The notes beneath the pieces are model-generated. The model had not been told where the DNA came from. It saw only the letters and a list, made by a program, of their open reading frames with translations, and made no database searches. Positions 1 to 64,000 of a stretch of DNA of 64,000 nucleotides are shown one piece after another. Within the stretch, counting starts at the first letter, position 1. Each line of letters begins with the position of its first letter. The stretch covers positions 1,529-65,528 of the forward strand of contig DATCLC010000069.1 of NCBI GenBank assembly GCA_036564135.1. The letters are read 5' to 3'. The stretch is from Solirubrobacterales bacterium. Lineage in GTDB: Bacteria > Actinomycetota > Thermoleophilia > Solirubrobacterales > 70-9. Made by a program: the position numbers and the translations under genes.

Positions 1-170
1 CCGGGGCCCTCGACATCGCGGAGAACCGCGGCGCTCGAACTTTGGACACGCGGACAATCGCCCCTTATCCGGCCGGACATAGGCTTGCCGCACCCTTCAG
101 GTAGCGATCGACACAGCAGCGGCGCGCCCCCGTCGAGGGGCGCCCGCGCGCGAGGAGGCCATAACCGAAC

Positions 171-2315
<2,145 letters not shown>

Positions 2316-2366
2316 CGGGGGTCAGCCGCGCGCGGGCCCGCGCGGCGGGGGTCTCAAGGACGGGAG

Positions 2367-2406
2367 GCGCGCCGACCCGGCAGGGGGGTCGGCGCGCTTT
2401 CCTTTT
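2367..2406 (+). terminator. rho-independent terminator downstream of glnN
   Basis: 12-bp stem GCGCGCCGACCC (2367-2378) / GGGTCGGCGCGC (2386-2397) followed by TTTCCTTTT. Confidence 0.65.
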
Positions 2407-2487
2407 GCGCGGGCAGGCGACCGGGCTGGGCGAGCATCGCGGCCTACGCGCCCGGTGGGTGCGGATCGCGCCCGGAGGGAGGGGCAG

Positions 2488-2817
2488 CTACCGCTTGTCG
2501 AGCTCGCGGACGATCACCGTGCGGCCGTCCTCGAGGCGGTAGACGCGGCCGATCTCGGTGCCGCGACCCACGACCCGCTCGCCCGGGTCGAGCTCGAGCT
2601 CACGCACCTGCTCCCCCGGGTCGGCCGTGACCTGCTCGGTGCGCTCGCGCTGCTCGGGGTCGTTCTGCTTGAGGATGTCCGTCATGTTCACCGAGGCGAG
2701 CGCGGCGAGCAGGAAGGCGACCGCGAGGACGATCCCGAGGTCGAACAGGTTAACGAGGCCGTCGAGCGGGTCGCCGGCCCGGTCCTCGTTGCGCCGCGCA
2801 CGCGCCGAGACCTTCAC
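2488..2817 (-). CDS. DUF2149-type small membrane protein, ExbD/TolR-like
   Basis: 109 aa. Basic N-terminus, then one TM with an embedded Asp (GLVNLFDLGIVLAVAFLLAAL), as in ExbD/TolR. GTG start overlaps the stop of the MotA/ExbB-like gene (GTGA 2814-2817). Confidence 0.7.
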   Translation of the reverse strand: MKVSARARRNEDRAGDPLDGLVNLFDLGIVLAVAFLLAALASVNMTDILKQNDPEQRERTEQVTADPGEQVRELELDPGERVVGRGTEIGRVYRLEDGRTVIVRELDKR

Positions 2818-3500
2818 GAGCCCCTCCCGGCGACAACCTGGGCAGTGCCGCGCGTGCCGGCGCCGTTCGCGCTCGCGGCAGGAGCCGACGGCGACGTCAG
2901 GCGGGCGGCCGCGTACTCGAGGTCCGAGTAGTCCTGCCCGTAGAGGCGGTCGCGCACGAGCGAGATCCCGAAGGCGATCGCGCCGACGAGCAGCCCGGCA
3001 ACGGTCACGCTGAACGCGACCCGCAGGTTCTCGGTGAGCTGCTGGACGTCTCCCTGGGCGAGGCCCGCCAGCGCAGGCGAGAGCGGGATCAGCGTACCCA
3101 TCAGGCCGAGCGCCGGCCCCATGCGCACCAGGATGCGGGTGCGCTCCAGCCGCCGCAGCGATCCGTACTCGAACTCGGCGAGCCGCTTCGCGATGCGCGC
3201 CTCGGCGTCGGGGCGGCGGACGTCGTCGAGGATCCCCATCGCCGTGGCCCGCGCCGGGGCGCTGTGGGCGATCGAGAGCAGCGCAGCCCGAGCCGCCGTC
3301 TCGTCGCCGCGGGCGAGCGCGTCGCGCGCCGCATCGACGGCCGCCTCGAGCCGGTGCAGGCTGCGCGGCGAGCGGCGGACCAGTTCGGTCACGAACGCAC
3401 CGGCCTCGACCAGCACGAGCGCGAGCGCGAGCAGCGCCGCGGCCAGCACCGGGATGCGGAGCGCCTCCGCGACGTCAAACAGGAGTTCCTCTACGACCAT
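2814..3500 (-). CDS. MotA/TolQ/ExbB family proton-channel protein
   Basis: 228 aa with multiple TM segments and the family C-terminal signature (MGPALGLMGTLIPL ... AFSVTVAGLLVGAIAFGISLV). ATG 3500 overlaps the preceding gene by 10 nt. Confidence 0.85.
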   Translation of the reverse strand: MVVEELLFDVAEALRIPVLAAALLALALVLVEAGAFVTELVRRSPRSLHRLEAAVDAARDALARGDETAARAALLSIAHSAPARATAMGILDDVRRPDAEARIAKRLAEFEYGSLRRLERTRILVRMGPALGLMGTLIPLSPALAGLAQGDVQQLTENLRVAFSVTVAGLLVGAIAFGISLVRDRLYGQDYSDLEYAAARLTSPSAPAASANGAGTRGTAQVVAGRGS

Positions 3501-4633
3501 GGGTTGATTCGTCCTTTCGGTTGCGGAAGCTTGCCGAGCTCGCGCAGGGTTCCCACGCCGAGCAGCGCGCCCGTCACCAGCGCGCCCCAGACGGCGCCGG
3601 GCACGGAGAAGCCGTTCTCCTCCTCGTTGAGCTGGCCGGTACGCGCCGAGATCGAGGGGCTCTCGGCGACGGCCCTCTTCGCGTTCTCGGGCGCGTCGAG
3701 CAGCTCGCCTTCGACCGGCTCGGTGCCCGGGGCGGGCTCGGGTTCGGGCCTCTTGTTCGGGGCCTCGGGCGCGCCGCGGTCATCCCCCACGCTCGCCGGG
3801 CCCGCGCCCTGGCCGTTGTCGTAGGGCCCGGAGTCCGGGGCGCGCTTGTGGCGGTTACGCCCGCCGCCCTCGCGATTGGGATCCTTCTTCCCCTTCTTCG
3901 GAGGAGGGCCCACCCGGACCTCGACGACCGTACTTCCTCCGCCTGAGCCCCCTACGGCGGACCCCTTGTACACGGTAAGGGCCACGTGGTAGCTCCCGGG
4001 CTTCCTGTACCGGTGCGTGACCACCCGCCCGGTGGCACCCGAGCCGTCATCGAACTGCCACACGTACACGAGTTCCTCGCCCGCCGGGCCCGTGGCCGTC
4101 GCGCTGAAGGTCACCTTCTCCCCCGGCCTCACCCGGTCAGGGCTCGCGGCGGCCTCGACCTCGATCACGGCGCCGTAGCGAAGGAGCACGCGCAAGGGGC
4201 TCGCTGCGAACGAGTCGCCGGCGTTTCGGTCCGAGCCGTTGGCGACCGGCCGCAGGAAGCGCGTCTGATCGGCTTCCTTCCAGACGACCGGCACCCTGCC
4301 GCCGTAGCCGTCCTCGACCTGGTGGATGTCGAGCACGACCCGGGACCCGTCGGGACGCACCACCTCGACGCGCTGGTAGTTGCCGCCAAAACCCGTCTGG
4401 CGGATGACCCACTCGAGCGAGAACCCGGTGACGGTCTCGGTGCGCTCGCCGGATGCCGAGCGGATCGTGTACTCCTGGTTGACGACGTCCTCTTCGCCAC
4501 GCGGCAGATCGACCTCCACGCTCCCCCCGGTGGGCGGCTCCACGACCACATCCGCGGCGCTCGCCCCCGGCGCGAACGCGAGGGGCAGGGCGAATGCCGC
4601 GGCAGCAGCGAGTGTCCGTAGCGCGCGTTTCAT
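3491..4633 (-). CDS. secreted PKD-domain protein with Pro/Glu/Lys-rich linker and C-terminal TM anchor
   Basis: ORF-track entry 3491..5209 trimmed to ATG 4633 (ATGA overlap with the upstream stop). Signal peptide MKRALRTLAAAAAFALPLAFAPGASA. PKD-like segment VTFSATATGPAGEELVYVWQFDDGSGATGRVVTHRYRKPGSYHVALTV. Linker PPPKKGKKDP...KRPEPEPAPGTEP. C-terminal TM VPGAVWGALVTGALLGVGTL. Confidence 0.75.
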   Translation of the reverse strand: MKRALRTLAAAAAFALPLAFAPGASAADVVVEPPTGGSVEVDLPRGEEDVVNQEYTIRSASGERTETVTGFSLEWVIRQTGFGGNYQRVEVVRPDGSRVVLDIHQVEDGYGGRVPVVWKEADQTRFLRPVANGSDRNAGDSFAASPLRVLLRYGAVIEVEAAASPDRVRPGEKVTFSATATGPAGEELVYVWQFDDGSGATGRVVTHRYRKPGSYHVALTVYKGSAVGGSGGGSTVVEVRVGPPPKKGKKDPNREGGGRNRHKRAPDSGPYDNGQGAGPASVGDDRGAPEAPNKRPEPEPAPGTEPVEGELLDAPENAKRAVAESPSISARTGQLNEEENGFSVPGAVWGALVTGALLGVGTLRELGKLPQPKGRINPWS

Positions 4634-5832
4634 TCGCCCCCCTCCGGCACGGTGAAGCTCACGGTCATCCATCCGAAGCCAGCGCCGGGCGGGTAGTAGC
4701 GCGCGAGGGGCGAGGCCTCGGGGCCGTGGGCGTTGGTGAGCGGGATTCGCTCGTACGTGTAGGTGACGCCCTCGGGCCCGGCCTCCACGGTCGGCTCGAG
4801 ATCGCGCCGAGCGAAGTCCCCGGTCACCGCGAGCCGCGAGCGCTCCGGGTCCCTCCAATACTCGACGTAGTCGTGGATCAGCCGGCCGCCGCCGTCCGCG
4901 GTCACCTCGACGATCGGGTCGTAGGCCCCGACGTCGAGGTGGTGCGCGGTCATCTCGAAGCGCACCGACCCGCGCAGCCGCAGGGAAGCGGCACCCGTCA
5001 CCGGGTCGAACCAGCCCTCCGCGAACGCCGCCGGCCCGTAGATGACCGTGTAGGGCAGCGGGACGGAGGGCGGAGGATCGCTGCACGGCGTCGAGAGGTG
5101 CGGCGGCGGGTACGCCACCGGCTCCTCGAGCACGGCGCCGTCCGCCGCGCTCACGCCAGGCCCACCTGCCGAGTGCACGTAGCAGACGAACGACTCGCGG
5201 ATCCGCCAATGGAGCTGCGCCTCGCTCACGTCGACCGCGGTCTCGGGCCGCTCGAGCAACTCTGGCTCCGCCTCGGAGGGCGGGGCGAGCGGGAGCGTGC
5301 CGCGCACCCGCACGCGCCCGAGGCCCCTCGGCAGCCGCCGTACGCGCAGCCTGCGCTGCAGCTCGCGGCGAAGGTAGCCGTCCAGTCGCAGCTTCCCCGA
5401 CGTATCGACCTCGCCGGTGATCGGGTTGAACGGCGCCACCTCATCGACACCGCGCAGGCGGCCGAGCGTGTACTGGGTACCGCGCAGCCTGGCGGTCAGC
5501 AGGGCACGTCCGGCCTGGATCGTCGCCGCGAGCGACTGCAGGCGCACGCTGCGGCGGCGCCTGCCCTTGCGCGCGGTCAGCTTCAGCGCGCCCTTCAGGC
5601 GCACGCGTGCGATCGAGCTCACCTCGCCGCTGCGGATCGGCAGCGTGACTGCGCGGCCGCGGCGCCTCGCCGGCGCCACCGCACGCAGCTTCACGTTCTG
5701 CGCACCCAAGGCGCGCGCCGCGTGCTTGCCGAGGCGGAGCTTTGCCGTGTTCGGCGAGTCCGCGTGCGCGGCGGCACCTCCCAGCAGGAGGGCCGCCACG
5801 ACGGCCGCCAAGAGCCCAGCGAGCAGCCTCAC
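4630..5832 (-). CDS. HtaA-domain-like secreted protein (second copy)
   Basis: C-terminal half has an HtaA-like core (AQLHWRIRESFVCYVHSAGG). Start set to GTG 5832 (GTGA overlap with the ATPase stop), giving a signal-like RLLAGLLAAVVAALLLGGAAAHA. Alternative start at 5871. Confidence 0.65.
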   Translation of the reverse strand: MRLLAGLLAAVVAALLLGGAAAHADSPNTAKLRLGKHAARALGAQNVKLRAVAPARRRGRAVTLPIRSGEVSSIARVRLKGALKLTARKGRRRRSVRLQSLAATIQAGRALLTARLRGTQYTLGRLRGVDEVAPFNPITGEVDTSGKLRLDGYLRRELQRRLRVRRLPRGLGRVRVRGTLPLAPPSEAEPELLERPETAVDVSEAQLHWRIRESFVCYVHSAGGPGVSAADGAVLEEPVAYPPPHLSTPCSDPPPSVPLPYTVIYGPAAFAEGWFDPVTGAASLRLRGSVRFEMTAHHLDVGAYDPIVEVTADGGGRLIHDYVEYWRDPERSRLAVTGDFARRDLEPTVEAGPEGVTYTYERIPLTNAHGPEASPLARYYPPGAGFGWMTVSFTVPEGGE

Positions 5833-6656
5833 CGCAGCTCCCCCTCGAGCTCGCGGGCGGCCCCGAGCCAATCGACGCGCAGCGCCGTGTGCCCGGCCTC
5901 GTCCGCGTCGAGGCGCGCCTCGACCTTCCAGACCTCGCGCAGGCGATCGGGCGCGAGCACCTCCCGCGGCTCGCCCGAGGCGACCGTGCGGCCATCCGAC
6001 ATCACCACCACCTCGTCGGCGAGCGCCGCGGCGAGCGCGAGGTCGTGCACGACCAGCAGCACCGCCAGTCCCTCCTCGGCGAGGTTTCGCAGGAGCCGGG
6101 CGACCGAGACGGTCGCCCCGAGGTCGAGCTGCGACGTGGGCTCGTCGGCCAAGAGCAGGGGCGCTTCCTGCGCGAGCGCGATCGCGATCTGCACGCGCTG
6201 GAGCTCGCCGCCGGAGAGCGTGGTGAGCCGGCGATGCGCGAACCGCGCGGTTCCGGTCCGCTCGAGCGCCCGCTCGACGGCGTCACGGTCGCGGCGGGTG
6301 GCGCGCGCGAGCGGCCGCAGGTGCGGCGAGCGGCCGATCCTGACCGCCTCCGCGACCGTGATCCCCTCGGGCACGCGCGGGCGCTGCGGGACGAACGCCC
6401 GTAGTCGGGCGAGGCGCCTGCCCCGCGTGCGGCGGACGTCGTGGCCCATGCACCGCACCTCGCCGCGCGCCGGGCGCAGGATCCCGGCCGCGGCGCGCGC
6501 GAACGTCGACTTGCCCGCGCCGTTCGGGCCCACCAGCGCGACGAGCTGACCCCGGTCCACGCGCAGGCTCGCGCCGTGGAGGATCGGCGCGCCGCCGAGG
6601 CGGACGTACACGTCGCGCGCGTCGAGCGCGGGCTCGTGTCCGCTCGCCACCGTCAC
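5829..6656 (-). CDS. hmuV: heme/siderophore ABC transporter ATP-binding protein
   Basis: Walker A GPNGAGKST, signature LSGGELQRV, Walker B LLLADEPTSQLD. ORF-track entry 5829..7235 trimmed to GTG 6656 (GTGA overlap with the permease stop). Confidence 0.85.
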   Translation of the reverse strand: MTVASGHEPALDARDVYVRLGGAPILHGASLRVDRGQLVALVGPNGAGKSTFARAAAGILRPARGEVRCMGHDVRRTRGRRLARLRAFVPQRPRVPEGITVAEAVRIGRSPHLRPLARATRRDRDAVERALERTGTARFAHRRLTTLSGGELQRVQIAIALAQEAPLLLADEPTSQLDLGATVSVARLLRNLAEEGLAVLLVVHDLALAAALADEVVVMSDGRTVASGEPREVLAPDRLREVWKVEARLDADEAGHTALRVDWLGAARELEGELR

Positions 6657-7657
6657 GCCGTCCTCCGCAGAAGCCACAGAAACAGCGGGACGCCCAGCAC
6701 GACCATGAACGGCCCGACGGGCAGCACGGTCGGGGCCGCCACGTTGCGGGCCAGCACGTCGCCGGCCGTAAGCAGCGCGGCGCCCGCCAGCGCCGAGGCG
6801 GGGATCACGAAGCTGTGGCTCGAGGTGCCCCCGGCCATGCGGACCAGGTGCGGGACGACCAGGCCGAGGAAGCTGAGCAGCCCGACCAGGGCCGCCGCCG
6901 CGGAGGCGAGCACGGCAGCGCAGATCCCCGCGCCCAGGCGGATCAGCTGCGGACGGCTGCCCAGCGAGGCCGCGACGTCGTCGCCGAGCGCGAGACGATC
7001 GAGCGGCCTGATCAGGACCAGGGCGAGCGCGAGCCCGACGACGAAGTACGGCCAAAACGACTCGAGGTCGATCCAGGCGTTCGGCGTGAGCCCGCCCGCC
7101 ATGAAGAAGACGACCGACTGGACGCGGTCCGGGAACGCCGTCATCAGACCGGTGGTGGCCGCGCCGAACAGGGCGGCGACGGCGATGCCGGCGAGGATCA
7201 CCTGGGTCACCCCGCCGCGGTTGCGCCCGGTCCACGCGATCGCGAAGACCACGGCCGCCGCGACCAAGCCGAACACCAGCGCGCCGACCGGCAGGAGCGC
7301 CACCGAGCCCGGGAAGGCCAAAAGGATAAGCGTGGCGCCGAACCCGGCGCCCGCGGTCACGCCGATCACGTCCGGCGAGGCGAGCGGATTGGCCAGCGCC
7401 CCCTGGAGCACGGCGCCGGCCACGCCCAGGGCCGCGCCCACGGCGACCGCCTCGACCGTGGTCGGCAGCCGGATGTCCATCACGATCTTGCGCTCGGGGC
7501 CATCGGCGAGGTCGCCGAACAGCGCGTCGATCACGGTGGCCAGCGGAATATCGACGGCCCCGATCGCAAGCGAGGCGCCCACGGCCGCAAGCAGCGCGAC
7601 GAGCGCGGCCACGATGACCGCGCTCCGGCGCGCGACTGTGGTGACCGTGAGCGCCAC
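6653..7657 (-). CDS. hmuU: FecCD-family heme/siderophore ABC permease
   Basis: 334 aa, polytopic, with typical FecCD/BtuC-like sequence (GAGICAAVLASAAAALVGLLSFLGLVVPHLVRMAGG). GTG start at 7657. Confidence 0.85.
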   Translation of the reverse strand: MALTVTTVARRSAVIVAALVALLAAVGASLAIGAVDIPLATVIDALFGDLADGPERKIVMDIRLPTTVEAVAVGAALGVAGAVLQGALANPLASPDVIGVTAGAGFGATLILLAFPGSVALLPVGALVFGLVAAAVVFAIAWTGRNRGGVTQVILAGIAVAALFGAATTGLMTAFPDRVQSVVFFMAGGLTPNAWIDLESFWPYFVVGLALALVLIRPLDRLALGDDVAASLGSRPQLIRLGAGICAAVLASAAAALVGLLSFLGLVVPHLVRMAGGTSSHSFVIPASALAGAALLTAGDVLARNVAAPTVLPVGPFMVVLGVPLFLWLLRRTA

Positions 7658-7664
7658 CGTCGGC

Positions 7665-8540
7665 TCAGTTCTTCAGGAACTGCCTGCGGACCATCCGGAT
7701 CGTGGCGGCCACGTCGGTCCCGGCCTGCAGCAGCGTGTTGTGCGAGGTGACGTACACGCGACCGTTCACGCCGGCGTTCGTCTCGCCGATGTAGGGGTGG
7801 TTGCGCAGGTACTCCGCGATCTCCTCGCGTTGGTCGGCGCGCCCGTGAGGCACGGCGATGACCACGTCGGGGTTGATGGCGAGGATCTTCTCGTTGGAGA
7901 GCTGCGCGAACCCGCCGCTGATCATGAAGCCCTCTCCATCGGGCGTCAGCCCGCCGGTGAGCAGACGCGCGCCCGCGGCGGTCACCAGGTCCCCGCCCCA
8001 GCTGTTGCGCAGGAACGCGTACGGCGTCTGCCCGACGCCCAGGATCATGAGCACCTTCGGGCGCGAGCGGATCTTGCGGCGCGCCTTCTTGATCGCGCGC
8101 TGGGTCTTGCGGGCGAGCTTCTTCGCACGCTTCGCCTTGCCCACGACCTTGCCGATCGCCCGGATCTTCTTCGGGACCTGGCGGACCCGAGCCGGATCCT
8201 TCTCGACGACCTTGATGCCGAGCCCGCGGATCGCCGAGTGGCCGGCGCGCCAGGTCCGCTCCGAGAAGACGAGGTCCGGATCGAGCTTTGCCAGCTGCTC
8301 GAGGTTCGGTCCGTTCGAGGCGTGCGAGAGCGGCAGCCGGATCGCGCCGCGCAGCTTGCGGTGGTACTTCACGGCGCCCGGGGTGAGGCCGACGGCGACC
8401 GGCTTGACGCCGAGCTTCACCAGCGTGTTCGCGGCGAACGGCGTGAGCGCCACGATCCGCTTCGGCTTCGCGGCCTCGGCCGGCGCGGCGAGCGCAGCGC
8501 TGGCGGCGAGAACTGCGAGGCAGGCGAGCGCGCGCCTCAT
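7665..8540 (-). CDS. hmuT: heme/siderophore periplasmic-binding-protein-type substrate-binding protein
   Basis: 291 aa. Signal peptide MRRALACLAVLAASAALAAPAEA. Family-typical RIVALTPFAANTLVKLG and LDPDLVFS motifs. ATGA overlap with the upstream gene. Confidence 0.8.
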   Translation of the reverse strand: MRRALACLAVLAASAALAAPAEAAKPKRIVALTPFAANTLVKLGVKPVAVGLTPGAVKYHRKLRGAIRLPLSHASNGPNLEQLAKLDPDLVFSERTWRAGHSAIRGLGIKVVEKDPARVRQVPKKIRAIGKVVGKAKRAKKLARKTQRAIKKARRKIRSRPKVLMILGVGQTPYAFLRNSWGGDLVTAAGARLLTGGLTPDGEGFMISGGFAQLSNEKILAINPDVVIAVPHGRADQREEIAEYLRNHPYIGETNAGVNGRVYVTSHNTLLQAGTDVAATIRMVRRQFLKN

Positions 8541-9367
8541 CGGGTCACCTCCCCCCGGGCGCGGCGGGCGAGCTCGACCGTCGCCTCGCGCAGCCCGGCC
8601 GCGTCGTTCACGGGCTGGGCGAACGCGACGCGGGCCGGCGCCTTGCCGCGCGGCGTCTCGATCGCCAGCTCGAGGCCGTAGCGGTCGATGCCCGTGCAGC
8701 GGGCGTGCGTCGCGTCCGGGTAGCCGGCCAGCGCCCGCGCGATGTTGAGCAGGGCGTCAGCGTGGTCGTCGTTCAGGTGCGCGGCCGCCGCCTGTGCCGC
8801 CGGCCGCGTGGGATCGGGCTGCGCTGCCGCGTACTCGGCGGCGCCGGCCGAGTCCATGCGGCCGTAGCCGCCGACCCAGCGCACGCGCTCGACGCGCAGG
8901 ACCCAAAGCGAGAAATCGCCGAAGCTCTCGTACGCGGCGGCGCTGGGCACGGCCTTCAGGTGAGCGTCGCGGGCGTGCTCGGCGAATTCACCCGTGGGGC
9001 GCTCCATGCTGCCGACGAGCGTGACGCGGCCGTGCGCGAGCGGCTCCTGGTCAGTCCACGCCTCAGCGACCACCAGGCTCGCCCGCGGGTCGCGCGCGAC
9101 GTTGCGGCCGTGCTCAGCCAGCGTCGAGAGCATGAACACGGGCGATCCGTCCGGCAGGCAGCCGTAGGTGGCCAACGACGCCCACGGGTTGCCGTCCGCG
9201 CTCAGGGTCGCGAGCGCGCCCGCCGAGTGCGCGGCGACCATCGTGCGCGCGTGCTCGGCAACGGTCGGCCCGGTCGCCGGCGCCGGCGGCGTCAACGGGG
9301 GCGGCGGCTCCGGGAGGTCGAGGCCCTCCGGGATGGCGTGCGGGTTGTAGGCCTGGATCGTCGTCAT
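8537..9367 (-). CDS. HugZ-like heme-utilisation protein (PNPOx-like split barrel plus DUF2470-like C-terminus)
   Basis: ORF-track entry 8537..9811 trimmed to ATG 9367 (ATGA overlap with the htaA stop). Contains GALATLSADGNPWASLATYG...ASLVVAE and a C-terminal HLNDDHADALLNIARAL. Confidence 0.7.
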   Translation of the reverse strand: MTTIQAYNPHAIPEGLDLPEPPPPLTPPAPATGPTVAEHARTMVAAHSAGALATLSADGNPWASLATYGCLPDGSPVFMLSTLAEHGRNVARDPRASLVVAEAWTDQEPLAHGRVTLVGSMERPTGEFAEHARDAHLKAVPSAAAYESFGDFSLWVLRVERVRWVGGYGRMDSAGAAEYAAAQPDPTRPAAQAAAAHLNDDHADALLNIARALAGYPDATHARCTGIDRYGLELAIETPRGKAPARVAFAQPVNDAAGLREATVELARRARGEVTR

Positions 9368-10287
9368 CGCGCCCTCGCGCCAACCAGCGTCGTCTTCACC
9401 GTCGTGTCGACCTCGGCGCCCGGGCCCGCGCCGACCCAGAGGTCGAACTTCACGGTTCCCTTCCTGCCGGCGAGCTTCTTGGCGACGCGCTTCGTGACCT
9501 GGACGACGATCTGCGCGCGCTTGCCGTCGCCGACCCGGTCGGGGGCCTTCACCTTGGCCTTGAACTGCCGCTTGCCGACCCGGATCTTCGTCCGCTTTGG
9601 AGCGGCGACCTCGCAGGGGCCGGTCTTGCAGCGCACCTTCGCGACCGCGGCCTTCGCACGCTTGCCGAGGCGCGCCTGCCCGACGACCTTGAGGCCGGGC
9701 GTCTCGCCGAACCCGGCCACTACCGAGACCGGGTCCATCGTCGTTTCGGCCGGGTAGCGGCCGAACACCGGCACGCCGTTCTCGGCGAGCGTCGCGGGAA
9801 TCGAGCTCCACTCGATCGTGGTCGGGCCGAACTCCGGATCGACCGCCTCGACATCCAGGTTCACGAGGTCCCGGTTGTCGTCGATCGGGTCGCCCCCGCC
9901 CATCGGCACGCTCTGCGCGTCCGCGTAGAGCTTGGCGCCCGTCGGCGCGAGCACCACGCGCGGGTTCGCGACGGTGATGTTGAGCGCTCCGCCATGGGCG
10001 AAGAAGTTGACCGAGCCGGTCGCCTGGACCTCGCCGAGCCCCGTCTCGGTGTCGAGGGTGCCGCTCGCGATCGGGAAGCGGTACGTGCCGTCCTCGTTCT
10101 CAGTCGCGCCGCCCGAGAGCGTGATCTCCCCCGCGCCGCCGATGTAGGTGCGGAAGCTCTCCTTCACGCCCCAGACGGCCCAACCGCCCTTCACCTCGAC
10201 GGTCTCGGCGCTCGCTGTCACGGCGAACGCGCCCCCCAGCGCCACGCTCGCCGCCGCGAGCATCGTCGTCCTCAGAAATGCTTTCAA
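9364..10287 (-). CDS. htaA: HtaA-domain heme-binding protein
   Basis: Signal peptide plus the canonical HtaA core GGWAVWGVKESFRTYIGG...GTYRFPIASG. TTG start 10287 preceded by AAGGAGGGA. Confidence 0.8.
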   Translation of the reverse strand: MKAFLRTTMLAAASVALGGAFAVTASAETVEVKGGWAVWGVKESFRTYIGGAGEITLSGGATENEDGTYRFPIASGTLDTETGLGEVQATGSVNFFAHGGALNITVANPRVVLAPTGAKLYADAQSVPMGGGDPIDDNRDLVNLDVEAVDPEFGPTTIEWSSIPATLAENGVPVFGRYPAETTMDPVSVVAGFGETPGLKVVGQARLGKRAKAAVAKVRCKTGPCEVAAPKRTKIRVGKRQFKAKVKAPDRVGDGKRAQIVVQVTKRVAKKLAGRKGTVKFDLWVGAGPGAEVDTTVKTTLVGARAR

Positions 10288-10351
10288 AAGCTTTGTCCCT
10301 CCTTAGCCGCCCCCGGACCAGGCCCGTGGGCTACCGAGTCGCGTAGCGGAA

Positions 10352-10379
10352 TTAGGGCGCCCTAATTAGGGCACCCTAA
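10352..10379. promoter_or_regulatory. tandem 14-bp palindromes, candidate metalloregulator operator of the heme operon
   Basis: TTAGGGCGCCCTAA (perfect palindrome, 10352-10365) is immediately followed by TTAGGGCACCCTAA (10366-10379), 65-92 nt upstream of the htaA start. The TTAGG/CCTAA arms resemble the outer arms of DtxR/IdeR iron boxes. Confidence 0.5.
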
Positions 10380-10459
10380 TCACGATACATTAATTCCGAC
10401 CTCGGCGCGGTGAATTAAAGTAGCAACGAGATTCATGGCTTGTTCAAGCGGTTCTCAGG

Positions 10460-10497
10460 CCAGAAAATTGTTTGCAGCGCGAAAGCTTCCGCAAACA
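10460..10497 (-). terminator. hairpin plus U-tract on the minus strand
   Basis: On the minus strand, TGTTTGC-N15-GCAAACA (10469-10497) is followed by ATTTTCT. It lies 170 nt downstream of the kinase stop and downstream of the degenerate 17-nt element copy e. Confidence 0.4.
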
Positions 10498-10555
10498 GCC
10501 ACCGTCCCGAGGGAGGCTGGCCCCTTTTAGATAGGCCGAACGGATCCGCCCCACC

Positions 10556-10572
10556 TCCGTAGTTCGGGCGGA
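10556..10572. promoter_or_regulatory. degenerate copy (e) of the 17-nt TCCG-N3-CCA-CTACGGA element
   Basis: Minus-strand reading is TCCGCCC GAA CTACGGA. The right half is perfect and the left half retains only TCCG. Confidence 0.3.
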
Positions 10573-10668
10573 TATGCGACCCGTGCTGCGAGGGGGTGGG
10601 TGGTCGCCAGGCCGGCGTCCTCGCGGCGGTGCGCTGCCGGGTTGGCCGGCAAGCAGGATGGCGAGAGA

Positions 10669-11676
10669 TCAGTCGAAGTCGCGAATGCGACCGCCGCGAC
10701 CGTCTGAATGTCGAAGTCGCGGGCCCTGGGTGCTCAACGGCGCTCGCCGAGCACCCGCGGCTTGAGGCGCGAGGGGCGTGGGTTTCGGGAGGCGGGCCAG
10801 GACCTCCTCGAAGGTTTCGGCGAGCTCCGCAGGGCTGGGCCGAGCGGCCGGGTCGCGCTGGAGGCAGGCCATGATCGGCTCGGCGAGCGCGGCGGGCAGC
10901 CTGCCCGCGAGCGGGTCGGGATCGCGGGCTAGCTGGGGCCAGCGCACCTCGCGTTCCCCGCTCGCGTCGCCGCGGGGGAACGGGCGCTCGCCGGTCGCCG
11001 CCTCGTAGAGGGTCACGCCCAGCCCCCACACGTCTGCGGCGGGGCCAACCGGCCCTAGCTTCCGCGGCAGGCACTGCTCCGGGGCCATGTACGCGGCGGT
11101 GCCCACCGGCCGGCTGAGCTCGGCGGCCTCCTCGAGGTCCCGGGCGACGCTCAGGTCGATCAGCCGCGGCGGCGCGCCCATGATCGTGTTCGCCGCCTTG
11201 ACGTCGAGGTGCACTACGCCCTCGGCGTGCAGGTAGTGCAGGGCCGCCGCGAGCCGAACCGCGAGCGGCACGAGCTGCTCGACCGGGAGCGGCCCGAAAC
11301 GCCGGAGAAGCGTTGAGAGCCGCGGGCCCCTCAAGTACTCCAGCACCAGGTGCGGGCGCGGGCCGTCGAGCTCGGCGGAGAACCCGCGCACGATGACCGG
11401 ATGGCTGAGGGTCTCGATCAACCCCCACTCCGCCTCGAGCGCCGCGAGTGCCCACTCGTCCTCGACGAGGTGCGGGCGGATCAGCTTGGCGACCACGACC
11501 GAGCGCCGATGGTCATCCCACGCCAGGTAGGCGTCGAAGCGGTTGCCCCCACCCAGGCGCCGGAGCGCCGAGAGCCCCGGAACGATGTCGTCGCCCTCGG
11601 CGAAGTCCCAGCTCGGCGCGCGCTGGGCGCCCTTCGCGGGGCCCTGCTCCCGTCTCCTGGCGCTGTGGGACCTCAT
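10669..11676 (-). CDS. Ser/Thr protein kinase (soluble)
   Basis: 335 aa with Hanks-type motifs: VVAKLIRP, catalytic-loop HLDVKAANTIM, and AAYMAPEQ. Confidence 0.85.
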   Translation of the reverse strand: MRSHSARRREQGPAKGAQRAPSWDFAEGDDIVPGLSALRRLGGGNRFDAYLAWDDHRRSVVVAKLIRPHLVEDEWALAALEAEWGLIETLSHPVIVRGFSAELDGPRPHLVLEYLRGPRLSTLLRRFGPLPVEQLVPLAVRLAAALHYLHAEGVVHLDVKAANTIMGAPPRLIDLSVARDLEEAAELSRPVGTAAYMAPEQCLPRKLGPVGPAADVWGLGVTLYEAATGERPFPRGDASGEREVRWPQLARDPDPLAGRLPAALAEPIMACLQRDPAARPSPAELAETFEEVLARLPKPTPLAPQAAGARRAPLSTQGPRLRHSDGRGGRIRDFD

Positions 11677-11970
11677 CGCATGTTCACTCCCTGCGGTGCT
11701 CGATCATCCACCACCGTCCCTTCGCGGGTACGCCCGCGCACGTGTACGCGACCCACAACACAGCGTGATCCTCGCGGAACTTGCCGCCGCGCGACCTCGT
11801 CGCCTCCGTGCAGCGCCCACCATTCGTGCTTTCGCATTCGACCCCGCCACCGTAAGCTCCGTTGCTGACGCGATCGTGGGAGCTGAACTGGAAGCCCCTC
11901 ATCATTCGCGGGCCGTTACCGCGGCCGCGCGCGGGGGTACGCGGGGTTCAGCCGGCGCGCGGTCCCGACC

Positions 11971-12576
11971 ATGATCATCAAACCCTGGCTCTTCCCGTTC
12001 ATCATGCTGGCCGTCCTGGCGGCGGTCGTGGCCGGGTTCTGGCTCGGGGGGCCGCCGTTGGGCACGGCGCTGGGCGCGCTCGCGGCCGCGTCGATCGCGC
12101 TGTTCGCCGCCCTACAGCGACCACGTGGGCCGATCGGCCCGGCGGCCACCGGTGACTCCCGGCGCCGGGTGCTGGTCGTGGTGAGCCACGAGCTCGAGGA
12201 CCCCGCCGCGATCGAGCGCCTCCGGGAGGAGGGCGACCTCTACGGGGACAGCGACACCGAGGTCCTGCTGCTGGCCCCCGCGCAGACCAAGCTGCTCGAC
12301 CTCTGGGCCACGGACGTGCGCGCGGCGCGGGCCGAGGCCCAGCGCAAGCTCGTGCTGAGCGTCGCCGCCCTCGGCAAGGCCGAGGTCGACGCGCGCGCCG
12401 CGGTCGGCGACCACGACATCGTCCGGGCCATCGAGGACCAGCTCGGCAGCTTCGCCGCCGACGAGGTGATCCTCGTCACCGGACCGCCCGACTCCGACCA
12501 GGCGGGCGAGCGCGCCGCGGCCGAGCTCGAGGAACGGCTCACGGTTCGCTTCATGAGGATCACCGTCGCCGCCTGA
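11971..12576 (+). CDS. hypothetical membrane-anchored protein
   Basis: 201 aa. Two N-terminal hydrophobic segments, then a soluble alpha/beta-looking domain (RRVLVVVSHELEDPAAIERL...EVILVTGP). High GC3; no family recognised. Confidence 0.6.
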   Translation: MIIKPWLFPFIMLAVLAAVVAGFWLGGPPLGTALGALAAASIALFAALQRPRGPIGPAATGDSRRRVLVVVSHELEDPAAIERLREEGDLYGDSDTEVLLLAPAQTKLLDLWATDVRAARAEAQRKLVLSVAALGKAEVDARAAVGDHDIVRAIEDQLGSFAADEVILVTGPPDSDQAGERAAAELEERLTVRFMRITVAA

Positions 12577-12601
12577 GCGCGGCGCACTGGTCCGGGCGCG
12601 C

Positions 12602-13666
12602 TTACGCGGCGACCAGGTCCTCCATTTCGCGCTCGGCGGCGAGCCGCTCGAGCGCGCGCTTTTCGATCCGGTTGACGAGGCTCGGCGAGATGTTGAGTTC
12701 CCTTGCGACCTCGCGCGTCGTGGCGGGCTCGTCGCGCTCCATCCCGTAGCGCAGCTCGACGACGCGGCGCTCGCGCATCGGCAGGTGCCTGAGGGCGCGC
12801 CGCACCGCGCTTTCGCGGAGGCTCAGCTCAACCTCCTCGTCGACGCCGCGCTCAGCGCCGGGGAGGAGCTCGCCGAGCGTGGTCCCGTCGTCGTCGCCCA
12901 CGGGGCGGTCGAGGGAGGTCACGGCGCGCGCCGCATCGCGCACGCGCTCGAGGTCCTCGGGATCAATCTCGGCGGCCGCGATCAGCTCGTCGTCGGTCGG
13001 CGGCCGGCCGAACGCCGCCTCGAGTCGACGTTCCGCCTGCGAGACGCGCCGTTCCAGCTGGGCAACCGTCGTCGGCACCCGGATCGTGCGCGAGTGGTTG
13101 TCGAGCGCGCGCTGGAGCGCCTGGCGGATCCAGAAGGTGGCGTACGTCGAGAACTTGAATCCCTTGCGCCAGTCGAACTTCTCGGCGGCGCGCATCAGGC
13201 CGAGCACGCCCTCCTGGATCAGGTCGAGCAGCGGCAGGCCCTGGTTCTGGTAGCGCCGCGCGTTGGCCACGACGAGGCGGAGGTTCGAGTTGATCAGCTT
13301 CTCCTTGGCCTCGAGGTCACCGCGCTCGATGCGCTGCGCGAGCTCGACCTCCTCGGCGCGCGTGAGCAGCGGGTAGCGCCCGGCCTCGCGCATGAAGATC
13401 TGGAGAGCGTCGGTCGTGGCCTCGGCGAGCTCCTCGTGGCGGTACTCGGTGCTGCCCGCAGCCCGCCCGCAGTCGTCGCGTACACGGATGCCCCGCTCGC
13501 GCAGGGCATCGTGCAGAGCGACTACCTCCTCGGGCTCAAGCTCGCGCTCCTCGCAGGCCGCCTGGACGTCCGAGAGCTCGATACAGCCCTCGTCGTCGGC
13601 GCGCGCAATGAGCGCCTCGACATCCACCGTCGCGGTATCCACCTTGCCGTTTCCGTTGTCCGTCAA
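12602..13666 (-). CDS. RNA polymerase sigma factor, sigma-70 family (group 1/2 like)
   Basis: Region 2 LLDLIQEGVLGLMRAAEKFDWRKGFKFSTYATFWIRQALQRAL; region 4 HTH TTREVARELNISPSLVNRIEKRALERL; acidic N-terminus. Confidence 0.9.
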   Translation of the reverse strand: MTDNGNGKVDTATVDVEALIARADDEGCIELSDVQAACEERELEPEEVVALHDALRERGIRVRDDCGRAAGSTEYRHEELAEATTDALQIFMREAGRYPLLTRAEEVELAQRIERGDLEAKEKLINSNLRLVVANARRYQNQGLPLLDLIQEGVLGLMRAAEKFDWRKGFKFSTYATFWIRQALQRALDNHSRTIRVPTTVAQLERRVSQAERRLEAAFGRPPTDDELIAAAEIDPEDLERVRDAARAVTSLDRPVGDDDGTTLGELLPGAERGVDEEVELSLRESAVRRALRHLPMRERRVVELRYGMERDEPATTREVARELNISPSLVNRIEKRALERLAAEREMEDLVAA

Positions 13667-13845
13667 GCTGCCACCCTGCCAACGACCGGCGACCGCACGA
13701 TTCGCGACCCCGGGCCGATTGCTTCCGCCTCGTTTTCGAGGCTACGTAGACGTCGGTACCCCTTCCGGGGGCCTCGATAACGGCCCGGCCGGGCGTGCAA
13801 CGCGGATTCCGGGCGGCCAACGGGCGCGGGGCTCCGGCTCGCGCC

Positions 13846-14055
13846 TCAGCGCCGCTCGTTGCCGCGCTTGTAGTTGCCCGTCACGCGGGCGAGCTCGAGC
13901 TGGACCGCCTGCGGGCCGGCGTCGGCCGTACGTCGCAGGAAACGGCGAGCGCGCTCGCCGGCGAGCACGGTGACGCGCCGGCGGTCGCGGTCGATCAGCA
14001 CCTGGCCGTCCTTGGTCGCCCTGTAGGTGAACTCGCCGCCCGGCACGGCACCCAC
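13846..14055 (-). CDS. small conserved hypothetical protein
   Basis: 69 aa. The pattern FTYRATKDGQVLI...VTVLAG...ARVTGNYKRGNERR matches, from my memory, a small protein family common in actinobacteria. High GC3. Confidence 0.6.
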   Translation of the reverse strand: MGAVPGGEFTYRATKDGQVLIDRDRRRVTVLAGERARRFLRRTADAGPQAVQLELARVTGNYKRGNERR

Positions 14056-14083
14056 GGCACCGGGCGCCCGCCGCGCCCGCCGG

Positions 14084-15025
14084 CTAGGGGCCAGCCAACG
14101 CGGGCGACGGCTGGACGCGCCTCATGCCCATCGCAAGCCCGACCGCGGCGAAGGCCAGCGCCGCGCCCGCGGCTGTGGCCGTGAGCAGGGCGCCGGCGGC
14201 GGCCGCCGCGCCTGTGTCGGTGCCGAAGACGATCACGGCTGACGCCGCGCCGACGCTCGGGCCCACGGGCAGCACGCCGAGGGCGGCGATCGCGATCAAA
14301 AGCGCCGTGGCGTCGAACACCGAGGCCTCCACCCCGACGCCGTTCAGGACGAACCAGTTGCGCGCGATCTGCAGGCAAACCGCGAACACGACCAGGGCGA
14401 CCACGCGGTTGCGGCCGCTCATGCCGCGGAGCACGGCGAGGCCGCGCCAGGCGCCCTCCCGGCGGTTGCGGGCGACCGCGCGCAGCGCGGCGCCGACGGC
14501 CAGGGCGGCGGCGAGCCCCACGATCGGGAACCACGAGGGCAGCCCGAGCGGGCCGATCAGGGTGAACGACATGAGCGCGGCGAGCGCCACCTCGACCACG
14601 ACGATCGGGACCTCCGAGGTGAGCAGCACGGACGCGGGCGGGCTCGCGTGGGGATCCGCCCGGCGCAGCGCGGCGATCCTGGCCGCCAGACCGAACTGCC
14701 CGTTCAAGAGGTTGCCGAGGTAGCCGACGGACGCCGCCGGATACAGCCGCCGGCGCGCGACGGTGCCGCCGGCACTGCGCACGCACGCGCTCCACGTCTC
14801 GCTGCGCACGGCGAGCCAGACGAGCTGGAGGGCGCCCGCGGCGGCGAGGATCCAGACCGGCGCGGCGTGAAAGGCCTGGATGAACTCGCCGTAGTCACCG
14901 GCGAGCGCGACGGCCAGCGCCGCGACGACGACGAGGGCGCCCGCGATCGTCACCCCGGTGGGGTGGCGACTGGGGAATCCCTTGAGCGCCCGGAGCGCCC
15001 GGGACGCTATCACTGCCCCGGGCAC
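14084..15025 (-). CDS. polytopic membrane protein, lysylphosphatidylglycerol-synthase-TM-region/flippase-like
   Basis: 313 aa with about 8 TM segments. General resemblance to the UPF0104 family; assignment is tentative. Confidence 0.6.
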   Translation of the reverse strand: MPGAVIASRALRALKGFPSRHPTGVTIAGALVVVAALAVALAGDYGEFIQAFHAAPVWILAAAGALQLVWLAVRSETWSACVRSAGGTVARRRLYPAASVGYLGNLLNGQFGLAARIAALRRADPHASPPASVLLTSEVPIVVVEVALAALMSFTLIGPLGLPSWFPIVGLAAALAVGAALRAVARNRREGAWRGLAVLRGMSGRNRVVALVVFAVCLQIARNWFVLNGVGVEASVFDATALLIAIAALGVLPVGPSVGAASAVIVFGTDTGAAAAAGALLTATAAGAALAFAAVGLAMGMRRVQPSPALAGP

Positions 15026-15049
15026 GTCCGGGACCCGAGGTCGCTTCGC

Positions 15050-15247
15050 TTAGGCGACGCGGACGTTCGTCGCGCGCGGGCCCTTGTCGGTGCGCTCGGC
15101 GTCGAACGAGACCTTGTTGCCCTCGGCGAGTACGTCGGGGGCGGCCGCGCTCTGATGCACGAACAGGTCGCTTGACCCGTCGTCGGGTGAGATGAAGCCG
15201 AAGCCCTTCTCGCTGTTGAACCACTTAACGGTTCCGGTGCTTGCCAT
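15050..15247 (-). CDS. cold-shock protein (CspA family)
   Basis: 65 aa: [33 protein letters not shown]... RNP1 KGFGFI is present. ORF-track entry 15050..15658 trimmed to ATG 15247. Confidence 0.9.
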
Positions 15248-15428
15248 GAGATTCCTCCATGGAACTGGTGCGAACGACGCGGAGGAAGCTGGTAGGCAAC
15301 GACAGCGAGCGCTGGCACAAATTACGCCGCGCGGTCTTGCGCGGCTGCCAAGGACGGTAGCAGCCCCGGCGCGCGCTTGACGCGACCGCGACCCCCTCCC
15401 ACCCCCGCGCCGAGGCACACTGAAGCGA

Positions 15429-15965
15429 ATGGAGATCTGGACGATCGGGCACTCCACGCACTCGCTCGAGCAGTTCGTCGCGCTGCTCCGCGACGCCGGG
15501 ATCGAGGCGCTCGCCGACGTGCGGACGTTGCCGAAGTCGCGCCGCAACCCGCACTTCGCGCGGGAGTCGCTCGAGCGTGAGCTGCCGGCGCGCGGCTTTC
15601 GGTACCGGCACATCAAGCGGCTCGGCGGGTGGCGCAAGGTCCAGCCCGGCTCCCCCAACGGCGGCTGGGAGGAAGGAGCGTTTCAGGGTTACGCCGACCA
15701 CACCGCGACGGCGGAGTTCCGCGCCGGGCTCGACGAGCTCGAGGAGCTCGCGCGTCGCGCCCCGACGGCGGTGATGTGCGCGGAGGCGCTCTGGTGGCGC
15801 TGCCACCGCCGTCTGATCGCCGATCAGCTCCGCGTCCGCGGCTGGCGCGTGCTGCACATCGCACCCAACGGCGAGCAGACGGAGCACGAGCTGACCCCGT
15901 TCGCGGTGGTCGACGGCGAGCTGATCACCTACCCGCCTCGGCAGGGGCGGCTCATCGACCCGTAG
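15429..15965 (+). CDS. DUF488 domain protein
   Basis: 178 aa with a typical DUF488 N-terminus ([30 protein letters not shown]) and [11 protein letters not shown]. Confidence 0.8.
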
Positions 15966-16028
15966 GGGCCAGCCGGGCGCCCGAGCCGCGAGCGGGATGC
16001 GGCCCGGGGCGCCCGGCGGGGGCACTCC

Positions 16029-16553
16029 CTATGCCTCGACGCTGAGGATCTCGAGCGTCTTCGTTTTGCCCTTCGGTAGCGGGACGCTCACCGTCGCTCC
16101 GGGCGTTGCGCCCAGGAGCGCCTTCCCAACGGGTGAGGCGATGGAGACCGAGCCGGCGGACACCGGCTCGTGCCCTCCCACGAGGACGAGCGTCGTGACC
16201 TCGCCGGAGGAGGCGTCTTTGACTCGCACGCGCGAGCCGATCGTCACGACGTCGCCCTCGACGTCTTCGTCCACGATCCGCGCCCGGGCCAGGATCTCCT
16301 CGAGACGGGCGATCCGGGCCGTGAGGATCGCCTCCTCCTCGCGGATCTGATGGAGGTCGTCGTTCTCCGACCCGGCTCCGTACTCCCGCGCCTCCCGGAG
16401 ACGGGCGGCGACCTCCGTGTCAAGCTCGTGGCGCAGGCGCTCGAGCTCGGCGCGCATCGCGCGCTCCCCGTCGCGGGTAAGCAGGATCGCCCCCGCCGGC
16501 ACGGCGCCTCCGCGGTCGAGCGGCCGAGTGTCGGGAGTGGTGGCCATTATCAC
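16029..16553 (-). CDS. GreA/GreB-family transcription factor (Rnk-like)
   Basis: 174 aa. Coiled-coil N-terminus (MRAELERLRHELD) and a C-terminal GreA/B domain (VSIASPVGKALLGATPGATVSV). Confidence 0.8.
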   Translation of the reverse strand: MIMATTPDTRPLDRGGAVPAGAILLTRDGERAMRAELERLRHELDTEVAARLREAREYGAGSENDDLHQIREEEAILTARIARLEEILARARIVDEDVEGDVVTIGSRVRVKDASSGEVTTLVLVGGHEPVSAGSVSIASPVGKALLGATPGATVSVPLPKGKTKTLEILSVEA

Positions 16554-16803
16554 GATCTTCGTCGCGAACGGGCCGCGCGTGAATGGGTCTCAACACCCAT
16601 CTTCCGCCCGCCTCCTGCCTCCCGTCCTGCGCATCCAACGGTTCCAGCGCGACGTACGCGAGCGCCGCGAGGGCGATCAGCACGATCCCCATGCCGACCC
16701 CGGGGGGCGCGCCGAGCGCGAGCAGCGCCGCACCGACGGCCGTGAGCGCCGCCGGCAGCACATAGCGCGCGGGTTTCGAGGGATCGGACATCACAAACAC
16801 CAT
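16420..16803 (-). CDS. possible small membrane protein (conflicts with the GreA-like gene)
   Basis: The first ~55 codons have very high GC3 and two hydrophobic segments (YVLPAALTAVGAALLALG, GIVLIALAALAYVAL). GC3 then drops, and the frame runs 134 nt into the GreA-like CDS. Confidence 0.3.
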   Translation of the reverse strand: MVFVMSDPSKPARYVLPAALTAVGAALLALGAPPGVGMGIVLIALAALAYVALEPLDAQDGRQEAGGRWVLRPIHARPVRDEDRDNGHHSRHSAARPRRRRAGGGDPAYPRRGARDARRARAPAPRA

Positions 16804-16813
16804 GGCCCCCGCG

Positions 16814-16840
16814 CACCTTTAGGCCATGGGCCTAAAGGTG
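16814..16840 (-). terminator. perfect 12-bp hairpin downstream of gdhA
   Basis: CACCTTTAGGCC-ATG-GGCCTAAAGGTG, 30 nt past the gdhA stop. No clear U-tract on the minus strand. Confidence 0.5.
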
Positions 16841-16869
16841 TATTTGCGCGCCGAACGGGCGCCGCCGCC

Positions 16870-18243
<1,374 letters not shown>

Positions 18244-18448
18244 TCAGCCAGCCCTCCCTGAGCGGGGGTCACGGTCGGTCGAGGTCGGCGTCGCCGCAGA
18301 CCACGGCTGGCGCGCGTACTCGCAGCGAGCGCGGCGCTCCAGATGTCCGGCCTCGAATAGAGCACCCTGGCAACGTACGAACACCGCGCCCAGGGGCGAA
18401 TGGGTGTTGACACCCAATTGTCGACCGCCCCGCGCCGACATAATCCGG

Positions 18449-19429
18449 GTGATCCAGGTCAAGCGCCGTTCCGTAGAAGGCTCGCTGTTCCAGCGCGCGG
18501 TCCTCGCGACCGCGGTCGTGATGGTGCTCGCTTTCATCCTGCTCACCGTCACGCCGGTCGAGGTGAGCGCGCCGATCCGCCTGGCGGAGGCGGCGATCCT
18601 CGCGGTCGGGATCATCACGCTCTTCGTCCTCAACCTGCTGCTGTTGCGCCACGCGCTGACGCCGCTCACCCGAATGGCTGAGCGGATGAAGGAGATCGAC
18701 CTCCGCGCCCCCAACCAGAACCTGAGCGCGGAGATGCCTCCCTACTCCGAGCTACTCGCCTTCGGGCAGGCGTTCGACGAGATGGTCGCCCGGCTCGCCG
18801 AGGAGCGCCGCGCCGGCGCCCGGGCGGCGCTGCTCGCGCAGGAGACCGAGCGCGCCCGGATCGCGCGGTCGCTTCACGACGAGGCCGGGCAAACGCTCAC
18901 CGCGGTCGCCCTGCAGCTCGAGCGCGCGGCCGCCGAGGGGCCGCCTGAACAGCGCGAGCGCCTCGGCGCGCTCGCGTTCCAGCTCCAGGACACGCTCGAC
19001 GAGATCCGCCGGATCGTTCGCGAGCTACGCCCCGAGGCGCTGGAGGATCTCGGGCTCGTCAACGCCCTGATCGCCCTGACGCGACGCCTCGACCAGCAGA
19101 GCGAGGTGCGCTTCACGCACGACTTCGCCCCCGACCTGCCCTCCCTCTCCCCGGAGACCGAGCTCGTCCTCTACCGCGTCGCGCAGGAGGCCCTCACGAA
19201 CGTCCTCCGCCACTCCCGGGCGCGGCGGTGCATGGTCTCGCTGCGTCCCCACGATGGCGGCGTGCGGCTCGTCGTGAGCGACGACGGCGTCGGCTTCAAC
19301 CCGCATGCCGAGCTCGACACCACGGGGCTCGAGGGCATGCGCGAGCGGGCCATGCTCGCCGGCGGCGCGCTGCGCATCGAATCCGAGCCGGGCACGGGCA
19401 CTACGGTCACGCTCGAGGTGCCTCGATGA
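18449..19429 (+). CDS. sensor histidine kinase (HisKA_3 / NarX-LiaS type)
   Basis: Two TM segments plus a HAMP-like region. H-box SLHDEAGQTLTAV, N-box LYRVAQEALTNVLRHS, G1 DDGVGF. ORF-track entry 17987..19429 overlaps gdhA, so the start is set to GTG 18449 (uncertain). Confidence 0.8.
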   Translation: MIQVKRRSVEGSLFQRAVLATAVVMVLAFILLTVTPVEVSAPIRLAEAAILAVGIITLFVLNLLLLRHALTPLTRMAERMKEIDLRAPNQNLSAEMPPYSELLAFGQAFDEMVARLAEERRAGARAALLAQETERARIARSLHDEAGQTLTAVALQLERAAAEGPPEQRERLGALAFQLQDTLDEIRRIVRELRPEALEDLGLVNALIALTRRLDQQSEVRFTHDFAPDLPSLSPETELVLYRVAQEALTNVLRHSRARRCMVSLRPHDGGVRLVVSDDGVGFNPHAELDTTGLEGMRERAMLAGGALRIESEPGTGTTVTLEVPR

Positions 19430-20085
19430 CCGTCCCGCTCAAGACCAAGATCCTGCTCGCCGACGACCACCAGATGGTCCGCGGCGGCTTGAAGGTCGTG
19501 CTCGACGCCGAGCCCGACCTCGAGGTCGTGGCCGAAGCGGGCGACGGCGCGGAGGCGCTGCGCATCGGCATCGAGGAGGACATCGACCTGGCCGTGCTCG
19601 ACGTGTCGATGCCGAGGCTCACCGGCCTGCAGGTGGCGCGGGAACTCCATCGCCACCGCCCGGAGCTGCGCACCCTGATCCTCTCGATGCACGAGAACGA
19701 GCAGTACTTCTTCGAGGCGCTCAAGGCGGGCGCCTCCGGGTACGTCCTCAAGTCCGCCGCGAACCGCGACCTCATCGACGCCGTGCGTGCGGCCATGCGC
19801 GGCGAGCCGTTCATCTACCCCGCCGCGGCCTCCGCCCTGGTCCGCGACTACCTCGAGCGCGCGGCCCGCGGTGAGGAGACGCCCAGCGACCCGCTGACGC
19901 CGCGCGAGCTCGAGGTCACGAAGCTGATCGCCGAGGGCTTGACCAGTGAGGAGATCGCCGAGACCCTAGTGATCAGCCGCAAGACCGTCGAGCGACACCG
20001 GGCCAACATCCTCGAGAAACTCGGCATGCGCAACCGGGTCGAGCTCACGCGCTACGCGATTCGCCGCGGCCTGGTCGAACCCTGA
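19426..20085 (+). CDS. NarL/LuxR-family response regulator
   Basis: ATGA overlap with the kinase stop. Receiver ILLADDHQMVRGGL...DLAVLDVSMP; LuxR HTH LTPRELEVTKLIAEGLTSEEIAETLVISRKTVERHRANILEKLG. Confidence 0.9.
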   Translation: MTVPLKTKILLADDHQMVRGGLKVVLDAEPDLEVVAEAGDGAEALRIGIEEDIDLAVLDVSMPRLTGLQVARELHRHRPELRTLILSMHENEQYFFEALKAGASGYVLKSAANRDLIDAVRAAMRGEPFIYPAAASALVRDYLERAARGEETPSDPLTPRELEVTKLIAEGLTSEEIAETLVISRKTVERHRANILEKLGMRNRVELTRYAIRRGLVEP

Positions 20086-20086
20086 G

Positions 20087-20117
20087 CCCCGCAGCGGTTT
20101 AGCTGTCCGCAGCGGGG
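20087..20117 (+). terminator. hairpin after the response-regulator gene
   Basis: CCCCGCAGCGG-tttagctgt-CCGCAGCGGGG (11-bp stem with one mismatch). No T-tract. Confidence 0.35.
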
Positions 20118-20203
20118 TAGGCGCGGGGGGTCAAGGAAGAACGGTGCGGTCACACCGGTGGGCCCGGGGGACGCGCCGCACCAGTCCCACGGAGGAGACG
20201 CGC

Positions 20204-20353
20204 ATGAAGAAGTTGGCGATGCACGCAGTCTTGGACCGCGTGGCGGGCGAGCGGCCCGGAGCGCCGCGCGCCGCCGCGGTCGCCGCTTCGGTCGGCCTCG
20301 CCGCCGCCGCGGTCGTCTACAAAGCGCTGCGCCACGAATCCAGCGAGGAATAG
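20204..20353 (+). CDS. small hydrophobic-tail protein (49 aa)
   Basis: ATG 20204 is preceded by GGAGGAG at -13 to -7. MKKLAMHAVLDRVAG...AAAVAASVGLAAAAVVYKAL. Confidence 0.4.
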   Translation: MKKLAMHAVLDRVAGERPGAPRAAAVAASVGLAAAAVVYKALRHESSEE

Positions 20354-20440
20354 GCCCGCCCAAGCAGGAGGTTTTCGCCGCACCCGCGGGGGTAGAGCGA
20401 GGGCACGGGAAGGAACCCGAGACGAGAGAGGAGGGCCGGG

Positions 20441-20980
20441 ATGGCCCAAACGCAGAAGAAGTCTTCAGGCGGACGCAGCTCCTCGAGCCGCACGCGCTCG
20501 AAGAGCACGACGGCCAAGTCGAGGAACGGGAGCGCTCGCCAGAGCTCGGCGACGCGGTCGTCCCCGGACGCGAACGGGCAGAGCAGGCTCGAGTCCGTTG
20601 CCGACACCGTGACGAGCGGCGCGAAGAGCGCGGCGGAGACGGTCGGCAACGCGAGCTCCAAGGCCAAGACCGGCCTGCTCGCGGGCGGCGCTGCCGCGGT
20701 CGGGCTCGCGGCCACCGCGATCGCGACCCGCAAGGCCCGCAGCAAGCCGAAGGTGCTCGGCGTCGAGCTTCCGCGCCGCAAGGGCCACGGCATCTCCTCG
20801 TGGACGAAGGGGATCTCGCTGCCGAAGCGCGGCGGTATGCGCAAGCAGACGCAGCGCGCCGCCACCAAGGTCACCGGAGCCGCGGACGCGGCCGACCGCA
20901 TCGCGCTTCGGCTGAGCAGCGTCGCGCGCGGCGTCCGGCAGGTGAGCGAGACGGCGAACGACGCCGCCAAGAAGGCCTAA
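20441..20980 (+). CDS. basic Ser/Lys/Arg-rich single-pass membrane protein (gvp-flanking paralogue 1)
   Basis: 179 aa. Disordered basic N-terminus, Gly/Ala-rich TM LLAGGAAAVGLAATAIA, C-terminal helix. The 21-nt RBS/start block AGGAGGGCCGGGATGGCCCAA (20429-20449) is identical to 26809-26829. Confidence 0.65.
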   Translation: MAQTQKKSSGGRSSSSRTRSKSTTAKSRNGSARQSSATRSSPDANGQSRLESVADTVTSGAKSAAETVGNASSKAKTGLLAGGAAAVGLAATAIATRKARSKPKVLGVELPRRKGHGISSWTKGISLPKRGGMRKQTQRAATKVTGAADAADRIALRLSSVARGVRQVSETANDAAKKA

Positions 20981-20999
20981 GCCGAAAGGGCTTCGCCCC

Positions 21000-21458
21000 G
21001 TGGCGCAGCGCAAGCCGGTCGACGCCCAGCCCGCCGCCGAGGCGAAGCGGGCGCTCGCTCAGTGGCGCCTCGCGCTGCGCTACGCGGCGGCGGCCGCGCG
21101 ACCCGGCGCCGAAGCCGCGGCGCGAGTCGTGCGTGCCACCGGCGCTGACCTCGCGAGCCGCGCGGTCGAACGCCTGCGGGCCCTAGGCGAGGAGCGGGCT
21201 GATCAGGGCCAAGCGGCGGAGTCGCCCGACGAGGGCGCGGCGGAGGACGAGCGCGAGCCCGACGGCCCGGCGGCCGAGGAAGACGGCGCGCCGCCCGCCG
21301 ACGAGGAGCCAGGCGCTGAGGCCGACGGCACCGACGAGGAGCCCGACGCCGACGAGCGCGACGGGGGCGCCGACCCCCTGCGCGCCGGCTTCGAGCACGC
21401 CTACAGCGACGAGGTCGAGAACTACGAGCACCGAGACGCGTACGCGAACACGCGCTGA
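21000..21458 (+). CDS. hypothetical acidic protein
   Basis: 152 aa. Ala/Arg-rich helical N-terminus and a strongly acidic tail (EDEREPDGPAAEEDG...DEEPDADERDGG). High GC3. Sits directly upstream of gvpA. Confidence 0.5.
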   Translation: MAQRKPVDAQPAAEAKRALAQWRLALRYAAAAARPGAEAAARVVRATGADLASRAVERLRALGEERADQGQAAESPDEGAAEDEREPDGPAAEEDGAPPADEEPGAEADGTDEEPDADERDGGADPLRAGFEHAYSDEVENYEHRDAYANTR

Positions 21459-21494
21459 CGCGCGCTGACCCGGCAAGCCAGGAAAGGAATCCAG

Positions 21495-21941
21495 ATGGCC
21501 ACGGCTATGCAGTACGGAAGCGGGACCCGTCCCTACCGCGGCGGGAGCGGCTACGTAGCGCGCTCCTCCTCGAGCGGGCTCTATGACGTCCTCGAGCTGA
21601 TCCTCGACAAGGGGCTCGTGATCGACGTGTTCGTGCGCGTCTCGCTGATCGGAATCGAGATCCTCACCGTGGACGCGCGCATCGTGATCGCGAGCGTCGA
21701 CACCTACCTGCGTTTCGCGGAGGCGGTCAACCGCCTCGACCTGATGGCGACCGAGACCCAGGGCCTGCCCGAGATGATGGACGGCCTCACCGAGAGCGGC
21801 GCCTCCAGCAAGACCAAGGGCGCGATCACCGGCGCGCGCGAGGCGCTCTTCGGTGACGACGAGGAGGTAGAGGGCGACAAGGAGGCCCAGGGCTCGCGCA
21901 AGCGCAGCTCGAGCACGCGACGGAGCAGGTCGAGCTCCTGA
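21495..21941 (+). CDS. gvpA: gas vesicle structural protein, actinomycete GvpA type (GvpA/J family)
   Basis: Core [50 protein letters not shown], followed by a long hydrophilic C-terminal extension as in streptomycete GvpA. Confidence 0.9.
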
Positions 21942-21955
21942 GCCCGGGAGGCGCG

Positions 21956-22717
21956 GTGGCAAGCGACGGCGTTCCCCAATACGTCTACGGCGTCGTGCCG
22001 GCTGACGGGCGCGGCCGGGCGCGGGCGCCCGGGATCGGCGGCGAGGGGGTGCGCGTGATCCGGGCCGGCCGGGTGGGCGCGCTCGCGAGCCCCGTGCCCG
22101 ACGCCGACGGCGAACTCCCGGCGGGCCGCGAGGAACTGCGCGCCCACGCCCAGGTGCTCGAGGCGGCGCTCGCCGAGTTCGCGGCCGTCCTGCCGATGCG
22201 CTTCGGCATCGTGATGCCGAGCGACGCGGCGGTGCGCGACGAGTTGCTGGGGCCCCACAGCGCCCAGCTCGAGGCCCAGCTCGACGAGCTCGCGGGCAAG
22301 TTCGAGATGGGCCTGAAGGCGCTGTACGACGAGGACGCGATCCTGCGCGAGATCGTCACGGAGAACCGGGAGGCGCGCGCACTGCGCGCGGCGATCGCGG
22401 CCGCGCCGGCCGACGCCACCTACCCGCAGCGGATCCGCCTCGGCGAGCTGATCGCCGCCGGGCTCGACGAGCGGCGGCTCGTAGACGAGCGCGCGATCGC
22501 CGAACGCCTGGAGCGGTTCGCGATCGCCGTCGACCTGCGCCCGCCGATCCACGAGCGCATGGCGCTGAACGCCGCCTTCCTGCTGGACCGCGAGCGCTTG
22601 GGGCGCTTCGACGAGGAGCTCGAGCTGCTCGCCGCCGAGAGCCACCCGCGCATCGGCTTCCGGCTCACCGGCCCCCTCCCCCCGCACAGCTTCGTCGAAC
22701 TTTCGGTGGAGCGCTGA
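21956..22717 (+). CDS. gvpF: gas vesicle protein GvpF/GvpL family
   Basis: 253 aa. N-terminal YVYGVV motif and family-typical layout; ends PLPPHSFV. Confidence 0.85.
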   Translation: MASDGVPQYVYGVVPADGRGRARAPGIGGEGVRVIRAGRVGALASPVPDADGELPAGREELRAHAQVLEAALAEFAAVLPMRFGIVMPSDAAVRDELLGPHSAQLEAQLDELAGKFEMGLKALYDEDAILREIVTENREARALRAAIAAAPADATYPQRIRLGELIAAGLDERRLVDERAIAERLERFAIAVDLRPPIHERMALNAAFLLDRERLGRFDEELELLAAESHPRIGFRLTGPLPPHSFVELSVER

Positions 22718-22718
22718 G

Positions 22719-23024
22719 ATGGGTCTCTTCAAGGAGCTCGCGCTGCTCCCGCTCGCGCCGCTGCGCGGCACCGTCTGGGTGGCCGAGCAGCTCCGCGACG
22801 AGGCCGACCGCCGCCTCTACGACGAGGAGAGCATCAAGCGGGAACTGCTCCAGCTCGAGCTCGACCACGAGGCTGGGCTCGTGGGCGACGCCGAGCGCGA
22901 GCGGCTCGAGCGCGATCTGTTCGAGCGCCTCGCGGTGGCCCGCGCCCGCGCGGTGGAGGAGGCGGAGCTGGCCGCCTATCCGCCCGTTGAACCCGACCCG
23001 GAAGGGGTGAGCGAACGTGGCTGA
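22719..23024 (+). CDS. gvpG: gas vesicle protein GvpG
   Basis: 101 aa. MGLFKELALLPLAPLRGTVWVAEQLRDEA... is typical of GvpG. Confidence 0.85.
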   Translation: MGLFKELALLPLAPLRGTVWVAEQLRDEADRRLYDEESIKRELLQLELDHEAGLVGDAERERLERDLFERLAVARARAVEEAELAAYPPVEPDPEGVSERG

Positions 23025-23346
23025 GCGCAAACCGAGCTCCAAGTCGCGCAGCGGCTCCTCGTCGCGGCGCGGCGGGGGCTCCAAGAGCAACCGCGGCGCC
23101 GCCGAGATCGCGCGTCACGCGGCGCGCGAGCTGCAGGGCCTGATCGGCCGCCCGGTCGAAGCCGTCACCGGCATCGAGCGCGACGGCAAGGAATGGACCG
23201 TCACGGTGGAGGTGGTTGAACTCGAGCGGATCCCGAACACGACCGACGTGCTGGGCGTCTACGAGGTGACGCTCGACGCCGACGGCGAGCTCATCGGCAC
23301 GCAGCGCACGCACCGCTTCTATCGCTCTGAGGCGGGTGAGGTCTAG
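23017..23346 (+). CDS. gvpO: gas vesicle protein GvpO
   Basis: 109 aa. Basic N-terminus, then GRPVEAVTGIERDGKEWTVTVEVVELERIPNTTDVLGVYEV. Confidence 0.85.
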   Translation: MAERKPSSKSRSGSSSRRGGGSKSNRGAAEIARHAARELQGLIGRPVEAVTGIERDGKEWTVTVEVVELERIPNTTDVLGVYEVTLDADGELIGTQRTHRFYRSEAGEV

Positions 23347-23825
23347 TGGCCGAGCAGCGCTCCGAGTACGAGCTCTACGACCGCCGCCAGCGGCCGCCGG
23401 CGGCCGTCCAGTCCGCGGGCGGCCCAGCGAACCTCGCCGACATCCTCGAGCGGGTGCTCGACAAGGGCATCGTGATCGCGGGCGACATCCAGATCAACCT
23501 GCTCGACATCGAGCTGCTCACGATCAAGCTCCGGCTGCTGGTCGCCTCGGTCGAGCGGGCGCAGGAGATGGGGATCAACTGGTGGGAGTCGGACCCCTCC
23601 CTGTCGCGCGACGCGCGGCGGCTCGAGCGGGAGAACGAGGACCTGCGCGAGCGCCTCGAGCGGCTCGAGCGGATCGCTGGACTGCCCGAGCCCGCCCCCG
23701 GCGAGGAGATCGTCTTCGAGGAACATCGCGAGGAGGAGGTCCGAGCCGGTGGCGAGCGGGAAGTCACCGAGTCGCACCATCGCGAGGTTCGCGAGCGCGA
23801 CGAGCGGAACGAGAAGGGGCGATGA
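23346..23825 (+). CDS. gvpJ: gas vesicle protein GvpJ (GvpA/J family)
   Basis: Core NLADILERVLDKGIVIAGDIQINLLDIELLTIKLRLLVASVERAQEMG. GTG start shares its first base with the gvpO stop. Confidence 0.9.
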   Translation: MAEQRSEYELYDRRQRPPAAVQSAGGPANLADILERVLDKGIVIAGDIQINLLDIELLTIKLRLLVASVERAQEMGINWWESDPSLSRDARRLERENEDLRERLERLERIAGLPEPAPGEEIVFEEHREEEVRAGGEREVTESHHREVRERDERNEKGR

Positions 23826-24871
23826 GCACGGAGCGCGAGGAGCTCGAGCGCCTGCGCACGGCGCTCTCCGCGTTCGGTATGGAGCGCGCCGACGAGCTCC
23901 TCGCGTCTGCGCGCGACGAGGCTCTAGAGCGGGCGCGCTTGATCCTCGTCACCGAGATGACGAGGGCCCTGCTCGACGGCGCCGGCGCGCGGCTGGGGTC
24001 GGGCCAACGGGCGCGCGACGGCCGGCGCCGCTCCCCCTCCCCCGCGCCCTCACCCCCGCCGGCCGACGCGTCCGATACCGCGCTCTACGTGTACGGCGTC
24101 GGGTCCAGCGAAGCCGAGGAGCTCGACGGCGCTGTCCGCGAGGGGCTCGGGGTCGCGAGCGCGCCGCCGTTCACGCTGCGCGAGGGCGAGCTGGCGGCGA
24201 TCGCCAGCACGGTCCCGCTCGCCGAATTCGACGAGGGCCGGCTGCGCGAGAACCTGAACGACGTCGAATGGCTCGAGCGCGTGGCGCGCGCCCACGAGGA
24301 AGTGCTCGAGCGGGCGCTGCGGGCGGCGACCGTCGTGCCCCTGCGGTTGTGCACGATGTACCGCGACGCGCAGCACGTGCGCGCGATGCTGGCGCGCGAG
24401 GAGCCGGTCTTCCGCGAGGCGCTCGCCCGCCTGCGCGGCAAGACGGAATGGGGCGTAAAGATGATCGCCGAGCCCGGCGCGCTTGAGCGCGCGCTGAACG
24501 GGGCCGAGCACGAGCGCCTGGAGGACGTGCCGACCGGGGTCGCGTACCTGCGGGAGCGCGGCAGACAGGCTCGCGCCCGCGAGGATCTCGACGAGCTCGC
24601 GGCGCGCTTGGCGGCAGACGTCCACGACGAGCTCGCCGCCCGCGCTGAGGAGGCGCTGCTCAACCCCCTCCAGAACCCCGAGGTGAGCGGCCATGAGGGC
24701 GACATGCTGTTGAACGGCGCCTACCTCGTCGCCGACGCGGAGCTCCCGGCGTTCCGCCAGCAGTGCGAGCGGCTCACAGGAGCGTTCGCGCCGCGCGGGG
24801 TGGTGGTCGAGCTGACCGGCCCCTGGCCCCCGTACAACTTCGTGCGCAGCACCCTGGAGACGTCGGCGTGA
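23822..24871 (+). CDS. gvpL: gas vesicle protein GvpL/GvpF family (long form)
   Basis: ORF-track entry 23336..24871 trimmed to ATG 23822 (ATGA overlap). ALYVYGV motif; ends GPWPPYNFV. Confidence 0.85.
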   Translation: MSTEREELERLRTALSAFGMERADELLASARDEALERARLILVTEMTRALLDGAGARLGSGQRARDGRRRSPSPAPSPPPADASDTALYVYGVGSSEAEELDGAVREGLGVASAPPFTLREGELAAIASTVPLAEFDEGRLRENLNDVEWLERVARAHEEVLERALRAATVVPLRLCTMYRDAQHVRAMLAREEPVFREALARLRGKTEWGVKMIAEPGALERALNGAEHERLEDVPTGVAYLRERGRQARAREDLDELAARLAADVHDELAARAEEALLNPLQNPEVSGHEGDMLLNGAYLVADAELPAFRQQCERLTGAFAPRGVVVELTGPWPPYNFVRSTLETSA

Positions 24872-25212
24872 CCGCGGAGCGGGACGCGATCGACCGCAGC
24901 CGAAGGGCGGCCGCCGCTCGCCGCGAGCGCACGCGCGCCGCTTACGACGCTCGCCGGGCCGCCGACCGCCGGCGGCACGACGCGAGCGTCAGGCGCGCGC
25001 GGCTCGCGCGCGAGGTTTCTCTCGTCGACCTCGTAGATCGCCTCCTCGACGGCGGCGTGGTCATCCACGGCGACATCACGATCGCCGTCGCGGACGTCGA
25101 CCTGCTCTACGTGGGCCTGCGGGCGCTGGTCTCCTCGGTCGAGAACATGGAGCGCGAGCTCGGCGCTGGGCTCTCCGCCAAGGGCCCGGCGCTCGCGGCG
25201 ACGCCGAGGTAG
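24868..25212 (+). CDS. gvpS: small GvpA/J/M/S-family gas vesicle protein
   Basis: GTGA overlap with the gvpL stop. Core SLVDLVDRLLDGGVVIHGDITIAVADVDLLYVGLRALVSSVE. Confidence 0.8.
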   Translation: MTAERDAIDRSRRAAAARRERTRAAYDARRAADRRRHDASVRRARLAREVSLVDLVDRLLDGGVVIHGDITIAVADVDLLYVGLRALVSSVENMERELGAGLSAKGPALAATPR

Positions 25213-25214
25213 CC

Positions 25215-25883
25215 GTGCTCTACGTGTACGCGATCACCGATCCAGGCGCCTCCACCGAGGCGCCGGGCATCGGCGGCGCCCGGGTGACCGCCGTGCGCGA
25301 GGGGGATCTCCAGGCGCTCGTCAGCGCGCACGAACGGCTCGAGCCGGCGACCGGGGTCGATCGGCTGTGGGAGCACGAGGCCGTCGTCGAGGGCGCCGGG
25401 GCAGGCGGCGCGGGGGTGCTGCCGCTGCGCCTGGACAGCGCGCTCGCGGGCGAGGACGAGGTGCGGGCGCTGCTGCGCGAGCGCGCGGATGAGTTCGGGA
25501 CCGTCCTGCGCCGGGTGCGGGGCGCGGCCGAACTGAGCGTGCGCGTGGGCCTCGCCGTCGCCGAGGAACCGGCGCCGGTCGCGCCCGGGACCGGCGGAGC
25601 GGGCACCGCGTACATGCTCGGGCGCCTCGAGCGGGCGCGGCGAGCCGAGGATCTGGTCCGCGCGGTGCACGAGCCGCTCGCCGAGCTCGCGCGCGAGCAC
25701 GCGCGCCTGGGGCCGACGCTCTCCGACCGGCGCGGCCAGTTCCGGCTCGCCTATTTGGTCGAGCGCGGCGCGGTGGAACCCTTCAGGGCCCGCGTGGAGG
25801 AGCTCGCGGAGTCGCAGCCGGAGCTGCAGCTGACCTGCACGGGGCCGTGGCCGCCCTACAGCTTCGTGGGGAGTGCCGCGTGA
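25215..25883 (+). CDS. third GvpF/GvpL-family protein
   Basis: 222 aa. LYVYAI N-terminus; ends GPWPPYSFV, like the other two family members. Confidence 0.8.
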   Translation: MLYVYAITDPGASTEAPGIGGARVTAVREGDLQALVSAHERLEPATGVDRLWEHEAVVEGAGAGGAGVLPLRLDSALAGEDEVRALLRERADEFGTVLRRVRGAAELSVRVGLAVAEEPAPVAPGTGGAGTAYMLGRLERARRAEDLVRAVHEPLAELAREHARLGPTLSDRRGQFRLAYLVERGAVEPFRARVEELAESQPELQLTCTGPWPPYSFVGSAA

Positions 25884-26236
25884 GCCCTGCCGCCGAGCGC
25901 GACCGCCTGCTCGCGGGCCACGGCGACCTCGACCTCTTCGGGCGCGAGCTCGCGCGCCTGGACTCCGCGCTGCGCGGCCGCTTGAACGCCGACCGCGAAA
26001 GCCTCGAGAAGGGCCTCGCGCAGCTCGTGCTCACCCTCGTCGAGGTCATCCGCCAGCTGCTTGAGCGCCAGGCTCTGCGGCGCGTCGAGGGCGGCTCACT
26101 CTCGGCGGCCGAGGTGGAGCGGCTGGGCGAGACATTCCTGCTGCTCGCCGAGCGCATGGACGAGCTCAAGGAGGCATTCGGCCTGGAGGACGAGGACCTG
26201 AATCTGGACCTGGGGCCCCTGGGGAAGCTGCTGTGA
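25880..26236 (+). CDS. gvpK: gas vesicle protein GvpK
   Basis: GTGA overlap with the upstream stop. Core LEKGLAQLVLTLVEVIRQLLERQALRRVEGGSLSAAEVERLGETF. Confidence 0.85.
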   Translation: MSPAAERDRLLAGHGDLDLFGRELARLDSALRGRLNADRESLEKGLAQLVLTLVEVIRQLLERQALRRVEGGSLSAAEVERLGETFLLLAERMDELKEAFGLEDEDLNLDLGPLGKLL

Positions 26237-26261
26237 GGAAAGCCACGGAAGGAGGACGCGT

Positions 26262-26495
26262 ATGAACGGCGAGGAGTTGCGGGCGCAGTACTTCGACGTC
26301 CTGCTCGACCGGATCACCGAGACGCGCTACCCGAGCAAGGAGCTGCTCGACCGCGCCGAGAACCTCGCGTACACGCGCGAGCAGGCGGAGCGGCTCGTGA
26401 CGTACCTGATCGCGACCGTGCAGGGCGTGCGCTACCCGAGCCACCAGCTCATGGACCGCGTCGAGCGGATCCTCTTCGGGATACCCGGGCGCTAG
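26262..26495 (+). CDS. 77-aa protein with internal duplication (gvp-associated, unknown function)
   Basis: GGAAGGAGGA SD upstream of the ATG. Two ~33-aa repeats, each ending in RYPS-x2-L-[LM]-DR-[AV]-E (RYPSKELLDRAE / RYPSHQLMDRVE). Confidence 0.6.
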   Translation: MNGEELRAQYFDVLLDRITETRYPSKELLDRAENLAYTREQAERLVTYLIATVQGVRYPSHQLMDRVERILFGIPGR

Positions 26496-26820
26496 CCCGG
26501 GCAGCGTGGGCTCGCTCGCGCGCGGCGCGATGCGCAGCGCGCCCGCGGCGCTTGGCGCGCCGCACCTGCCGCGCGACCCGTGAGCGGGCGCGGCGCAGGC
26601 GTCGCTTCGCGCGCCGGTCCCGGTCCGCGCTCTGGCGCCGCACCCTTCGCCGCAGCTCGGCGGAGTGCTCGGCGAGCTCGGCGTTGCGCCGCGCGGCGCG
26701 CATTCGGTGAGCTTGTGGAGACGCCATGGCTGCGGGGGCGTTTTCACCCCGGTTGCAGGTCGTTTACCCGGAATTTCGCGCGGGTAGCCGGAGCGCACCG
26801 CGAACCGAAGGAGGGCCGGG

Positions 26821-27360
26821 ATGGCCCAAGCCAAGACCAGCAAGTCATCGTCAAGGAAGACGGGCGGCGCGAAGCGCACGCAGGCCAAGTCGCGCAGCGG
26901 CGCGAAGTCGGCGTCGGCCAAGTCGCGCGGCGCGAAAGCGGCGTCGAAGAGCTCGAACGGCAAGCGCGCGACGTCCGCGAAGCCGCGCAAGCCCGCGACG
27001 CCGAAGGCACCGGCGCCCGAGGAGCTCGGGGGCGCCGCGGCGCTCGCCGCGGCGCGTCAGGCCGCGGCGGAGGGCACGAAGGCGGCCGGTAAGGCCGTCG
27101 CCGCAGCCGCGAAGCGCGCCCGGACGCCACTCGCGATCGCGGGCGGCGCTGTCGCCGGCGTTGCCGGCGGGCTCGCGCTGCGGCGCCGCGGGAACCACTC
27201 GAAGCTGAGCGCCCGGCTGCCCAAGGAGCTGCCGCTGCCGCTGCGCGACGGCAAGCTCGACCCTGACGCGATCGCGAGGTTCGGCACGCGCGTCGAGGGG
27301 TTCGGGCGCCAGCTCACCGCGGTCTCGCACGCCCTGCGCGCCCAGCAGCGCAAGCGCTAG
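26821..27360 (+). CDS. basic Ser/Lys/Ala-rich single-pass membrane protein (gvp-flanking paralogue 2)
   Basis: 179 aa, the same length and architecture as 20441..20980: basic disordered N-terminus, TM LAIAGGAVAGVAGGLAL, C-terminal helix. Identical 21-nt RBS/start block at 26809-26829. Confidence 0.65.
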   Translation: MAQAKTSKSSSRKTGGAKRTQAKSRSGAKSASAKSRGAKAASKSSNGKRATSAKPRKPATPKAPAPEELGGAAALAAARQAAAEGTKAAGKAVAAAAKRARTPLAIAGGAVAGVAGGLALRRRGNHSKLSARLPKELPLPLRDGKLDPDAIARFGTRVEGFGRQLTAVSHALRAQQRKR

Positions 27361-27384
27361 CCCTCCCCCGGCCCACCGTCTCTA

Positions 27385-27476
27385 TCCGGCGTGCGTGGTG
27401 CGGGGCGCCGTGGGGCTGGCGCTTGGTGGCCGCTCTCCGGCGTGGCGTGGTGCGCGGCGCCGTGGCGCCTGGCGCC
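27385..27476. repeat. tandem direct repeat A (2 copies, period 51)
   Basis: TCCGGCGTGCGTGGTGCGGGGCGCCGTGGGGCTGGCGC at 27385 versus TCCGGCGTGGCGTGGTGCGCGGCGCCGTGGCGCCTGGCGC at 27436. Confidence 0.7.
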
Positions 27477-27515
27477 GGTGACCTAACGATCGCCCCCGCC
27501 CCCGACTGCAACGTT

Positions 27516-27610
27516 TCGACGGTTGATCCAACACAAAGTCGCCCTCGCGCCGGGCGCGGGCGCGACTTCGACTATCGACGGTTGATCCCACGAAACGCCG
27601 ATGTCGCGCG
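27516..27610. repeat. tandem direct repeat B (2 copies, period 59) with a hairpin between
   Basis: Exact 14-mer TCGACGGTTGATCC at 27516 and 27575. Hairpin AAGTCGC...GCGACTT at 27536-27568. Confidence 0.7.
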
Positions 27611-27748
27611 CCCGGGAGCCGCAGGCGGCCCAAAGGCCCGCACCAAACGCACGCGCCGTACGCCGCAACGCGCACGAGAGCCGCCAGCGACCCGAACCCC
27701 CAGCAACCTCCCTCCCCCTTTGTCGACCACGGCGCGCGATCCCGGCCG

Positions 27749-27852
27749 GTGATCGAGTTTCCTAGTCCAGGAGACCAGAAAAGTCGAGCGCCGGCGGTTG
27801 GTGGGGATCGTGATCGAGGTTTCTAGTCAGGAGGCCTAGAAAAGTCGATCAC
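27749..27852. repeat. tandem direct repeat C (2 copies, period 61), each a long imperfect palindrome
   Basis: GTGATCGAGTTTCCTAGTCCAGGAGACCAGAAAAGTCGA at 27749. GTGATCGAGGTTTCTAGTCAGGAGGCCTAGAAAAGTCGATCAC at 27810, with arms GTGATCGA/TCGATCAC and TTTCTAG/CTAGAAA. Confidence 0.7.
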
Positions 27853-27870
27853 GGGCCTGGGGGCCGACCG

Positions 27871-28326
27871 TCAGTGCGACTCCCAGGCCTCCGGGCGTTT
27901 GATCAGCTGCTCGATCTCCGGGGAGAGCCGACCCGCGACGACGTCGGCCAGCGTCACCGACTCCAGTACCGCGCGCATGTTCATGCGCAGCGCCACGAAG
28001 ACCTCCCGCAGGGGCGCGGCCACGCCCTCGTAATCGAGCGCCTCGGGACGGACGTCGCGCACGCTCGCGAGCGGCCCCTCGATCGCGCGGATCACGTCGG
28101 CGATCGTGATCTCCTCCGCTGGGCGCGCGAGCGAGTAGCCGCCCTCCGATCCGCGGTGGCTGGCCACGATCCCCGCGTTGCGAAGCTCGCCGAGGATCGC
28201 CTCCAAAAACTTCACGGGGATCCGCTGCGCGGCCGCGATCTCGTCACGCTTGATCGGCGGCTGCTCCGCAGCCGCGATCTCCAGCACCCCCCGAAGGGCG
28301 TAGTCCGCCTTCGCAGAAACGCGCAT
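27871..28326 (-). CDS. Rrf2-family transcriptional regulator (no cysteines)
   Basis: 151 aa. MRVSAKADYALRGVLEIA... winged-helix N-terminus typical of Rrf2. The sequence contains no Cys at all. Confidence 0.85.
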   Translation of the reverse strand: MRVSAKADYALRGVLEIAAAEQPPIKRDEIAAAQRIPVKFLEAILGELRNAGIVASHRGSEGGYSLARPAEEITIADVIRAIEGPLASVRDVRPEALDYEGVAAPLREVFVALRMNMRAVLESVTLADVVAGRLSPEIEQLIKRPEAWESH

Positions 28327-28424
28327 CCTGCGCGGTTTCTATCTCACCGCGCGGCCACGCGCAGCCCCGGCGAGGAGCTGCGCGGTGACCCTTCGTGAGA
28401 GGCTGGGCGCCGGGCGCCCGTAGG

Positions 28425-29975
28425 TCAGCTCGCGAGCGCGCGCGGGGGCGTCGTGGTGGAGCGGCCGAGCTCCCCGGCGAGCATCGCCGCGAGCTCGGCG
28501 GCCTGCTGGCGGATCTCCGGGATCGCCGTGGTCTCCCACAGGCGCCCCTTGCGCAACGGGCCGATCGCGAACAGGTGCGAGGAGACACGCCCGTCGGCGC
28601 CCACCAGGGCGCCCAGCGGGTCGTGGTCCAAGCCGAGCCCGATCGGCCCCGGGCGCGCCAGGCCGCGCGCGAACAAATCGTCCAGCAGCGGCTCGCCGGC
28701 CGCGCGCAAATCGAGCGTCGGCCCCGTGCAGTTGACGACGCGGTCGAAGCGCCGCGTCTCGGGCTCCGCCGCGTCCGCCGGCAGGAGCTCGACCTCGATC
28801 CCGTCGTCGCGCACGCGCAACGCGACGCACCCCGCCGCCTCGATCTCGAGCCGGCCGTCGCCACGCAGCCGGTCGAGCAGAGCCGCGACCTCGGGTGCCA
28901 TCCGGTGGCGGTGGACGTCCCACCGCCGCGCGTACCGCTCGACGAAGCGGCGCCGGTCGGCCTCGGAGAGGCGCGTCCACAGCTCGTTCGTGACCGGCCG
29001 CAGCGAGTCGATGACGGCGCGCCAGTCACCACCCTTGCGCACCTCGGCCTCCGCCTCGGCCTCCACGCGCCGGACGATGTCGTAGAGCTTCGGGCGCAGC
29101 GGGATCGGCCTGAACGTTCGTGCCGGCCGCAGCGGCTGGGTGCTGTGGCGGCGCGGGAGCAGCCCGCTGCGCGAGACGGCCACCATCCGCGCGTCCGGAC
29201 ACCTCTCCCCGAGTGCGAGCGCGACGTCGACCATCGTGAGCCCGGTGCCGATCAGCAGGATCGAGCGGTCGCCGGCGGCGCGCTTCCCGACCCCCTCGTC
29301 CCAGGGGTCCGGCTCGTAGCGGTCGCTCGCCAGGACCTGGTCATCGGCGCCCGGGGGCGCGGCAGGGGCGAGGTTCCCGATGGCGAGCACGGCCCGGTCG
29401 GCGGTGACCTCGCCACCCGACGCGAGCTCGATTACGACCGGGCGCGCGCCCGCCTCGCTGCGCCCCGCCACGCTGATCCCGACCGCGGCGTCCCGCACGA
29501 CCTCGAGCGAACATCGCCGCTCGGCGCTGCGCCGGGCCTCGGCCAGCACATCGGCGAGGTACTCGCCGAACAGGCCGCGCGGCGCAAACTCGCGCCCCGC
29601 CAGGGCGATCCCGCGCGCGGCGGCCCAGCGCACGAAATGGCGCTGGTCGTCGGGCCAGACGCCCATCTCCGCCGCGGGGACATTCAGGCGATGCTCCGGG
29701 TGCGTGGTGGAGTAGGCCACGCCGCGGGCGAGCTCGTGGCGGCGCTCGATGACCACGATGCGCATCCCGGCCGCGTGGCGGCGTCGTAGGAGGTTCGCGG
29801 CGACCAGCGCGCCGCTCGCGCCGCCGCCGATGATCGCGACGGTCGGCGTCCGCCGATCGACCGGGTCCCCTGCCCGCGCCGGACGCGCGCCCAGCGGAGC
29901 CGGGCTCGCGTCCTGCGCGCCTGTCTGTCCGCGGGCGGCCTCAGCCGCCCGCGGACAGTCACCGCCCCCGTTCAC
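28425..29975 (-). CDS. FAD/NAD(P)-binding oxidoreductase-like protein
   Basis: 516 aa. Dinucleotide fold VAIIGGGASGALVAANLL and a second ILLIGTGLTMVD. GTGA overlap with the SBP stop. Confidence 0.75.
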   Translation of the reverse strand: MNGGGDCPRAAEAARGQTGAQDASPAPLGARPARAGDPVDRRTPTVAIIGGGASGALVAANLLRRRHAAGMRIVVIERRHELARGVAYSTTHPEHRLNVPAAEMGVWPDDQRHFVRWAAARGIALAGREFAPRGLFGEYLADVLAEARRSAERRCSLEVVRDAAVGISVAGRSEAGARPVVIELASGGEVTADRAVLAIGNLAPAAPPGADDQVLASDRYEPDPWDEGVGKRAAGDRSILLIGTGLTMVDVALALGERCPDARMVAVSRSGLLPRRHSTQPLRPARTFRPIPLRPKLYDIVRRVEAEAEAEVRKGGDWRAVIDSLRPVTNELWTRLSEADRRRFVERYARRWDVHRHRMAPEVAALLDRLRGDGRLEIEAAGCVALRVRDDGIEVELLPADAAEPETRRFDRVVNCTGPTLDLRAAGEPLLDDLFARGLARPGPIGLGLDHDPLGALVGADGRVSSHLFAIGPLRKGRLWETTAIPEIRQQAAELAAMLAGELGRSTTTPPRALAS

Positions 29976-31120
29976 CCGCCGCGGCGGGGCTGCGCCTCGA
30001 TGGCGGGCTGGTCGCCGCCGCCGGAGGCATCGCGCACCTCCTGGGCGATCGACCCGTACACCGCCCCCTCGGGCAGCTCCGCCGACGAGATCGCGTCGAT
30101 CTGATGGAGGAAGGTCGCCGAGTTCGCGATCAGCTCCTCGGCCTCAGGCGTGATCGCGAACGGCAGCTGGAGCCGGATGCCGTCCCGGTCGCCGCCGAGG
30201 GCCGCCGGCCACCTCCCGAAAAGGGCGTCGAAGAGGTCCGCCTCGGTGAACCCCTCGGTCTGCTCGAAGGCGGCCGAGACGATCGCGTCGGCGTTCGCGG
30301 GGTCGGCCAGGTAGGCCTGCGCCTCAAGCTCCGCCTCGAGCCACGCCCGCGCGATATCCGGGCGCTCGTCGATGAGCTCCTTCGACATGAGCAGGAACGC
30401 GGCGTCCGGCTCGCCCGGGAGCACGCCGCTGGCGACCCGGCGCGCGAGTCCCTCGTTCACGAGGCGCGCCGCCGTCGGCTCCCAGATGACCGCGGCGTCG
30501 ATGCGGCCGCTCTCGAAGTTCGACGTGATGACGTCGATGCTCTGGTTCAGGTACTTGGCCGGCTCGATGCCGAGCTTCTCGAACGTCCCCTGCGCGATCC
30601 GGTCTGCGCAGCTTCCGTGCGGCGTGGCGACGGTCTTGCCGTCGAGCCACTCGAGCGCCTCCTCCTGCGAGTCGAACTCGGGAGCGTCGTTGCGCACGAG
30701 GAAGACGCCGCACTGCTCGCCGGAGGACATGCCGAGCACGGCGACGATCCGCAGGTCGCGGGTCTCGCGCTTGCTGGCCGCGACGATCGCGGGCATGTCG
30801 CCGACGTAGCCGATCTGCTGCTTGCCGGCGAGCATCTGGCTGGTGATGATCGAGCCCTGCAGGCCGACCTGGAAGTTGACCTCGGACCCCTCGGGGAGGT
30901 GCTCGCGCCAGAACTCCTGGTCACGCATGACGAGCCCGGACCAGGCCTCCGTGTAGTAGGGCTGGTAGCCAACGGTGAGCGTCACCGGCTCGCCGTCGGA
31001 CCCCAGGTCAGCCGAGGCCGTGTCGTCCTCGAAGGGCCCGCAGCCGACCATGAAGGCGAGCGCCGCGAGGCCGGCGCCGAGCACCGCCGCGGCGGAAGTT
31101 CGTCTGCGCTTTGCACTCAT
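29972..31120 (-). CDS. ABC transporter substrate-binding lipoprotein, NMT1/THI5-SsuA-like (NitT/TauT family)
   Basis: 382 aa. Lipobox LAALAFMVGCG. General family resemblance. Confidence 0.75.
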   Translation of the reverse strand: MSAKRRRTSAAAVLGAGLAALAFMVGCGPFEDDTASADLGSDGEPVTLTVGYQPYYTEAWSGLVMRDQEFWREHLPEGSEVNFQVGLQGSIITSQMLAGKQQIGYVGDMPAIVAASKRETRDLRIVAVLGMSSGEQCGVFLVRNDAPEFDSQEEALEWLDGKTVATPHGSCADRIAQGTFEKLGIEPAKYLNQSIDVITSNFESGRIDAAVIWEPTAARLVNEGLARRVASGVLPGEPDAAFLLMSKELIDERPDIARAWLEAELEAQAYLADPANADAIVSAAFEQTEGFTEADLFDALFGRWPAALGGDRDGIRLQLPFAITPEAEELIANSATFLHQIDAISSAELPEGAVYGSIAQEVRDASGGGDQPAIEAQPRRGG

Positions 31121-31123
31121 TTA

Positions 31124-31984
31124 CTACTGACTCCTTGTTGTCGTGGTTAGGGGCGCGGCCCCGTTGCCGCGCGAGACGTCGTCGGCCGGCGCCGCCGCCT
31201 GGGCGGCGAACGACCGCATCACCTCGTCGGTGAGCAGCTCGATCACGTGCCGCTTGAGCTCCTGGCAGCGCTCGTCGGTGAGCACCGCCTCGTGCGTGCG
31301 CGGGCGCGGTAGATCGACCTCGAGCTGCTCGCGCACGCGCGTCGGGCGGTTGGACATGACGAGCACGCGATCGGCGAGCAGGAGCGCCTCGTCGATGTCG
31401 GTGGTCACGAGCAGCGTCGTCTGCCGGCGCTCGCCGAGGAGCTCGGCCGTGTACTCCTGCATGAGCTCGCGCGTCATCGCGTCGAGCCCGCGGAACGGCT
31501 CGTCCAAGATCAGGAGGGCCGGGTCGTTGAGCAGCGCCCGGGCGAGCTCCGCGCGCCGCTGCATCCCGCCCGAGAGCTGGCTCGGGTAGCGGTCCGCGAA
31601 GGCCCTGAGCCCGACCCGTTCGAGCAGCTTTTGTGCGCGCTCGCGCCTCCTTTTGTCTCGGCGGCGCGCACCCGGTGCGAAGACGACGTTCTCGAGCGTC
31701 GTCAGCCACGGCATCAGCGCCGTCTCCTGGAAGAGGATCTGGCGCTCGGGCGAGGGCCCCGAGACCTCCCGGCCGTCGAGCCGCACGCGCCCCGAACTCG
31801 CGCGCTCGAACCCGGCGAGCACCGCGCCGATCGTGCTCTTGCCGCAGCCCGAGGGCCCGATCATCGCGGTCACGGCGCCCGCCGGCAGCACGAACGAGCA
31901 GTCGCGGACCACGAGCTTCTCGGATGGCCCTTCGCCGAGCCGGACCGACACGCGCTCCACGCGGGTCTCGCCGCGCGCGGTCAC
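31124..31984 (-). CDS. ABC transporter ATP-binding protein (copy 1)
   Basis: ORF-track entry 31124..32728 trimmed to GTG 31984 (GTGA overlap). GPSGCGKST, LSGGMQRRAELARAL, LLILDEPFRGLD. Confidence 0.85.
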   Translation of the reverse strand: MTARGETRVERVSVRLGEGPSEKLVVRDCSFVLPAGAVTAMIGPSGCGKSTIGAVLAGFERASSGRVRLDGREVSGPSPERQILFQETALMPWLTTLENVVFAPGARRRDKRRRERAQKLLERVGLRAFADRYPSQLSGGMQRRAELARALLNDPALLILDEPFRGLDAMTRELMQEYTAELLGERRQTTLLVTTDIDEALLLADRVLVMSNRPTRVREQLEVDLPRPRTHEAVLTDERCQELKRHVIELLTDEVMRSFAAQAAAPADDVSRGNGAAPLTTTTRSQ

Positions 31985-32784
31985 GCCGCCCGCCTCCAGG
32001 GCATCAGGCGGGCACCCAGCGCCCGCACCATCGTGCTCGACAAGTACCCCGCGACCCCGAGGCTGATCATCCCCACGACGATCCGCGGGAGATCGCCGCC
32101 CTGGTAGGAGTTCCAGACGAGAAAGCCGAGGCCGCCGTCGCCGCTCGTGTTGCCGCCGCCGGAGATCAGCTCCGCGGCCACGACCACCTCCCAGGTGATC
32201 CCCATGCCGACCGCGGCCCCCGTGACCATCGCGGGCAGCGTCGACGGCAGGAGCACCCTCGCGAACGTACCCACCCGGCCGAGGCCCAGCGTGCGCGAGA
32301 TCAGCACCAGGCGGCGGTCGATCTGGGCGGCGCCGTCGACGATGTTGAGGACGATCGGGAAGAAGGCGCCGAGGAAGGTGACGAAGGTGATCGAGAGCTC
32401 CTGCGTCGGCCAGAAGATGATCGCCAGCGGCACCCAGGCGAGCGGCGGGATCGGCCGCAGCGTCTCGAAGATCGGGAAGAAGAGCCCCCGGAAGGTGCGG
32501 ATGGTGACGATCAGCAGCGCGAGCGGGACGCCGATCGCGATCGCGAACGCAAACCCCCACAGCACGCGCTGCAGGCTGAGCGCCCAGCTGTTCCAGTAGC
32601 CGGCCTCGCCGATCAACTCCGCGAGGTCGCCCACGACCGCGTGCGGCGGCGGGACCTTGTCGAGGAACGGGACCGCGACCCCAATCCACTCGCCGAGCTG
32701 GGAGCCGACCTCCCAGAACGCGAGCCACGCGAGGACCCCGAGGATCCCGCGGCGCACGATCGTGCGGCGCGCCTTCGCGTTCAT
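31981..32784 (-). CDS. ABC transporter permease (copy 1)
   Basis: Trimmed to ATG 32784 (ATGA overlap). Polytopic, BPD-transporter type. Confidence 0.8.
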   Translation of the reverse strand: MNAKARRTIVRRGILGVLAWLAFWEVGSQLGEWIGVAVPFLDKVPPPHAVVGDLAELIGEAGYWNSWALSLQRVLWGFAFAIAIGVPLALLIVTIRTFRGLFFPIFETLRPIPPLAWVPLAIIFWPTQELSITFVTFLGAFFPIVLNIVDGAAQIDRRLVLISRTLGLGRVGTFARVLLPSTLPAMVTGAAVGMGITWEVVVAAELISGGGNTSGDGGLGFLVWNSYQGGDLPRIVVGMISLGVAGYLSSTMVRALGARLMPWRRAA

Positions 32785-33638
32785 GCGAGCTCCCTCTCCC
32801 CCGCCTCGAACGCGCGGCGGGCCTCGTCGCGCACGAGCTCCGACACCTGACCGACCAGCTCGCGAAAGCACGGCGACGTGAGCACGCCGACCTCGCGCGG
32901 GCGCGGGATGTCGACGTCGATGGTGGCCTGGACGCGGCCGGGGCGCGTGCTCATCACCGAGACGCGCGACCCGAGGAAGACGGCCTCCTCGATGTCGTGG
33001 GTGATGAAGAAGACCGTCACCCGCGAGCGGTCATACAGCTCGAGCAGCCCCTGCTGCATGACCGACTTGGTGATCGAGTCCATGCCGCGGAAGGGCTCGT
33101 CCAAAAGCAAAACGCGCGGCTCGTTGACCAGCGCGCGCACGATCTCGACCCGGCGCGCGACGCCGCTCGAGAGCTCGCCCGGGTACAGGTCCTCGTAGCC
33201 GACGAGGCCCGCGGCGGCGAGCTGGTCGCGGGCACGCTCGCGCGCCTCGTCGCGCGTCATCCGCCCCTGCACGACCGGGCCGTAGGTGACGTTGTCGAGG
33301 ACCGTCATCCAGGGGAACAACGTCGAGTGCTGGAAGACGACCACCCGGTCACCCCCCGGCCGCGCCTGCGGGACGCCGGGGCCACAGAGCAGTTCGCCGT
33401 CGAGGCGGATCTCGCCCTCGGTGATCGGGTGGAAGCCGGCGATCGCGCCCAGCAACGTCGTCTTGCCGCACCCGGACGGCCCGACGATCACGCGGAACTC
33501 ACCCGGCGCGATCTCGAACGAGCAGCGCTCGAGCGCGACGACCCTGCCCTTGCCCTCGCCGTAGGACTTGCCGACCTCGCGGATGCTGATCGCCCCCGCG
33601 TTGACGCCCGGCGGGGCCTGCGCGACGACCGCGCTCAT
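32781..33638 (-). CDS. ABC transporter ATP-binding protein (copy 2)
   Basis: GPSGCGKTT, LSSGVARRVEIVRAL, VLLLDEPFRGMD. ATGA overlap with the upstream permease. Confidence 0.85.
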   Translation of the reverse strand: MSAVVAQAPPGVNAGAISIREVGKSYGEGKGRVVALERCSFEIAPGEFRVIVGPSGCGKTTLLGAIAGFHPITEGEIRLDGELLCGPGVPQARPGGDRVVVFQHSTLFPWMTVLDNVTYGPVVQGRMTRDEARERARDQLAAAGLVGYEDLYPGELSSGVARRVEIVRALVNEPRVLLLDEPFRGMDSITKSVMQQGLLELYDRSRVTVFFITHDIEEAVFLGSRVSVMSTRPGRVQATIDVDIPRPREVGVLTSPCFRELVGQVSELVRDEARRAFEAGERELA

Positions 33639-34570
33639 CGGCCGCCCCCTCGGGTCCGGTAGGCCATCAGCCGGTTGCCGACCGCCCGGACCGCCGCGCT
33701 CGAGAGGAAGCCGACGATGCCGAGGGTGATCATCGCGATCACGATCGTCGGGTAGCGCGTCGTCGTGTACGAGCTGTTGATCAGGTAGCCGAGCCCGTGC
33801 TGGCCCGCGATCATCTCGCCGGCGACCAGCGAGAACCAGGAGACGCCGACGGCCACCTGCAGGCCGGTGAAGATGTACGGCAGCGCGCCCGGGACGATGA
33901 CCGTGCGGAAGACCCGCCAGGGCGGCGCGCCTAGGCAGCGCGCCGCCCGCACCAGGTTCTCGTCGATCGATTGGACCCCGAGCAGTGCGTTCAGGGTCGT
34001 GGCGAAGAAAGCCGCGAGAAAGGTCAGGAAGACGACCGGCGCCTCATCGGTCTGGAACATCAGGATCGCGAGCGGCACCCAGGCGAGGATCGGGATCGGG
34101 CGCAGGAGCTCGAGGACCGGGAACGAGTAGTGGCGGAAGCGCGCCGACGCCCCCATCGCGAGACCGAGCGGGACACCGAGCGCGAGCGCGAAGCAGAACG
34201 CGATCGCGACCCGCCGCAGGCTCATCCAGATGTCCGTGTAGTAGGAGGAGGTGAAGATCGACGTGCCGTAGGCGGGGTCACGGCTCGTCCACTCGCGGAT
34301 GACCTCCGTCGGCCCCGGCAGCGCTCGGAAGCGCGGCAGCTCGAAGACGTCGACGGCCAGGTACCAGAAGCCGAGGACGAGCGCGAAGCCGAGCACCATC
34401 AGCGGCGCCTGTGGGCTCAGGATCCACCGGCGCAGGCGCCAGCGCAGCTCGCGGCCGCGCGTCCACTCGGTCTCCGCGACGTCGCGCGCGGGCGCGCTCC
34501 GCCCGGCGGGCGCGATGTCGCGCAGCCCGTGGCCGGGGGCGACGGTCGCCTCGCTGGGAGGCGCCGTCAT
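33635..34570 (-). CDS. ABC transporter permease (copy 2)
   Basis: 311 aa, polytopic BPD-transporter type. First gene of the minus-strand operon. Confidence 0.8.
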   Translation of the reverse strand: MTAPPSEATVAPGHGLRDIAPAGRSAPARDVAETEWTRGRELRWRLRRWILSPQAPLMVLGFALVLGFWYLAVDVFELPRFRALPGPTEVIREWTSRDPAYGTSIFTSSYYTDIWMSLRRVAIAFCFALALGVPLGLAMGASARFRHYSFPVLELLRPIPILAWVPLAILMFQTDEAPVVFLTFLAAFFATTLNALLGVQSIDENLVRAARCLGAPPWRVFRTVIVPGALPYIFTGLQVAVGVSWFSLVAGEMIAGQHGLGYLINSSYTTTRYPTIVIAMITLGIVGFLSSAAVRAVGNRLMAYRTRGGGR

Positions 34571-34796
34571 CGCGGCGCCTCCCAGGAGGCGATCGGGAGG
34601 AGGAGGTGCCCCGCTGGGGCTCTGCTGGTGCTGGGAGAAGTCATCTGTTCGTTCCTGGGAAGAGGCGATTCGGGTTGCTGTCCCGACCCCGCTGCCCCCC
34701 GCTCCGGAGGCGCCCGGGTCGTGAGCGGCGTGAACCCTACCAAATCGATAGGCTTGCTAGGAAAGCAGCTCACGAAACACGACGAAACGAGGAGCG

Positions 34797-35930
34797 ATGG
34801 CAACCGCACCAGCTGAAGCGACCGCACAGGGCAACGGCGCGGCCCCTCCGGCCCGCGAGTTGATCGACACGGACGTCCACGAGCGCGCCCTGCTCGAGGA
34901 CCTCCTCCCCTACCTCGAGCCCCAATGGCAGCGCTACATCACCCACTACGGCTGGGTTCCCGACCGGGCGCTGCCCTACAGCCAGCCGACCGCCGGTGGG
35001 CTGGACCGCGCCGACGCGAAGCCCGGCGACGGGCGCCCCGGCGGGTCCGACCTGGGACTGCTGCAGCGCCAACTACTCGATGAGTTCGGCGTCACGCACG
35101 CGATCCTCACCGGCTGGCTCAACGCCTCTTCGATGCAGGAGGGCTGGGTCGAGTTCAAGACGGCGCTGATGAGCGCCTACAACGACTGGCTCGTCGAGCA
35201 CTGGCTCGAGCGCGACGAGCGCCTGTACGGCTCGGTGCAGGTCAACTCGTGGGACGCGGAGGCCGCGGCGCGCGAGATCGAGCGCCTCGCCGAGCACCCG
35301 CGGATCGTCCAGGTGATGCTCTACAGCGGGTATGAGGCGTTCGGCGCCCCGCGCTACCACCCGATCTTCGAGGCGGCCGAGCGCCACGGCCTGGTGGTGG
35401 GGATCCACCACAGCGAGAACTCCCCCACCGCGCTCGGGCGGCACCGCTACTTCGCCGAGTGGCACACGCTCGTGCCGCAGGTCTTCATGTCGCAGACGGT
35501 GAGTCTGATCTTCAACGGCGTCTTCGACCGCTACCCCGACCTGCGCGTGATCATGATCGAGGGCGGCTTCTCCTACGTGCCGCACCTCATGTGGCACGCC
35601 GACCAGCAGTACAAGGAGCTGCGCCACGAGGTCCCGTGGGTGAAGCGCCTGCCGAGCCGGATCATCCGCGAGCAGGTCCGCTTCGCGACCCAGCCGATCG
35701 AGGAGTTCACCGCCGCACAGCTCGAGACGCTGATCGGCCAGATGGAGTCCGACGAACTCGTCTGCTTCTCAAGCGACTACCCGCACTGGGATTTCGACTC
35801 GCCGGAGGAGTCGCTGCCCGCGGGCCTCAACCAGGACCTGGCGCGCAAGATCTTCTCCGAGAACGCGCGCGCGATCTACCGGCGGCTCCCGGCGCCCGAG
35901 GCGGCGCGCGTCGAGGGGGTGGCCGCGTGA
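34797..35930 (+). CDS. amidohydrolase-2 family protein (ACMSD-like metal-dependent hydrolase/decarboxylase)
   Basis: 377 aa. IDTDVHE near the N-terminus and CFSSDYPHWDFDSPEE near the C-terminus, typical of the family. Confidence 0.8.
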   Translation: MATAPAEATAQGNGAAPPARELIDTDVHERALLEDLLPYLEPQWQRYITHYGWVPDRALPYSQPTAGGLDRADAKPGDGRPGGSDLGLLQRQLLDEFGVTHAILTGWLNASSMQEGWVEFKTALMSAYNDWLVEHWLERDERLYGSVQVNSWDAEAAAREIERLAEHPRIVQVMLYSGYEAFGAPRYHPIFEAAERHGLVVGIHHSENSPTALGRHRYFAEWHTLVPQVFMSQTVSLIFNGVFDRYPDLRVIMIEGGFSYVPHLMWHADQQYKELRHEVPWVKRLPSRIIREQVRFATQPIEEFTAAQLETLIGQMESDELVCFSSDYPHWDFDSPEESLPAGLNQDLARKIFSENARAIYRRLPAPEAARVEGVAA

Positions 35931-36349
35931 CCGCTGGGAATGGGGGCGGCGCCGGGCCCACCGTGGACGTGGGCCCGGCTGCCGAGCTTGAACCCGGGCA
36001 GATGGTCCCCGCGCAACTGGGCGACCTGCCGGTGGTGGTGATCCGCGACGGCGAGGGCGAGCTGCACGCCTACGTCGATCGCTGCCTGCACCAGGGCGCG
36101 CGGCTCTCGGACGGCCGGATGGTGCCGTGCGTCGACGGCGCGGTGGTCGGCGACTACCGCGAGGTCGAGGGCCCCGCGCTCAAGTGCCCCTGGCACGGCT
36201 ACGAGTACGACGTCAAGACCGGCTGCGTCTCGTTCGACCCACGCCGCCGGCTGCGCAAGGTCGCCGTCGCCGAGACCGACGGCCGCATCGTGATCGCGCG
36301 CCGCAAGGAAGACCTCCCCGCGGCCGCGCCGACCGGCGCCGCGGGCTAG
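35927..36349 (+). CDS. Rieske [2Fe-2S] domain protein
   Basis: GTGA overlap with the amidohydrolase stop. Cluster ligand motifs CLHQG and CPWHGYEY. ORF-track entry 35459..36349 trimmed. Confidence 0.8.
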   Translation: MTAGNGGGAGPTVDVGPAAELEPGQMVPAQLGDLPVVVIRDGEGELHAYVDRCLHQGARLSDGRMVPCVDGAVVGDYREVEGPALKCPWHGYEYDVKTGCVSFDPRRRLRKVAVAETDGRIVIARRKEDLPAAAPTGAAG

Positions 36350-36365
36350 GGGGTCCGCGCACCAC

Positions 36366-36405
36366 AGGGGCGCCGGCGCCGGGGCGGGTTTGCGCCGGCG
36401 CCCCT
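36366..36405 (+). terminator. perfect 14-bp GC hairpin after the Rieske gene
   Basis: AGGGGCGCCGGCGC ... GCGCCGGCGCCCCT. No T-tract. Confidence 0.5.
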
Positions 36406-36480
36406 CCGCGGACGCACGTCGTTAACCTCGGCTGCACCACCTCTGCTGGAGGGGTCCGCCCTCCCCACCAACGGCGGATC

Positions 36481-36497
36481 CGCTCCCACTACGGATG
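36481..36497. promoter_or_regulatory. 17-nt element copy a
   Basis: TCCGCTC CCA CTACGGA. A TACAAT -10-like hexamer lies at 36519-36524, and the mini-ORF ATG is at 36554. Confidence 0.55.
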
Positions 36498-36553
36498 GCG
36501 GAACGCCGTCCGCGAATACAATCGGTCGTGTTCGCAGAAGGGAGGTGTCAGCG

Positions 36554-36667
36554 ATGTCAGCTGTAGTTGCCAGCACCGATCAGACGCAGGTGCAGACGAG
36601 CGACTGGTACGCGCATCCTGGCGTCGAGGGCTCAGCGAGCAGGTCGCCGCAGGAGGGCGGCCGGTGA
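36554..36667 (+). CDS. 37-aa mini-ORF preceding the Zn-ribbon gene
   Basis: AAGGGAGGTG SD 7 nt upstream. MSAVVASTDQTQVQTSDWYAHPGVEGSASRSPQEGGR. GC3 is higher in this frame than in the alternative long frame. Its TGA overlaps the GTG of the next ORF (GTGA 36664-36667). Confidence 0.4.
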   Translation: MSAVVASTDQTQVQTSDWYAHPGVEGSASRSPQEGGR

Positions 36668-36888
36668 TCTCGCGGGTCTATTGCCCGCACTGCGCGAGGG
36701 CGACGGTCGCGGTGCGCGGAGTCCCCATCGCGGACCAATGCCCGCGGTGCCGGACGCCGCTCTTCGGATCCGAGCCCTCCCCGCCGCTGGATCTCCACAA
36801 GATCGAGACCCGGGTCCGCGAGCGGCTCTACCCGACGAGGCGCGGCCCGCGCACTGGGACCCGTTCGCGCTCCTTGGCGCGGCGCTGA
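36664..36888 (+). CDS. Zn-ribbon mini-protein (paralogue 1)
   Basis: 74 aa. AGGAGGG SD upstream. CPHC-x17-CPRC: VISRVYCPHCARATVAVRGVPIADQCPRCRTPLF. Basic tail. Confidence 0.4.
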   Translation: MISRVYCPHCARATVAVRGVPIADQCPRCRTPLFGSEPSPPLDLHKIETRVRERLYPTRRGPRTGTRSRSLARR

Positions 36889-36899
36889 GCGCGACCGCC

Positions 36900-36916
36900 T
36901 CCGTGGCGACTACGCA
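36900..36916. promoter_or_regulatory. 17-nt element copy g
   Basis: Plus strand reads TCCGTGG CGA CTACGCA. TAGCGT lies 45 nt downstream, and the ADH ATG lies 83 nt downstream. Confidence 0.5.
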
Positions 36917-36999
36917 GGCGGCTGCGCGGGCAGCCCGGTGGTGAGCCCGCGCTCGGCCACCTAGCGTCGAGGCGGGAAAAACAAGCCAAGGAGGCAGCG

Positions 37000-38052
37000 A
37001 TGCCGGAGACGATGAAGGCGTTCCGATTGATCGAGTGGGAACGCCCCCCTGAGCTCGTCGAGGTGCCGGTTCCCGATCCCGGCCCGGGGGAGGTAGTGCT
37101 CAAGGTCGGCGGCGCGGGTGCCTGCCACTCCGATCTGCACATCATGGAGTGGCCCGAGGGCCAGATGCCTTGGAAGACGCCCTTCACCCTCGGCCACGAG
37201 AACGCAGGCTGGGTCGCCAAGGTCGGCGCCGGGGTCGAGGGGTTCGCGGAAGGTGACGCCGTGATCGTGTACGGGCCGTGGGGCTGCGGCCAGTGCCGCG
37301 CCTGCCGGCTCTCCGAGGAGAACTACTGCGAGCGGCAGGATGAGATCGGGAGTCTCGGCGGCGGGCTCGGACTCGACGGCGGCATGGCCGAGTACATGCT
37401 TGTGCCCTCCCCCCGCCTGCTCGTCCCGCTAGGCGACCTCGACCCACGCGACGCCGCGCCGCTCACCGACGCGGCGCTCACTCCGTACCACGCGATCAAG
37501 CGATCGCTGCACCTGCTCGTGCCGGGCTCGACGGCCGTCGTGATCGGCGTCGGGGGGCTCGGTCATTTGGCCGTGCAGATCCTGAAGGCGCTTTCCGGTG
37601 CGCGCATCGTGGCGGTGGACCTGGCAGCTGACAAGCGCGAGCTCGCGCGCGAGGCCGGCGCGGACGAAGCGTTCGAACCCGGCGACGAGGCGATCGAGGC
37701 CGTCCGCGAGCTCACCGGCGGCCGAGGGGCCGAGCTGGTGCTCGACATGGTCGGTGCCGGCCAGACGATCGCGCTCGCGCAGCAGGTCGCCCGGGTGAAG
37801 GGCGACCTCACGCTGGTCGGGCTCGGCGGGGGGTCGCTCGAGTACGGCTGGTTCACCATGCCGTACGAGTGCGAGGTGGCCTCCACGTACTGGGGCAGCG
37901 GGATCGAGCTGATGGAGGTCCTCGACCTCGCGCGCTCCGGGGCGATCCGCGTGGAGCAGGAGCGCGCCTCCCTCGACGACGCCGCGGAAACCTACGAGCG
38001 CCTGAGCCGCGGCGAGATCCGCGGGCGCGCGGTGGTCTGCCCGAACGGCTGA
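37000..38052 (+). CDS. zinc-dependent NAD(P) alcohol dehydrogenase
   Basis: GACHSDLH, GHENAGWV, structural-Zn motif GCGQCRACRLSEENYC, Rossmann VIGVGGLGHLAVQ. Confidence 0.9.
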   Translation: MPETMKAFRLIEWERPPELVEVPVPDPGPGEVVLKVGGAGACHSDLHIMEWPEGQMPWKTPFTLGHENAGWVAKVGAGVEGFAEGDAVIVYGPWGCGQCRACRLSEENYCERQDEIGSLGGGLGLDGGMAEYMLVPSPRLLVPLGDLDPRDAAPLTDAALTPYHAIKRSLHLLVPGSTAVVIGVGGLGHLAVQILKALSGARIVAVDLAADKRELAREAGADEAFEPGDEAIEAVRELTGGRGAELVLDMVGAGQTIALAQQVARVKGDLTLVGLGGGSLEYGWFTMPYECEVASTYWGSGIELMEVLDLARSGAIRVEQERASLDDAAETYERLSRGEIRGRAVVCPNG

Positions 38053-38101
38053 GACCCCGGGAGGCGGCGCACTTCATCCCCGCCCACACACACCCGCCGA
38101 G

Positions 38102-38138
38102 CGTGCGATTCCGTTGCGATGGGCAACGTTCTCGCACG
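38102..38138. terminator. nested hairpin in the convergent spacer between the ADH and PpsA-like genes
   Basis: CGTGCGA-TTCC-GTTGC-GATGG-GCAAC-GTTC-TCGCACG. Confidence 0.35.
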
Positions 38139-38220
38139 GCCGGTGGGGGTGAGCTGGCGCTCGGTAAAAGACACCGCGCCACGGCGAGGCCCGGCGCATC
38201 TGCGCGGGGCGCGCCGGGCT

Positions 38221-40536
38221 TCAGCTCGCCCGCGAGGCCTCGAGCAGCCGCCTGCGCTCGGCGGCGGCGACCAGCCGCCTGGCGCGGTCGACGGCGTCCA
38301 GGTTCACGGAGATCGCGTCGATGCCGGCGTCCACCAGGATGTCCGCGTACTCCGGGTAGACCGAGGGCGCCTGCCCGCAGATCGACGTGCGCAAGCCGAG
38401 CGCCCGCGCCTTGGGGATCAGCTGGCGCAGGTACGCGACGACCGCGGGATCGCGCTCGTCGAAGACCTCGGCGACGAGCTCGGAGTCGCGGTCGGCCCCG
38501 AGGAGGAGCTGGGTCAGGTCATTGGACCCGATCGAGATCCCGGCGATCCCGAGCTCCGCGTAGCGCTCCAGGTTGAAGAGCACCGTCGGGACCTCGGCCA
38601 TCACCCACAGCTCGAAGCCGCGGCGCCGCCCGAGCCCGACGTCGTCGATCATGCGCTTGCACGCCTCGATCTCCTCGGCGACGCGGACGAAGGGCAGCAT
38701 CACGTGCAGGTTGCGGTGGCCGCGCCGCCAGACCTGATCCAGGGCCCGCAGCTCGAGCTCGAACAGATCGGGCTCATGCCGGTAGCGAAGCGCCCCGCGG
38801 TAGCCGATCATCGGGTTCGCCTCGACCGGCTCGAAGCGCTCGCCGCCCTCAAGGTTGCGGAACTCGTTGGAGCGGAAGTCGATCGTCCGGTAGGTGACCG
38901 GCCTGGGCGCGAGGGCCTCCGCAAACGCGGTGAGCGCGTCCGCGAGCCGGTCCACGACCTCGTCGGCCCTCCCCTCCTCGAGCAGCAGGCGGGGGTGCCT
39001 GCCCTCCAGGACCTCCACGATCATGAGCTCGGCGCGCAAGAGCCCCACGCCGTCGACGTCCAGGTCGGCCACGCGCTCGAGCTGGGAGGGCTCCGAGAGG
39101 TTCGCGAGCAGGCGCGTGCCCGTGACCGGTGCCGCGCGCTCGGTGACCGCGGGCGGCGGCGCGACCGCCGGCTCCGCCGACAGCGCCCCGCGCGCCACAA
39201 GTCCCGCGCCGGCATCGACCGTGACCAGCTCGCCGTCCTGGATCGCCGCGGTGGCGTCGTGCGTGCCGACCAAGCACGGAATGCCGAGCTCGCGCGACAC
39301 GATCGCCGCATGGCAAGTCATGCCGCCGGAGTCGGTCACGATCGCCGCGGCGCGGCGCATGAGCGGCACCCAGTCGGGCGCGGTCATCCGGGCGACGAGG
39401 ACCTCCCCGTCTCCCAGGCGCGCGCCTTCGTCAAGGCTCTCGATGAGGCGCGCCACGCCGCTCGCGCGCCCGGGTGCGGCGCCGAGGCCGCGCGCGAGCA
39501 CCTCGAGCTCGCCCTCGCCCTCGGGGGCGGGCGGCTCCGCCTCCCCCGCGAGCGTCGTGACGGGCCGTGACTGCAGCATCCAGACCTTGCCGGCGGCGTC
39601 GATCGCCCACTCGGTGTCCTGCGGGGCGCCGTAGTGCGCTTCCAGGGCGCGCCCGAAGCGCGCGAGCTCTATCGCTTGCGCGTCGCTGATGGCCGCCTCC
39701 CTAGAGGCCTCCCCGGCGAGCGACACGGTTCGCGTGCCTCCGCCCGGCAGGGGCTCGACCGCCACCTCCTTCTCGCGGATCTCGCGGGCGAGGATCTCGA
39801 GGTCGGCCTTGCGGACGACGAACCGGTCCGGCGAGACCGAGCCCGAGACCACGGCCTCCCCGAGTCCTCGCGAGCCCTCGATCACGAGCTCACCCCGGTC
39901 CCCCGTCGCCGGGTTCACGGTGAACATCACCCCGGAGGCCATCGCATCGACCTGCGCCTGGACGACGACCGCGATGTCCATCAGGACCGGGTCGAAGCCG
40001 CGCTTCGCGCGGTAGTAGATCGAGCGCGCGCCGAACAGCGACGCCCAGCAGTCCCGGACGGCCGCCAGGACGCCGTCGGGGCCGCGCACGTTGAGGAAGG
40101 TCTCGTTCATACCCGCGAAGGAGGCCGACGCCGTGTCCTCGGCCGTGGCCGACGAGCGGACCGCGACCGGCAGCTCGGCCGCCTCGTCGAGCGCCCGGTA
40201 CCGGGCCTCGATCGCGTCCGCGATGCCCGGCGGGATCTCGGCGCCCTCCACGAGCTCGCGCGCAGCCTTGGCGGCCGATCGCAGGGCCTCCGTGTCGTCC
40301 ACGTCGAGCCCGCCCAGCACCGCGGCGAGCTGCTCGCGGATGCCGGACTCGTCGCGGAACGTCGCGTACGCGGGCGCCCCGACGACGAACCCCGGGGGAA
40401 CGGGCATGCCGGCGCGGATCATCTCGCCGAGGTTCGCTCCCTTGCCGCCCGCGTAGGCCACGTCGCCGGCACCCAGCTCGCCCAGCTCGCGGACCGCGGG
40501 CGAGGATGCAGCGGTTCGCTCGCCTCGCGAGCTCAC
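38221..40536 (-). CDS. ppsA: phosphoenolpyruvate synthase / pyruvate,water dikinase-like enzyme
   Basis: GGKGANLGEM, phospho-His motif GGMTCHAAIVSRELGIPCLVG, and ISIGSNDLTQLLLG. ORF-track entry 38221..40782 trimmed to GTG 40536 (GTGA overlap with the upstream membrane ORF). Confidence 0.85.
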   Translation of the reverse strand: MSSRGERTAASSPAVRELGELGAGDVAYAGGKGANLGEMIRAGMPVPPGFVVGAPAYATFRDESGIREQLAAVLGGLDVDDTEALRSAAKAARELVEGAEIPPGIADAIEARYRALDEAAELPVAVRSSATAEDTASASFAGMNETFLNVRGPDGVLAAVRDCWASLFGARSIYYRAKRGFDPVLMDIAVVVQAQVDAMASGVMFTVNPATGDRGELVIEGSRGLGEAVVSGSVSPDRFVVRKADLEILAREIREKEVAVEPLPGGGTRTVSLAGEASREAAISDAQAIELARFGRALEAHYGAPQDTEWAIDAAGKVWMLQSRPVTTLAGEAEPPAPEGEGELEVLARGLGAAPGRASGVARLIESLDEGARLGDGEVLVARMTAPDWVPLMRRAAAIVTDSGGMTCHAAIVSRELGIPCLVGTHDATAAIQDGELVTVDAGAGLVARGALSAEPAVAPPPAVTERAAPVTGTRLLANLSEPSQLERVADLDVDGVGLLRAELMIVEVLEGRHPRLLLEEGRADEVVDRLADALTAFAEALAPRPVTYRTIDFRSNEFRNLEGGERFEPVEANPMIGYRGALRYRHEPDLFELELRALDQVWRRGHRNLHVMLPFVRVAEEIEACKRMIDDVGLGRRRGFELWVMAEVPTVLFNLERYAELGIAGISIGSNDLTQLLLGADRDSELVAEVFDERDPAVVAYLRQLIPKARALGLRTSICGQAPSVYPEYADILVDAGIDAISVNLDAVDRARRLVAAAERRRLLEASRAS

Positions 40537-40862
40537 CCTCGATGCTGCCCGTCTGGCCGCCTGTGCACGGCGGCGCGGATCCCGAAACCGACCGTGGCGA
40601 TCGCCAGTGCGGCGACGATGGTCGCGAGGGTCACGAGGGCCGGGCTCACCAGGATCGCCGCCGCTGCGAGGAGCAGCACCGCCAGCGCCGCGAAGAGAAG
40701 AGCGAGCTCGATAGCGCGCACCAGCATCCGGTGCCGGCGCTCGAGCGAGCCGAGCTCGGGGACCGACGCCCGTTGCGGCCAAGCAGCCATCGAGGTCGAT
40801 CGTAGGTCGCGAAAACCGCCCGTTTGCAGCACTTCTCTCACCACGCCCCGGTCAGCCCTCAC
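40533..40862 (-). CDS. small two-TM membrane protein
   Basis: LVRAIELALLFAALAVLLLAAAAILV and ALVTLATIVAALAIATVGFGI. The start is uncertain (ATG 40862, 40790 or 40727). Confidence 0.5.
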   Translation of the reverse strand: MRADRGVVREVLQTGGFRDLRSTSMAAWPQRASVPELGSLERRHRMLVRAIELALLFAALAVLLLAAAAILVSPALVTLATIVAALAIATVGFGIRAAVHRRPDGQHRG

Positions 40863-41709
40863 CCCAGCCGCGCGGAATCACCAGGACCGGGCACGGGGCG
40901 GTCCGCGCGACAGCGGCCGAGACGCTCCCAAGAAGCGCGCGGCGGATCGGTCCGTACCCGCGCGAGCCCAGCACCAGAAGGTCGAGCTCCACGCCCCGTG
41001 CGGCAAGCGCCGCGGCCGGATCACCCTCAAGCAGCGCGGTGCTCACCTCGAACTCGCAGTCGATCTCCTCGGCGGCCCGAGCGAGCGCCTCCTCGAGCCG
41101 CTCGCGCATCGCCACCTCAACGTCCGCGGCGGTCCCCGCCCAAACCGGGGGTACGGACGGGATCGGCGGCACGACGCCGATCAGCTCCAGCTCCGCGTCC
41201 AGGGCCTTGGCGAAGTGCCTTGCGGACGCGAGCGCCGTCCGGCTTTCCGGCGAGCCGTCGTAGCCCACGCCCACCAGTCCCAGCCCGGGGCGCTCGGGCG
41301 CGTAACCGCGCGGGACGACGACCACCGGGCACGGCGCGCCGTTCAGCAGACGGTCGGCGACGCTACCGGGGTAGACGCGGCCCAGCCGCCCGCGGTGGGT
41401 CGACCCCACCACGATCAGATCCGCTTCCTCATGCTCCGCGCGATCGTTGAGTGCCCGCGCGGGCGAGCCGTCGCTGACGGGCCGGCGCTCGAAGGGCGTT
41501 TCGCCGAGAACTTGCGCCGCGCGCTCGAAGATCTCGTCGAAGTGCTCCTCCAGGGCGCGCTCGTAGGCGTCGACCGCGATCGGCAGGGGCGCGTAGTCGA
41601 GCGCCGCCACCACGTGGAGCTGGGCGCCCTCGATCGCCGCGAGCTCACGGGCGAAGCGCAGGGCGTCGTCGCCGTTCTCCCGCCCGTCGTATCCGACCAG
41701 GATCCTCAT
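40852..41709 (-). CDS. tandem universal stress protein (two UspA domains)
   Basis: 285 aa. Two repeats, each ending in the ATP-binding-type motif (GSTHRGRLGRVYPGSVADRLL...PVVVVP and GSRGYGPIRRALLGSVSAAVA...PVLVIP). Confidence 0.9.
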   Translation of the reverse strand: MRILVGYDGRENGDDALRFARELAAIEGAQLHVVAALDYAPLPIAVDAYERALEEHFDEIFERAAQVLGETPFERRPVSDGSPARALNDRAEHEEADLIVVGSTHRGRLGRVYPGSVADRLLNGAPCPVVVVPRGYAPERPGLGLVGVGYDGSPESRTALASARHFAKALDAELELIGVVPPIPSVPPVWAGTAADVEVAMRERLEEALARAAEEIDCEFEVSTALLEGDPAAALAARGVELDLLVLGSRGYGPIRRALLGSVSAAVARTAPCPVLVIPRGWGEG

Positions 41710-41924
41710 CTCAGGCTCCCGGGCCTCGACCTGCGCCGCGGCTCACCCGCGGGCGCGGGCCGTGGCGCGGCCTCCCGGCGGCGCCACGCGATCTCGACGG
41801 CGGCGCGCTCCACGACTCGCGCCTGGGCGAGCGGGCGACCGCAGTTCGCGCAATGGTCGAGGTCGGCCCAGCCGGTGATCGCGAACGTGTCCTCCCCGCA
41901 GTGGGGGCAACGGACGAGAGGCAT
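41706..41924 (-). CDS. Zn-ribbon mini-protein (paralogue 2)
   Basis: 72 aa. MPLVRCPHCGEDTFAITGWADLDHCANCGRPL. GAGGG SD upstream. ATGA overlap with the USP start. ORF-track entry 41706..42149 trimmed to ATG 41924. Confidence 0.5.
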   Translation of the reverse strand: MPLVRCPHCGEDTFAITGWADLDHCANCGRPLAQARVVERAAVEIAWRRREAAPRPAPAGEPRRRSRPGSLR

Positions 41925-41932
41925 GGCAACCC

Positions 41933-42118
41933 TCAGAGCCGTCCACGGCCGGCCGGGCCGCCCCGACCGTCCTTGGGAACTCCCAAGCTCACAGGCCCCG
42001 GATCTTCTGCCGCGCATTCGCCGTGCCCGTGCGACGGGATCGCGAACCCGAGCGCGATCAGCACGGCGGCGAGCCCGACTGCGATCTGTGCCATCGAAAG
42101 GAACTCCATGACCGCCAT
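41933..42118 (-). CDS. possible 61-aa single-TM protein
   Basis: MAVMEFLSMAQIAVGLAAVLIALGFAIPSHGHGEC... Its stop lies 8 nt before the Zn-ribbon ATG. Weak SD. Confidence 0.3.
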   Translation of the reverse strand: MAVMEFLSMAQIAVGLAAVLIALGFAIPSHGHGECAAEDPGPVSLGVPKDGRGGPAGRGRL

Positions 42119-42172
42119 CGAGCCTCGCAGCCGGGCGGGCTTTCTCCATCCGTGCGGGATCCGCGACTCGCC

Positions 42173-42189
42173 TCCGTGGTGGCTACGGG
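42173..42189. promoter_or_regulatory. 17-nt element copy f
   Basis: Plus strand reads TCCGTGG TGG CTACGGG. TACCTT lies 46 nt downstream, and the CBS ATG lies 87 nt downstream. Confidence 0.5.
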
Positions 42190-42276
42190 GTCGGATAGGG
42201 CATCACCGCCCGATGTAGGCGGCGCCCCTCCCCCGTACCTTCGCGGTGAAACCCCCAAGACCAAGGAGCGTCGCCG

Positions 42277-42708
42277 ATGACGGACACAAGCCTCAAGAGC
42301 CGCGGGAGCTACCGCACCCCGTCCTACGAACACGCGACCGTTGGCGACGCCATGCGCCTCGGCGTTATCTCGTGCCCCGCGGAGACGCCGCTACGGCAGG
42401 TGGCGCGCATGATGGCGACCGAGCACATCCACTGCGTGGTCGTCATGCAGGATCGCGGCTGGGGAGTGGTCACCGACAGCGACCTGATCCGCGCCGCGGA
42501 GGGCGACCTGGACACGACCACCGCGGGCGAGGTGGCCGGCAGCGCCATCCCGAGGCTCACCCCCGGCGACCCTCTCGACCGAGCCGCGCGGCTCATGGTC
42601 GAGCACGAGGTGTCGCATGTGCTCGTGGTCGACGGGACCACCGGGCACGCCACCGGGGTGCTCTCGACGCTCGATGTGGCTGGCGTGCTGGCGTGGGGTG
42701 AGGCTTGA
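42277..42708 (+). CDS. CBS-domain pair protein
   Basis: 143 aa with two CBS-like repeats (ATVGDAMRLGVISCPAETPLRQVARMMATEHIHCVVV ... LDRAARLMVEHEVSHVLVV). Confidence 0.85.
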   Translation: MTDTSLKSRGSYRTPSYEHATVGDAMRLGVISCPAETPLRQVARMMATEHIHCVVVMQDRGWGVVTDSDLIRAAEGDLDTTTAGEVAGSAIPRLTPGDPLDRAARLMVEHEVSHVLVVDGTTGHATGVLSTLDVAGVLAWGEA

Positions 42709-42866
42709 GATTGGTCGCCGGTCGCCGGTCGCCAGTCACCGGTTGCTTGGGAGGAAGCGTCCGGCTGCAGCACAGCCGTTTCAAACTTCGACAGCCCACC
42801 ACGGACGGCGAGGCCCGAGGCGCCCAGCCGGCGATCTGCGACTGGGAGCGGCGACCCCTACGCGCA

Positions 42867-42883
42867 TCCGTAGCCACTACGGA
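42867..42883. promoter_or_regulatory. 17-nt element copy b (perfect palindrome) plus extra half-site
   Basis: TCCGTAG CCA CTACGGA. An additional CTACGGA lies at 42890-42896. TAACTT lies 46 nt downstream. The RR ATG is at 42985. Confidence 0.6.
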
Positions 42884-42984
42884 TCCCCGCTACGGAGCGA
42901 GGCACGAAACGAACCGTGACCGCCGCAACTAACTTCAAGCGTTATGGTGCGTGCGCTGCAGGCGGAGAGGAGCTAGGGGCAGCG

Positions 42985-43629
42985 ATGGCTGCTGACGGCG
43001 AGTCGACGATCACGGTCATCCTGGCCGACGACCACGCGATCGTCCGCGACGGAATCCGGATGATCCTCGAGTCCGAGCCGGATATCGAGGTGGTCGCCGA
43101 GGTTGGCGACGCCGAAGGCGCGCGCCGGCGCACCTCGGGCCTCAAGCCCGATGTCCTCGTCCTCGACCTCAACATGCCCGACGGCTCGAGCCTGCCGATG
43201 ATCCCGGCGATCCTCGAGGGCTCCCCCAACACGGCGATCATCGCGCTCACGATGCAGGAGGACCCGTCGTTCGCCCGCGAGGCGTTCCGCCTCGGCGCGA
43301 AGGGCTACGTAGTGAAGCGATCCGCGGGCAAGGAGCTGATCCAGGCGATCCGCGAGGTACTGAACGGCGGCAGCTACATCAACCCGCAGCTCGGCGCCAA
43401 GGTGGCCGCCGAGCCCGAGGGTCCGCCGGGCGGCCTCACCCAGCGCGAGGCCGAGGTCTTGGCATTGATCGCTCAGGGCTACACCAACCCCGAGATCGCC
43501 GAGCAGCTGGTGCTGAGCGTGCGCACGGTCGAGACGCATCGCTCGGCGATCCACCGCAAGGTCGGGACCACCAACCGGGCGGCGCTGGTGCGGTTCGCCC
43601 GCGAGCACGGGCTCGTCGACGACCTCTAG
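42985..43629 (+). CDS. NarL/LuxR-family response regulator (DevR/DosR-like architecture)
   Basis: ATG 42985 is preceded by GGAGAGGAG. Receiver ILADDHAIVRDGI...DVLVLDLNMPDGS; HTH LTQREAEVLALIAQGYTNPEIAEQLVLSVRTVETHRSAIHRKVG. Confidence 0.9.
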   Translation: MAADGESTITVILADDHAIVRDGIRMILESEPDIEVVAEVGDAEGARRRTSGLKPDVLVLDLNMPDGSSLPMIPAILEGSPNTAIIALTMQEDPSFAREAFRLGAKGYVVKRSAGKELIQAIREVLNGGSYINPQLGAKVAAEPEGPPGGLTQREAEVLALIAQGYTNPEIAEQLVLSVRTVETHRSAIHRKVGTTNRAALVRFAREHGLVDDL

Positions 43630-43630
43630 G

Positions 43631-45920
<2,290 letters not shown>

Positions 45921-45955
45921 CGTTGACCTCGTGCGACGGGCTCGGCTCGTGACCG

Positions 45956-46156
45956 TTAGTCCAGGACGAAGGTCACCTTCAGGTCGACGCGGAAGCCGGA
46001 GATCTGGCCGTCCTCGACGAGGACCTTCTGCTCCTTGACCCAGGCGCCCTGGATCCCGCGTACCGTCTCCGACGCCTTGGCGATGCCCTGCTTGATCGCG
46101 TCCTCGAAGCTCTCCTCCGAGGTCGCCGTGATCTCAATGACCTTTGCGACCGCCAT
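45956..46156 (-). CDS. dodecin (flavin-binding)
   Basis: 66 aa. MAVAKVIEITATSEESFEDAIKQGIAKASETVRGIQGAWVKEQKVLVEDGQISGFRVDLKVTFVLD. AAGGAGGA SD upstream. ORF-track entry trimmed to ATG 46156. Confidence 0.85.
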   Translation of the reverse strand: MAVAKVIEITATSEESFEDAIKQGIAKASETVRGIQGAWVKEQKVLVEDGQISGFRVDLKVTFVLD

Positions 46157-46239
46157 CGCGATCCTCCTTCGTAGGGATTTGATGCCGATGCTCACCAACG
46201 ACCGCGACGACGACATCGGTACGGGCGGCCGGTCCTGAG

Positions 46240-46256
46240 TCCGGGCTCACTACGGA
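46240..46256. promoter_or_regulatory. 17-nt element copy c
   Basis: TCCGGGC TCA CTACGGA, 83 nt upstream of the dodecin ATG (minus strand). Confidence 0.5.
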
Positions 46257-46430
46257 CCCCCGGCTGCTCGGGCCGGTCAGCGCCGAGGCTTCGGTGTGCG
46301 GATGATCGAGCCGAGTACCCGCCTGGGGCGGTCGCAACCGGGCGCGTGCGTCGGAGCGATGGGTAGATCCCAGGGTCGTCAGCGAAGACCACGTTCGCTT
46401 GGCCGCGGTCCGGTCGGTAGCCGTCGGGCC

Positions 46431-46447
46431 TCCGTAGTGGCGACGGA
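46431..46447. promoter_or_regulatory. 17-nt element copy d
   Basis: Plus strand reads TCCGTAG TGG CGACGGA. TACGGT lies 45 nt downstream, and the hsp20 ATG lies 87 nt downstream. Confidence 0.55.
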
Positions 46448-46534
46448 TGGAATCCCCGAGTCGCGGCGGATGGAGCGGCGCGATGGCGGGCGTACGGTCG
46501 GAGTGCAGAGAAAGCGATCAGAGGAGGTGCCGAG

Positions 46535-46993
46535 ATGGCAGCGACCCTCACGCCCGCAAGCCCCTTCGCTGAGCTTGGGGAGCTGCGCGAGCGGATCGAC
46601 CGCGCGTTCGGGGACCTGTTCCAGGATCTCACCGACGGTGGGCGCCGCACGTGGCGGCTCTCGGTCGATGTCGTGGAGGAGGACGACCGGTACGTGGTGC
46701 TGGCCGACGCGCCGGGCATGGGCCCCGATGACGTGACGATCGAGGTGAAGGACAACGTCCTCACCGTCTCCGGCGAGCACAGCGAGAGCGAGGAGGAGAA
46801 GAAGCGCAACTACGTCCGCCGCGAGCGGCGGTGGGGCGCCTTCTCGCGCTCGATGACGCTGCCGCCGGGCGTCGACGCCGACGACGTCAAGGCGACGTTC
46901 GAAGACGGCGTGCTCGAGATCTCGATCCCCAAGCCCAAGGTCGAGGAGCCCGAGACGAAGCGGATCGAGATCAGCCGGAAGTCGGGGAGCTGA
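46535..46993 (+). CDS. Hsp20/alpha-crystallin family small heat-shock protein
   Basis: 152 aa. Alpha-crystallin domain VDVVEEDDRYVVLADAPGMGPDDVTIEVKDNVLTVSGEH ... GVLEISIPKP. GAGGAGG SD upstream. Confidence 0.9.
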   Translation: MAATLTPASPFAELGELRERIDRAFGDLFQDLTDGGRRTWRLSVDVVEEDDRYVVLADAPGMGPDDVTIEVKDNVLTVSGEHSESEEEKKRNYVRRERRWGAFSRSMTLPPGVDADDVKATFEDGVLEISIPKPKVEEPETKRIEISRKSGS

Positions 46994-47026
46994 CCTCTCC
47001 TCCTCCCGTCCCGCGCCGGCACAAGC

Positions 47027-47065
47027 GAGGCGGATTTGTCCCCAGATACGGGACAAATCCGCCTC
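47027..47065 (+). terminator. perfect 16-bp hairpin after hsp20
   Basis: GAGGCGGATTTGTCCC-cagatac-GGGACAAATCCGCCTC followed by TTCCCTCCC. Confidence 0.6.
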
Positions 47066-47115
47066 TTCCCTCCCGTCAACGCGCGAGGGCCCCTCGCGGA
47101 GCCCTCGCTTTGAAG

Positions 47116-47189
47116 TCGGGGCGACTGGATTTGAACCAGCGACCTTTCGGCCCCCAGCCGAATGCGCTACCAGACTGCGCCACGCCCCG
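47116..47189 (-). tRNA. tRNA-Pro (GGG)
   Basis: Minus-strand cloverleaf: CGGGGCG TG GCGC AGTCTGGTA GCGC A TTCGG CTGGGGG CCGAA AGGTC GCTGG TTCAAAT CCAGT CGCCCCG A. No encoded CCA. Confidence 0.9.
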
Positions 47190-47265
47190 AATTCAGTTGT
47201 CCGGGCCCCGCTTCGGGCGGTGCCCGTTGACACTCATGATGCCGTATTTCGGCCCTTTCGTGTCA

Positions 47266-47338
47266 AGCGGGCGACGGGGCTCGAACCCGCTACTTTCAGC
47301 TTGGAAGGCTGACGTGCAACCAGTTACACCTCGCCCGC
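47266..47338 (-). tRNA. tRNA-Gly (TCC)
   Basis: Minus strand reads GCGGGCG...TCAGC CTTCCAA GCTGA...GCGGG TTCGAGC CCCGT CGCCCGC T. Anticodon loop CTTCCAA. Confidence 0.9.
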
Positions 47339-47375
47339 TGAACGGCCCCGATTATAGGTTCGGCGGAGGTTGAAC

Positions 47376-47942
47376 TCAGCCCCGGCGCCAGGCCAGGAGC
47401 ACCGTGTAGGTCGCGTAGCGCGAATCGGGCTTGCCCCGCCGGGCGGCGCCCTTGCCCACCCCGATGCCGACGTGCGTGAAGCGGCGGCCGAGGATGTTCT
47501 TGCGCACGCCGTTGCGCGGGTTGAGCCAGGTCTCCATCATGGCGAGCGGGGTAGTGCTGAACCCGATCGCCTCGGCGTACCCGTAGCGCTGCCCTGGGCG
47601 CAGGTAGCCGGAGGCCTCGAGTCGCTGGTCGAGCGGGGCCTCGCCGCGACAGCGATGGCGCAGGCAGTTCTTGCGCAGCATGACCTTGGTGTGCCGCCGC
47701 GCGATGCGCGTCAGGTCGGGGTGCGCCTTGACCTTGCCGGAGTTGCGCTTCGTGCGTACCTCGCGCAGCAGGCAGCGCATCGCGCGCTTGAGCTGGGCGG
47801 GGGTCGCCTGGGCGGGGGTCGCCTTCGCCTTCGGGCAGTCGGTCTCGAGTGCCGCCGCCGGCGCGGGGCTCAACGCGAGCAGCGCGACGGTGAGCAGCGC
47901 ACAGGCGATTGCGGCAAGCGGAATGTGCGGGCGCGCGAGCAT
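47376..47942 (-). CDS. secreted CAP/SCP-like domain protein (paralogue 1)
   Basis: ORF-track entry 47376..48146 runs through tRNA genes, so it is trimmed to ATG 47942. Signal peptide present. Cys-rich N-terminal region, and HTKVMLRKNCLRHRCRGEAPLDQRLEASGYL...THVGIGV typical of bacterial CAP domains. Confidence 0.7.
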   Translation of the reverse strand: MLARPHIPLAAIACALLTVALLALSPAPAAALETDCPKAKATPAQATPAQLKRAMRCLLREVRTKRNSGKVKAHPDLTRIARRHTKVMLRKNCLRHRCRGEAPLDQRLEASGYLRPGQRYGYAEAIGFSTTPLAMMETWLNPRNGVRKNILGRRFTHVGIGVGKGAARRGKPDSRYATYTVLLAWRRG

Positions 47943-47994
47943 CTCTCTAAGGACCAACAGCGCCGACCCCCGCTTTGTTGCGGCCGGCGTCAAG

Positions 47995-48067
47995 CGGGGC
48001 AGCCAGGACTCGAACCTGGAATCGCCGGTTTTGGAGACCGGTGCCTTACCAATTTGGCCACTGCCCC
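47995..48067 (-). tRNA. tRNA-Trp (CCA)
   Basis: Minus strand reads GGGGCAG TG GCC AAATTGGTAA GGC A CCGGT CTCCAAA ACCGG CGATT CCAGG TTCGAGT CCTGG CTGCCCC G. Confidence 0.85.
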
Positions 48068-48099
48068 CGGTTGTTGGGCCCATCAGGGTACCGAGCCTA

Positions 48100-48183
48100 T
48101 GCGGGCGGAGGGACTTGAACCCCCACGCTCTTACGAGCACCGGCACCTAAAGCCGGCGTGTCTACCAATTCCACCACGCCCGC
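48100..48183 (-). tRNA. tRNA-Leu (TAG)
   Basis: Minus strand reads GCGGGCG...CCGGC TTTAGGT GCCGG, then a long variable arm, then GGGGG TTCAAGT CCCTC CGCCCGC A. Confidence 0.88.
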
Positions 48184-48227
48184 GCGTCCACGATCATAGG
48201 CCCAGCGGGCGATCCGGTTGCGCCCAT

Positions 48228-48779
48228 ATGTCGCGTCCGGTGGGCCGCGGATTTACACTGCGCTCGATGGAGGCGACGCACGTCCGCCCGGGGTACGAGG
48301 TCTGGCGCCCGAACCGCGAGAGCGCCCGCAACAAGTCGACGAAGGCGCTCGTCGCGCTCGTGCTGTTGATCTCAGCGGCGCTGATCGTGATCATCGTGTT
48401 CGGCGGCTGGGAACGGCTGCAGGACACGACGATGGCGATCATCGCGCTCGCCTGGGCAGGCGTGTATGTGCTGTTCGCCTATCTGGTCTCGCGCTGGAAC
48501 CGGGGCGTGCTGCCCGTGGCCGCGTCGCTTGCCGTGATCCTCGCGATCTTTGCCGGGGTCGCGACTCCCGCCTGGTTCGACCGCGCCAAGGACGGGCTGA
48601 GCTCTCCCGCGCTCCCAGAGGAGATGCTCGGGCTGCTCACGCTCCTGCTCATCCCCGTGCAGCTGCTGCTGATCGTGGTCGCGATGGTCGCGTTCAACCA
48701 GCAGTGGCACATCGAGGAGGAGCGCCCGATCAGGGGCGCTCCGCTCGCGGGCGAGGACGCCGCGCCCAGCAGGGCCTAG
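48228..48779 (+). CDS. hypothetical polytopic membrane protein
   Basis: Only the C-terminal part of ORF-track entry 47370..48779 is plausible; the rest overlaps tRNAs and the CAP gene. Four hydrophobic segments. Start is ATG 48228 or ATG 48267. Confidence 0.6.
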   Translation: MSRPVGRGFTLRSMEATHVRPGYEVWRPNRESARNKSTKALVALVLLISAALIVIIVFGGWERLQDTTMAIIALAWAGVYVLFAYLVSRWNRGVLPVAASLAVILAIFAGVATPAWFDRAKDGLSSPALPEEMLGLLTLLLIPVQLLLIVVAMVAFNQQWHIEEERPIRGAPLAGEDAAPSRA

Positions 48780-48806
48780 GCGCAGCGCCTGCAGCCGGCG
48801 CCTGCC

Positions 48807-49352
48807 TTAGCCGCTCTTCTTGCCGACGACGACGGTGTAGAACGCCCTGCCGTTGCGCACGGAGACCCCCACGCCCAAGTGGCGGTAGGTGCTGTTCCGA
48901 AGCGTCGCCCGGTGGGAGGAGCTGCGCATCCATTGGCGCACGATGTCCCGCGGCGTCGCCCGCGAGCGGTTATGGGCGATGACCTCGCCGAGCGCGAAGC
49001 TGCGCGCCCCCCGCAGGTACCCGGTGCGCCGCACGCGCCCCTCGAGCGACGGCTCGCCGGGGCACTGGTGTGAGAAGCAGTTGTGCTTGCGCATGTAGCG
49101 GGTGTGCGCCTGCGCGGCCTGCTGCAGGTTCTTGTTGGGGCGCAGGTTCTTGGCGCTGCGGTTCTTGTTGACGAGGCACTGGATCGCGGCCCGCGCCTTC
49201 TTCTTGGTGAGCTTCTTGGAGGCGGTGTTGGCGCCCTTGCAGCTACGCGCCTGCGCGCTCTCCGGCGCTACCGCGGCGGGCAGGGCGGCGATCAGGACCG
49301 CGGCAACGACGAGTGTCAGCGTTTGTCTCAGCGAAATCATCATCAACCCCAT
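48807..49352 (-). CDS. secreted CAP/SCP-like domain protein (paralogue 2)
   Basis: 181 aa. Signal peptide, and HTRYMRKHNCFSHQCPGEPSLEGRVRRTGYL...RHLGVGV. Collinear with 47376..47942. Confidence 0.7.
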   Translation of the reverse strand: MGLMMISLRQTLTLVVAAVLIAALPAAVAPESAQARSCKGANTASKKLTKKKARAAIQCLVNKNRSAKNLRPNKNLQQAAQAHTRYMRKHNCFSHQCPGEPSLEGRVRRTGYLRGARSFALGEVIAHNRSRATPRDIVRQWMRSSSHRATLRNSTYRHLGVGVSVRNGRAFYTVVVGKKSG

Positions 49353-49391
49353 ATCTGCTCGTCCCAGTCCCCCTCTAACACGCCCGCGCGT

Positions 49392-50081
49392 TCAAAAGAG
49401 CGTCGCGTGGCTGTCGCGCGGGGCAATCAGCTCGGGCCCATCTTTGCGCACATCGTTGACAAAGTCGTTTACCTCGCGCATGACGAGGGCGTCCTCGGGG
49501 GCCGGGCGCAGGACCTCGAGCAGGGCCTCGATGTCGTTCGTGTCGGAGATCCAGAGCTCCTCCGCCTCGGGATCGAGGACGACCGGCATCCGGTCGTGGA
49601 TCGGGCGCATGAGCTCGTTGGGCGCGCAGGTGATGAGCGCGCAGCTCGCGATGGGCTCTGAGTCGCGGGGCTCGTAGCGCGCCCAGATGCCGGCGAAGGC
49701 GAAGAGGTCGCCGTCGGGGCGGCTGAACCAGATCGGCACCTTGCCGCGCTCGTCGCGGCGCCACTCGTAGAACCCGTCAGCGGGGATCAGGCAGCGGCGC
49801 TCGCGGAACGACTCGGCGAAGGCGGGCTGGCGCTCGAGCGACTCGGCGCGCGCGTTGATGAGCGGCGGACCCTTCTTCTCGAGCGCCCACTTGCCGGGGA
49901 TCAGGCCCCAGCGCAGGGTGCCGAGCTCGCGCCGCTGGGCACGCTCGCGGACGGCGAGCACCGGGTCCGTGGGCGCGATGTTGAAGCGCGGCCGCTCGTC
50001 GATCTCGGTCTCGTCGGGGAGCTCGAAGCGCAGCTTGATCCGGTTGGGATCGGGGTTGGCGAGCGTGTAGCGGCCGCACAT
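49392..50081 (-). CDS. SOS-response-associated peptidase (SRAP/YedK family)
   Basis: Trimmed to ATG 50081, which gives the invariant MCGRY N-terminus (catalytic Cys2). Family-typical remainder (FNIAPT, WGLIP). Confidence 0.85.
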   Translation of the reverse strand: MCGRYTLANPDPNRIKLRFELPDETEIDERPRFNIAPTDPVLAVRERAQRRELGTLRWGLIPGKWALEKKGPPLINARAESLERQPAFAESFRERRCLIPADGFYEWRRDERGKVPIWFSRPDGDLFAFAGIWARYEPRDSEPIASCALITCAPNELMRPIHDRMPVVLDPEAEELWISDTNDIEALLEVLRPAPEDALVMREVNDFVNDVRKDGPELIAPRDSHATLF

Positions 50082-50183
50082 GGCTCTGCCGAGGTTAGTT
50101 GCTGAGGCGTTGCGATTTCGGCGCGAGTCGCGCGGATCCCGTGACACGACGACTGCCAGAGTCGGCAGAATGAAAGTCTCCAC

Positions 50184-50267
50184 GCGGCGGTGGAGGAATG
50201 GGCAGACTCGCGGCTCTCAAAAAGCCGTGTCCGCAAGGACGTGTGGGTTCGAATCCCACCCGCCGCA
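50184..50267 (+). tRNA. tRNA-Leu (CAA)
   Basis: GCGGCGG TG GAGG AATGGGCAGA CTCG CGGCT CTCAAAA AGCCG TGTCCGCAAGGACGT GTGGG TTCGAAT CCCAC CCGCCGC A. Confidence 0.88.
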
Positions 50268-50273
50268 TCGCCG

Positions 50274-51053
50274 ATGACCCGCCTGGCCGGCGAGGTCGAC
50301 GCGGTTTTCTACCTGGCGGAGCTGGGCCTCAACCGTTGCCAGATCTCCCGCGCCACCGGCATCCCCCGCAGCACGGTCGGCCACTGGCTCGCGGGCAAGG
50401 TACCGGGCGTCGGTGACCCCCGCTACCCACCGGGCGAACCCTGTCGCGGCGGCTGTTCGCGGCCGCTGGATCTGAGTGAGGTCGCGTTCCGCCCGTACGC
50501 GTACCTCTTGGGCATCTATCTCGGCGATGGCTCGCTGGCACGACATCCGCGTGGCGTCTTCCGGTTGAGCATCTTCCTCGACCGGGCGTATCCCGGAATC
50601 GTTCGCGCCAGCGCGCAGGCAGCTCAGGCTGTCATCCCCGAGAGCCGCGTGCGCGTCGTCTCGCATGCCGACGCGCACATGGACGAGGTGGTCTCCTACT
50701 CCAAGCACTGGCCCTGCCTGCTCCCCCAGCACGGCGCCGGGACGAAGCACACGCGCAGGATCAAGCTCGCGGACTGGCAGCGCGAGATCCTCGACCGGCG
50801 CCCGTGGTCGTTCCTGCGCGGGCTGATCCACTCTGACGGCTCGCGGTTCATGAACCCGGCGGTCCACCCGCACCGCACCTACTGGTATCCGCGCTACCAG
50901 TTCTCGAACCGCTCGGCGGACATCCGCGCGCTGTTCTGCGAGTACTGCGAGAAGGTCGGCGTCGAGTGGCGCCAGGCGAACCGCTGGAACATCTCGGTCG
51001 CGCGGCGCGCCTCGGTCGAGCTCATGGACCGCCACATCGGCCCCAAGCGCTGA
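50274..51053 (+). CDS. free-standing HTH plus LAGLIDADG-like (two-motif) protein
   Basis: ATG lies 6 nt after the tRNA-Leu end. HTH-like RCQISRATGIPRSTVGHWL. Two dodecapeptide-like motifs, YLLGIYLGDGS and FLRGLIHSDGS. The ORF-track entry starts inside the tRNA and was trimmed. Confidence 0.65.
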   Translation: MTRLAGEVDAVFYLAELGLNRCQISRATGIPRSTVGHWLAGKVPGVGDPRYPPGEPCRGGCSRPLDLSEVAFRPYAYLLGIYLGDGSLARHPRGVFRLSIFLDRAYPGIVRASAQAAQAVIPESRVRVVSHADAHMDEVVSYSKHWPCLLPQHGAGTKHTRRIKLADWQREILDRRPWSFLRGLIHSDGSRFMNPAVHPHRTYWYPRYQFSNRSADIRALFCEYCEKVGVEWRQANRWNISVARRASVELMDRHIGPKR

Positions 51054-51093
51054 CCGCGCTGGCCTTCGCGGGCGCGAGGGGATAATCCCGCCC

Positions 51094-52362
51094 GTGAGCG
51101 AGGAGAGCCCAAACGCTGAGCGCATGGTCGCCGACGTCGAGGCGCTCTGCGGGTTCGAGGGACGCAGGCCGGGCACGGACGCCGAGCGCCGCGCCGCAAA
51201 CCACCTCGCCCGCCGGCTGCGGGAGCTCGGCTGGAGAGCCGACGTCGAGGCGACCTACGTCCACCCCCAGGCCGCGCTCATTTGGGCCGCGCACTGCGCG
51301 CTCGGGTTCGCGGCGAGCGTCATCGCCCTCCCCCTCCCCCCGGTCGGCTTCGCGCTCGCCTTGGTCGCCGCCGCCTCGCTCTATCTCGACCTCAACACGC
51401 GCCTGTACCTGCTGCGCACGCTGTTCTTCCGCCGCGGCTCGCAGAACGTCGTCGCGCGCGGCCGCTCGCGCGAGGCGCCCGCGCGCCTGCTGATCGTCGC
51501 CCACTACGACGTCGCCCGCACCGGCCAGCTCTTCTTCGGCCGCTCGCTGGAACGGGCCACGCGGGCGACCCGGCTCTTCGGCTTCGACCCGCCGCGCATC
51601 CCGTTCTGGTCGCTCGCCCTGCTCGTCCCCATTCTCGGCGCCCGCGTGGCGGGCCTCGACTCCGCCGCAATCGGCGCGATCCAGGTCCTCCCCACCCTGG
51701 CGCTGCTGGTCGCCGGCTTCGCCCTGCTCGACATCGAGTACTCCCCCGCCTCGCCCGGGGCCAACGACAACGCCTCGGGCGTGGCGGTGGCGCTCGCCCT
51801 CGCGAGCGAGCTGCGCGCGAACCCACCCGCGAACCTCGATCCGTGGGTCGTCCTCACCGGCGGCGGCGAATCTCCGATGGAGGGCATGCGCGCCTTCCTG
51901 CGCGCGCACCGAGACGAGCTCGACCGCCGGCGCACGTTTGTGATCGCCCTCGACGCCGTCGGCCGCGGCGAGCTGCGCTACGTCGCCTCCGAGGGCCTCG
52001 CGGTCGCCTACCCCGCCGACGCGCGCCTGCTCGAGCTCGCCCAGGCGGTGGCGGAGACGGGCGACGTCCCCGCTGCCCCGGAGCGCTCCGGCTTCGCGGG
52101 GGAGGCGCTCGCCGCACGCGTCCGCGGCCTGCGCGCGCTCGAGCTCACCGCCGCCGAGCCCGGCGACGCGCTGCCCTCCCACTACCACCTGCCCACCGAC
52201 ACACCCGAGCACATCGACCCCGACGCGCTCACGCGAGCGCGGGACTTCGCGCTCGCCCTGGTGCGCGCACTCGACCGCGACGTTGGCCGCGAGCTCGACC
52301 CCGAGCGGCCGGGCGCACAGCGTCCCAACCGCGTCGGCGCGGCTGATAGAACCCGGCCATGA
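51094..52362 (+). CDS. membrane-associated M28-family peptidase-like protein
   Basis: 422 aa. N-terminal RRPGTDAERRAANHLARRL, several TM segments, and GANDNASGVAVAL, typical of M28 metallopeptidases. Confidence 0.7.
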   Translation: MSEESPNAERMVADVEALCGFEGRRPGTDAERRAANHLARRLRELGWRADVEATYVHPQAALIWAAHCALGFAASVIALPLPPVGFALALVAAASLYLDLNTRLYLLRTLFFRRGSQNVVARGRSREAPARLLIVAHYDVARTGQLFFGRSLERATRATRLFGFDPPRIPFWSLALLVPILGARVAGLDSAAIGAIQVLPTLALLVAGFALLDIEYSPASPGANDNASGVAVALALASELRANPPANLDPWVVLTGGGESPMEGMRAFLRAHRDELDRRRTFVIALDAVGRGELRYVASEGLAVAYPADARLLELAQAVAETGDVPAAPERSGFAGEALAARVRGLRALELTAAEPGDALPSHYHLPTDTPEHIDPDALTRARDFALALVRALDRDVGRELDPERPGAQRPNRVGAADRTRP

Positions 52363-54359
52363 GCGGGACGCAGACGAAATCGGGCGAGCTGCTGTGGACC
52401 CCGAGCCCCGAGGCGGTCGCCAGCTCCAACCTGACCGCGTACGCCGACTGGCTGCGCGACGAGCGCGGCCTCGACTTCGGCGGGGACTACCACGAGCTCT
52501 GGCGCTGGTCGGTCACGGAGCTCGAGGGCTTCTGGCGGTCGATCTGGGACTACTTCCGAGTACGCGCCGACGGCGACCCGTCCACGGTGCTCGTCGAGCG
52601 CAAGATGCCGGGCGCCCAGTGGTTCCCGGACACGCGGCTGAACTACGCCGAGCACATCCTGCGCGAGCGCGACGACGCGCAGGTCGCGGTGCGCTACCGC
52701 GCGGAGGGCGGCGAGCTCGGCGAGCTCACCTGGGGCGATCTGCGCAAGCGCGTCGCCGCCTTCGCCCAGGGCCTGCGCGAGCTGGGCGTCGAGCGCGGCG
52801 ACCGGGTCGTCGCCTACCTGCCCAACTCCCCGGCCGCGCTCATCGCCTTCCTCGCGAGCGCCTCGATCGGCGCGATCTGGTCGAGCTGCTCCCCGGACTT
52901 CGGCGTGCGCTCGGTCGTCGACCGCTTCGCGCAGATCGAGCCAAAGGTGCTGATCGCCGTCGACGGCTACCGCTACGGCGGGCGGGAGTTCGACCGGATG
53001 GAGATCGTCGCGGCGCTCGAGGGCGATCTGCCCACGCTCGAGCACACGGTCCTGGCTCCCTATCTCGACCCGAACGCCGATCCGGGGCGCCTCGCGCACG
53101 GCGTCGGCTGGCGGGAGATCGAGGAGCGGGGCTCAGGCGCCGCGCTTGAGTTCGAGCGCGTGCCGTTCGACCACCCGCTCTGGGTGCTCTACTCCTCGGG
53201 CACTACGGGCCTGCCCAAAGCGATCGTCCAGGGCCACGGCGGCATCCTGCTCGAGCACCTCAAGAAGCTCAACCTGCACGTCGACGCCAAGCCCGGCGAC
53301 CGCATCTTCTGGTTCACCACAACCGGCTGGATGATGTGGAACTTCCTGGTCGGCGCGCTGCTCACCGACGCCTCGATCATCCTCTACGACGGCAACCCGG
53401 GCTACCCCGACATGAACGCCCTCTGGGACCTCGCCGAGGAGACCGGGATGACCTGCTTCGGGACCTCCGCGAGCTACATCTCCGCCTGCATGAAGGCGGG
53501 CGTCGAGCCCTCCCAGGGCCGCGAGCTCGCCAACCTGCGCGCCGTGGGCTCGACGGGCTCCCCGCTGGCGCCCGAGGGCTTCGAGTGGGTCTACGAGCAC
53601 GTCGGGCGCGACACCTGGCTGTTCTCGACTTCCGGCGGGACCGACGTCTGCACGGCGTTCGTCGGCGGCGTCCCCACCCTGCCCGTCTACCGCGGCGAGC
53701 TGCAGGCCCGAGCCCTGGGCGCCAAGGTCGAGGCCTTCGATGAGGACGGCAACCCCCTCATCGGCGAGGTCGGCGAGCTCGTCCTCACCGAGCCGATGCC
53801 CTCGATGCCGCTCTTCTTCTGGGGCGACGAGGACGGTTCGCGCTACCGGGCGAGCTATTTCGAGATGTACCCGGGAGTCTGGCGCCACGGCGACTGGATC
53901 GAGATCACCGAGCGCGGCACGGCGATCATCTACGGGCGCTCCGACTCGACCATCAACCGGTCCGGCATCCGCATGGGGACCGCGGAGATCTACCGCGCCG
54001 TACTCGCCGTCGATGAGGTCACGGACGCGCTCGTCGTGGATATCCCGAAGCCGGGCACCGAGGGCTGGATGCCGCTCTTCGTCGTCCTGCGCGAGGGCGC
54101 CGAGCTGACCGACGAGCTCAAGCGCGAGATCGCCCAGCGCATCCGCTCCGACTGCTCGCCGCGCCACGTGCCCGACGAGATCTACCGGATCAAGGAGGTG
54201 CCGCGCACGCTCTCGGGCAAGGTGCTCGAGATCCCCGTGAAGCGCATCCTCACCGGCACCCCGCCGGAGCGCGCCGCGAGCCGCGACTCGCTCTCCAACC
54301 CCGGCGCGCTCGACTTCTTCGTCGAGCTCGCGGAGCGCCTGCAGCGCGGCGAGGCCTAG
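52359..54359 (+). CDS. acetoacetate-CoA ligase (acetoacetyl-CoA synthetase)
   Basis: 666 aa. AMP-binding motif YSSGTTGLPKAIV. The N-terminal LWTPS...L..Y..WL pattern and overall length are typical of acetoacetyl-CoA synthetases. ATGA overlap with the upstream gene. Confidence 0.85.
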   Translation: MSGTQTKSGELLWTPSPEAVASSNLTAYADWLRDERGLDFGGDYHELWRWSVTELEGFWRSIWDYFRVRADGDPSTVLVERKMPGAQWFPDTRLNYAEHILRERDDAQVAVRYRAEGGELGELTWGDLRKRVAAFAQGLRELGVERGDRVVAYLPNSPAALIAFLASASIGAIWSSCSPDFGVRSVVDRFAQIEPKVLIAVDGYRYGGREFDRMEIVAALEGDLPTLEHTVLAPYLDPNADPGRLAHGVGWREIEERGSGAALEFERVPFDHPLWVLYSSGTTGLPKAIVQGHGGILLEHLKKLNLHVDAKPGDRIFWFTTTGWMMWNFLVGALLTDASIILYDGNPGYPDMNALWDLAEETGMTCFGTSASYISACMKAGVEPSQGRELANLRAVGSTGSPLAPEGFEWVYEHVGRDTWLFSTSGGTDVCTAFVGGVPTLPVYRGELQARALGAKVEAFDEDGNPLIGEVGELVLTEPMPSMPLFFWGDEDGSRYRASYFEMYPGVWRHGDWIEITERGTAIIYGRSDSTINRSGIRMGTAEIYRAVLAVDEVTDALVVDIPKPGTEGWMPLFVVLREGAELTDELKREIAQRIRSDCSPRHVPDEIYRIKEVPRTLSGKVLEIPVKRILTGTPPERAASRDSLSNPGALDFFVELAERLQRGEA

Positions 54360-55600
54360 CGCAGCCCGAGGCGCTCCGCGCGCTCCCGGGCGCGCGCCAC
54401 GATCTCGTCGGCGCCCTCGACGCGACCGTCCCGCATCAGCACGCGCCCGGCGACGACGGTCGTATCGACGACCGAGCCCGAGGCCGCGTAGATGAGCCCC
54501 GCGTCGAGCGCGCCCAGCGCGAGCTCGGGCGCGTCCGTGCGCACGAGCAGGAAATCGGCAGGCGCACCCACCTCGAGCGAGGCGCGGCGCAAAAGCGGGG
54601 AGCGCTCGCCCGCGGCGAGCGCCAGGGCCTCGGCGGCGGTGACCGCGGCCGCATCGCCCGCCTCGTTCTTCTGCAGGAGCGCGAACGTCTTGGCGTCGCT
54701 CAGCAGGTCAAGGGAGTTATTGGAGCCGGCGCCGTCGGTGCCCAGCCCGACGTGCACCCCCCGCTCGCGCGCCGCCACGTATGGGAAGACGCGGCCGACC
54801 GCGAGCTTGAGGTTCGCCACTGGGTTGGTGACCACGGTCGCGCCGCGCTCCGCGATCAGTTCGAGCTCGCCCTCGTCGAGCCAAACGCCGTGCGCGAGGA
54901 TCGTCTGCGGACCGAGCAGCCCGCAGCGGTCGAGCAGCTCCGTCGGCCGCACGGCGTGCTCGGCGAGGCAGCGCTCCACCTCTCCGCGCGTCTCGGAGAG
55001 GTGGATCTGCACGGGCACGCCGCGCTCCCGCGCTCGCTCCGCGACCCACTCCAGCGACTCGGGCGAGACCGTGTAGATCGCGTGCGGGGCGAACCCCGCC
55101 CGCACGCGCCCCGACGCCGACTCCCCCATCTCGTCCAGCGCCGCGTCCGCGCGCGAGCGCGACGCCGCGGCGTCGGAGCCGTCGATGAGCGGAGCCGCGC
55201 AGACCGCGCGCAGGCCGGCGTCCTCCACCGCGCGCGCCGCCGCGGCCGGGTGCCAATACATGTCCCAGAACTCGACCGTGCCCGTGCGGACCATCTCGAG
55301 GCACGCGAGCCGCGTCCCCCAGTACACGTCCTCGGGCTCGAGCTTCGCCTCCACAGGCCAGATGTGCTTCTCGAGCCACTCCATGAGCGGCAGGTCATCG
55401 GCGTACCCGCGAAAGAGCGTCATCGCGGCGTGGGTGTGGCCGTTGACGAGCCCGGGCACGAGCGCCATCCCGCGCGCGTCGAGCACCTCGTCGCCGGCCG
55501 CGGGCCCGACCTCGGGCCCAAGCTCGACGATGGCCCCGCCCTCGGCGCGCAGGCCGACCTCGCGGCCGTCGAGGAGGGCGTTGGTGACGGCGAGAGCCAT
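54356..55600 (-). CDS. mtaD: amidohydrolase, 5-methylthioadenosine/S-adenosylhomocysteine deaminase-like
   Basis: 414 aa. Metal ligands LVNGHTHAAMTLFRG. Family resemblance throughout. Confidence 0.75.
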   Translation of the reverse strand: MALAVTNALLDGREVGLRAEGGAIVELGPEVGPAAGDEVLDARGMALVPGLVNGHTHAAMTLFRGYADDLPLMEWLEKHIWPVEAKLEPEDVYWGTRLACLEMVRTGTVEFWDMYWHPAAAARAVEDAGLRAVCAAPLIDGSDAAASRSRADAALDEMGESASGRVRAGFAPHAIYTVSPESLEWVAERARERGVPVQIHLSETRGEVERCLAEHAVRPTELLDRCGLLGPQTILAHGVWLDEGELELIAERGATVVTNPVANLKLAVGRVFPYVAARERGVHVGLGTDGAGSNNSLDLLSDAKTFALLQKNEAGDAAAVTAAEALALAAGERSPLLRRASLEVGAPADFLLVRTDAPELALGALDAGLIYAASGSVVDTTVVAGRVLMRDGRVEGADEIVARARERAERLGLR

Positions 55601-55725
55601 GGGGTGAGCAGCCTACGCGCTCGGGCGGCACCAACCCAACTCACGCGCCGAGATCGCGCACTTGTGCCGCTCACACCGGCACAACAGCACTAGCTCGACT
55701 CCGCGAGACGCAGACCCGCCGAGCC

Positions 55726-56364
55726 CTACACCAGCCCGGGCACCGCCAACGCCAAAGCCTGCTCCAGCGCCGCACGGTGCTCCCGCTGGCCCGCCTCCAC
55801 CTCCTCGAGCGTGAGCTCGGTCTCGGCGACCCCGTTCGCGTAGTTGTCCACCATGCAGATCGCCGCGTAGGCGAGGCCGAGCTCGCCGGCGATCACGCAC
55901 TCCGACGCCACCGTCATCCCGATCACCTCGGCGTGCGCCGCGGCGAAGCGCACCTCCGCGCGCGTCTCGAGCCGCGGCCCGGCGACCTGCCAGTAGACCC
56001 CGCCGTCGCGCACCTCCGCGTGCGCGCGCAGCGCCGCGATCACGCGCGCCCGCCAGTCGGGGTCGAAGCCCGGCACGCGGTGCGCCTCGCGCCCGCTCAG
56101 CGTGGTGAGCGGCCCCACGTCAAGCGCGATGAAGTCGTCCGGGCAGACCAGCGTCCCCGGCACAAGCTCCGGCCGCAGCGAGCCGACGGAGGCCACGCCA
56201 AGCACGCGGTCGCACCCCGCGTCGGCCAGCCGGCGCAGGTTGGCGCCGTGGTCGATCAGGTGCGGGAGCTGGTAGCCGCGCTCACCGTGGCGGTCGATCG
56301 CGACGACGCCGGGGACGTCGAGGCCCGCCGCCCCACTGCCCAGGATCAGGCCGACCTTCCCCAA
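55726..56364 (-). CDS. MTAP-family purine nucleoside phosphorylase
   Basis: VGLILGSG...VASVGSLRPELVPGTLVCPDDFI. Start tentatively TTG 56364, just after the upstream stop. The ORF-track start 56430 would overlap the upstream gene by 59 nt. Confidence 0.75.
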   Translation of the reverse strand: MGKVGLILGSGAAGLDVPGVVAIDRHGERGYQLPHLIDHGANLRRLADAGCDRVLGVASVGSLRPELVPGTLVCPDDFIALDVGPLTTLSGREAHRVPGFDPDWRARVIAALRAHAEVRDGGVYWQVAGPRLETRAEVRFAAAHAEVIGMTVASECVIAGELGLAYAAICMVDNYANGVAETELTLEEVEAGQREHRAALEQALALAVPGLV

Positions 56365-56371
56365 CGCCCCG

Positions 56372-57910
56372 CTAGACCGGCGTGATCGGGTTGCGCCGCT
56401 CCGAGAACTCGCGCCGGCGTCCCTCCGCATGCGAGAAGCGGTGGATCAGCTCGTCGCGCAGCGTGTCCGGCTCGACCACCGCGTCGACGACGAGTTCCGA
56501 GGCGAGCCGCAGGATGTCGATGTCGGCCGCGTACTCCGCGCGCTTCTGCCGCACGAACGCCTCGCGCTCCTCGGGATCCTCGATCGCCTGGATCTGGTTG
56601 GCGAACACCGCGTTCACAGCCGCCTCGGGACCCATGACCGCGATCGAGGCGGTCGGCAGCGCCAACGTGCAATCCGGCTCGAACGCGGGCCCCGCCATCG
56701 CGTAGAGGCCCGCGCCGTACGCCTTGCGCACGATCACCGAGATCTTCGGCACGGTGGCCTCGGAGACCGCCGAGATCATCTTCGCCCCGTGCCGGATGAT
56801 CCCCTGGCGTTCGACCTCGGTGCCGATCATGAAGCCGGGCACGTCGGCGAGGAAGAGCAGCGGCACGTTGAACGCGTTGCAGGTGTTGATGAACCGCGCC
56901 GCCTTGTCAGCGGAGTCGACGAACAGCACACCGCCCTTGAACTTGGGCTGGTTGGCGACGACGCCGATCGTGCGCCCGTCGAGGCGCGCGTAGCCGACGA
57001 CGACCTCCTTCGCCCAGCGCCCGTGCACCTCGAGGAACGAGTCGGCGTCGACGAGCGCCGCGATCAGCTCCTTGATGTCGAAGGGCGTCTTCTCGTTCTC
57101 AGGGACGATCTGCGAGACCGTCCGCTCACTCGCCGGCGCCGCGGGCGGCGCGCCGGGCGCCGGCTCGCGCCAGTTCTGGGGCATGTACGAGAGATAGCGG
57201 CGCGCGAGGTCGATCGCCTCCTCGTCGGAGTCGACCAGGAAATGCCCGCACCCCGACACCCCGGTGTGCATCTTGGCCCCGCCCATCTCCTCGAGCGTGA
57301 CCCGCTCGCCGATCACCATCTCCGCCATGCGCGGCGAGCCGAGGTACATCGACGCGTTCCCGTCGCGCATGATCACGACGTCGCAGAACGCCGGGATGTA
57401 GGCGCCACCAGCCGCCGAGGGGCCGAACAGCATGCAGACCTGCGGCACCCGGCCGGACAGCTTGACCTCGTTGTAGAAGATGCGGCCCGCGCCGCGGCGC
57501 CCGGGAAACATCCGCACCTGGTCGGTGATGCGCGCGCCAGCGGAGTCGACGAGGTAAAGGATCGGGACCTCGAGCTCGAGCGCGCGCTCCTGGATCCGCA
57601 GGATCTTCTCGACCGTCTTCGGGCCCCAGGACCCGGCCTTCACCGTCGGGTCGTTGGCCATGAGCGCGACCGGCCGGCCGCCCACCGTGCCGATCCCGGT
57701 CACCACCCCGTCGGCACCGAGCCCCTCCTGCTCCCAGTTGGCGAGCAGGCCCTCCTCCGCGAAGGAGTCGGGATCGACGAGGCGCGCCACGCGCTCGCGC
57801 ACGGGCAGCTTGCCCTGCGCTGCGGTTTTCTCGCGATGGCGCTCCGGGCCGCCGGCGAGCGCCGCCGCGAGCGCCTCCTGCAGGCGCTCGCCGTGCTTGA
57901 TCTCGCTCAT
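56372..57910 (-). CDS. acyl-CoA carboxylase carboxyltransferase (beta) subunit
   Basis: Trimmed to ATG 57910 (MSEIKHGERL). GKLPVRERVARLVDPDSFAEEG, GGAYIPAFCDVVIM. Two crotonase-like halves. Confidence 0.88.
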   Translation of the reverse strand: MSEIKHGERLQEALAAALAGGPERHREKTAAQGKLPVRERVARLVDPDSFAEEGLLANWEQEGLGADGVVTGIGTVGGRPVALMANDPTVKAGSWGPKTVEKILRIQERALELEVPILYLVDSAGARITDQVRMFPGRRGAGRIFYNEVKLSGRVPQVCMLFGPSAAGGAYIPAFCDVVIMRDGNASMYLGSPRMAEMVIGERVTLEEMGGAKMHTGVSGCGHFLVDSDEEAIDLARRYLSYMPQNWREPAPGAPPAAPASERTVSQIVPENEKTPFDIKELIAALVDADSFLEVHGRWAKEVVVGYARLDGRTIGVVANQPKFKGGVLFVDSADKAARFINTCNAFNVPLLFLADVPGFMIGTEVERQGIIRHGAKMISAVSEATVPKISVIVRKAYGAGLYAMAGPAFEPDCTLALPTASIAVMGPEAAVNAVFANQIQAIEDPEEREAFVRQKRAEYAADIDILRLASELVVDAVVEPDTLRDELIHRFSHAEGRRREFSERRNPITPV

Positions 57911-58012
57911 CGAGCGCCAGTCTAAGCGTCCGCGGCGACCCACCCCGCCGCTGGTCCGCCCCCGGGGACTAGGCTGCGCGCAGGCGAACGCGACCACTGG
58001 GAGGACGGAGAG

Positions 58013-59380
58013 GTGAACGACAGGGTGCGGGTCGACGTGGCCGTCGTCGGCGCCGGGCTCTCCGGGCTCGCCGCGGCCTGGGAGCTGCGCCAGCTCGGTC
58101 ACTCGGCGATCGTGCTCGAGGCACGCGACCGGGTCGGCGGCCGGTTGCTGAATCACGAGCTCGGAAACGGCGCGGTCGTGGAGGTCGGCGGGCAGTGGGT
58201 CGGCCCCACGCAACAGGCCGCGCTCGGGCTCGCCGCCGAGCTCGGCCTAAAGACCTACCCGACGCACACAAAGGGAGCAAGCGTGATCGAGTACCGCGGC
58301 CGCGTGCGTCGCTATAGCGGAGAGATCCCCCGCATCAACCCGGTCGTGCTGATCGAGATCGAGCGCGCCCGGCGCAAGCTCGACCGGATGGCCGCGCAGG
58401 TGCCGCTCGCCGCGCCCTGGGAGGCGCGCCAGGCCCAGCGCTGGGACCGGGTCACGTTCGCTCAGTGGTTGCGCCGCAACGCGTTCACGGGCGGCTCCCG
58501 CATGCTCCTGCGCCTCGCGATCCGCAGCGTCTTCGGCACGGAGCCCGAGGACGTCTCCCTGCTGCACGTCCTCTTCTACATCCACTCCGCGGGTGGCTTC
58601 AACATGCTCGTCAACACCGAGGGCGCCGCCCAGGACTCCCGGATCGTGGGCGGCTCCCAGCTTCTTGCGATCAAGTCCGCCGAGCGCCTGGGCGACGCCG
58701 TGCGCTTGAGCGCACCGGTGCGCCGCATCGCGGACACCGGCGACGGCCTCGAACTCAGCACCGACGCCGTCACGGTGGAAGCGGAGCGCGCGATCGTCGC
58801 CGTCTCCCCCACGCTCGCCGCGCGCATCGAGTACGACCCGCCCCTGCCCGGCCATCGCGACCAGATGACCCAGCGCATGCCGCAGGGAACGATCATCAAG
58901 TGCATGGCCGTCTACGAGGAGCCCTTCTGGCGCGCGGAGGGGCTCAGTGGGATCGGCCTGAGCGACGGCGGCTCGATCAACGCGATCTTCGACAACACGC
59001 CTCACGGCGGCTCGCCGGGCGTGCTGCTCGGCTTCCTGGACGGCCGCGCCGCGCGGATCTGGGGGCAGCGCACGGTCGAGGAGCGCCGCGCCGAGGTGAC
59101 GGGCGTGTTCGCGCGCCTGTTCGGCGAGCGCGCCGCGAAGCCCATCGACTACGTGGAGCGCGCCTGGGCGGAGGAGCCGTGGTCGCGCGGCTGCTACTCG
59201 GGGGCCTTCGGGCCCTCGGGCTGGACGGACTACGGCCCCACCCTGCGCGCTCCCGTCGGGCGCATCCACTGGGCGGGCACCGAGACCGCGACCGTCTGGA
59301 ACGGCTACATGGACGGCGCGATCACGGCCGGGCGCCGCGCCGCCGCCGAAGCGGCGGCCGCGCTCGCGGCGAGCGCCTAG
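58013..59380 (+). CDS. flavin-containing amine oxidase
   Basis: 455 aa. FAD fold VAVVGAGLSGLAAAWEL...EARDRVGGR. GTG start. Confidence 0.85.
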   Translation: MNDRVRVDVAVVGAGLSGLAAAWELRQLGHSAIVLEARDRVGGRLLNHELGNGAVVEVGGQWVGPTQQAALGLAAELGLKTYPTHTKGASVIEYRGRVRRYSGEIPRINPVVLIEIERARRKLDRMAAQVPLAAPWEARQAQRWDRVTFAQWLRRNAFTGGSRMLLRLAIRSVFGTEPEDVSLLHVLFYIHSAGGFNMLVNTEGAAQDSRIVGGSQLLAIKSAERLGDAVRLSAPVRRIADTGDGLELSTDAVTVEAERAIVAVSPTLAARIEYDPPLPGHRDQMTQRMPQGTIIKCMAVYEEPFWRAEGLSGIGLSDGGSINAIFDNTPHGGSPGVLLGFLDGRAARIWGQRTVEERRAEVTGVFARLFGERAAKPIDYVERAWAEEPWSRGCYSGAFGPSGWTDYGPTLRAPVGRIHWAGTETATVWNGYMDGAITAGRRAAAEAAAALAASA

Positions 59381-60174
59381 CCGCTCCCGTCCGGCGCCGT
59401 GCGGTGCACGGCGGTGTCGACGTCCTCGACCGCGTAGAGCCGCGTCGGCTCCGAGCTGGGGTCCGGCCCCTCCTCGCCGAGGTCTTGGGCGCCCTCCTCG
59501 GGCTCCTCCTCGCCCTCGACGACGTCCGGCTCGGGCTCGCCGACCTCCGCGAACGTGCGCGTCGCCTGCGGGTCGGCGGGCTCCTCGGCGACGTCGTCGG
59601 CCGCGAGCGCGGGCGCGGGTTGCGCCGGGGCCTCCTCCTCGCCGGGCGCGGCCGTTGACCGCAGCGCGTCCGCGGCCGTCATGAGCTCGTCCGCCAGGCG
59701 GGCGATCTCCTCGGCGATCTCGTCGCGCCGCTGCGTCAGCTCCTCCAGGCGGGCGGCGAGCTTGCGACGGCGCGCGATCGCCTCGTCGACGATGCGCTCG
59801 GCCCGGCTTTCGGCCTCGCTCACGATCTCCTCGGCCTTGCGGGACGCCTCGAGCCGGGTCGCGCGCGCCTCCTCCTCGGCCTCGCGGCGAACCTTCTCGG
59901 AGTACTCGCGCGCCTCCTCGCGCAGCTTCTCCGCAGCCTCCTCGGCGGCCGTCAGGATGCCGGCGGTGCGCTCGCCGACGCGCTCGAGCTCGCGCCGCAC
60001 GTCCGGCTCCCGGTCGGCGACCGCGCCGGGCGAGGACTGCTCGAGGTAGTCAGCGACGTAGTCGAGCAGCTCGTGGACCGCGTTGCGGTCGTAACCCCGG
60101 ATCGCCTGCGGGAACCGGGCCCTGCGCAGCTCCTGGGCGTCGATCTTCTTCGGACGGTCCTTGTGGTTCGCCAT
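59377..60174 (-). CDS. DivIVA-domain protein
   Basis: N-terminal FPQAIRGYDRNAVHELLDYV, a coiled-coil centre and an acidic tail. Confidence 0.8.
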   Translation of the reverse strand: MANHKDRPKKIDAQELRRARFPQAIRGYDRNAVHELLDYVADYLEQSSPGAVADREPDVRRELERVGERTAGILTAAEEAAEKLREEAREYSEKVRREAEEEARATRLEASRKAEEIVSEAESRAERIVDEAIARRRKLAARLEELTQRRDEIAEEIARLADELMTAADALRSTAAPGEEEAPAQPAPALAADDVAEEPADPQATRTFAEVGEPEPDVVEGEEEPEEGAQDLGEEGPDPSSEPTRLYAVEDVDTAVHRTAPDGSG

Positions 60175-60240
60175 GCGTCTCGCTCCGATCTGTCGCTCCT
60201 CGCGGTAGCTACCCGTTCGCCGTCCGCGGTGACCATCCCC

Positions 60241-61179
60241 CTACGTGGGTGGCCGGCTGGTTGCAGCCGCCCAGCGCACCGGGCCCGCGGTGAGCACGTG
60301 CGCTCCCAGCGGGCGGCCCAGCATCTCCTGCACGCGGCGCGAGGCCTCGAGCAGGCGCTCCAGGTCGATCCCGGTGGCGATCCCCATCTCCTCGAGCATG
60401 GAGACCAGATCCTCGCTGGCGATGTTGCCCGTGGAGCCGGGCGGGACGGGGCAGCCGCCGAGCTCACCGAAAGCCGACTCGAAGGAGTCGACGCCCTGCT
60501 CGAGCGCCGCGAGCACGTTCGCGAGCCCCTGCCCGCGGGTGTTGTGGAAGTGCGCGGTGAGCTCCACGCCCTCGAGGCGCTCGCGCGCGACCGCGAAGAA
60601 CTCGCCCACCTGGCGCGGGTTCGCCATCCCGGTGGTGTCGCCGAAGGCGATCTCCTCGCAACCCGCCTCGGCGAGCCGCTCGGCGATCTCCATCACCCGC
60701 TCGACCGGCACCTCGCCCTCGTACGGGCAGCCGAAGCTCGTCGAGATCACGCCCTCGCAGCGCAGCCCCTCTGCCCGGGCGCGCCCGATGACACGCTCCA
60801 GGCCCGCGAGCGACTCGGCGATCGAGCGGTTGACGTTGCGCTGGTTGTGCGTCTCGGAGGCCGACAGGAACAGGTTCACCTCGTCGAAGCGCTCGCGGCG
60901 CGCCAGCGCCCGGTCGAGGCCACGCTCGTTCGGGATCAGCACCGAGTACGAGACCCCCGGGCGCTTCTCGTAGGCGTCGAGCAGCTCCTCGGCGTCCGCG
61001 AGCTGCGGGATCACGTCGGGGCGCACGAACGAGGTCAACTCGATGCGCCGAAAGCCGGCGTCCGCCAGCATCCCAACGAGCCGCGCCTTCTCGGCCGTGG
61101 GGATCGTCTCCGGCTCGTTCTGGAAGCCGTCGCGCGGTCCGACCTCACGCAGGCGGACGGCTGACGGGTAGGAAGCCAT
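60241..61179 (-). CDS. hydroxymethylglutaryl-CoA lyase
   Basis: Trimmed to ATG 61179. REVGPRDGFQNE, IAFGDTTGMANP, HFHNTRG. Confidence 0.88.
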   Translation of the reverse strand: MASYPSAVRLREVGPRDGFQNEPETIPTAEKARLVGMLADAGFRRIELTSFVRPDVIPQLADAEELLDAYEKRPGVSYSVLIPNERGLDRALARRERFDEVNLFLSASETHNQRNVNRSIAESLAGLERVIGRARAEGLRCEGVISTSFGCPYEGEVPVERVMEIAERLAEAGCEEIAFGDTTGMANPRQVGEFFAVARERLEGVELTAHFHNTRGQGLANVLAALEQGVDSFESAFGELGGCPVPPGSTGNIASEDLVSMLEEMGIATGIDLERLLEASRRVQEMLGRPLGAHVLTAGPVRWAAATSRPPT

Positions 61180-61222
61180 CACCGCAGAGAATAAGACGCC
61201 GCGCCCCATAGACTGCTCGTCC

Positions 61223-61912
61223 GTGAAGAACGGCGCGATCCCGATCATCGGCGGCACCGGGGCCCTCGGCTGGGGCCTCGGCCTGCGCTGGGCGCTCGCC
61301 GGACGCCCCGTGGTGATCGGCTCGCGCGATGCGGGCCGCGCGCAGGAGGCCGCCCGACGGATCAGCGAGCAGGCGCCCGACGCCGAGGTTGAGGGGCTCA
61401 CCAACGAGGAGGCCGCCAAGCAGGGGCCGATCGTCGTGCTCGCCGTGCCCTTCCGCGCCCAGTCGGAGAACCTGAACAACCTGCGGCCGGTACTCCAGCC
61501 CGGGCAGATCCTCGTCGACTGCACCGTGCCGTTGGCCGCGGCGGTGAGCGGGAAGGCGACCCGCACGCTCGGCGTCTGGCAGGGCTCGGCCGCCCAGCAG
61601 GCGCAGGAGATGGTCCCCGAGGGCGTGACCGTCGTGGCCGCCTTCCACACGGTCGGCGCACCGGATCTGGCGAACCGGGAGAAGGAGCTCGACGAGGACG
61701 TCCTGATCTGCGGCGACCGCAAGGCGGACAAGGCGCGCGTGGCCGAGCTCGTCGAGGCGATTCCCGGGCTGCGCGCGGTCAACGCGGGGCCGCTCGAGAT
61801 CGCGCGGATCGTCGAGCAGCTCACCCCGCTGCTGATCTCGATCAACGTCCGCTACAAGACGCACGCGGGGATCCGCATCACCGGCCTGCCGGACACCGAC
61901 CACTGGAGCTAG
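61223..61912 (+). CDS. fno: NADPH-dependent F420 reductase
   Basis: 229 aa. IPIIGGTGALGWGLGLRWALAG Rossmann N-terminus typical of NpdG/Fno. GTG start. Confidence 0.8.
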   Translation: MKNGAIPIIGGTGALGWGLGLRWALAGRPVVIGSRDAGRAQEAARRISEQAPDAEVEGLTNEEAAKQGPIVVLAVPFRAQSENLNNLRPVLQPGQILVDCTVPLAAAVSGKATRTLGVWQGSAAQQAQEMVPEGVTVVAAFHTVGAPDLANREKELDEDVLICGDRKADKARVAELVEAIPGLRAVNAGPLEIARIVEQLTPLLISINVRYKTHAGIRITGLPDTDHWS

Positions 61913-61917
61913 GCCAA

Positions 61918-62838
61918 GTGCGCGTCGTCGTCCTCGCCGGGGGCACGGGCGGCGCCAAGCTGGCCGCCGGGCTGCAGGACCTGATCGGTTCGGACCTCAC
62001 CGTGATCGCCAACACGGGCGACGACACGGAGATGCACGGCCTGCGCGTCTGCCCGGACCCCGACCTCGTCACCTACTGGCTGGCCGGGCAGATCGATGAG
62101 GAGCGCGGCTGGGGCATTCGCGACGACGGCTTCGTGGTCCACGAGCGGCTCGAGCTGCTCGGCGCGCCGGGGTGGTTCCGACTGTCCGACCGCGACCTCG
62201 CCACCTGCCTCTACCGCACCCACTTCCTCGCCGAGGGCGGCACGCTGACCGCGGCGCAGGCGCAGATCGCCCGCGCGCTCGGGGTGTCCGCGACGGTCCT
62301 CCCAGCCTGCGAGGAGCCGATCCGCACCAAGATCCACACCCCCGCAGGCGTGCGCGGGCTGCAGGAGTTCCTGATCGTCGACGGCGCCTCCGCCCCGATC
62401 GAGGGCGTCACCGTCGACGGCCTGCCCGAGGCCCGGCCGACGCCGGAGGTGCGCGCGGCGCTCGCCGAAGCGGACGCGGTGGTCATCGGGCCGTCGAACC
62501 CCGTGATCTCGATCGGCCCGATCCTCGCGATCCCCGGGATGCGGGAGGCGATCGCTGGCGCCTCGGCGCCGGTCCTCGCGGTCAGCCCGTTCGTCGCCGG
62601 CCGCGCGGTGAAGGGACCGACCGAGGCCTTCATGGCAGCCGTCGGGCGGCCGGTGACCGCGGCCGGCGTGGCCTCGCTGTATGCCGGGCTGCTTGACGGG
62701 ATGGTGGTTGACTCGGGCGATCCCGACCCGCCGCCCGCCGACCTGCGGACCCTGAGCTGCCCCACCCTGATGGATGGCGCCGACGGGCGGCGCGCGCTCG
62801 CCGAACGCGTCCTCGAGTTCGCCGAGGAGCTGCGATGA
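61918..62838 (+). CDS. cofD: 2-phospho-L-lactate transferase
   Basis: VVVLAGGTGGAKLAAGL, IANTGDD, IGPSNPVISIGPIL. Confidence 0.9.
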   Translation: MRVVVLAGGTGGAKLAAGLQDLIGSDLTVIANTGDDTEMHGLRVCPDPDLVTYWLAGQIDEERGWGIRDDGFVVHERLELLGAPGWFRLSDRDLATCLYRTHFLAEGGTLTAAQAQIARALGVSATVLPACEEPIRTKIHTPAGVRGLQEFLIVDGASAPIEGVTVDGLPEARPTPEVRAALAEADAVVIGPSNPVISIGPILAIPGMREAIAGASAPVLAVSPFVAGRAVKGPTEAFMAAVGRPVTAAGVASLYAGLLDGMVVDSGDPDPPPADLRTLSCPTLMDGADGRRALAERVLEFAEELR

Positions 62839-63497
62839 GGGCGACGGCGATCCTGCCTGTGAAGAGCTTCCCGCGCGCCAAGACGAGGCTCGCGGACACG
62901 ATCGGCAAGCCGCAGCGCGCCGCGCTGCTGAAGGCGATGCTGAGCGACGTGCTCGCGGCCCTCGACCGCGCCCGGGAGGTGGAGCGCGTGATCGTCGTCA
63001 CCGCGGAGGGGCGGGCCGAACGCGTCGCGATGGAGCAGGCGAAACGCCTCACCACCCCCATCGAGGTGCTGCGCGAGGGCGAGGACCATGGGCACTCCGA
63101 GGCAGCGGTGCTCGGCATCATGCGCGCCAAGGCGCTGGGCGCGCAGGCGGCCGCGCTCGTGCCCGGGGACTGCCCCCTCCTGGACGCGGCCGAGCTCGAC
63201 GACGCGCTCGCCGGGCTCGAGCCCGGCCACGTGGGCGTGGTGCCCGACCGGCACGGCACCGGCACGAACGCGCTGCTGCTCGCCCCCGCTGACGCGATCC
63301 GCCCGGCGTTCGGCGAGGGCAGCTGCGCCCGCCATCTCGACCGCGCAGAGCGGGCGGGCATGCGCGCGAGCCGCAGGGAGCTCGCCTCGCTGGCGCTCGA
63401 CCTCGACACCCCCGATGACCTCGCGGCGCTGCGCGAGCGCCTCGAGGCCGAACCGCGGCTGGCGCCGACGACCGCGCGCGCCCTGAACGAGCTGTGA
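62835..63497 (+). CDS. cofC: 2-phospho-L-lactate (or PEP) guanylyltransferase
   Basis: ILPVKSFPRAKTRL, GTGTNALL. ATGA overlap with cofD. Confidence 0.85.
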   Translation: MRATAILPVKSFPRAKTRLADTIGKPQRAALLKAMLSDVLAALDRAREVERVIVVTAEGRAERVAMEQAKRLTTPIEVLREGEDHGHSEAAVLGIMRAKALGAQAAALVPGDCPLLDAAELDDALAGLEPGHVGVVPDRHGTGTNALLLAPADAIRPAFGEGSCARHLDRAERAGMRASRRELASLALDLDTPDDLAALRERLEAEPRLAPTTARALNEL

Positions 63498-64000
63498 TCG
63501 CCGTCCGCCCGGTCCAGGGCCTCCCCGAGATCGCCCCGGGCGCGCCGCTCGGCGAGCTGCTCGCGGAGGCCGCGCGGCCGCGCGACGACGAGGTGCTGGT
63601 CGTCTCCCAGAAGATCGTCTCGAAGGCGGAGGGGCGGCTGCGCCGGCTCACCGACGTCGAGCCCTCGGCGCGCGCCCGCGAGCTCGCGGAGAGGCTCGGG
63701 AAGGATCCGCGCCTCGTGGAGCTCATCCTCTCCGAGAGCCGGTCCGTGATCCGCGCGGAGCGCACCGTGCTCATCGTCGAAACCAAGAGCGGCCTGATCT
63801 GCGCCAACGCCGGGATCGACTCGTCGAACGTGCCCGGCGAGGACACCGTGGCGCTGCTTCCCGCCGACCCCGACGCGTCCGCCCGCTGGCTGCGCGAGGA
63901 GATCCGCGCGGCCTGCGGCCGGCGCCCCGCGGTCGTCATCGCCGACAGCTTCGGGCGCCCCTGGCGCGTGGGCCAGACCGACGTGGCGATAGGCTGCGCC
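63494..64000 (+). CDS. cofE: F420-0:gamma-glutamyl ligase (5' part, truncated by the window end)
   Basis: Not in the ORF track because no stop is reached. My own translation from GTG 63494 (GTGA overlap) gives VIAVRPVQGLPEI...VVSQKIVSKAEGR...CANAGIDSSN...DSFGRPWRVGQTDVAIG. Confidence 0.85.
   Translation, partial: MIAVRPVQGLPEIAPGAPLGELLAEAARPRDDEVLVVSQKIVSKAEGRLRRLTDVEPSARARELAERLGKDPRLVELILSESRSVIRAERTVLIVETKSGLICANAGIDSSNVPGEDTVALLPADPDASARWLREEIRAACGRRPAVVIADSFGRPWRVGQTDVAIGCA

Follow-up and report, generated by a model that had tools for sequence, protein, structure and literature searches.

Gene content and operon structure

The window, as we call the whole 64,000-nt stretch of DNA analysed, is from a single-membrane soil actinobacterium (Solirubrobacterales). 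Within 2488–10287 we found nine minus-strand open reading frames, as first described, flanked by a candidate operator and a hairpin:

10352–10379, no strand assigned: candidate operator, a 14-bp palindrome (TTAGGGYRCCCTAA) present twice in tandem, some 65 nt 5′ of the htaA start
9364–10287, minus: htaA, secreted HtaA (CR-domain) heme-binding protein (Pfam HtaA, 1.8e-39)
8537–9367, minus: cytoplasmic heme-binding/heme-degrading HugZ/HOZ-family protein, split-barrel plus DUF2470 (Pfam PNPOx_N, CREG, DUF2470)
7665–8540, minus: hmuT-like substrate-binding protein (PBP) of a heme ABC importer (Pfam Peripla_BP_2, 1.7e-33)
6653–7657, minus: hmuU-like FecCD-type permease (Pfam FecCD, 4.7e-78)
5829–6656, minus: hmuV-like ABC ATPase (Pfam ABC_tran, 1.2e-31)
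4630–5832, minus: second, divergent secreted HtaA-domain protein (Pfam HtaA, 6e-9; 37.1 bits, cut-off 24)
3491–4633, minus: PKD protein (Pfam PKD, 2.3e-16)
2814–3500, minus: MotA/TolQ/ExbB-family putative proton-channel subunit of the Bacteroidota-HmuU type (Pfam MotA_ExbB, 1.4e-7)
2488–2817, minus: DUF2149 protein, small bitopic partner of the Bacteroidota-HmuV type (Pfam DUF2149, 3.5e-16)
2367–2397, no strand assigned: GC-rich hairpin (12-bp stem, 7-nt loop; from sequence and fold) between the DUF2149 gene and the glutamine-synthetase III gene that converges on it

All Pfam domain assignments in the nine genes exceed the gathering score, confirming every identity that the initial annotation had given from htaA to DUF2149, and its eight junctions read exactly as it described them. 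On the minus strand, htaA meets the HugZ-like gene at ATGA (9364–9367), which in turn meets hmuT at ATGA (8537–8540); hmuT and hmuU are separated by a 7-nt gap (7658–7664); GTGA joins hmuU to hmuV (6653–6656) and hmuV to the second HtaA gene (5829–5832); ATGA joins the latter to the PKD gene (4630–4633); the PKD and MotA-like genes overlap by 10 nt (ATGGTCGTAG, 3491–3500); and GTGA joins the MotA-like and DUF2149 genes (2814–2817). No terminator-like site was found between the nine genes, the sole one lying inside hmuU, under shuffle expectation. The 2367–2397 hairpin is followed on the plus strand by the T-rich run TTTCCTTTT and is likely a bidirectional terminator closing the heme operon.

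The palindrome matches twice in the 64 kb, against 0.06 matches expected, both times in 10352–10379. The box was also found in 51 of 84 related loci, nearly always just 5′ of the HugZ-like gene, the PBP gene, an HtaA-PKD-MotA-DUF2149 sub-operon or the MotA-like gene; its consensus is aTTAGGGYRCCCTAAt and its favoured spacings are 14, 28 and 39 bp. Even in rearranged loci (L067, L078, L081) the 14-bp palindrome remains 5′ of the sub-operon or of the MotA-like gene. Regulation of the operon by iron or heme through this candidate operator is plausible. The overlapping or 7-nt junctions, single upstream operator and terminal hairpin together indicate that the nine genes are one operon, and the arrangement is not due to chance, since the order PBP-FecCD-ABC-HtaA-PKD-MotA-DUF2149 recurs across Thermoleophilia loci.

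Heme-binding and import genes

The htaA start is TTG, with AAGGAGG 10 nt ahead. Its product begins with a signal peptide, ends in a basic tail with no TM anchor at the C-terminus, matches the CR-domain structures of C. glutamicum HtaA/HtaB (6jsa, E 3.6e-13), and keeps the heme ligands, the Tyr of SF..Y and the His of F..HGG. The second HtaA protein, likewise without a TM anchor, has an Arg/Leu-rich N-terminal half and an HtaA domain at 205–345, and retains Tyr (SFVCYV) and His (TAHH); in most related loci its gene directly precedes that of the PKD protein. The HugZ-like protein matches PDB 5bnc, “heme binding protein MSMEG_6519”, over its full length (E 9.4e-82); plant HOZ proteins match too, and NCBIfam HugZ/HutZ matches are weak. 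Among characterised binding proteins, NCBIfam ranks IsdE (heme) and then BtuF highest for the hmuT-like product, all below cut-off, while the hmuV-like product matches heme/corrinoid ABC ATPases at 1e-67 to 5e-71. In relatives, a gene for ABM (PF03992), which we take to be the IsdG/MhuD fold family, adjoins the binding-protein gene. The heme assignment of the operon is solid, given the HtaA Tyr/His pair, the MSMEG_6519 match and the ABM gene of relatives. The HtaA CR domains and the PBP-FecCD-ABC genes also support the original view that a monoderm lineage here has a heme system of the Corynebacterium HtaA/ABC type; an exact protein match bears the name Solirubrobacterales.

The three distal proteins

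The MotA-like protein (31.7 bits to Pfam MotA_ExbB, cut-off 22.9) combines three TM helices with a cytoplasmic domain that is also helical. Judging by its AF2 model (pLDDT 86), it has the ExbB fold: every one of the 49 top PDB fold matches is an ExbB, TolQ, PomA or MotA chain, with ExbB ranked highest (5zfp_B; 213 of 228 residues aligned, TM-score 0.53–0.55, probability 1.0). ExbB was not significant in a PDB search by sequence alone (E 0.63). TM2 (GPALGLMGTLIPLSP) and TM3 (AFSVTVAGL) are invariant across 66 homologues; TM2 carries an ExbB-type GxxGT motif, and T136 is aligned to ExbB T148. The protein also matches the CobN-linked MotA_ExbB proteins of Olivibacter (30% identity, residues 3–213 of 228, E 2e-28) and Geotalea (27%, residues 3–196 of 228, E 1e-22).

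The DUF2149 gene is always immediately 3′ of the MotA-like gene in related loci. Its product has a basic cytoplasmic N-terminus and a TM helix that carries Asp26 near the cytoplasmic end, followed by some 60 aa that form an external beta-rich domain, and it detects the CobN-linked pairs directly. Across a 34-member alignment P17, N23, G90 and G98 are invariant, and D16, Y93 and the TM Asp noted at the outset, D26, are conserved in at least 90%. D26 pairs with ExbD D25 in hhalign, over 18 columns of the TM only and at 11% probability, and none of the 34 members matches Pfam ExbD. The initial label ExbD/TolR-like is thus kept by analogy only, homology being without statistical support. As for the pair, described as ExbB/ExbD-like, the ExbB fold is upheld for the channel protein, but this is not canonical ExbB/ExbD; it is the MotA_ExbB+DUF2149 subfamily to which HmuU/HmuV of Bacteroidota belong.

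The PKD protein comprises a signal peptide, an approximately 125-aa beta-rich N-domain, the PKD domain, a disordered linker of about 100 aa rich in Pro, Gly and charged residues (containing RPEPEPAPGTEP), and a C-terminus with a conserved ARTG motif, a Gly-rich TM helix that ends in a conserved Glu, and then a tail that is short and basic. Its AF2 model is confident at 28–241, disordered at 249–345 and helical at 347–368. Foldseek gave convincing matches for the PKD domain only, with no informative structural match for the N-domain. The C-terminal motif aaR.G ... P.aa.g.L....LLg.GAl.E is kept in 45 homologues, and the PKD and MotA-like genes overlap by 4 nt in most related loci. Initially treated as a bystander, the PKD protein is instead the conserved third component, and likely the force-transducing subunit.

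Gene neighborhood and selection

We examined 62 loci, the species representatives of Thermoleophilia with enough flank. Synteny of the PKD-MotA-DUF2149 trio with the heme ABC genes (the initial annotation had proposed looking for the pair beside FecCD-type transporters) was found in 44, from several deep clades (four of the heme-linked loci have the trio and ABC genes with HtaA not detected); in the other 18, including cultured Conexibacter stalactiti, the trio or the pair alone lies away from heme genes, so the module is not intrinsically heme-specific. Most relatives have the HtaA genes and the trio as one sub-operon with its own operator, apart from the ABC genes. Against the nearest relative, dN/dS is 0.18 for MotA and 0.24 for DUF2149, comparable to FecCD (0.10) and ABC (0.13), indicating that both are under purifying selection and are no decaying relics; the HtaA and PKD proteins evolve similarly fast (0.47–0.56). 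Taken together, the synteny, common operator, translational coupling and purifying selection tie the stator-like genes to heme uptake, and the linkage first proposed is real.

Stators of flagella and of defence systems also belong to the MotA/ExbB family, and motility occurs in some Thermoleophilia, so the pair could be a flagellar or Zorya-type stator placed here by chance. Rather than working as a mechanical motor, it could also serve in signalling or form an ion or metal channel (for instance for Fe2+, or for proton leak/sensing). We regard these readings as very unlikely: the top folds are three-TM ExbB/TolQ, not four-TM MotA; DUF2149 has no OmpA-like peptidoglycan-binding domain; PADLOC defence models gave no match to the four distal proteins; flagellar and Zor genes are absent nearby; and synteny and the operator bind the pair to the heme genes.

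A search of the window and of 1.4 Mb of flanking sequence (about 80 species) revealed no TonB-dependent receptor that could explain the pair, and neither TonB nor CobN. This would suit a vestigial or horizontally acquired Ton/Hmu fragment with no present function, as would a 2025 survey that deemed the incomplete Ton systems of Actinobacteria likely non-functional (PMC12204202). Such a reading is disfavoured and scarcely credible given more than 2800 homologues, the invariant TM2/TM3, the low dN/dS of MotA and DUF2149, and the conservation of coupling, dedicated partner protein and operator over many species and clades.

Proposed role of the trio

In the proposed scheme, the operon would supply everything that a monoderm needs to acquire heme, together with an energising module of three proteins. 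Heme would be captured extracellularly by the two secreted HtaA-domain proteins, cross the membrane through the PBP-FecCD-ABC importer, and be taken over or degraded in the cytoplasm by the MSMEG_6519/HugZ-type protein. We infer that the last three genes yield a PMF-driven motor of the ExbB/TolQ/MotA type, and consider the chance slightly better than even that it energises an extracytoplasmic step of the heme relay. An oligomer of the MotA/ExbB-like protein may encircle the DUF2149 TM helices, with Asp26 binding the proton; the PKD protein would dock onto this motor by its C-terminal TM helix, its Pro-rich linker, PKD and N-terminal domains extending into the wall. Conformational work could then be passed to the HtaA relay, for heme stripping from tight donors, apo-HtaA ejection or handover to the binding protein, a role akin to TonB/HasB with the outer membrane absent. 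ABC importers require no additional energy for membrane passage, which speaks against this reading. Such a system suggests that proton-driven motors power nutrient capture also in bacteria without an outer membrane.

Alternatively, the trio may be a PMF device that exports, positions or releases anchor-less HtaA through the wall, by analogy with GldLM powering type-9 secretion and Tol-Pal acting on the envelope. The missing C-terminal anchors of both HtaA proteins, the separate HtaA-trio sub-operon, the equally fast evolution of HtaA and PKD proteins, and the trios without heme genes (fitting a broader envelope role) all point this way. We nevertheless think it unlikely: the HtaA Sec signal peptides are ordinary, with no known additional secretion step in monoderms, secretion-system components are absent nearby, and the four heme-linked loci mentioned above pair the trio with ABC genes where HtaA was not detected.

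In another reading, the conserved job of the pair, at this locus and in Hmu/CobN clusters, would be to energise a tetrapyrrole-processing protein that is extracytoplasmic and anchored at its C-terminus: the CobN-like HmuS of diderms and archaea, and at this locus the PKD protein. The latter would then itself be a catalytic or heme-handling client rather than a TonB-like transducer acting on HtaA. The pair-adjacent CobN-like proteins of Olivibacter and Geotalea (n=2 C-termini) share its topology: signal peptide, low-complexity stretch, C-terminal TM helix and basic tail. Methanogens, which have no outer membrane, retain the DUF2149-TolQ linkage; and, to our knowledge, the usual AAA+ ATP-driven partners are not available to class-I chelatase homologues located outside the cytoplasm, which would also favour such a role. 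The PKD N-domain, however, has no chelatase-like features, and iron was removed from heme without need of ATP in B. thetaiotaomicron lysate and membrane-fraction assays, leaving this proposal improbable.

Comparison with known systems

The MotA_ExbB+DUF2149 subfamily is that of HmuU/HmuV in the Bacteroidota hmuYRSTUV heme operon (P. gingivalis PG1555/PG1556; B. thetaiotaomicron BT_0491/0492), an iron-repressed pair co-operonic with heme uptake. Its putative function apart, the heme link of the pair was therefore already known. Both operons serve heme acquisition and have in common the two protein families, their order and their tight coupling; the Bacteroidota operon is iron-regulated, and regulation here is plausible. 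In diderms the pair is accompanied by a TonB-dependent receptor and CobN-like HmuS. Our operon has no HmuY, TonB-dependent HmuR, CobN-like HmuS or DUF2162/HmuT-like membrane protein, and instead has HtaA proteins, an ABC importer, a cytoplasmic HugZ-type protein and the PKD-linker-TM partner. Since the host is single-membraned, the published putative role of HmuU/HmuV in powering HmuR is inapplicable.

TonB-ExbB-ExbD and the Has system (HasA-HasR-HasB) share with this locus a channel protein of (here, modelled) ExbB fold and a small bitopic partner bearing a TM Asp, and the link to soluble heme-binding proteins is reminiscent of the Has hemophore. The PKD protein is TonB-like in layout, a single-pass third protein with anchor helix, Pro-rich (PEPEP-type) spacer and distal globular domains, but its anchor is C-terminal (type I) whereas that of TonB is N-terminal, and it has no TonB C-terminal domain. 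DUF2149 has no detectable homology to the ExbD periplasmic domain, and the host has neither outer membrane nor TonB-dependent transporter.

With the HtaA-HmuTUV relay of Corynebacterium (plus HtaB/ChtA), the operon shares CR domains with conserved Tyr/His and a PBP-FecCD-ABC importer in identical gene order. Corynebacterium HtaA has a C-terminal membrane anchor, unlike both HtaA proteins here; where Corynebacterium uses HmuO, we found the MSMEG_6519/HugZ-type protein, and in relatives possibly an ABM-family protein; the Corynebacterium regulatory site is the 19-bp DtxR box, and the candidate operator here a 14-bp palindrome; and to the relay is added here a trio resembling a PMF motor.

Operon structure

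The initial annotation described nine minus-strand genes at 2488-10287. Nine minus-strand ORFs are present there, and every junction between them reads from the sequence of that strand as it had been claimed. The order is htaA, a HugZ-like gene, genes for a substrate-binding protein (PBP), a FecCD permease and an ABC ATPase, a second htaA-type gene, the gene for a protein with a PKD domain (the PKD protein), and genes for a MotA-like protein of 228 residues and a DUF2149 protein. Pfam agrees with the families that had been named for all nine products, each above its gathering threshold; none of the nine received an equivalog-level NCBIfam name.

Features of the operon region, read from the sequence
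9364, 8537, 6653, 5829, 4630 and 2814, minus strand: ATGA/GTGA four-base overlaps
7658-7664, minus strand: 7-nt gap between genes
3491-3500, minus strand: 10-nt overlap ATGGTCGTAG
2367-2397: GC hairpin of 12 bp, between the last operon gene and the convergent glutamine synthetase III gene

The htaA gene starts with TTG at 10287, with AAGGAGG 10 nt upstream, and its product opens with a normal signal peptide. The G+C content of the window is about 72%. No terminator-like site was found between operon genes; the single one lies inside hmuU, the permease gene, and is below shuffle expectation.

Other features of the window

A gas-vesicle gene cluster occupies 20441-27360 on the plus strand, and includes several small basic or acidic ORFs. 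Four clustered tRNA genes and a further one nearby, at 47116-48183 (minus) and 50184-50267 (plus), are unrelated to the operon.

Genes of the gas-vesicle cluster
21495-21941 and 23346-23825, plus strand: GvpA/J-like genes
21956-22717, 23822-24871 and 25215-25883, plus strand: three GvpF/L genes

Heme genes and substrate

A heme relay of the Corynebacterium type had been proposed, and this was borne out. The first HtaA aligns with the solved CR domains of Corynebacterium glutamicum HtaA/HtaB (6jsa, E 3.6e-13), SFRTYI against SFQNYI (the SF..Y Tyr) and FFAHGG against FTGHGG (the F..HGG His), so that both residues are kept, and a Cluster-A PBP, a FecCD permease and an ABC ATPase adjoin htaA (Pfam). 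In the aligned stretch 6jsc/6jsd differ from 6jsa solely by Ala at that His position, and they probably represent a mutant. The second HtaA retains SFVCYV and TAHH. The HugZ-like product is close to the Mycobacterium smegmatis heme-binding protein MSMEG_6519 (5bnc, E 9.4e-82) and also matches plant HOZ heme proteins. The best NCBIfam scores of the ABC components were to heme, corrinoid and siderophore models, every one below its equivalog cut-off. All gene identities combined make heme the best-supported candidate substrate.

By inspection of the sequence, both HtaA proteins lack a C-terminal hydrophobic segment that would serve as membrane anchor. Without anchors they may behave like hemophores, which makes the Has system (HasA-HasR-HasB) a useful analogy.

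A 99-aa ABM (PF03992) gene lies beside the binding-protein gene in relatives (L001 2527-2826, in one of the 84 loci of related pairs that were fetched; 'x99' in most class-A loci); we take ABM to be the IsdG/MhuD fold family. An ABM gene, a stand-alone DUF2470 gene or both are found 5′ of the binding-protein gene in relatives, in place of the fused PNPOx+DUF2470 protein of the window, which suggests that the heme-receiving or heme-degrading enzyme is interchangeable in the lineage.

The MotA-like and DUF2149 proteins

By sequence the match of the MotA-like protein to the Pfam MotA_ExbB family is modest (31.7 bits, gathering score 22.9, E 1.4e-7), and PF01618 is present in all 120 of its homologues among the matches listed. 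Sequence searches of the PDB with the MotA-like protein, the DUF2149 protein and a 15-sequence profile yielded no significant ExbB or ExbD (best ExbB E 0.63, best MotA E 0.7). The AF2 model of the MotA-like protein (pLDDT 86, 66-sequence alignment) was compared with the PDB by Foldseek; the 49 best matches are all ExbB, TolQ, PomA or MotA chains, headed by E. coli ExbB (~213 of 228 residues aligned, TM 0.53-0.55, probability 1.0). The predicted fold is of the ExbB/TolQ type, with TM1, a long cytoplasmic helical domain and a TM2-TM3 hairpin, and for this assignment the model comparison alone is decisive. TM2 GPALGLMGTLIPLSP and TM3 AFSVTVAGL are invariant in the 66 homologues, T136 and T166 included. 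ExbB T148 and T181 are, we assume, the pore-lining Thr residues of TM2 and TM3 that face the Asp of the partner; hhalign placed T136 on T148 with a probability of only 3%.

The DUF2149 protein scores 59.8 bits against its profile (PF09919; COG4744; cut-off 27.1), and 34 of 34 aligned relatives match. Its N-terminus is basic, and its one TM helix, also N-terminal, carries Asp26 near the cytoplasmic end; this Asp is kept in at least 90% of the diverse 34-member alignment, and an external motif, G.G..vG.VYrL.DGR.vyV, is conserved. With E. coli ExbD, hhalign placed D26 on D25 (18 columns, probability 11%). Gene order is invariant, DUF2149 coming directly after the ExbB-like gene. Pfam ExbD/TolR (PF02472) matched 0 of the 34 proteins at E up to 10, the matches obtained being weak ones to DUF4330, and a sequence search of the PDB with DUF2149 found nothing. 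The TM helix with its Asp26 and the gene position suggest that DUF2149 works like a partner of the ExbD/TolR/MotB type; it would be such a partner by architecture and position, and it cannot be classed in that family. Of the ExbB/ExbD-like pair named in the initial annotation, the ExbB part is thus upheld by the fold matches, whereas the ExbD part fails by profile and holds by architecture and position. We consider it very unlikely that the pair is a non-motor channel or an unrelated stator.

Many DUF2149 homologues (P0121, P0123, P0126, P0142 and others) carry Pro/Thr/Ser/Gly-rich C-terminal tails of 40-100 aa, lacking in the window protein; in some lineages, therefore, the small subunit may itself reach into the wall. 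PADLOC gave no defence matches, Zorya-type stators included, for any of the four distal operon proteins.

In the Bacteroidota heme operon hmuYRSTUV, HmuU is annotated as MotA/TolQ/ExbB and HmuV as DUF2149, and in P. gingivalis, P. intermedia and B. thetaiotaomicron a shortage of iron or heme strongly raises the expression of both. As to their role, reviews and the HmuS papers of 2025-2026 either take it to be the powering of the TonB-dependent receptor (TBDR) HmuR or call it 'unclear'. Methanogens, too, carry DUF2149 (COG4744) almost universally, and there it has been linked to TolQ. The MotA-like protein is 30% identical to an Olivibacter protein (residues 3-213 of 228, E 2e-28) and 27% identical to a Geotalea protein (residues 3-196 of 228, E 1e-22), and the Olivibacter pair as query detects every Thermoleophilia pair. 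The Olivibacter gene order is TBDR, MotA_ExbB, DUF2149, CobN-like; that of Geotalea is TBDR, DUF2162, MotA_ExbB, DUF2149, CobN-like, TonB, NikR. By these sequence relationships the window pair is of the HmuU/HmuV-type subfamily, not canonical ExbBD.

It had been allowed that a TBDR might explain the pair. With Olivibacter and Geotalea queries, phmmer found no TBDR, CobN, DUF2162 or TonB in the window and ~1.4 Mb of Thermoleophilia flanks, with MotA and DUF2149 as positive controls matching 82 and 83 ORFs; Pfam found no TonB_C or Plug/TonB_dep_Rec in the operon proteins.

The PKD protein

The PKD protein begins with a signal peptide, followed by a confidently modelled beta-rich domain of ~125 aa (motifs Y.lRS..GE, FLRP and D.N) and the PKD domain. 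A disordered linker of ~100 aa contains the motif GPDR.GGG...APD.G and RPEPEPAPGTEP. The C-terminus has an 'aaR.G' motif, a Gly-rich TM helix (P.aa.g.L....LLg.GAl.E) and a short basic tail. A word-indexed search yielded just 8 homologues, so the AF2 alignment is shallow. Foldseek gave PKD/Ig matches only, apart from an untrusted match to sulfite oxidase (TM 0.25). In most species the PKD and MotA-like genes share a 4-nt overlap.

Across 45 homologues, 'A-R-[TS]-G' is strongly conserved 12-20 residues N-terminal to the TM helix (window 3491-3650, ~50 codons), and a conserved Glu closes the cytoplasmic end of that helix. A sortase-E signal (LAxTG) was rejected for 'ARTG', its Leu and Thr not being conserved and an acidic spacer of 12-20 residues preceding the helix.

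CobN-like proteins of the HmuS type are encoded directly 3′ of DUF2149 in Olivibacter (L083 10339-14316) and Geotalea (L084 10326-14297). Their topology is that of the PKD protein: a signal peptide ahead of a large ectodomain, then a low-complexity stretch, and at the C-terminus a TM helix with a basic tail. One could suppose from this likeness that the PKD protein itself handles tetrapyrroles and is the motor's direct client, as HmuS would be elsewhere; we think this improbable.

Distribution across Thermoleophilia

The DUF2149 profile, run against GTDB with one genome for each species, gave at least 582 loci, the best 80 of which are all from Thermoleophilia (Solirubrobacterales, Conexibacter including the cultured C. 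stalactiti, and Thermoleophilaceae). Synteny was counted in the 62 loci whose upstream sequence spans 8 kb or more. Placement of the pair beside FecCD-type ABC genes, which the initial annotation had singled out for checking, is conserved: PBP/FecCD genes stand together with PKD-MotA-DUF2149 in 44 of these 62 Thermoleophilia loci, and HtaA too in 40 of the 44. The PKD protein occurs without heme genes in 4 loci, and 14 have neither by strict criteria; in two of the 14 (L064, from C. stalactiti, and L011) the gene upstream again encodes a protein with signal peptide, PKD domain and C-terminal TM helix. We judge it unlikely that the trio of PKD, MotA-like and DUF2149 proteins acts in handling the HtaA proteins themselves. 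Heme genes are missing from about a quarter of loci, so the module is not intrinsically heme-specific.

In the MotA tree the heme-linked arrangement is spread over several deep clades, and the pair-only variant forms a clade of its own. Pair-only loci tend to adjoin the gene of a B12-dependent enzyme.

The pair-only clade (L006 5703-9986; L063, L069, L049 and L048) is without PKD partner, heme genes or operator, and adjoins the B12-dependent methionine synthase gene metH, often divergently, a second context of tetrapyrrole flavor. No cobalamin riboswitch was found beside the heme-less pairs flanking metH, nor in the window. At L015 10844-19792 the genes downstream of DUF2149, on its strand, encode three very large secreted proteins (~770-990 aa) for which Pfam has no match; L016, L023, L035 and L038 are similar.

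A candidate operator

A tandem palindrome, TTAGGGYRCCCTAA (box ATTAGGGYRCCCTAAT), lies at 10352-10379, ~65 nt upstream of htaA; its copies are the only two in 64 kb, where 0.06 are expected. The box occurs in 51 of the 84 fetched loci, with consensus aTTAGGGYRCCCTAAt, a 14-16-bp palindrome whose copies are spaced 14, 28 or 39 bp apart. Almost always the box stands just 5′ of the HugZ-like gene, the binding-protein gene or the HtaA-PKD-MotA-DUF2149 sub-operon; in L078 and L081 it falls between the divergent PBP and MotA genes, in L067 it directly precedes MotA, and it is absent from pair-only loci. The IdeR/DtxR iron box presumably shares its TTAGG/CCTAA half-sites. Identity with that box was rejected on geometry, 14 bp against the 19 bp of the IdeR consensus. 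The conserved palindrome defines a candidate regulon, plausibly responsive to iron or heme and perhaps specific to the lineage, in a soil class that is abundant but little studied.

Selection

We estimated dN/dS from comparison with L003, the locus of the nearest relative, alone. The values for the MotA-like (0.18) and DUF2149 (0.24) genes are similar to those for FecCD (0.10), the ABC ATPase (0.13) and the HugZ-like gene (0.23), whereas the HtaA and PKD proteins, which are exposed, change more quickly (0.47-0.56); greater divergence inflates such values, synonymous sites being saturated and GC3-biased. These ratios indicate that the MotA-like and DUF2149 genes are not relics. That the trio is a vestige is the least credible reading. 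It would agree with a recent survey in which Ton-type parts of monoderm Actinobacteria were judged probably non-functional (PMC12204202), a general statement with which the present result conflicts.

A proposed motor for heme uptake

The host is a member of Solirubrobacterales within Thermoleophilia (Actinomycetota), which are described as a Gram-positive, single-membrane lineage. ExbB-type motors are textbook devices that send the energy of the inner membrane to the outer membrane. We lean towards a reading in which the trio is a motor driven by the proton motive force (PMF), with the PKD protein as output subunit; in this walled monoderm it would energize the HtaA heme relay at a step outside the cytoplasm. 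At that step the motor might pull heme away from tight donors, eject apo-HtaA, or pass heme on to the binding protein.

More tentatively, MotA_ExbB+DUF2149 may be a distinct and ancient class of PMF motor whose client is a type-I, C-terminally anchored extracytoplasmic tetrapyrrole handler, neither TonB nor an outer-membrane receptor. In Bacteroidota, Desulfobacterota and methanogens this client would be the CobN-like HmuS; in Thermoleophilia it would be the PKD protein together with HtaA. Proton flow would then supply the work for metal or tetrapyrrole extraction outside the cytoplasm, work that AAA+ ATPases supply to class-I chelatases inside the cell, and the model in which HmuU/V powers HmuR would be wrong or incomplete.

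The genes are auto-annotated, and Bacteroidota already provide a heme link for the pair. Three things appear to be new: the conserved, co-regulated pair in a monoderm HtaA/ABC heme operon; a pair with no outer-membrane client found in the window or flanks; and its PKD-type, TonB-like partner. In the literature searched, HtaA is combined with ExbB only in reviews, and DUF2149 is mentioned only for Bacteroidota, for Pseudomonas and in surveys of archaea.

An ExbB-type motor subfamily is thus conserved, co-regulated and under selection in a single-membrane heme-uptake operon, with its own TonB-shaped partner, which would extend PMF-energized nutrient capture to monoderms. Judging by the window and the flanks, the pair would be able to work without a TBDR or HmuS. 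It offers a natural experiment on HmuT/U/V function in the medically important Bacteroidota hmu operon and makes the long-open HmuTUV question testable, with the trio as a compact three-gene module.

Comparison with known systems

The window shares with Bacteroidota Hmu the HmuU (MotA_ExbB) and HmuV (DUF2149) pair; HmuR, CobN-like HmuS and the HmuT/DUF2162-type membrane protein are absent from its locus. It differs from the Ton system in that operon and flanks lack a TonB C-terminal domain and an outer-membrane TonB-dependent transporter. With Corynebacterium HtaA/HmuTUV it has in common the CR-domain Tyr and His and the adjacent PBP-FecCD-ABC genes, but neither HtaA has the C-terminal TM anchor of its Corynebacterium counterpart. 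The PKD protein has the layout of TonB and TolA, an anchor helix, a rigid Pro-rich spacer and distal domains, and differs from them in carrying the anchor at its C-terminus.

Follow-up and report, generated by a model that had tools for sequence, protein, structure and literature searches.

A PKD-domain protein encoded with an HmuU/HmuV-like motor pair in the heme-uptake operon of a probable monoderm actinobacterium

Powered import of the Ton and Tol type is regarded as a trait of bacteria with two membranes. HmuU and HmuV are abundant in the Bacteroidota of the human gut and oral cavity, where they belong to the hmu heme operon, and the HmuS protein works outside the cytoplasm, without ATP there; related chelatases need ATPase partners. 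In Corynebacterium, HtaA and HtaB are membrane-anchored surface proteins with C-terminal transmembrane (TM) anchors, and to our knowledge the corynebacterial heme system has neither proton-motor genes nor a PKD/PruR-like protein. The gene names HmuU and HmuV are in published use (PMC11681262, PMC10434189), and the two proteins have been equated with ExbB and ExbD, the likeness to ExbD being drawn from AlphaFold models (PMC10100974). The function of HmuT, HmuU and HmuV is unsettled in the literature (PMC12094164, PMC13227078), the current published view for the Bacteroidota being that HmuU and HmuV work via TonB (PMC12583661). The Ton parts of monoderm Actinobacteria have been judged in a survey to be probably non-functional (PMC12204202).

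Here, we describe a heme-uptake operon in which a pair of this type is encoded directly downstream of a PKD-domain protein. The operon lies in a window (the whole stretch of DNA analysed, 64,000 nucleotides) whose source is probably a Solirubrobacterales-like soil actinobacterium with a single membrane. We found no published description of this PKD-protein/motor system.

The heme operon and its motor pair

The nine genes of the operon and its candidate control region are given in the order of transcription:

10352..10379, no strand: candidate operator upstream of the operon, consisting of two 14-bp palindromes, TTAGGG(N)GCCCTAA, that abut each other (0 expected by chance)
9364..10287, minus strand: first operon gene, encoding a 307-aa HtaA-domain protein (Pfam HtaA, E 1.8e-39)
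8537..9367, minus strand: HugZ/HutZ-like protein (PNPOx-like plus DUF2470), candidate enzyme for heme degradation (its start, at 9367, overlaps the stop of the preceding HtaA gene)
7665..8540, minus strand: Peripla_BP_2 substrate-binding protein of the heme/siderophore type (Pfam)
6653..7657, minus strand: FecCD-type permease (Pfam)
5829..6656, minus strand: ABC transporter ATPase (Pfam), start probably the GTG at 6656 (GTGA overlap with the FecCD stop)
4630..5871, minus strand: 413-aa ORF for an HtaA-domain protein with a signal peptide and without a C-terminal anchor (Pfam HtaA, E 6.7e-9)
3491..4633, minus strand: PKD-domain protein gene, whole ORF including the stop (ORF and a family of about 100 clusters)
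2814..3500, minus strand: MotA/TolQ/ExbB-like protein (HmuU family), 228 aa, three TM helices (Pfam, hydrophobic segments, alignments)
2488..2817, minus strand: DUF2149 protein (HmuV family), 109 aa, N-terminal TM (Pfam DUF2149, E 3.5e-16)

The combination of HtaA proteins with Peripla_BP_2, FecCD and ABC_tran components, all recognised by Pfam, makes this an HtaA-type heme-uptake operon, and the same set recurs in related loci, most of which have an HtaA-domain gene directly upstream of the PKD gene. The only genes seen in the related Solirubrobacterales loci are those for the HtaA, ABC importer, HugZ-like, PKD, MotA-like and DUF2149 proteins. HmuY, HmuR, the CobN-like HmuS and a polytopic HmuT are all absent from the nine genes, which places the operon outside the hmuYRSTUV type. 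The PKD protein, which has the gene position of HmuT, was considered as its equivalent and rejected, since HmuT, at about 230 aa, is polytopic and has 5-8 TM helices (PMC10100974).

The palindrome of the candidate operator was found again at promoter positions in 19 related loci, where it lies ahead of the heme genes and in many cases also of an HtaA-PKD-MotA-DUF2149 sub-operon; to judge from sequence, the motor genes and the PKD protein appear to be co-regulated with the heme genes. Scans for consensus promoters and terminators at the ends of the operon found nothing.

In the case of the MotA-like protein, membership of the MotA/TolQ/ExbB family, one mark of which is a conserved TM2-TM3 core, is indicated by a match to Pfam MotA_ExbB (PF01618, E 1.4e-7, above the gathering score) and by three hydrophobic segments corresponding to the three TM helices. 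A single-sequence search of solved structures returned nothing relevant, and only a profile search worked, reaching MotA (8gqy) and TolQ (9avi), both near 6e-4, as well as ExbB (7ajq) at 0.036. The protein aligns over its full length with HmuU of Bacteroidota (27-34% identity) and with Coriobacteriia proteins (43-46%). The DUF2149 gene starts within a GTGA shared with the MotA-like gene (a 4-nt overlap), and the single TM of its product holds Asp26 in an NLFD motif, at a position that is Asp or Glu in nine of nine diverse members. This small subunit matches Pfam DUF2149 and not ExbD, and neither single-sequence nor profile searches of solved structures gave a match to ExbD, TolR or MotB. The two genes are adjacent, can be aligned with the Bacteroidota proteins and lie within a heme-acquisition locus; on the evidence of the MotA-like alignment and the DUF2149 match they are homologues of HmuU and HmuV of the Bacteroidota hmu operon, a relationship that the initial annotation had overlooked, and the pair is more distantly homologous to MotA/TolQ/ExbB.

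The PKD-domain protein and its partners

The PKD gene runs on the minus strand from an ATG at 4633 to a TAG at 3491-3493 and encodes 380 aa. Its Shine-Dalgarno sequence, GGAGGGGGG, is located 4 nt before the ATG, which shares ATGA with the stop of the upstream HtaA-like gene. We place the start at 4633 because the longer in-frame ORF (to 5209) runs into that upstream gene and because the homologues begin with M(K/R)RAL. The parts of the protein are as follows:

4556..4633, minus strand: residues 1-26, signal peptide presumably cleaved after ASA (sequence and hydrophobic segment; the least conserved hydrophobic part)
4178..4555, minus strand: N-terminal domain, residues 27-152, PruR/sulfite-oxidase-like (SUOX) fold (AlphaFold2 pLDDT 95.2, Foldseek)
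3911..4162, minus strand: PKD (Ig-like) domain, residues 158-241 (Pfam PKD_4 and Foldseek)
3605..3910, minus strand: disordered Pro/Gly/Glu/Lys spacer, residues 242-343 (pLDDT below 50, composition, three conserved islands)
3539..3604, minus strand: C-terminal TM helix, residues 344-365, motif P.AA(W/L)G......LLG.GAL.E (hydrophobicity, conservation)
3494..3538, minus strand: short basic cytoplasmic tail, residues 366-380 (sequence)

The initial annotation had described a cleavable signal peptide, beta-rich domains with a PKD-like repeat, a low-complexity spacer, a single TM near the C-terminus and a 10-nt overlap with the MotA/ExbB-like gene, and this anatomy was borne out throughout. The putative signal peptide, MKRALRTLAAAAAFALPLAFAPGASA followed by AD, has n-, h- and AXA-type c-regions when read by eye; AlphaFold2 predicts two confident beta domains (about 27-152 and 158-241) and has low confidence over the TM and the spacer, with pLDDT below 50 at residues 249-352; the one TM-type hydrophobic segment, at about 344-365, is followed by 15 residues; and the overlap is exact, the ATG of the MotA-like gene lying at 3500. 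The PKD assignment rests on Pfam PKD_4 (E 2.3e-16, residues 162-226) and Pfam PKD (E 4.2e-13), and Foldseek aligns the domain with collagenase PKD domains at TM scores of 0.72-0.79, normalised by target length. Since all these features were found again in the approximately 100 sequence clusters of the family, which is apparently confined to Solirubrobacterales-like actinobacteria, they are not due to chance.

For the N-terminal domain, which has no Pfam match (Oxidored_molyb included), the best Foldseek match is PruR (7kom), with a TM score of 0.62 and a probability of 1.00, the E-value being only 1.7e-3; several PruR pterin-binding entries are among the top matches, at sequence identities of 9-16%. 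PruR is a ligand-sensing periplasmic protein that controls a membrane enzyme (PMC11194511). The PKD protein has no cysteine, and its ectodomain has no invariant His, Cys or Met, leaving Tyr55 and Arg58 as the only candidate ligand residues.

The spacer had initially been likened to the Pro/Glu/Lys spacer of TonB. It contains 16% Pro, 15% Gly and 12% Glu in the window protein; across the family it ranges from 93 to 166 aa in length and has a median Pro content of 14.5%. The window protein has only short EP/KP runs, and strong ones, of up to 17 dipeptides, are limited to a small number of members; the family spacer is on the whole Gly/Ala/Pro-rich. Most spacers are flexible and do not form a rigid EP/KP rod, which is not ideal for transmitting force. 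Three islands are conserved within them: GP(D/N)R.GGG.N (251-260 in the window protein), E.V.G.LL (305-312) and A-R-x-G (330-333).

It should be noted that the C-terminal helix is among the most conserved parts of the protein. In an alignment of 98 sequences it carries 3.27 bits per column, compared with 3.27 for the N-terminal domain, 3.04 for the PKD domain, 2.13 for the signal peptide and 1.6-2.0 for the spacer, and residues L357, G361 and E365 in the helix, like G309, A330, R331 and G333 in the spacer, are invariant. The helix is thus under sequence-specific constraint, and conservation on a par with the folded domains, with three invariant residues, is not expected of a passive anchor. 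A helical-face analysis showed no single face to be favoured (p=0.55). Covariation (MI-APC) between the PKD C-terminus and the MotA-like and DUF2149 proteins gave only noise, the top pairs being spread over all regions (35 trios), and a distance-matrix comparison of the TM and tail with MotA TM1 gave a weak partial correlation (r 0.27; 18 loci, FecCD/ABC controlled).

The association with the motor genes is strict. A MotA-like gene lies directly downstream of the PKD gene in all 39 family loci with room downstream, and a DUF2149 gene is present in all 37 with still more room; among loci with enough sequence, 40 of 40, one divergent trio included, have the PKD gene followed by both motor genes. 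The PKD and MotA-like genes overlap, stop to start, in 28 of 34 loci, and the 4-nt overlap between the motor genes is found in 33 of 34, which suggests that the three genes are translationally coupled. The divergent homologue (locus L129, 34% identical) belongs to a PKD-MotA-DUF2149 trio that stands alone, without heme genes in its vicinity and without any HtaA. As the trio persists without heme genes, the invariant partner of the PKD protein is the motor and not HtaA. The partnership proposed from the single locus is therefore an obligate one at the genomic level, and homologues lacking adjacent MotA/ExbB-like genes, which would have spoken against it, were not encountered among the 39 loci. 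No other conserved candidate for an output protein was found beside the trio, either in the related loci or in L129.

Possible mode of action and competing explanations

Our preferred reading, which we hold with no more than moderate and evenly balanced confidence, is that a PKD/HmuU-like/DUF2149 module, which in the window sits within an HtaA-type heme-uptake operon, has the PKD protein as its dedicated third component. The proposal that it is the partner of the adjacent stator is well supported by comparative genomics, that is, by linkage, gene overlaps and the constraint on the TM. According to the mechanism that we envisage, the PKD protein would be exported, lose its signal peptide and be held N-out/C-in by its C-terminal helix. 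This helix, with Glu365 at the cytoplasmic boundary, would pack against the proton-driven motor formed by the ExbB-like and DUF2149 proteins, and the flexible spacer would allow the PruR-like and PKD ectodomain to span the cell wall. Proton flow via Asp26 of DUF2149 might then do conformational work on the PKD protein, and this work might aid the capture or extraction of heme, or its hand-over between the secreted HtaA proteins and the binding protein of the ABC importer. The PKD protein would thus be a functional analogue of TonB/TolA with the opposite membrane topology, and not a homologue; a reach to the HtaA proteins, as proposed initially, would depend on context.

Other explanations have to be weighed against this. 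A signal peptide followed by domains, a Pro/Gly spacer, a TM and a short charged tail is the ordinary layout of Gram-positive wall-spanning surface proteins, and for this reason the topology of the PKD protein is unremarkable by itself. It may therefore be a passive receptor or relay for heme or hemoproteins that, much like the anchored HtaA and HtaB of Corynebacterium, spans the wall without any energy input, the motor being a separate entity (a channel, or part of another step) and the linkage reflecting a shared pathway. The location of the gene next to the HtaA genes and the heme ABC importer, as well as the absence of an interaction signal from covariation in the 35 trios and the 18-locus distance matrices, agree with such a role. 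We nevertheless consider it unlikely, given that the TM is as conserved as the folded domains and has an invariant Glu and Gly, that the trio is kept without heme genes in L129, that start/stop overlaps with the motor genes are nearly universal, and that the HtaA proteins of the same operon, both of which lack a C-terminal anchor, do without such a helix.

MotB anchors its motor through a peptidoglycan-binding domain, and the DUF2149 protein has only about 55 extracellular residues and no wall-binding domain that we could find. The PKD protein might accordingly be an accessory that tethers, positions or gates the stator, as a wall anchor or a ligand-sensing switch, the output lying elsewhere. 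Its juxtamembrane E.V.G.LL and A-R-x-G motifs could touch the small DUF2149 ectodomain, and the PruR-like fold is that of a ligand-sensing regulator of a membrane enzyme (PMC11194511). However, the Pfam and NCBIfam scans detected no wall-binding domain in the PKD protein either, and the lack of another conserved output candidate beside the trio makes this role quite improbable. That the C-terminal segment, an A-R-(T/S)-G motif with a helix and a basic tail, is a sorting signal for sortase- or exosortase-like cleavage and wall attachment seems very improbable indeed. The likeness to LPXTG and PGF-CTERM signals (a short motif, a hydrophobic helix starting with P-G, basic C-terminal residues) is superficial: neither LPXTG nor LAXTG is present, position three of the motif is T, S, R or A and Leu-Pro is absent, A-R-x-G precedes the helix by about 11 or more residues instead of adjoining it, and no NCBIfam sorting-signal model matched. 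Moreover, such helices are not normally this conserved, the segment is seen on one protein per locus only, and no sortase gene lies beside the trio in annotated contigs, most loci having been screened only for the nine operon proteins.

Relation to known systems

In loci of Coriobacteriia and Actinomycetes, the gene directly before the same motor pair encodes a beta-propeller protein that has a signal peptide, a spacer predicted to be disordered and a TM at its C-terminus; among the Bacteroidota-type loci, 59 of 61 have an HmuS with a C-terminal TM. We considered whether the C-terminal modules of the PKD and Coriobacteriia beta-propeller families are homologous and rejected this, hhalign aligning only 15 TM columns with a probability of 1.7%; their likeness is one of architecture and no more than an analogy. 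A contig labelled Faecalibacterium that carries HmuS-T-U-V (L045) was left out as evidence on monoderms, since it comes from a MAG and its binning could be wrong. An unlikely but wider generalisation is that motors of the HmuU/HmuV type form a separate, widespread proton-driven branch, whose output passes not through TonB but through C-terminal-helix proteins encoded just upstream: the PKD/PruR-like protein in Solirubrobacterales, a beta-propeller protein in Coriobacteriia and, in Bacteroidota, perhaps HmuS, the CobN-like dechelatase. If true, single-membrane bacteria would use powered nutrient capture at the cell surface, and the unexplained HmuTUV genes would be reassigned.

The strict conservation of the motor, the overlap of its genes with that of a surface protein and their apparent co-regulation in a heme operon point to the proton motive force having an active part when heme is moved or extracted across a thick wall, and suggest that powered capture of nutrients also occurs in bacteria that lack an outer membrane. 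Such an active role contrasts with the "probably vestigial" ExbB/ExbD-like genes of monoderm Actinobacteria (PMC12204202). The monoderm system would also provide an independent handle on HmuU/HmuV, there being no outer-membrane receptor to serve.

The system resembles Ton and Tol in having a MotA/TolQ/ExbB-family protein, a small protein whose only TM contains an Asp, and a third protein, again single-pass, in which a long disordered linker, Pro-rich in part, leads to a globular domain outside the cytoplasm; the association with iron/heme acquisition is a further likeness. It differs in that the host is a probable monoderm and the locus has no TonB-dependent receptor, in that the small subunit is DUF2149 and not Pfam ExbD, and in its PruR-like plus PKD ectodomain. 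TonB and TolA have an N-terminal signal anchor, whereas in the PKD protein the N-terminal segment is of the cleavable type and poorly conserved, and the conserved TM is the C-terminal helix (N-out/C-in). The idea of a "TonB in reverse" has to be abandoned as homology and is an analogy: whole-protein Pfam and NCBIfam scans gave PKD matches only and no TonB_C (PF03544), the TM has no SxxxH motif, and the N-terminal domain is PruR/SUOX-like. That domain is modelled with a fold like that of PruR, the periplasmic pterin-binding SUOX-fold protein of Proteobacteria, and the succession of an SUOX-like and an Ig-like domain resembles sulfite oxidase (Foldseek match 2a9b).

With the hmuYRSTUV operons of P. 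gingivalis and B. thetaiotaomicron, the locus has in common the HmuU/HmuV homologues, a heme-acquisition setting (by induction or by location) and a large extracytoplasmic protein with a C-terminal TM encoded upstream, which is HmuS there and the PKD protein here; HtaA proteins, an ABC importer and a HugZ-like enzyme take the place of HmuY, HmuR, HmuS and HmuT. With the Corynebacterium HtaA/HtaB-HmuTUV system it shares HtaA-domain proteins and a Peripla_BP_2/FecCD/ABC_tran importer in one operon, as well as surface components on C-terminal TM anchors, although in the window it is not the HtaA proteins that carry them.

The operon and the gene of the PKD protein

The gene of the PKD protein is the seventh in a row of nine minus-strand genes, which form an actinobacterial HtaA-type heme-uptake operon to which a motor-like pair has been added.

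The nine-gene operon (2488-10287, minus strand)
Gene 1: 10287-9364, minus strand, HtaA protein
Gene 2: 9367-8537, minus strand, PNPOx + DUF2470 protein, HugZ-like
Gene 3: 8540-7665, minus strand, Peripla_BP_2 protein
Gene 4: 7657-6653, minus strand, FecCD protein
Gene 5: ~6656-5829, minus strand, ABC ATPase
Gene 6: 5871-4630, minus strand, second HtaA-domain protein
Gene 7: 4633-3491, minus strand, PKD protein
Gene 8: 3500-2814, minus strand, MotA/TolQ/ExbB-family protein with three TMs (MotA-like)
Gene 9: 2817-2488, minus strand, DUF2149 protein, one TM with Asp26

Start and stop codons overlap at six of the eight junctions (4-10 nt, ATGA or GTGA), which suggests translational coupling along nearly the whole operon; at the ABC/HtaA junction the overlap is up to 43 nt, if the longest HtaA ORF is correct. 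Both HtaA-domain proteins (9364-10287 and 4630-5871) have an N-terminal signal sequence and neither a C-terminal anchor nor a lipobox. The C-terminal end of the 307-aa protein is Lys-rich, and the N-terminal half (~215 aa) of the 413-aa protein had no match in Pfam.

Two abutting 14-bp palindromes of the form TTAGGG(N)GCCCTAA, TTAGGGCGCCCTAA and TTAGGGTGCCCTAA, are located at 10352-10379, ~65 nt upstream of the first gene, whereas the number expected by chance is zero. In 19 related loci, this box recurs at promoter-like positions, typically ahead of the gene for the binding protein or the DUF2470 protein, with a further copy ahead of the HtaA-PKD-MotA-DUF2149 genes. Its presence before both gene groups suggests that the boxes would define one regulon, which is probably iron- or heme-responsive, with the box as candidate operator.

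The operon is immediately preceded by a same-strand ORF (10669-11676, minus strand) that contains VVHLDVKAANTIM, which by eye resembles the catalytic loop of a Ser/Thr protein kinase. At the DUF2149 end, the window has a convergent, type III-like glutamine synthetase gene (171-2315, plus strand, 714 aa), and GlnA is also found at this end in two Coriobacteriia-type loci (L007, 8446-9864, minus strand; L022, 969-2540, plus strand). This adjacency is probably a coincidence, since most other Solirubrobacterales loci carry APS kinase, BON or NHL genes there. Elsewhere in the window, five tRNA genes (Pro-GGG, Gly-TCC, Trp-CCA, Leu-TAG and Leu-CAA) are clustered at 47115-50267.

The PKD gene runs from an ATG at 4633 to a TAG at 3491-3493 and encodes 380 residues. 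The ATG is preceded by a strong Shine-Dalgarno sequence, GGAGGGGGG, and shares bases with the stop codon of the preceding HtaA-like gene (ATGA), and homologues start at the corresponding M(K/R)RAL; a longer in-frame ORF reaching 5209 is therefore not the gene. The stop codon lies 10 nt within the MotA-like gene, whose ATG is at 3500. The anatomy described in the initial annotation, including this overlap, was correct in each element.

Domains of the PKD protein
Residues 1-26: signal peptide, ending in ASA, followed by AD
Residues ~27-152: N-domain, mean pLDDT 95.2 when modelled alone with 65 sequences
PKD domain: Pfam PKD_4, E 2.3e-16; AF2 and Foldseek concur
Residues 242-343: spacer, 16% Pro, 15% Gly, 12% Glu; pLDDT <50 over 249-352
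Residues ~344-365: TM, single hydrophobic helix
C-terminal to the TM: basic tail of 15 residues

A conserved trio and its C-terminal helix

A search with the single PKD sequence returned only five close relatives, and a profile search retrieved ~100 clusters of 365-454 aa, after which the score falls sharply. The named homologues come from MAGs of the Solirubrobacterales, an order of Actinomycetota whose members are known as Gram-positive monoderms. Nearly all full-length members share the same order: signal peptide, N-domain, PKD domain, GP(D/N)R.GGG.N, a variable spacer, E.V.G.LL, A-R-x-G, a Gly/Asp-rich stretch, a TM with the motif P.AA(W/L)G......LLG.GAL.E, and a short tail.

Gene contexts were compared in eight contigs and 42 metagenome loci. 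The MotA-like gene directly follows the PKD gene in all 39 loci with room downstream, and the DUF2149 gene comes next in all 37 loci with more room. The PKD and MotA-like genes share a stop/start overlap in 28 of 34 loci, and a 4-nt overlap joins the MotA-like and DUF2149 genes in 33 of 34. One locus, L129 (2521-4879), consists of the bare trio of PKD, MotA-like and DUF2149 genes, flanked by housekeeping (RsmB, ribulose-phosphate epimerase) and polysaccharide/glycosyltransferase genes; no heme genes, HtaA or ABC importer were found in this neighborhood. Its PKD homologue is divergent, with 34% identity over the ectodomain, and keeps the C-terminal motifs. From this invariable linkage and the L129 trio, it follows that the conserved unit is the trio, and that the heme context belongs to the main clade. 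Homologues without adjacent MotA/ExbB genes, which according to the initial annotation would refute a partnership with the stator, were encountered neither in the 39 loci nor at L129. The spacer of the L129 homologue includes a highly charged, helix-like Arg/Glu/Gln stretch.

Across 98 sequences, the TM and the N-domain are equally conserved (3.27 bits per column); lower values apply to the PKD domain (3.04) and to the proteins' own signal peptides (2.13), and the lowest to the spacer (1.6-2.0). Three TM residues are invariant: L357, G361 and E365, the last at the cytoplasmic boundary. Invariance extends to the A-R-x-G motif (A330, R331, G333) and to the E.V.G.LL motif (G309); P345, A348, G350 and G359 are near-invariant. 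This conservation points to, but does not prove, specific contacts within and near the membrane. No single conserved helical face was found, MI-APC covariation over 35 trios gave only noise, a distance-matrix test showed no more than a weak trend, and AF2 modelled the C-terminal TM segment without confidence.

Ectodomain and spacer

The N-domain had no match in Pfam. The best Foldseek match of its model is PruR (7kom; TM 0.62, probability 1.00, E only 1.7e-3, identity 9-16%), and several PruR entries are within the top structural matches. PruR is a periplasmic pterin-binding protein with a sulfite-oxidase (SUOX) fold (PMC11194511). The full-length model also matches sulfite oxidase, in which an Ig-like domain comes after the Moco domain, just as a SUOX-like domain precedes the Ig-like PKD domain here; the combination may thus be an old one. 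The PKD protein contains no cysteine, and hence does not bind Moco as sulfite oxidase does. Only the invariant Tyr55 and Arg58 stand out as residues that might bind a planar ligand, heme for instance, and this is speculation.

Across the family, the spacer has 93-166 residues (median 114) and consists of 17.5% Gly, 16% Ala and 15% Pro. Its description as TonB-like is only partly accurate: EP/KP runs are prominent in a few members, e.g. PEPKPQKAKPKPEKKPQPEKRKP, but short in the window protein, and the family-wide composition is one of Gly, Ala and Pro. Fully extended, ~100 spacer residues could, we infer, span roughly 30 nm.

The motor-like pair, its relatives and the proposed mechanism

In the Bacteroidota heme operon hmuYRSTUV, the MotA/TolQ/ExbB protein is HmuU and the DUF2149 protein HmuV (PMC11681262, PMC10434189); they are reported as ExbB- and ExbD-like, with their role unresolved (PMC10100974, PMC12094164, PMC13227078, PMC12583661). 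For methanogen DUF2149, the only remark is "linked to TolQ" (PMC9425974). The window pair belongs to the HmuU/HmuV family. In full-length alignment, MotA-like is 27-34% identical to HmuU of Bacteroidota and 43-46% to that of Coriobacteriia, with an almost invariant TM2-TM3 core, and its profile matched, with E-values of 6e-4 to 0.04, solved structures of MotA, TolQ and ExbB. DUF2149 showed no sequence link to solved ExbD, TolR or MotB structures; it has its architecture and the acidic TM residue in common with them.

Starting from distant DUF2149 sequences, a genome scan yielded 80 loci. In five Coriobacteriia/Actinomycetes MAGs (L007, 5615-8372; L009; L010; L022; L038), the HmuU/HmuV homologues directly follow the gene of a different surface protein. 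This protein combines a signal peptide with an NHL/PQQ-like beta-propeller and an Ig-like domain, and it also has a disordered acidic/Pro-rich spacer, a GPVS.RSGW motif and, at the C-terminus, a Gly-rich TM. The neighboring genes, among which no heme genes were found, include those of a CWB2 wall-binding protein and of a membrane protein that is weakly ABC_cobalt-like. Bacteroidota-type loci (L012-L086) have the order HmuS - (small membrane protein) - HmuT - HmuU - HmuV. In 59 of 61 of them, HmuS, a CobN-like protein of 1300-1580 aa, carries a TM at its C-terminus, and in 39 of 61 a conserved VVLKKE-like motif stands ~19 residues before this TM; HmuS terminal TMs are mentioned in PMC10100974 and PMC12583661. 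The HmuS TM sequences look variable, and the extra small membrane protein (134-290 aa) is only sometimes present. The likeness of the PKD protein to these upstream proteins is architectural; no homology could be demonstrated between the C-terminal modules. In L045, a contig labelled Faecalibacterium prausnitzii, genes for a CbiK-type chelatase with a TM and for a PepSY_TM protein lie before HmuS-HmuT-HmuU-HmuV. Provided that the contig is correctly binned, a Firmicute (monoderm) carries the hmu inner-membrane module; alternatively, the contig may belong to Bacteroidales and have been mis-binned.

We propose that the ExbB-like and DUF2149 proteins would together act as a MotAB/ExbBD-type motor driven by protons, against which the PKD protein, once exported, would be held N-out/C-in by its conserved helix. 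Through the spacer, the ectodomain would be able to extend into the wall or across it, and motor work on the PKD protein would promote heme capture or hand-over between the unanchored HtaA proteins and the ABC importer. On the evidence, all of it comparative, physical association of the PKD protein with the motor is somewhat probable, and the mechanism as a whole could equally well be right or wrong. Force transduction towards HtaA specifically, as put forward in the initial annotation, is somewhat less likely than not.

A Pro/Gly-rich wall-spanning segment followed by a C-terminal TM is an ordinary design of Gram-positive surface proteins. The PKD protein could thus be a passive relay or anchor, which we consider unlikely given a helix as conserved as the N-domain; a role as stator tether or ligand-sensing gate is slightly less likely still. 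That the C-terminal segment is a sorting signal is highly improbable.

No account of such a trio, or of ExbB-like motors within HtaA-type loci, emerged from full-text literature searches, and the trio would surprise specialists. According to a recent evolutionary survey, the Ton components of monoderm Actinobacteria are probably non-functional (PMC12204202). Although its motor pair is of the HmuU/HmuV family, the window locus differs from hmuYRSTUV in having no HmuY, R, S or T. The PKD protein fails the defining tests of a TonB member, as it has neither a TonB_C domain nor the N-terminal SxxxH anchor and its topology is opposite. In its mode of action, however, the proposed trio would work like the Ton/Tol system.

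Follow-up and report, generated by a model that had tools for sequence, protein, structure and literature searches.

General-stress regulons under SigB or SigF in Actinobacteria and Firmicutes share the promoter architecture GTTT-N14-17-GGGTA, the published consensus of both factors (PMC4694148, PMC8346170). The same architecture is found upstream of three genes of the locus described here, s49, A and B, and, like these, genes of the SigB/SigF regulons have as products small proteins, hydrophobic or basic, whose function is undescribed. In Streptomyces the gvp genes, ordered gvpO-A-F-G-Y-Z-J-L-S and including the actinomycete-specific GvpY and GvpZ, are reportedly induced by salt stress (PMC5839063). 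GvpY and GvpZ resemble A and B in being lineage-specific, of unnamed function and tied to actinobacterial gvp clusters; they are encoded between gvpG and gvpJ, the place of gvpO in our window (the 64-kb stretch of DNA that was analysed, 72 % G+C), whereas A and B are situated outside the core genes. The S. coelicolor gvp genes are listed up to SCO6507, and SCO6509, numbered next after them, is a SigB-dependent, monocistronic gene for a "hydrophobic protein", which we liken to our genes by description.

GvpC, the outer scaffold of gas vesicles, is not of the GvpA-type shell fold and uses amphipathic helices. It shares such helices, as well as being encoded with gvp genes, with A and B, but the latter lack its 33-residue repeats, show no homology to it that could be detected, differ in having a hydrophobic Gly/Ala helix and a long disordered tail that is polybasic, and also occur without gvp. 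Among the proteins of gvp clusters, GvpP and GvpT are dispensable, and YtxH is part of the SigB regulon of Bacillus. Both YtxH-like proteins (PF12732) and Bacillus GvpT/GvpP (NF041669) are, like A and B, small and combine a Gly/Ala-rich hydrophobic helix with a helical remainder; in A and B, however, this helix is central and not N-terminal. Taking an HMM score beyond the gathering cutoff together with an N-terminal hydrophobic helix as the mark of a YtxH-like protein, we rejected this assignment, as one of 14 A-family members matched at E 0.14 and none of the B family. Neither A nor B matched the NF041669 HMM. The E. coli proteins ElaB, YqjD and YgaM (DUF883) are stationary-phase, membrane-anchored and ribosome-binding. 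A and B would resemble them in small size, stress-sigma control, a single hydrophobic anchor and a cytoplasmic part that is charged, but the anchor is C-terminal in ElaB and central in A and B, which are without a Pfam match. No linkage to gvp genes is known for ElaB-type proteins.

Two diverged paralogues around the gas-vesicle genes

ORFs A (20441..20980) and B (26821..27360) lie, like all features given below, on the + strand. Each encodes 179 aa and begins with MAQ; these coordinates, lengths and starts, as well as the identity of 21 nt around the two starts, were reported by the earlier note and confirmed in the sequence. A is the first gene of the array that contains the gvp genes. It is followed by X (21000..21458), which encodes an acidic protein of 152 aa, a derivative without the SRPBCC domain of the protein found after A in other clusters. 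Next come gvpA (21495..21941; PF00741, E 1.9e-11), gvpF (21956..22717; NCBIfam GvpF/GvpL matches), gvpG (22719..23024; PF05120, E 3.5e-20), gvpO (23017..23346; PF05800, E 4e-26) and a gvpJ-like gene of the GvpA/J/M family (23346..23825). The start of a gvpL-like gene of the GvpF/L family (23822..24871) overlaps the gvpJ stop (ATGA); its assignment is based on position and on similarity to the Pfam-annotated GvpL_GvpF genes of loci L042 and L047. A gvpS-like gene of the small GvpA/J/M family (24868..25212), a second gvpF/L-family gene (25215..25883) and gvpK (25847..26236; PF05121, E 1.6e-32; probable start GTG at 25880) lead to orf77 (26262..26495), the conserved last gene in gvp clusters of this type, to which Pfam and NCBIfam HMM scans assigned no family. 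From A to orf77 the genes overlap or stand 0-36 nt apart, and neither gvpC nor gvpN was detected in the cluster. Upstream of A, a gene that the earlier note had missed, s49 (20204..20353), encodes 49 aa with a C-terminal Gly/Ala-rich hydrophobic helix and is the putative third member of the module.

Both proteins have a pI of about 12 and a Ser/Lys/Arg/Ala-rich, polybasic and disordered N-terminal half, which evolves fast with large insertions and deletions. This is followed by a Gly/Ala-rich hydrophobic stretch (residues 77-95 in A, 102-120 in B) with basic residues next to it and by a predicted C-terminal amphipathic helix of high hydrophobic moment (133-178 and 148-178, respectively). The GC3 of 0.93-0.94 in both genes represents a strong coding signal. 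Since orthologues span about 120 to 230 aa, the equal length of A and B is a coincidence. In the public annotation A (P0002) is shorter, with 123 aa from V57 on; the 179-aa form is supported by the conservation of MAQTQ... among homologues. A bitopic protein would have one hydrophobic helix of at least about 19 residues above threshold and positive charge concentrated on a single side. Here, the maximal Kyte-Doolittle mean over 19 residues is borderline, at the membrane-helix threshold (1.62-1.66), and the flanks of the stretch are strongly positive on both sides (net charge +10/+16 in A, +22/+10 in B), so that the classical single-pass topology given by the earlier note is doubtful. In AF2 models of both proteins (pLDDT about 52) the stretch is of low confidence.

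A comparison of A with B by BLASTP gave no alignment. Profile-profile comparison of the two families with hhalign gave 97.9 % and E 6e-13 over 94 columns, at a score of 79; a reversed control scored 13.6, and none of 20 zone-shuffled controls exceeded 24. The HMMs of A and B match each other's family, intermediate sequences connect the two, and a profile search that recovers both yielded 534 clusters at E <= 1e-3, mainly from Solirubrobacterales. We define this family by a MAQ/MAE start, a polybasic Ser/Lys/Arg-rich disordered N-terminal part, the motif KAKTPLxAGGAAxAG, a basic cluster with LPxR and a C-terminal helix with FGxQ/RVSxVA, in this order; A and B carry every element. That the two are unrelated low-complexity ORFs alike in composition would agree with the blank BLASTP result and with the abundance of Ala, Ser, Lys, Arg and Gly in both, but this is hardly credible given the profile score far above its controls, the shared order of KAKTPLxAGGAAxAG, LPxR and FGxQ, the coding signal of both genes and the retention of both families across many genomes. 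As judged from these profiles, A and B are paralogues that diverged strongly and long ago, within a still unnamed family of small, highly basic proteins, and the duplicated gene pair proposed by the earlier note is borne out by the HMM-HMM comparison it called for. Its statement that they are no named Gvp also held: against the Pfam and NCBIfam HMMs of GvpA/J/M/S, GvpF/L, GvpG, GvpK, GvpO, GvpC, GvpN and GvpT/P neither protein matched at E <= 1, while the same scans clearly recognised the neighbours as GvpA, G, O, K, F/L and J/M, and scans with the whole alignments of the A and B families matched no Gvp family.

Conservation of the frame in other genomes

The framing of the gvp cluster by the pair, claimed by the earlier note for this locus, recurs in every comparable cluster that was fetched, in answer to its question about flanking homologues. 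Each of the nine loci that reach far enough (the window, L006, L008, L021, L031, L032, L042, L043 and L047) has an A-type gene before gvpA, with A identities across framed clusters of only about 37-43 %, and a B-type gene follows orf77 in 20 of 20 loci whose sequence continues for about 700 nt or more beyond it. Linkage of s49 homologues to gvp clusters likewise persists, but their position differs between two clades. Such homologues adjoin A in L001, L005, L013 and L021, and are convergent, directly after the last gvp gene, in L006, L008, L030-L032, L042 and L047.

The trio of s49, A and B, with the A/B pair now adjacent, also occurs without gvp, with intact genes, in the close syntenic relative L005 and in L001-L004. 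The A-B spacers at these loci resemble remnants of the B promoter region, which suggests that the loci arose by secondary loss of gvp and do not represent an original gvp-free state. Further family members are located far from any gvp gene (L007, L009-L014, L044-L046, L048 and L049); family loci outside gvp clusters adjoin stress genes (DUF3618, DUF4235, BrkB, Usp, DUF892, SpoIIE) and have the same promoter type. The A/B pair is not gvp-specific. Members so distant from gvp genes make it certain that part of the family acts independently of gas vesicles, and for A and B such a role is possible.

Promoter motifs and the initiation block

GTTT-N13-17-GGGTA has exactly three matches in the 64 kb, compared with 0.08 expected, and these lie just upstream of s49 (GTTTA-N14-GGGTA, 20097..20119, conserved in L005), A (GTTTT-N15-GGGTA, 20371..20394) and B (GTTTACCC-N13-GGGTA, 26762..26786). 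All three show a -35 GTTT and a -10 GGGTA at the distance of 13-17 nt, shortly upstream of a gene, that marks a SigB/SigF-type promoter, and GTTTACCC...GGGTA is invariant before B across 10 orthologues. We infer that a SigB/SigF-type factor acts at these promoters and that the motif at 20371..20394 serves the whole array from A to orf77, within which no further motif of this form was found. No sigma-factor gene was detected in the 64-kb window. The L006-type clade departs from the SigB/SigF pattern in its upstream arrangement: A lacks the GTTT..GGGTA motif and is instead preceded by an adjacent sigma-factor gene. The earlier note had overlooked these promoters.

The 21-nt block AGGAGGGCCGGGATGGCCCAA is found exactly at 20429..20449 before A and at 26809..26829 before B and comprises the SD AGGAGG, the spacer GCCGGG and ATG GCC CAA, with a possible GGGCC/GGCCC hairpin. 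No other exact direct repeat in the window is as long (the next measures 19 nt); with up to three mismatches allowed, the window holds no further copy, and two copies were reached in none of 100 shuffles. Recent gene conversion, at which the earlier note had hinted, would leave identity between the paralogues of one genome that is absent from orthologues elsewhere. The exact identity extends to a G at -3 where the A orthologues of L001 and L005 have A, in line with a short conversion event in this genome. However, 19-20 of the 21 positions are already matched by A orthologues (L001, L005) and by B orthologues (L018, L020, L024, L028), the latter having GGGAGGGCCGGGATGGCCCAA in L020 (20/21) and AGGAGGGCCCGGATGGCCCAA in L018 and L024, so that at most one nucleotide in A is left to explain, and the flanks have no extended identity to support recombination. 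Gene conversion is therefore an improbable source of the identity, and to judge by the orthologues the block is of long standing, an initiation region that constraint has preserved in either line of paralogues.

All eight minimum-free-energy folds (-10.6 kcal/mol, z -2.0 in a 31-nt context) contained a 5-bp G/C hairpin that overlies the SD in its 3' part, along with the G of AUG. Its stem is invariant wherever present and thus lends no covariation support, and folds in longer contexts were no better than shuffles. Rfam covariance models over the leaders and intergenic regions of 19900-27700 gave no match at E <= 1. Shared translational control of A and B, as the earlier note had supposed, is plausible.

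Possible roles of the module

The explanation to which we give somewhat more belief than doubt is that s49, A and B form a module under promoters of the SigB/SigF general-stress type, within which the gas-vesicle operon of this lineage sits, and that A and B are accessory proteins. A would lie closest to the promoter in a dense array of 13 genes (A, X, gvpA-F-G-O-J-L-S-F-K and orf77), presumably an operon, and B a separate, probably monocistronic unit downstream with its own promoter. The nearly invariant initiation block, with its strong SD, fixed 6-nt spacer and ATG-GCC-CAR, may through its hairpin give both genes equal translational behaviour. Induced by stress, A and B would each attach through the hydrophobic helix to a hydrophobic surface, that of the cytoplasmic membrane or of the gas vesicle in formation, their polybasic tails extending into the cytoplasm, and, co-expressed with gas vesicles, would act as modulators and not as shell components. 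We infer this function as stress-induced, surface-anchored gas-vesicle accessories; the frame would then point to an undescribed accessory module for the poorly understood organelle genes of soil Solirubrobacterales.

It is possible, if on the unlikely side, that the linkage is only historical, the trio serving general stress without any part in gas vesicles and the gvp operon having landed or grown between A and B, the arrangement then merely being inherited. The intact trio at the gvp-less loci and the stress-gene neighbourhoods of other members, with their common promoter type, fit this. Yet the frame is kept in 9/9 and 20/20 loci, in two clades and at A identities of 37-43 %, and outlasts both the relocation of s49 and the changed promoter of A; survival of such rearrangement usually reflects selection, and the promoter remnants in the gvp-less spacers speak for secondary loss. 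Less probable still is a genuine part for A and B in the structure or assembly of actinobacterial gas vesicles, in which they might replace GvpC or GvpN or tether vesicles to the membrane. Strict synteny with gvp, a cluster in which gvpC and gvpN were not detected, and conserved amphipathic C-terminal and hydrophobic helices that could bind shell or membrane favour such a role, but the genes persist where gvp is absent, have no sequence relation to any Gvp family, include a separate transcription unit in B and diverge rapidly in their N-terminal halves. In its widest form, which we likewise regard as unlikely, s49, A and B would all be missing gas-vesicle parts in place of GvpC/GvpN, induced by stress and binding or nucleating vesicles at a hydrophobic surface, for example as a membrane tether or polybasic coat, and the conserved SD/AUG hairpin would serve them as a common translational switch, fixing their dosage with respect to the shell genes.

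The accessory-module reading can be set beside the metatranscriptome data. The gap between orf77 and B had no contigs in three of four runs. Contigs of 100 % identity, which are assembled, carry no strand information and may contain DNA, cover A, the gvp genes, orf77 and B.

A conserved frame around the gvp genes

We describe a gvp locus type in which the core genes lie within a conserved frame of three unnamed proteins under stress-type promoters. Two of these proteins, A (20441–20980) and B (26821–27360), are encoded by plus-strand ORFs of 179 aa which both start with MAQ, as an earlier note had read from the sequence; we attach no meaning to their equal length. A GC3 of 0.93–0.94 indicates that both are real coding sequences. 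Each product has a pI of ~12, a disordered-looking N-terminal half rich in Ser, Lys, Arg and Ala, a hydrophobic Gly/Ala-rich stretch with basic residues behind it and, at the C terminus, a helix of high hydrophobic moment. The third protein, s49 (49 aa, 20204–20353), carries a C-terminal Gly/Ala-rich hydrophobic helix. The interval between A and B holds, in this order, a small acidic ORF of 152 aa termed X (21000–21458), gvpA, gvpF, gvpG, gvpO, gvpJ, gvpL, gvpS, a second gvpF/L gene, gvpK and the 77-aa ORF orf77 (26262–26495).

That the A/B pair brackets the gvp cluster, as the same note had proposed, holds in all gvp loci that extend far enough on the side concerned, and homologues flank gvp genes well beyond this organism. 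Scanning genomes with the A profile yielded ten loci, two of which (L006 and L008) carry an A-type gene, a 328-aa protein with an SRPBCC domain and an acidic tail, the same gvp order, orf77 and a B-type gene. Metagenomes scanned with orf77 gave 26 loci; a B-type gene follows orf77 on the same strand in all 16 with at least ~700 nt downstream, and an A-type gene is present in the three that extend well upstream of gvpA. Three long contigs retrieved via family members (L042, L043 and L047) contain, in this order, a gene for a sigma factor, an A-type gene, the SRPBCC protein and gvp genes; L042 and L047 reach orf77, and L043 stops inside the cluster. In total, an A-type gene lies upstream of gvpA in 9/9 loci and a B-type gene downstream of orf77 in 20/20, and this frame is kept despite an A identity of only 37–43%. 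The s49 gene also accompanies the gvp clusters, either upstream of A, as in the window, or convergent right after orf77, as in L006.

Public gene calls miss or truncate the A and B genes: A is annotated as a 123-aa form that begins at V57, B of the window is absent from the protein search results, and the B-type gene of L047 (16190–16651) is uncalled, with an antisense ORF called in its place. Conserved flanking genes of this kind are easily omitted from cloned clusters when gvp loci are mined for acoustic reporters.

Several further features of the interval were observed. X is related to, and shorter than, a conserved protein of 300–330 aa found after A elsewhere, which comprises an N-terminal helix region, an SRPBCC/Polyketide_cyc2 domain and an acidic tail; the SRPBCC domain is missing from the versions of the window and of L021. 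The conserved final gene of this cluster type, orf77, is without family assignment, shows 70–87% identity across 22 metagenome loci and has an internal repeat made up of RYPSKELLDRAE and RYPSHQLMDRVE. Between orf77 and B, the 325-nt gap (region 26496–26760) is very G+C-rich with several imperfect inverted repeats (e.g. 26513–26547), and no canonical terminator, Rfam match or convincing ORF was found in it. An antisense ORF at 26449–26727 was rejected as a gene: its GC3 is 0.77 (0.88–0.99 in real genes), and it does not correspond to the s49 homologue found there in other loci.

Relationship and possible anchoring of A and B

BLASTP gave no alignment between A and B, and a plain Smith–Waterman comparison (z 6.7 against whole-sequence shuffles) was discounted as composition-biased and therefore replaced by profile comparison with reversed and zone-shuffled controls, which the low complexity of the sequences made necessary. 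The profile–profile comparison of the two alignments yielded a probability of 97.9% (E 6e-13, 94 columns), spanning the hydrophobic stretch together with the helix in front of it and the C-terminal helix. Its score of 79 compares with 13.6 for the reversed B alignment and at most 24 in 20 zone-shuffled versions. The homologue sets of A and B are distinct and touch each other: the B search also recovers the A-like proteins P0024–P0026, one subgroup (P0014 and P0027) is matched from both searches, and the HMM of each family detects members of the other in the fetched loci. Because the profile score exceeds its controls and the HMMs cross-match, A and B are, as judged from sequence comparison, old and strongly diverged paralogues. 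The duplication suggested earlier is thus seen by profile comparison and not by pairwise alignment, and we consider it scarcely conceivable that the two proteins are not homologous at all, as the empty BLASTP result taken by itself would have it.

Among 1.84 billion representatives, a joint A+B profile recovered 534 clusters (50% identity) at E <= 1e-3, and the named sources are nearly all Solirubrobacterales genomes assembled from metagenomes. Searches of Pfam, NCBIfam and PDB sequences with A and B returned nothing significant, in agreement with the initial impression that neither is any named Gvp. AlphaFold2 models of both reached a pLDDT of only ~52, too low for fold matches to be meaningful.

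The proteins had also been described as single-pass membrane proteins. The hydrophobic stretch is present in both; the topology is doubtful, as its hydrophobicity of 1.62–1.66 is at the membrane-helix threshold and both flanks are strongly positive, so that a classical single-pass arrangement would expose a strongly basic domain on the outside. We consider it at least as likely that the proteins are anchored in a monotopic or interfacial manner, or that they bind a different hydrophobic surface, for instance a nascent vesicle.

Initiation region, putative promoters and transcription

The 21-nt block spanning the SD and start region, AGGAGGGCCGGGATGGCCCAA, occurs exactly at 20429 and 26809 (20429–20449 for A, 26809–26829 for B), as noted before. 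No further matches with up to three mismatches are found in the window, two copies appeared in 0/100 shuffles, and the block is the longest exact direct repeat of this 64-kb, 72% G+C sequence, the next being 19 nt. Closely similar blocks are found at the A starts of L001 (AGGAGGGCCAGGATGGCCCAA, 20/21 positions) and L005 (AGGAGGGCCAGGATGGCCCAG, 19/21) and at the B starts of L020 (GGGAGGGCCGGGATGGCCCAA, 20/21), L018 and L024 (both AGGAGGGCCCGGATGGCCCAA, 20/21) and L028 (AGGAGGGCCCGGATGGCCCAG, 19/21); the B start of L005, which lacks its own promoter, matches at 14/21 (AGGGGAACCGTCATGGCTCAG). More distant members retain the SD and the MAQ/MAE start, not the spacer. Since A and B orthologues match at 19–20 of 21 positions, the block is an initiation region of old origin that both paralogue lines have retained. 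Its exact identity within the window, which had been taken as a hint of shared translational control or recent gene conversion, requires at most one extra change in gene A (A to G at –3); with orthologues elsewhere already near-identical, conversion is not needed as the main cause and appears quite improbable.

The block might also form a hairpin, GGGCC-NGGAU-GGCCC, whose loop holds the variable block position. This candidate is part of the minimum-energy fold in 8/8 leaders examined (–10.6 kcal/mol, z –2.0 in 31 nt). In longer contexts the stability is unremarkable, and the stem never varies, so that covariation cannot support it. The hairpin, which we treat as hypothetical, would cover the last SD bases and the G of the AUG. 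An Rfam search over the locus gave no match.

The motif GTTT-N13–17-GGGTA occurs exactly three times in the window (0.08 expected), always on the plus strand: before s49 (20097–20119), A (20371–20394) and B (26762–26786). It corresponds to the consensus published for mycobacterial SigF and for the SigB-type factors of Bacillus and Streptomyces (PMC4694148, PMC8346170). Upstream of B orthologues in gvp-linked loci, there is little or no variation in GTTTACCC and GGGTA; orf77 has its own motif in L025, L026, L029 and L033, and family members outside gvp loci are preceded by variants (e.g. GGTT or GATT ... GGG(T/A)A). Because the array from A to orf77 contains no such motif in the window and its genes overlap or lie at most 36 nt apart, we infer that the array is transcribed as one unit from the A promoter and B on its own. 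A sigma-70 promoter scan found none, intrinsic terminator-like sites were at background level, and motif searches detected no sigma or anti-sigma genes within the window.

Metagenomes in which the organism was detected come from phyllosphere, sludge, compost and fertilizer. In four phyllosphere metatranscriptomes, A, gvpA along with further gvp genes, orf77 and B are all matched by identical contigs, which shows that these genes are transcribed, with DNA carry-over as a possible contribution. The orf77–B gap was without contigs in three of the four, which fits a separate B unit; contig ends are too coarse for placing transcription starts. In three runs, contigs show a junction that skips 480 nt within the second gvpF/L gene (25412–25893), the shorter side being supported by only 21 nt, and such a contig may be chimeric or foreign.

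The L006-type clade lacks the GTTT..GGGTA motif before A, and a sigma-factor gene precedes A instead. This gene immediately precedes the A-type gene in L006 (9011–9853), L042 (7294–8880), L043 (7290–8873) and L047 (8062–8820) and encodes regions 2 and 4 in up to 528 aa; the 280-aa copy of L006 alone also has a weak, sub-threshold zinc-finger (zf-HC2) match. In place of the motif, the A leader of this clade carries a conserved ...ccgttctct...cgttcgaaa..ttttccaac.

The module without gvp genes and a proposed role of A and B

L005 (GCA_002919115.1, PKER01000295.1), from a close relative, is syntenic with the window (glutamate dehydrogenase 92%, response regulator 97% and Rrf2 95% identical). At 5616–6657, its A and B lie 28 nt apart without gvp genes, and the motif stands before s49 and A, not before B, which directly follows A there. 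L001–L004 likewise carry s49-A-B without gvp. The A–B spacers of such loci can be aligned to the B promoter region of loci with gvp; that of L005 aligns with part of the window's own, and that of L001 retains GGGTAGCC. This resemblance suggests, without proving it, that gvp genes were lost from these loci, in L005 by deletion of the whole array. Other family members occur in unrelated places, often by stress genes typical of actinobacteria (e.g. DUF3618, DUF4235, BrkB, Usp, DUF892, SpoIIE).

We favour, with modest confidence, a reading in which s49, A and B constitute a general-stress-type module with an embedded gvp operon. A would head this operon and B would form a separate unit, with an initiation region common to both, and the two would act as accessory proteins co-expressed with gas vesicles, anchored by the hydrophobic helix and with cytoplasmic polybasic tails. 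Two alternatives differ from this stress-module reading chiefly in the importance that they give to A and B for the vesicles. A purely historical linkage with gvp, to which the s49-A-B loci lacking gvp genes and the constancy of the frame elsewhere both speak, from opposite sides, is a rather doubtful but serious candidate. Less probable still, A and B could be true vesicle components in place of the absent GvpC or GvpN; they share gvp linkage and amphipathic helices with GvpC, and against this, the gvp-less loci retain them.

A and B could be placed in none of their five nearest known systems. Besides GvpC, these are SigB/SigF regulon genes, which resemble A, B and s49 in promoter type; the small YtxH and GvpP/T proteins with their Gly/Ala helix; ElaB-type stress proteins, which combine stress control with an anchor; and Streptomyces GvpY and GvpZ, lineage-specific gvp genes. 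S. coelicolor has a SigB-dependent monocistronic gene, SCO6509 ("hydrophobic protein"), and an ArgR paper lists the gvp genes as SCO6499–SCO6507, so that SCO6509 is numbered after them; it is a lead to a possible counterpart. A literature search on gas vesicles in Solirubrobacterales or Thermoleophilia, or on the A/B family, found nothing relevant.

Soil actinobacteria commonly carry gvp clusters, whose accessory proteins have been described only in part. The fixed Solirubrobacterales architecture, with three unnamed small hydrophobic proteins around core gvp genes, general-stress-type promoters and an initiation block common to two paralogues, bears on the questions of whether gas vesicles of soil actinobacteria are a stress organelle and what assists their formation.

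Two minor observations concern individual loci. L019 (5276–6892) has two tandem B-type genes after orf77, both with a GTTT..GGGTA motif of their own, which suggests one more duplication in this lineage. Directly upstream of s49 in the window (17987–20085), a histidine kinase (HisKA_3) is encoded together with a response regulator of the GerE/LuxR type; this pair, which is kept in L005, is a possible local regulator of the s49-A-B module.
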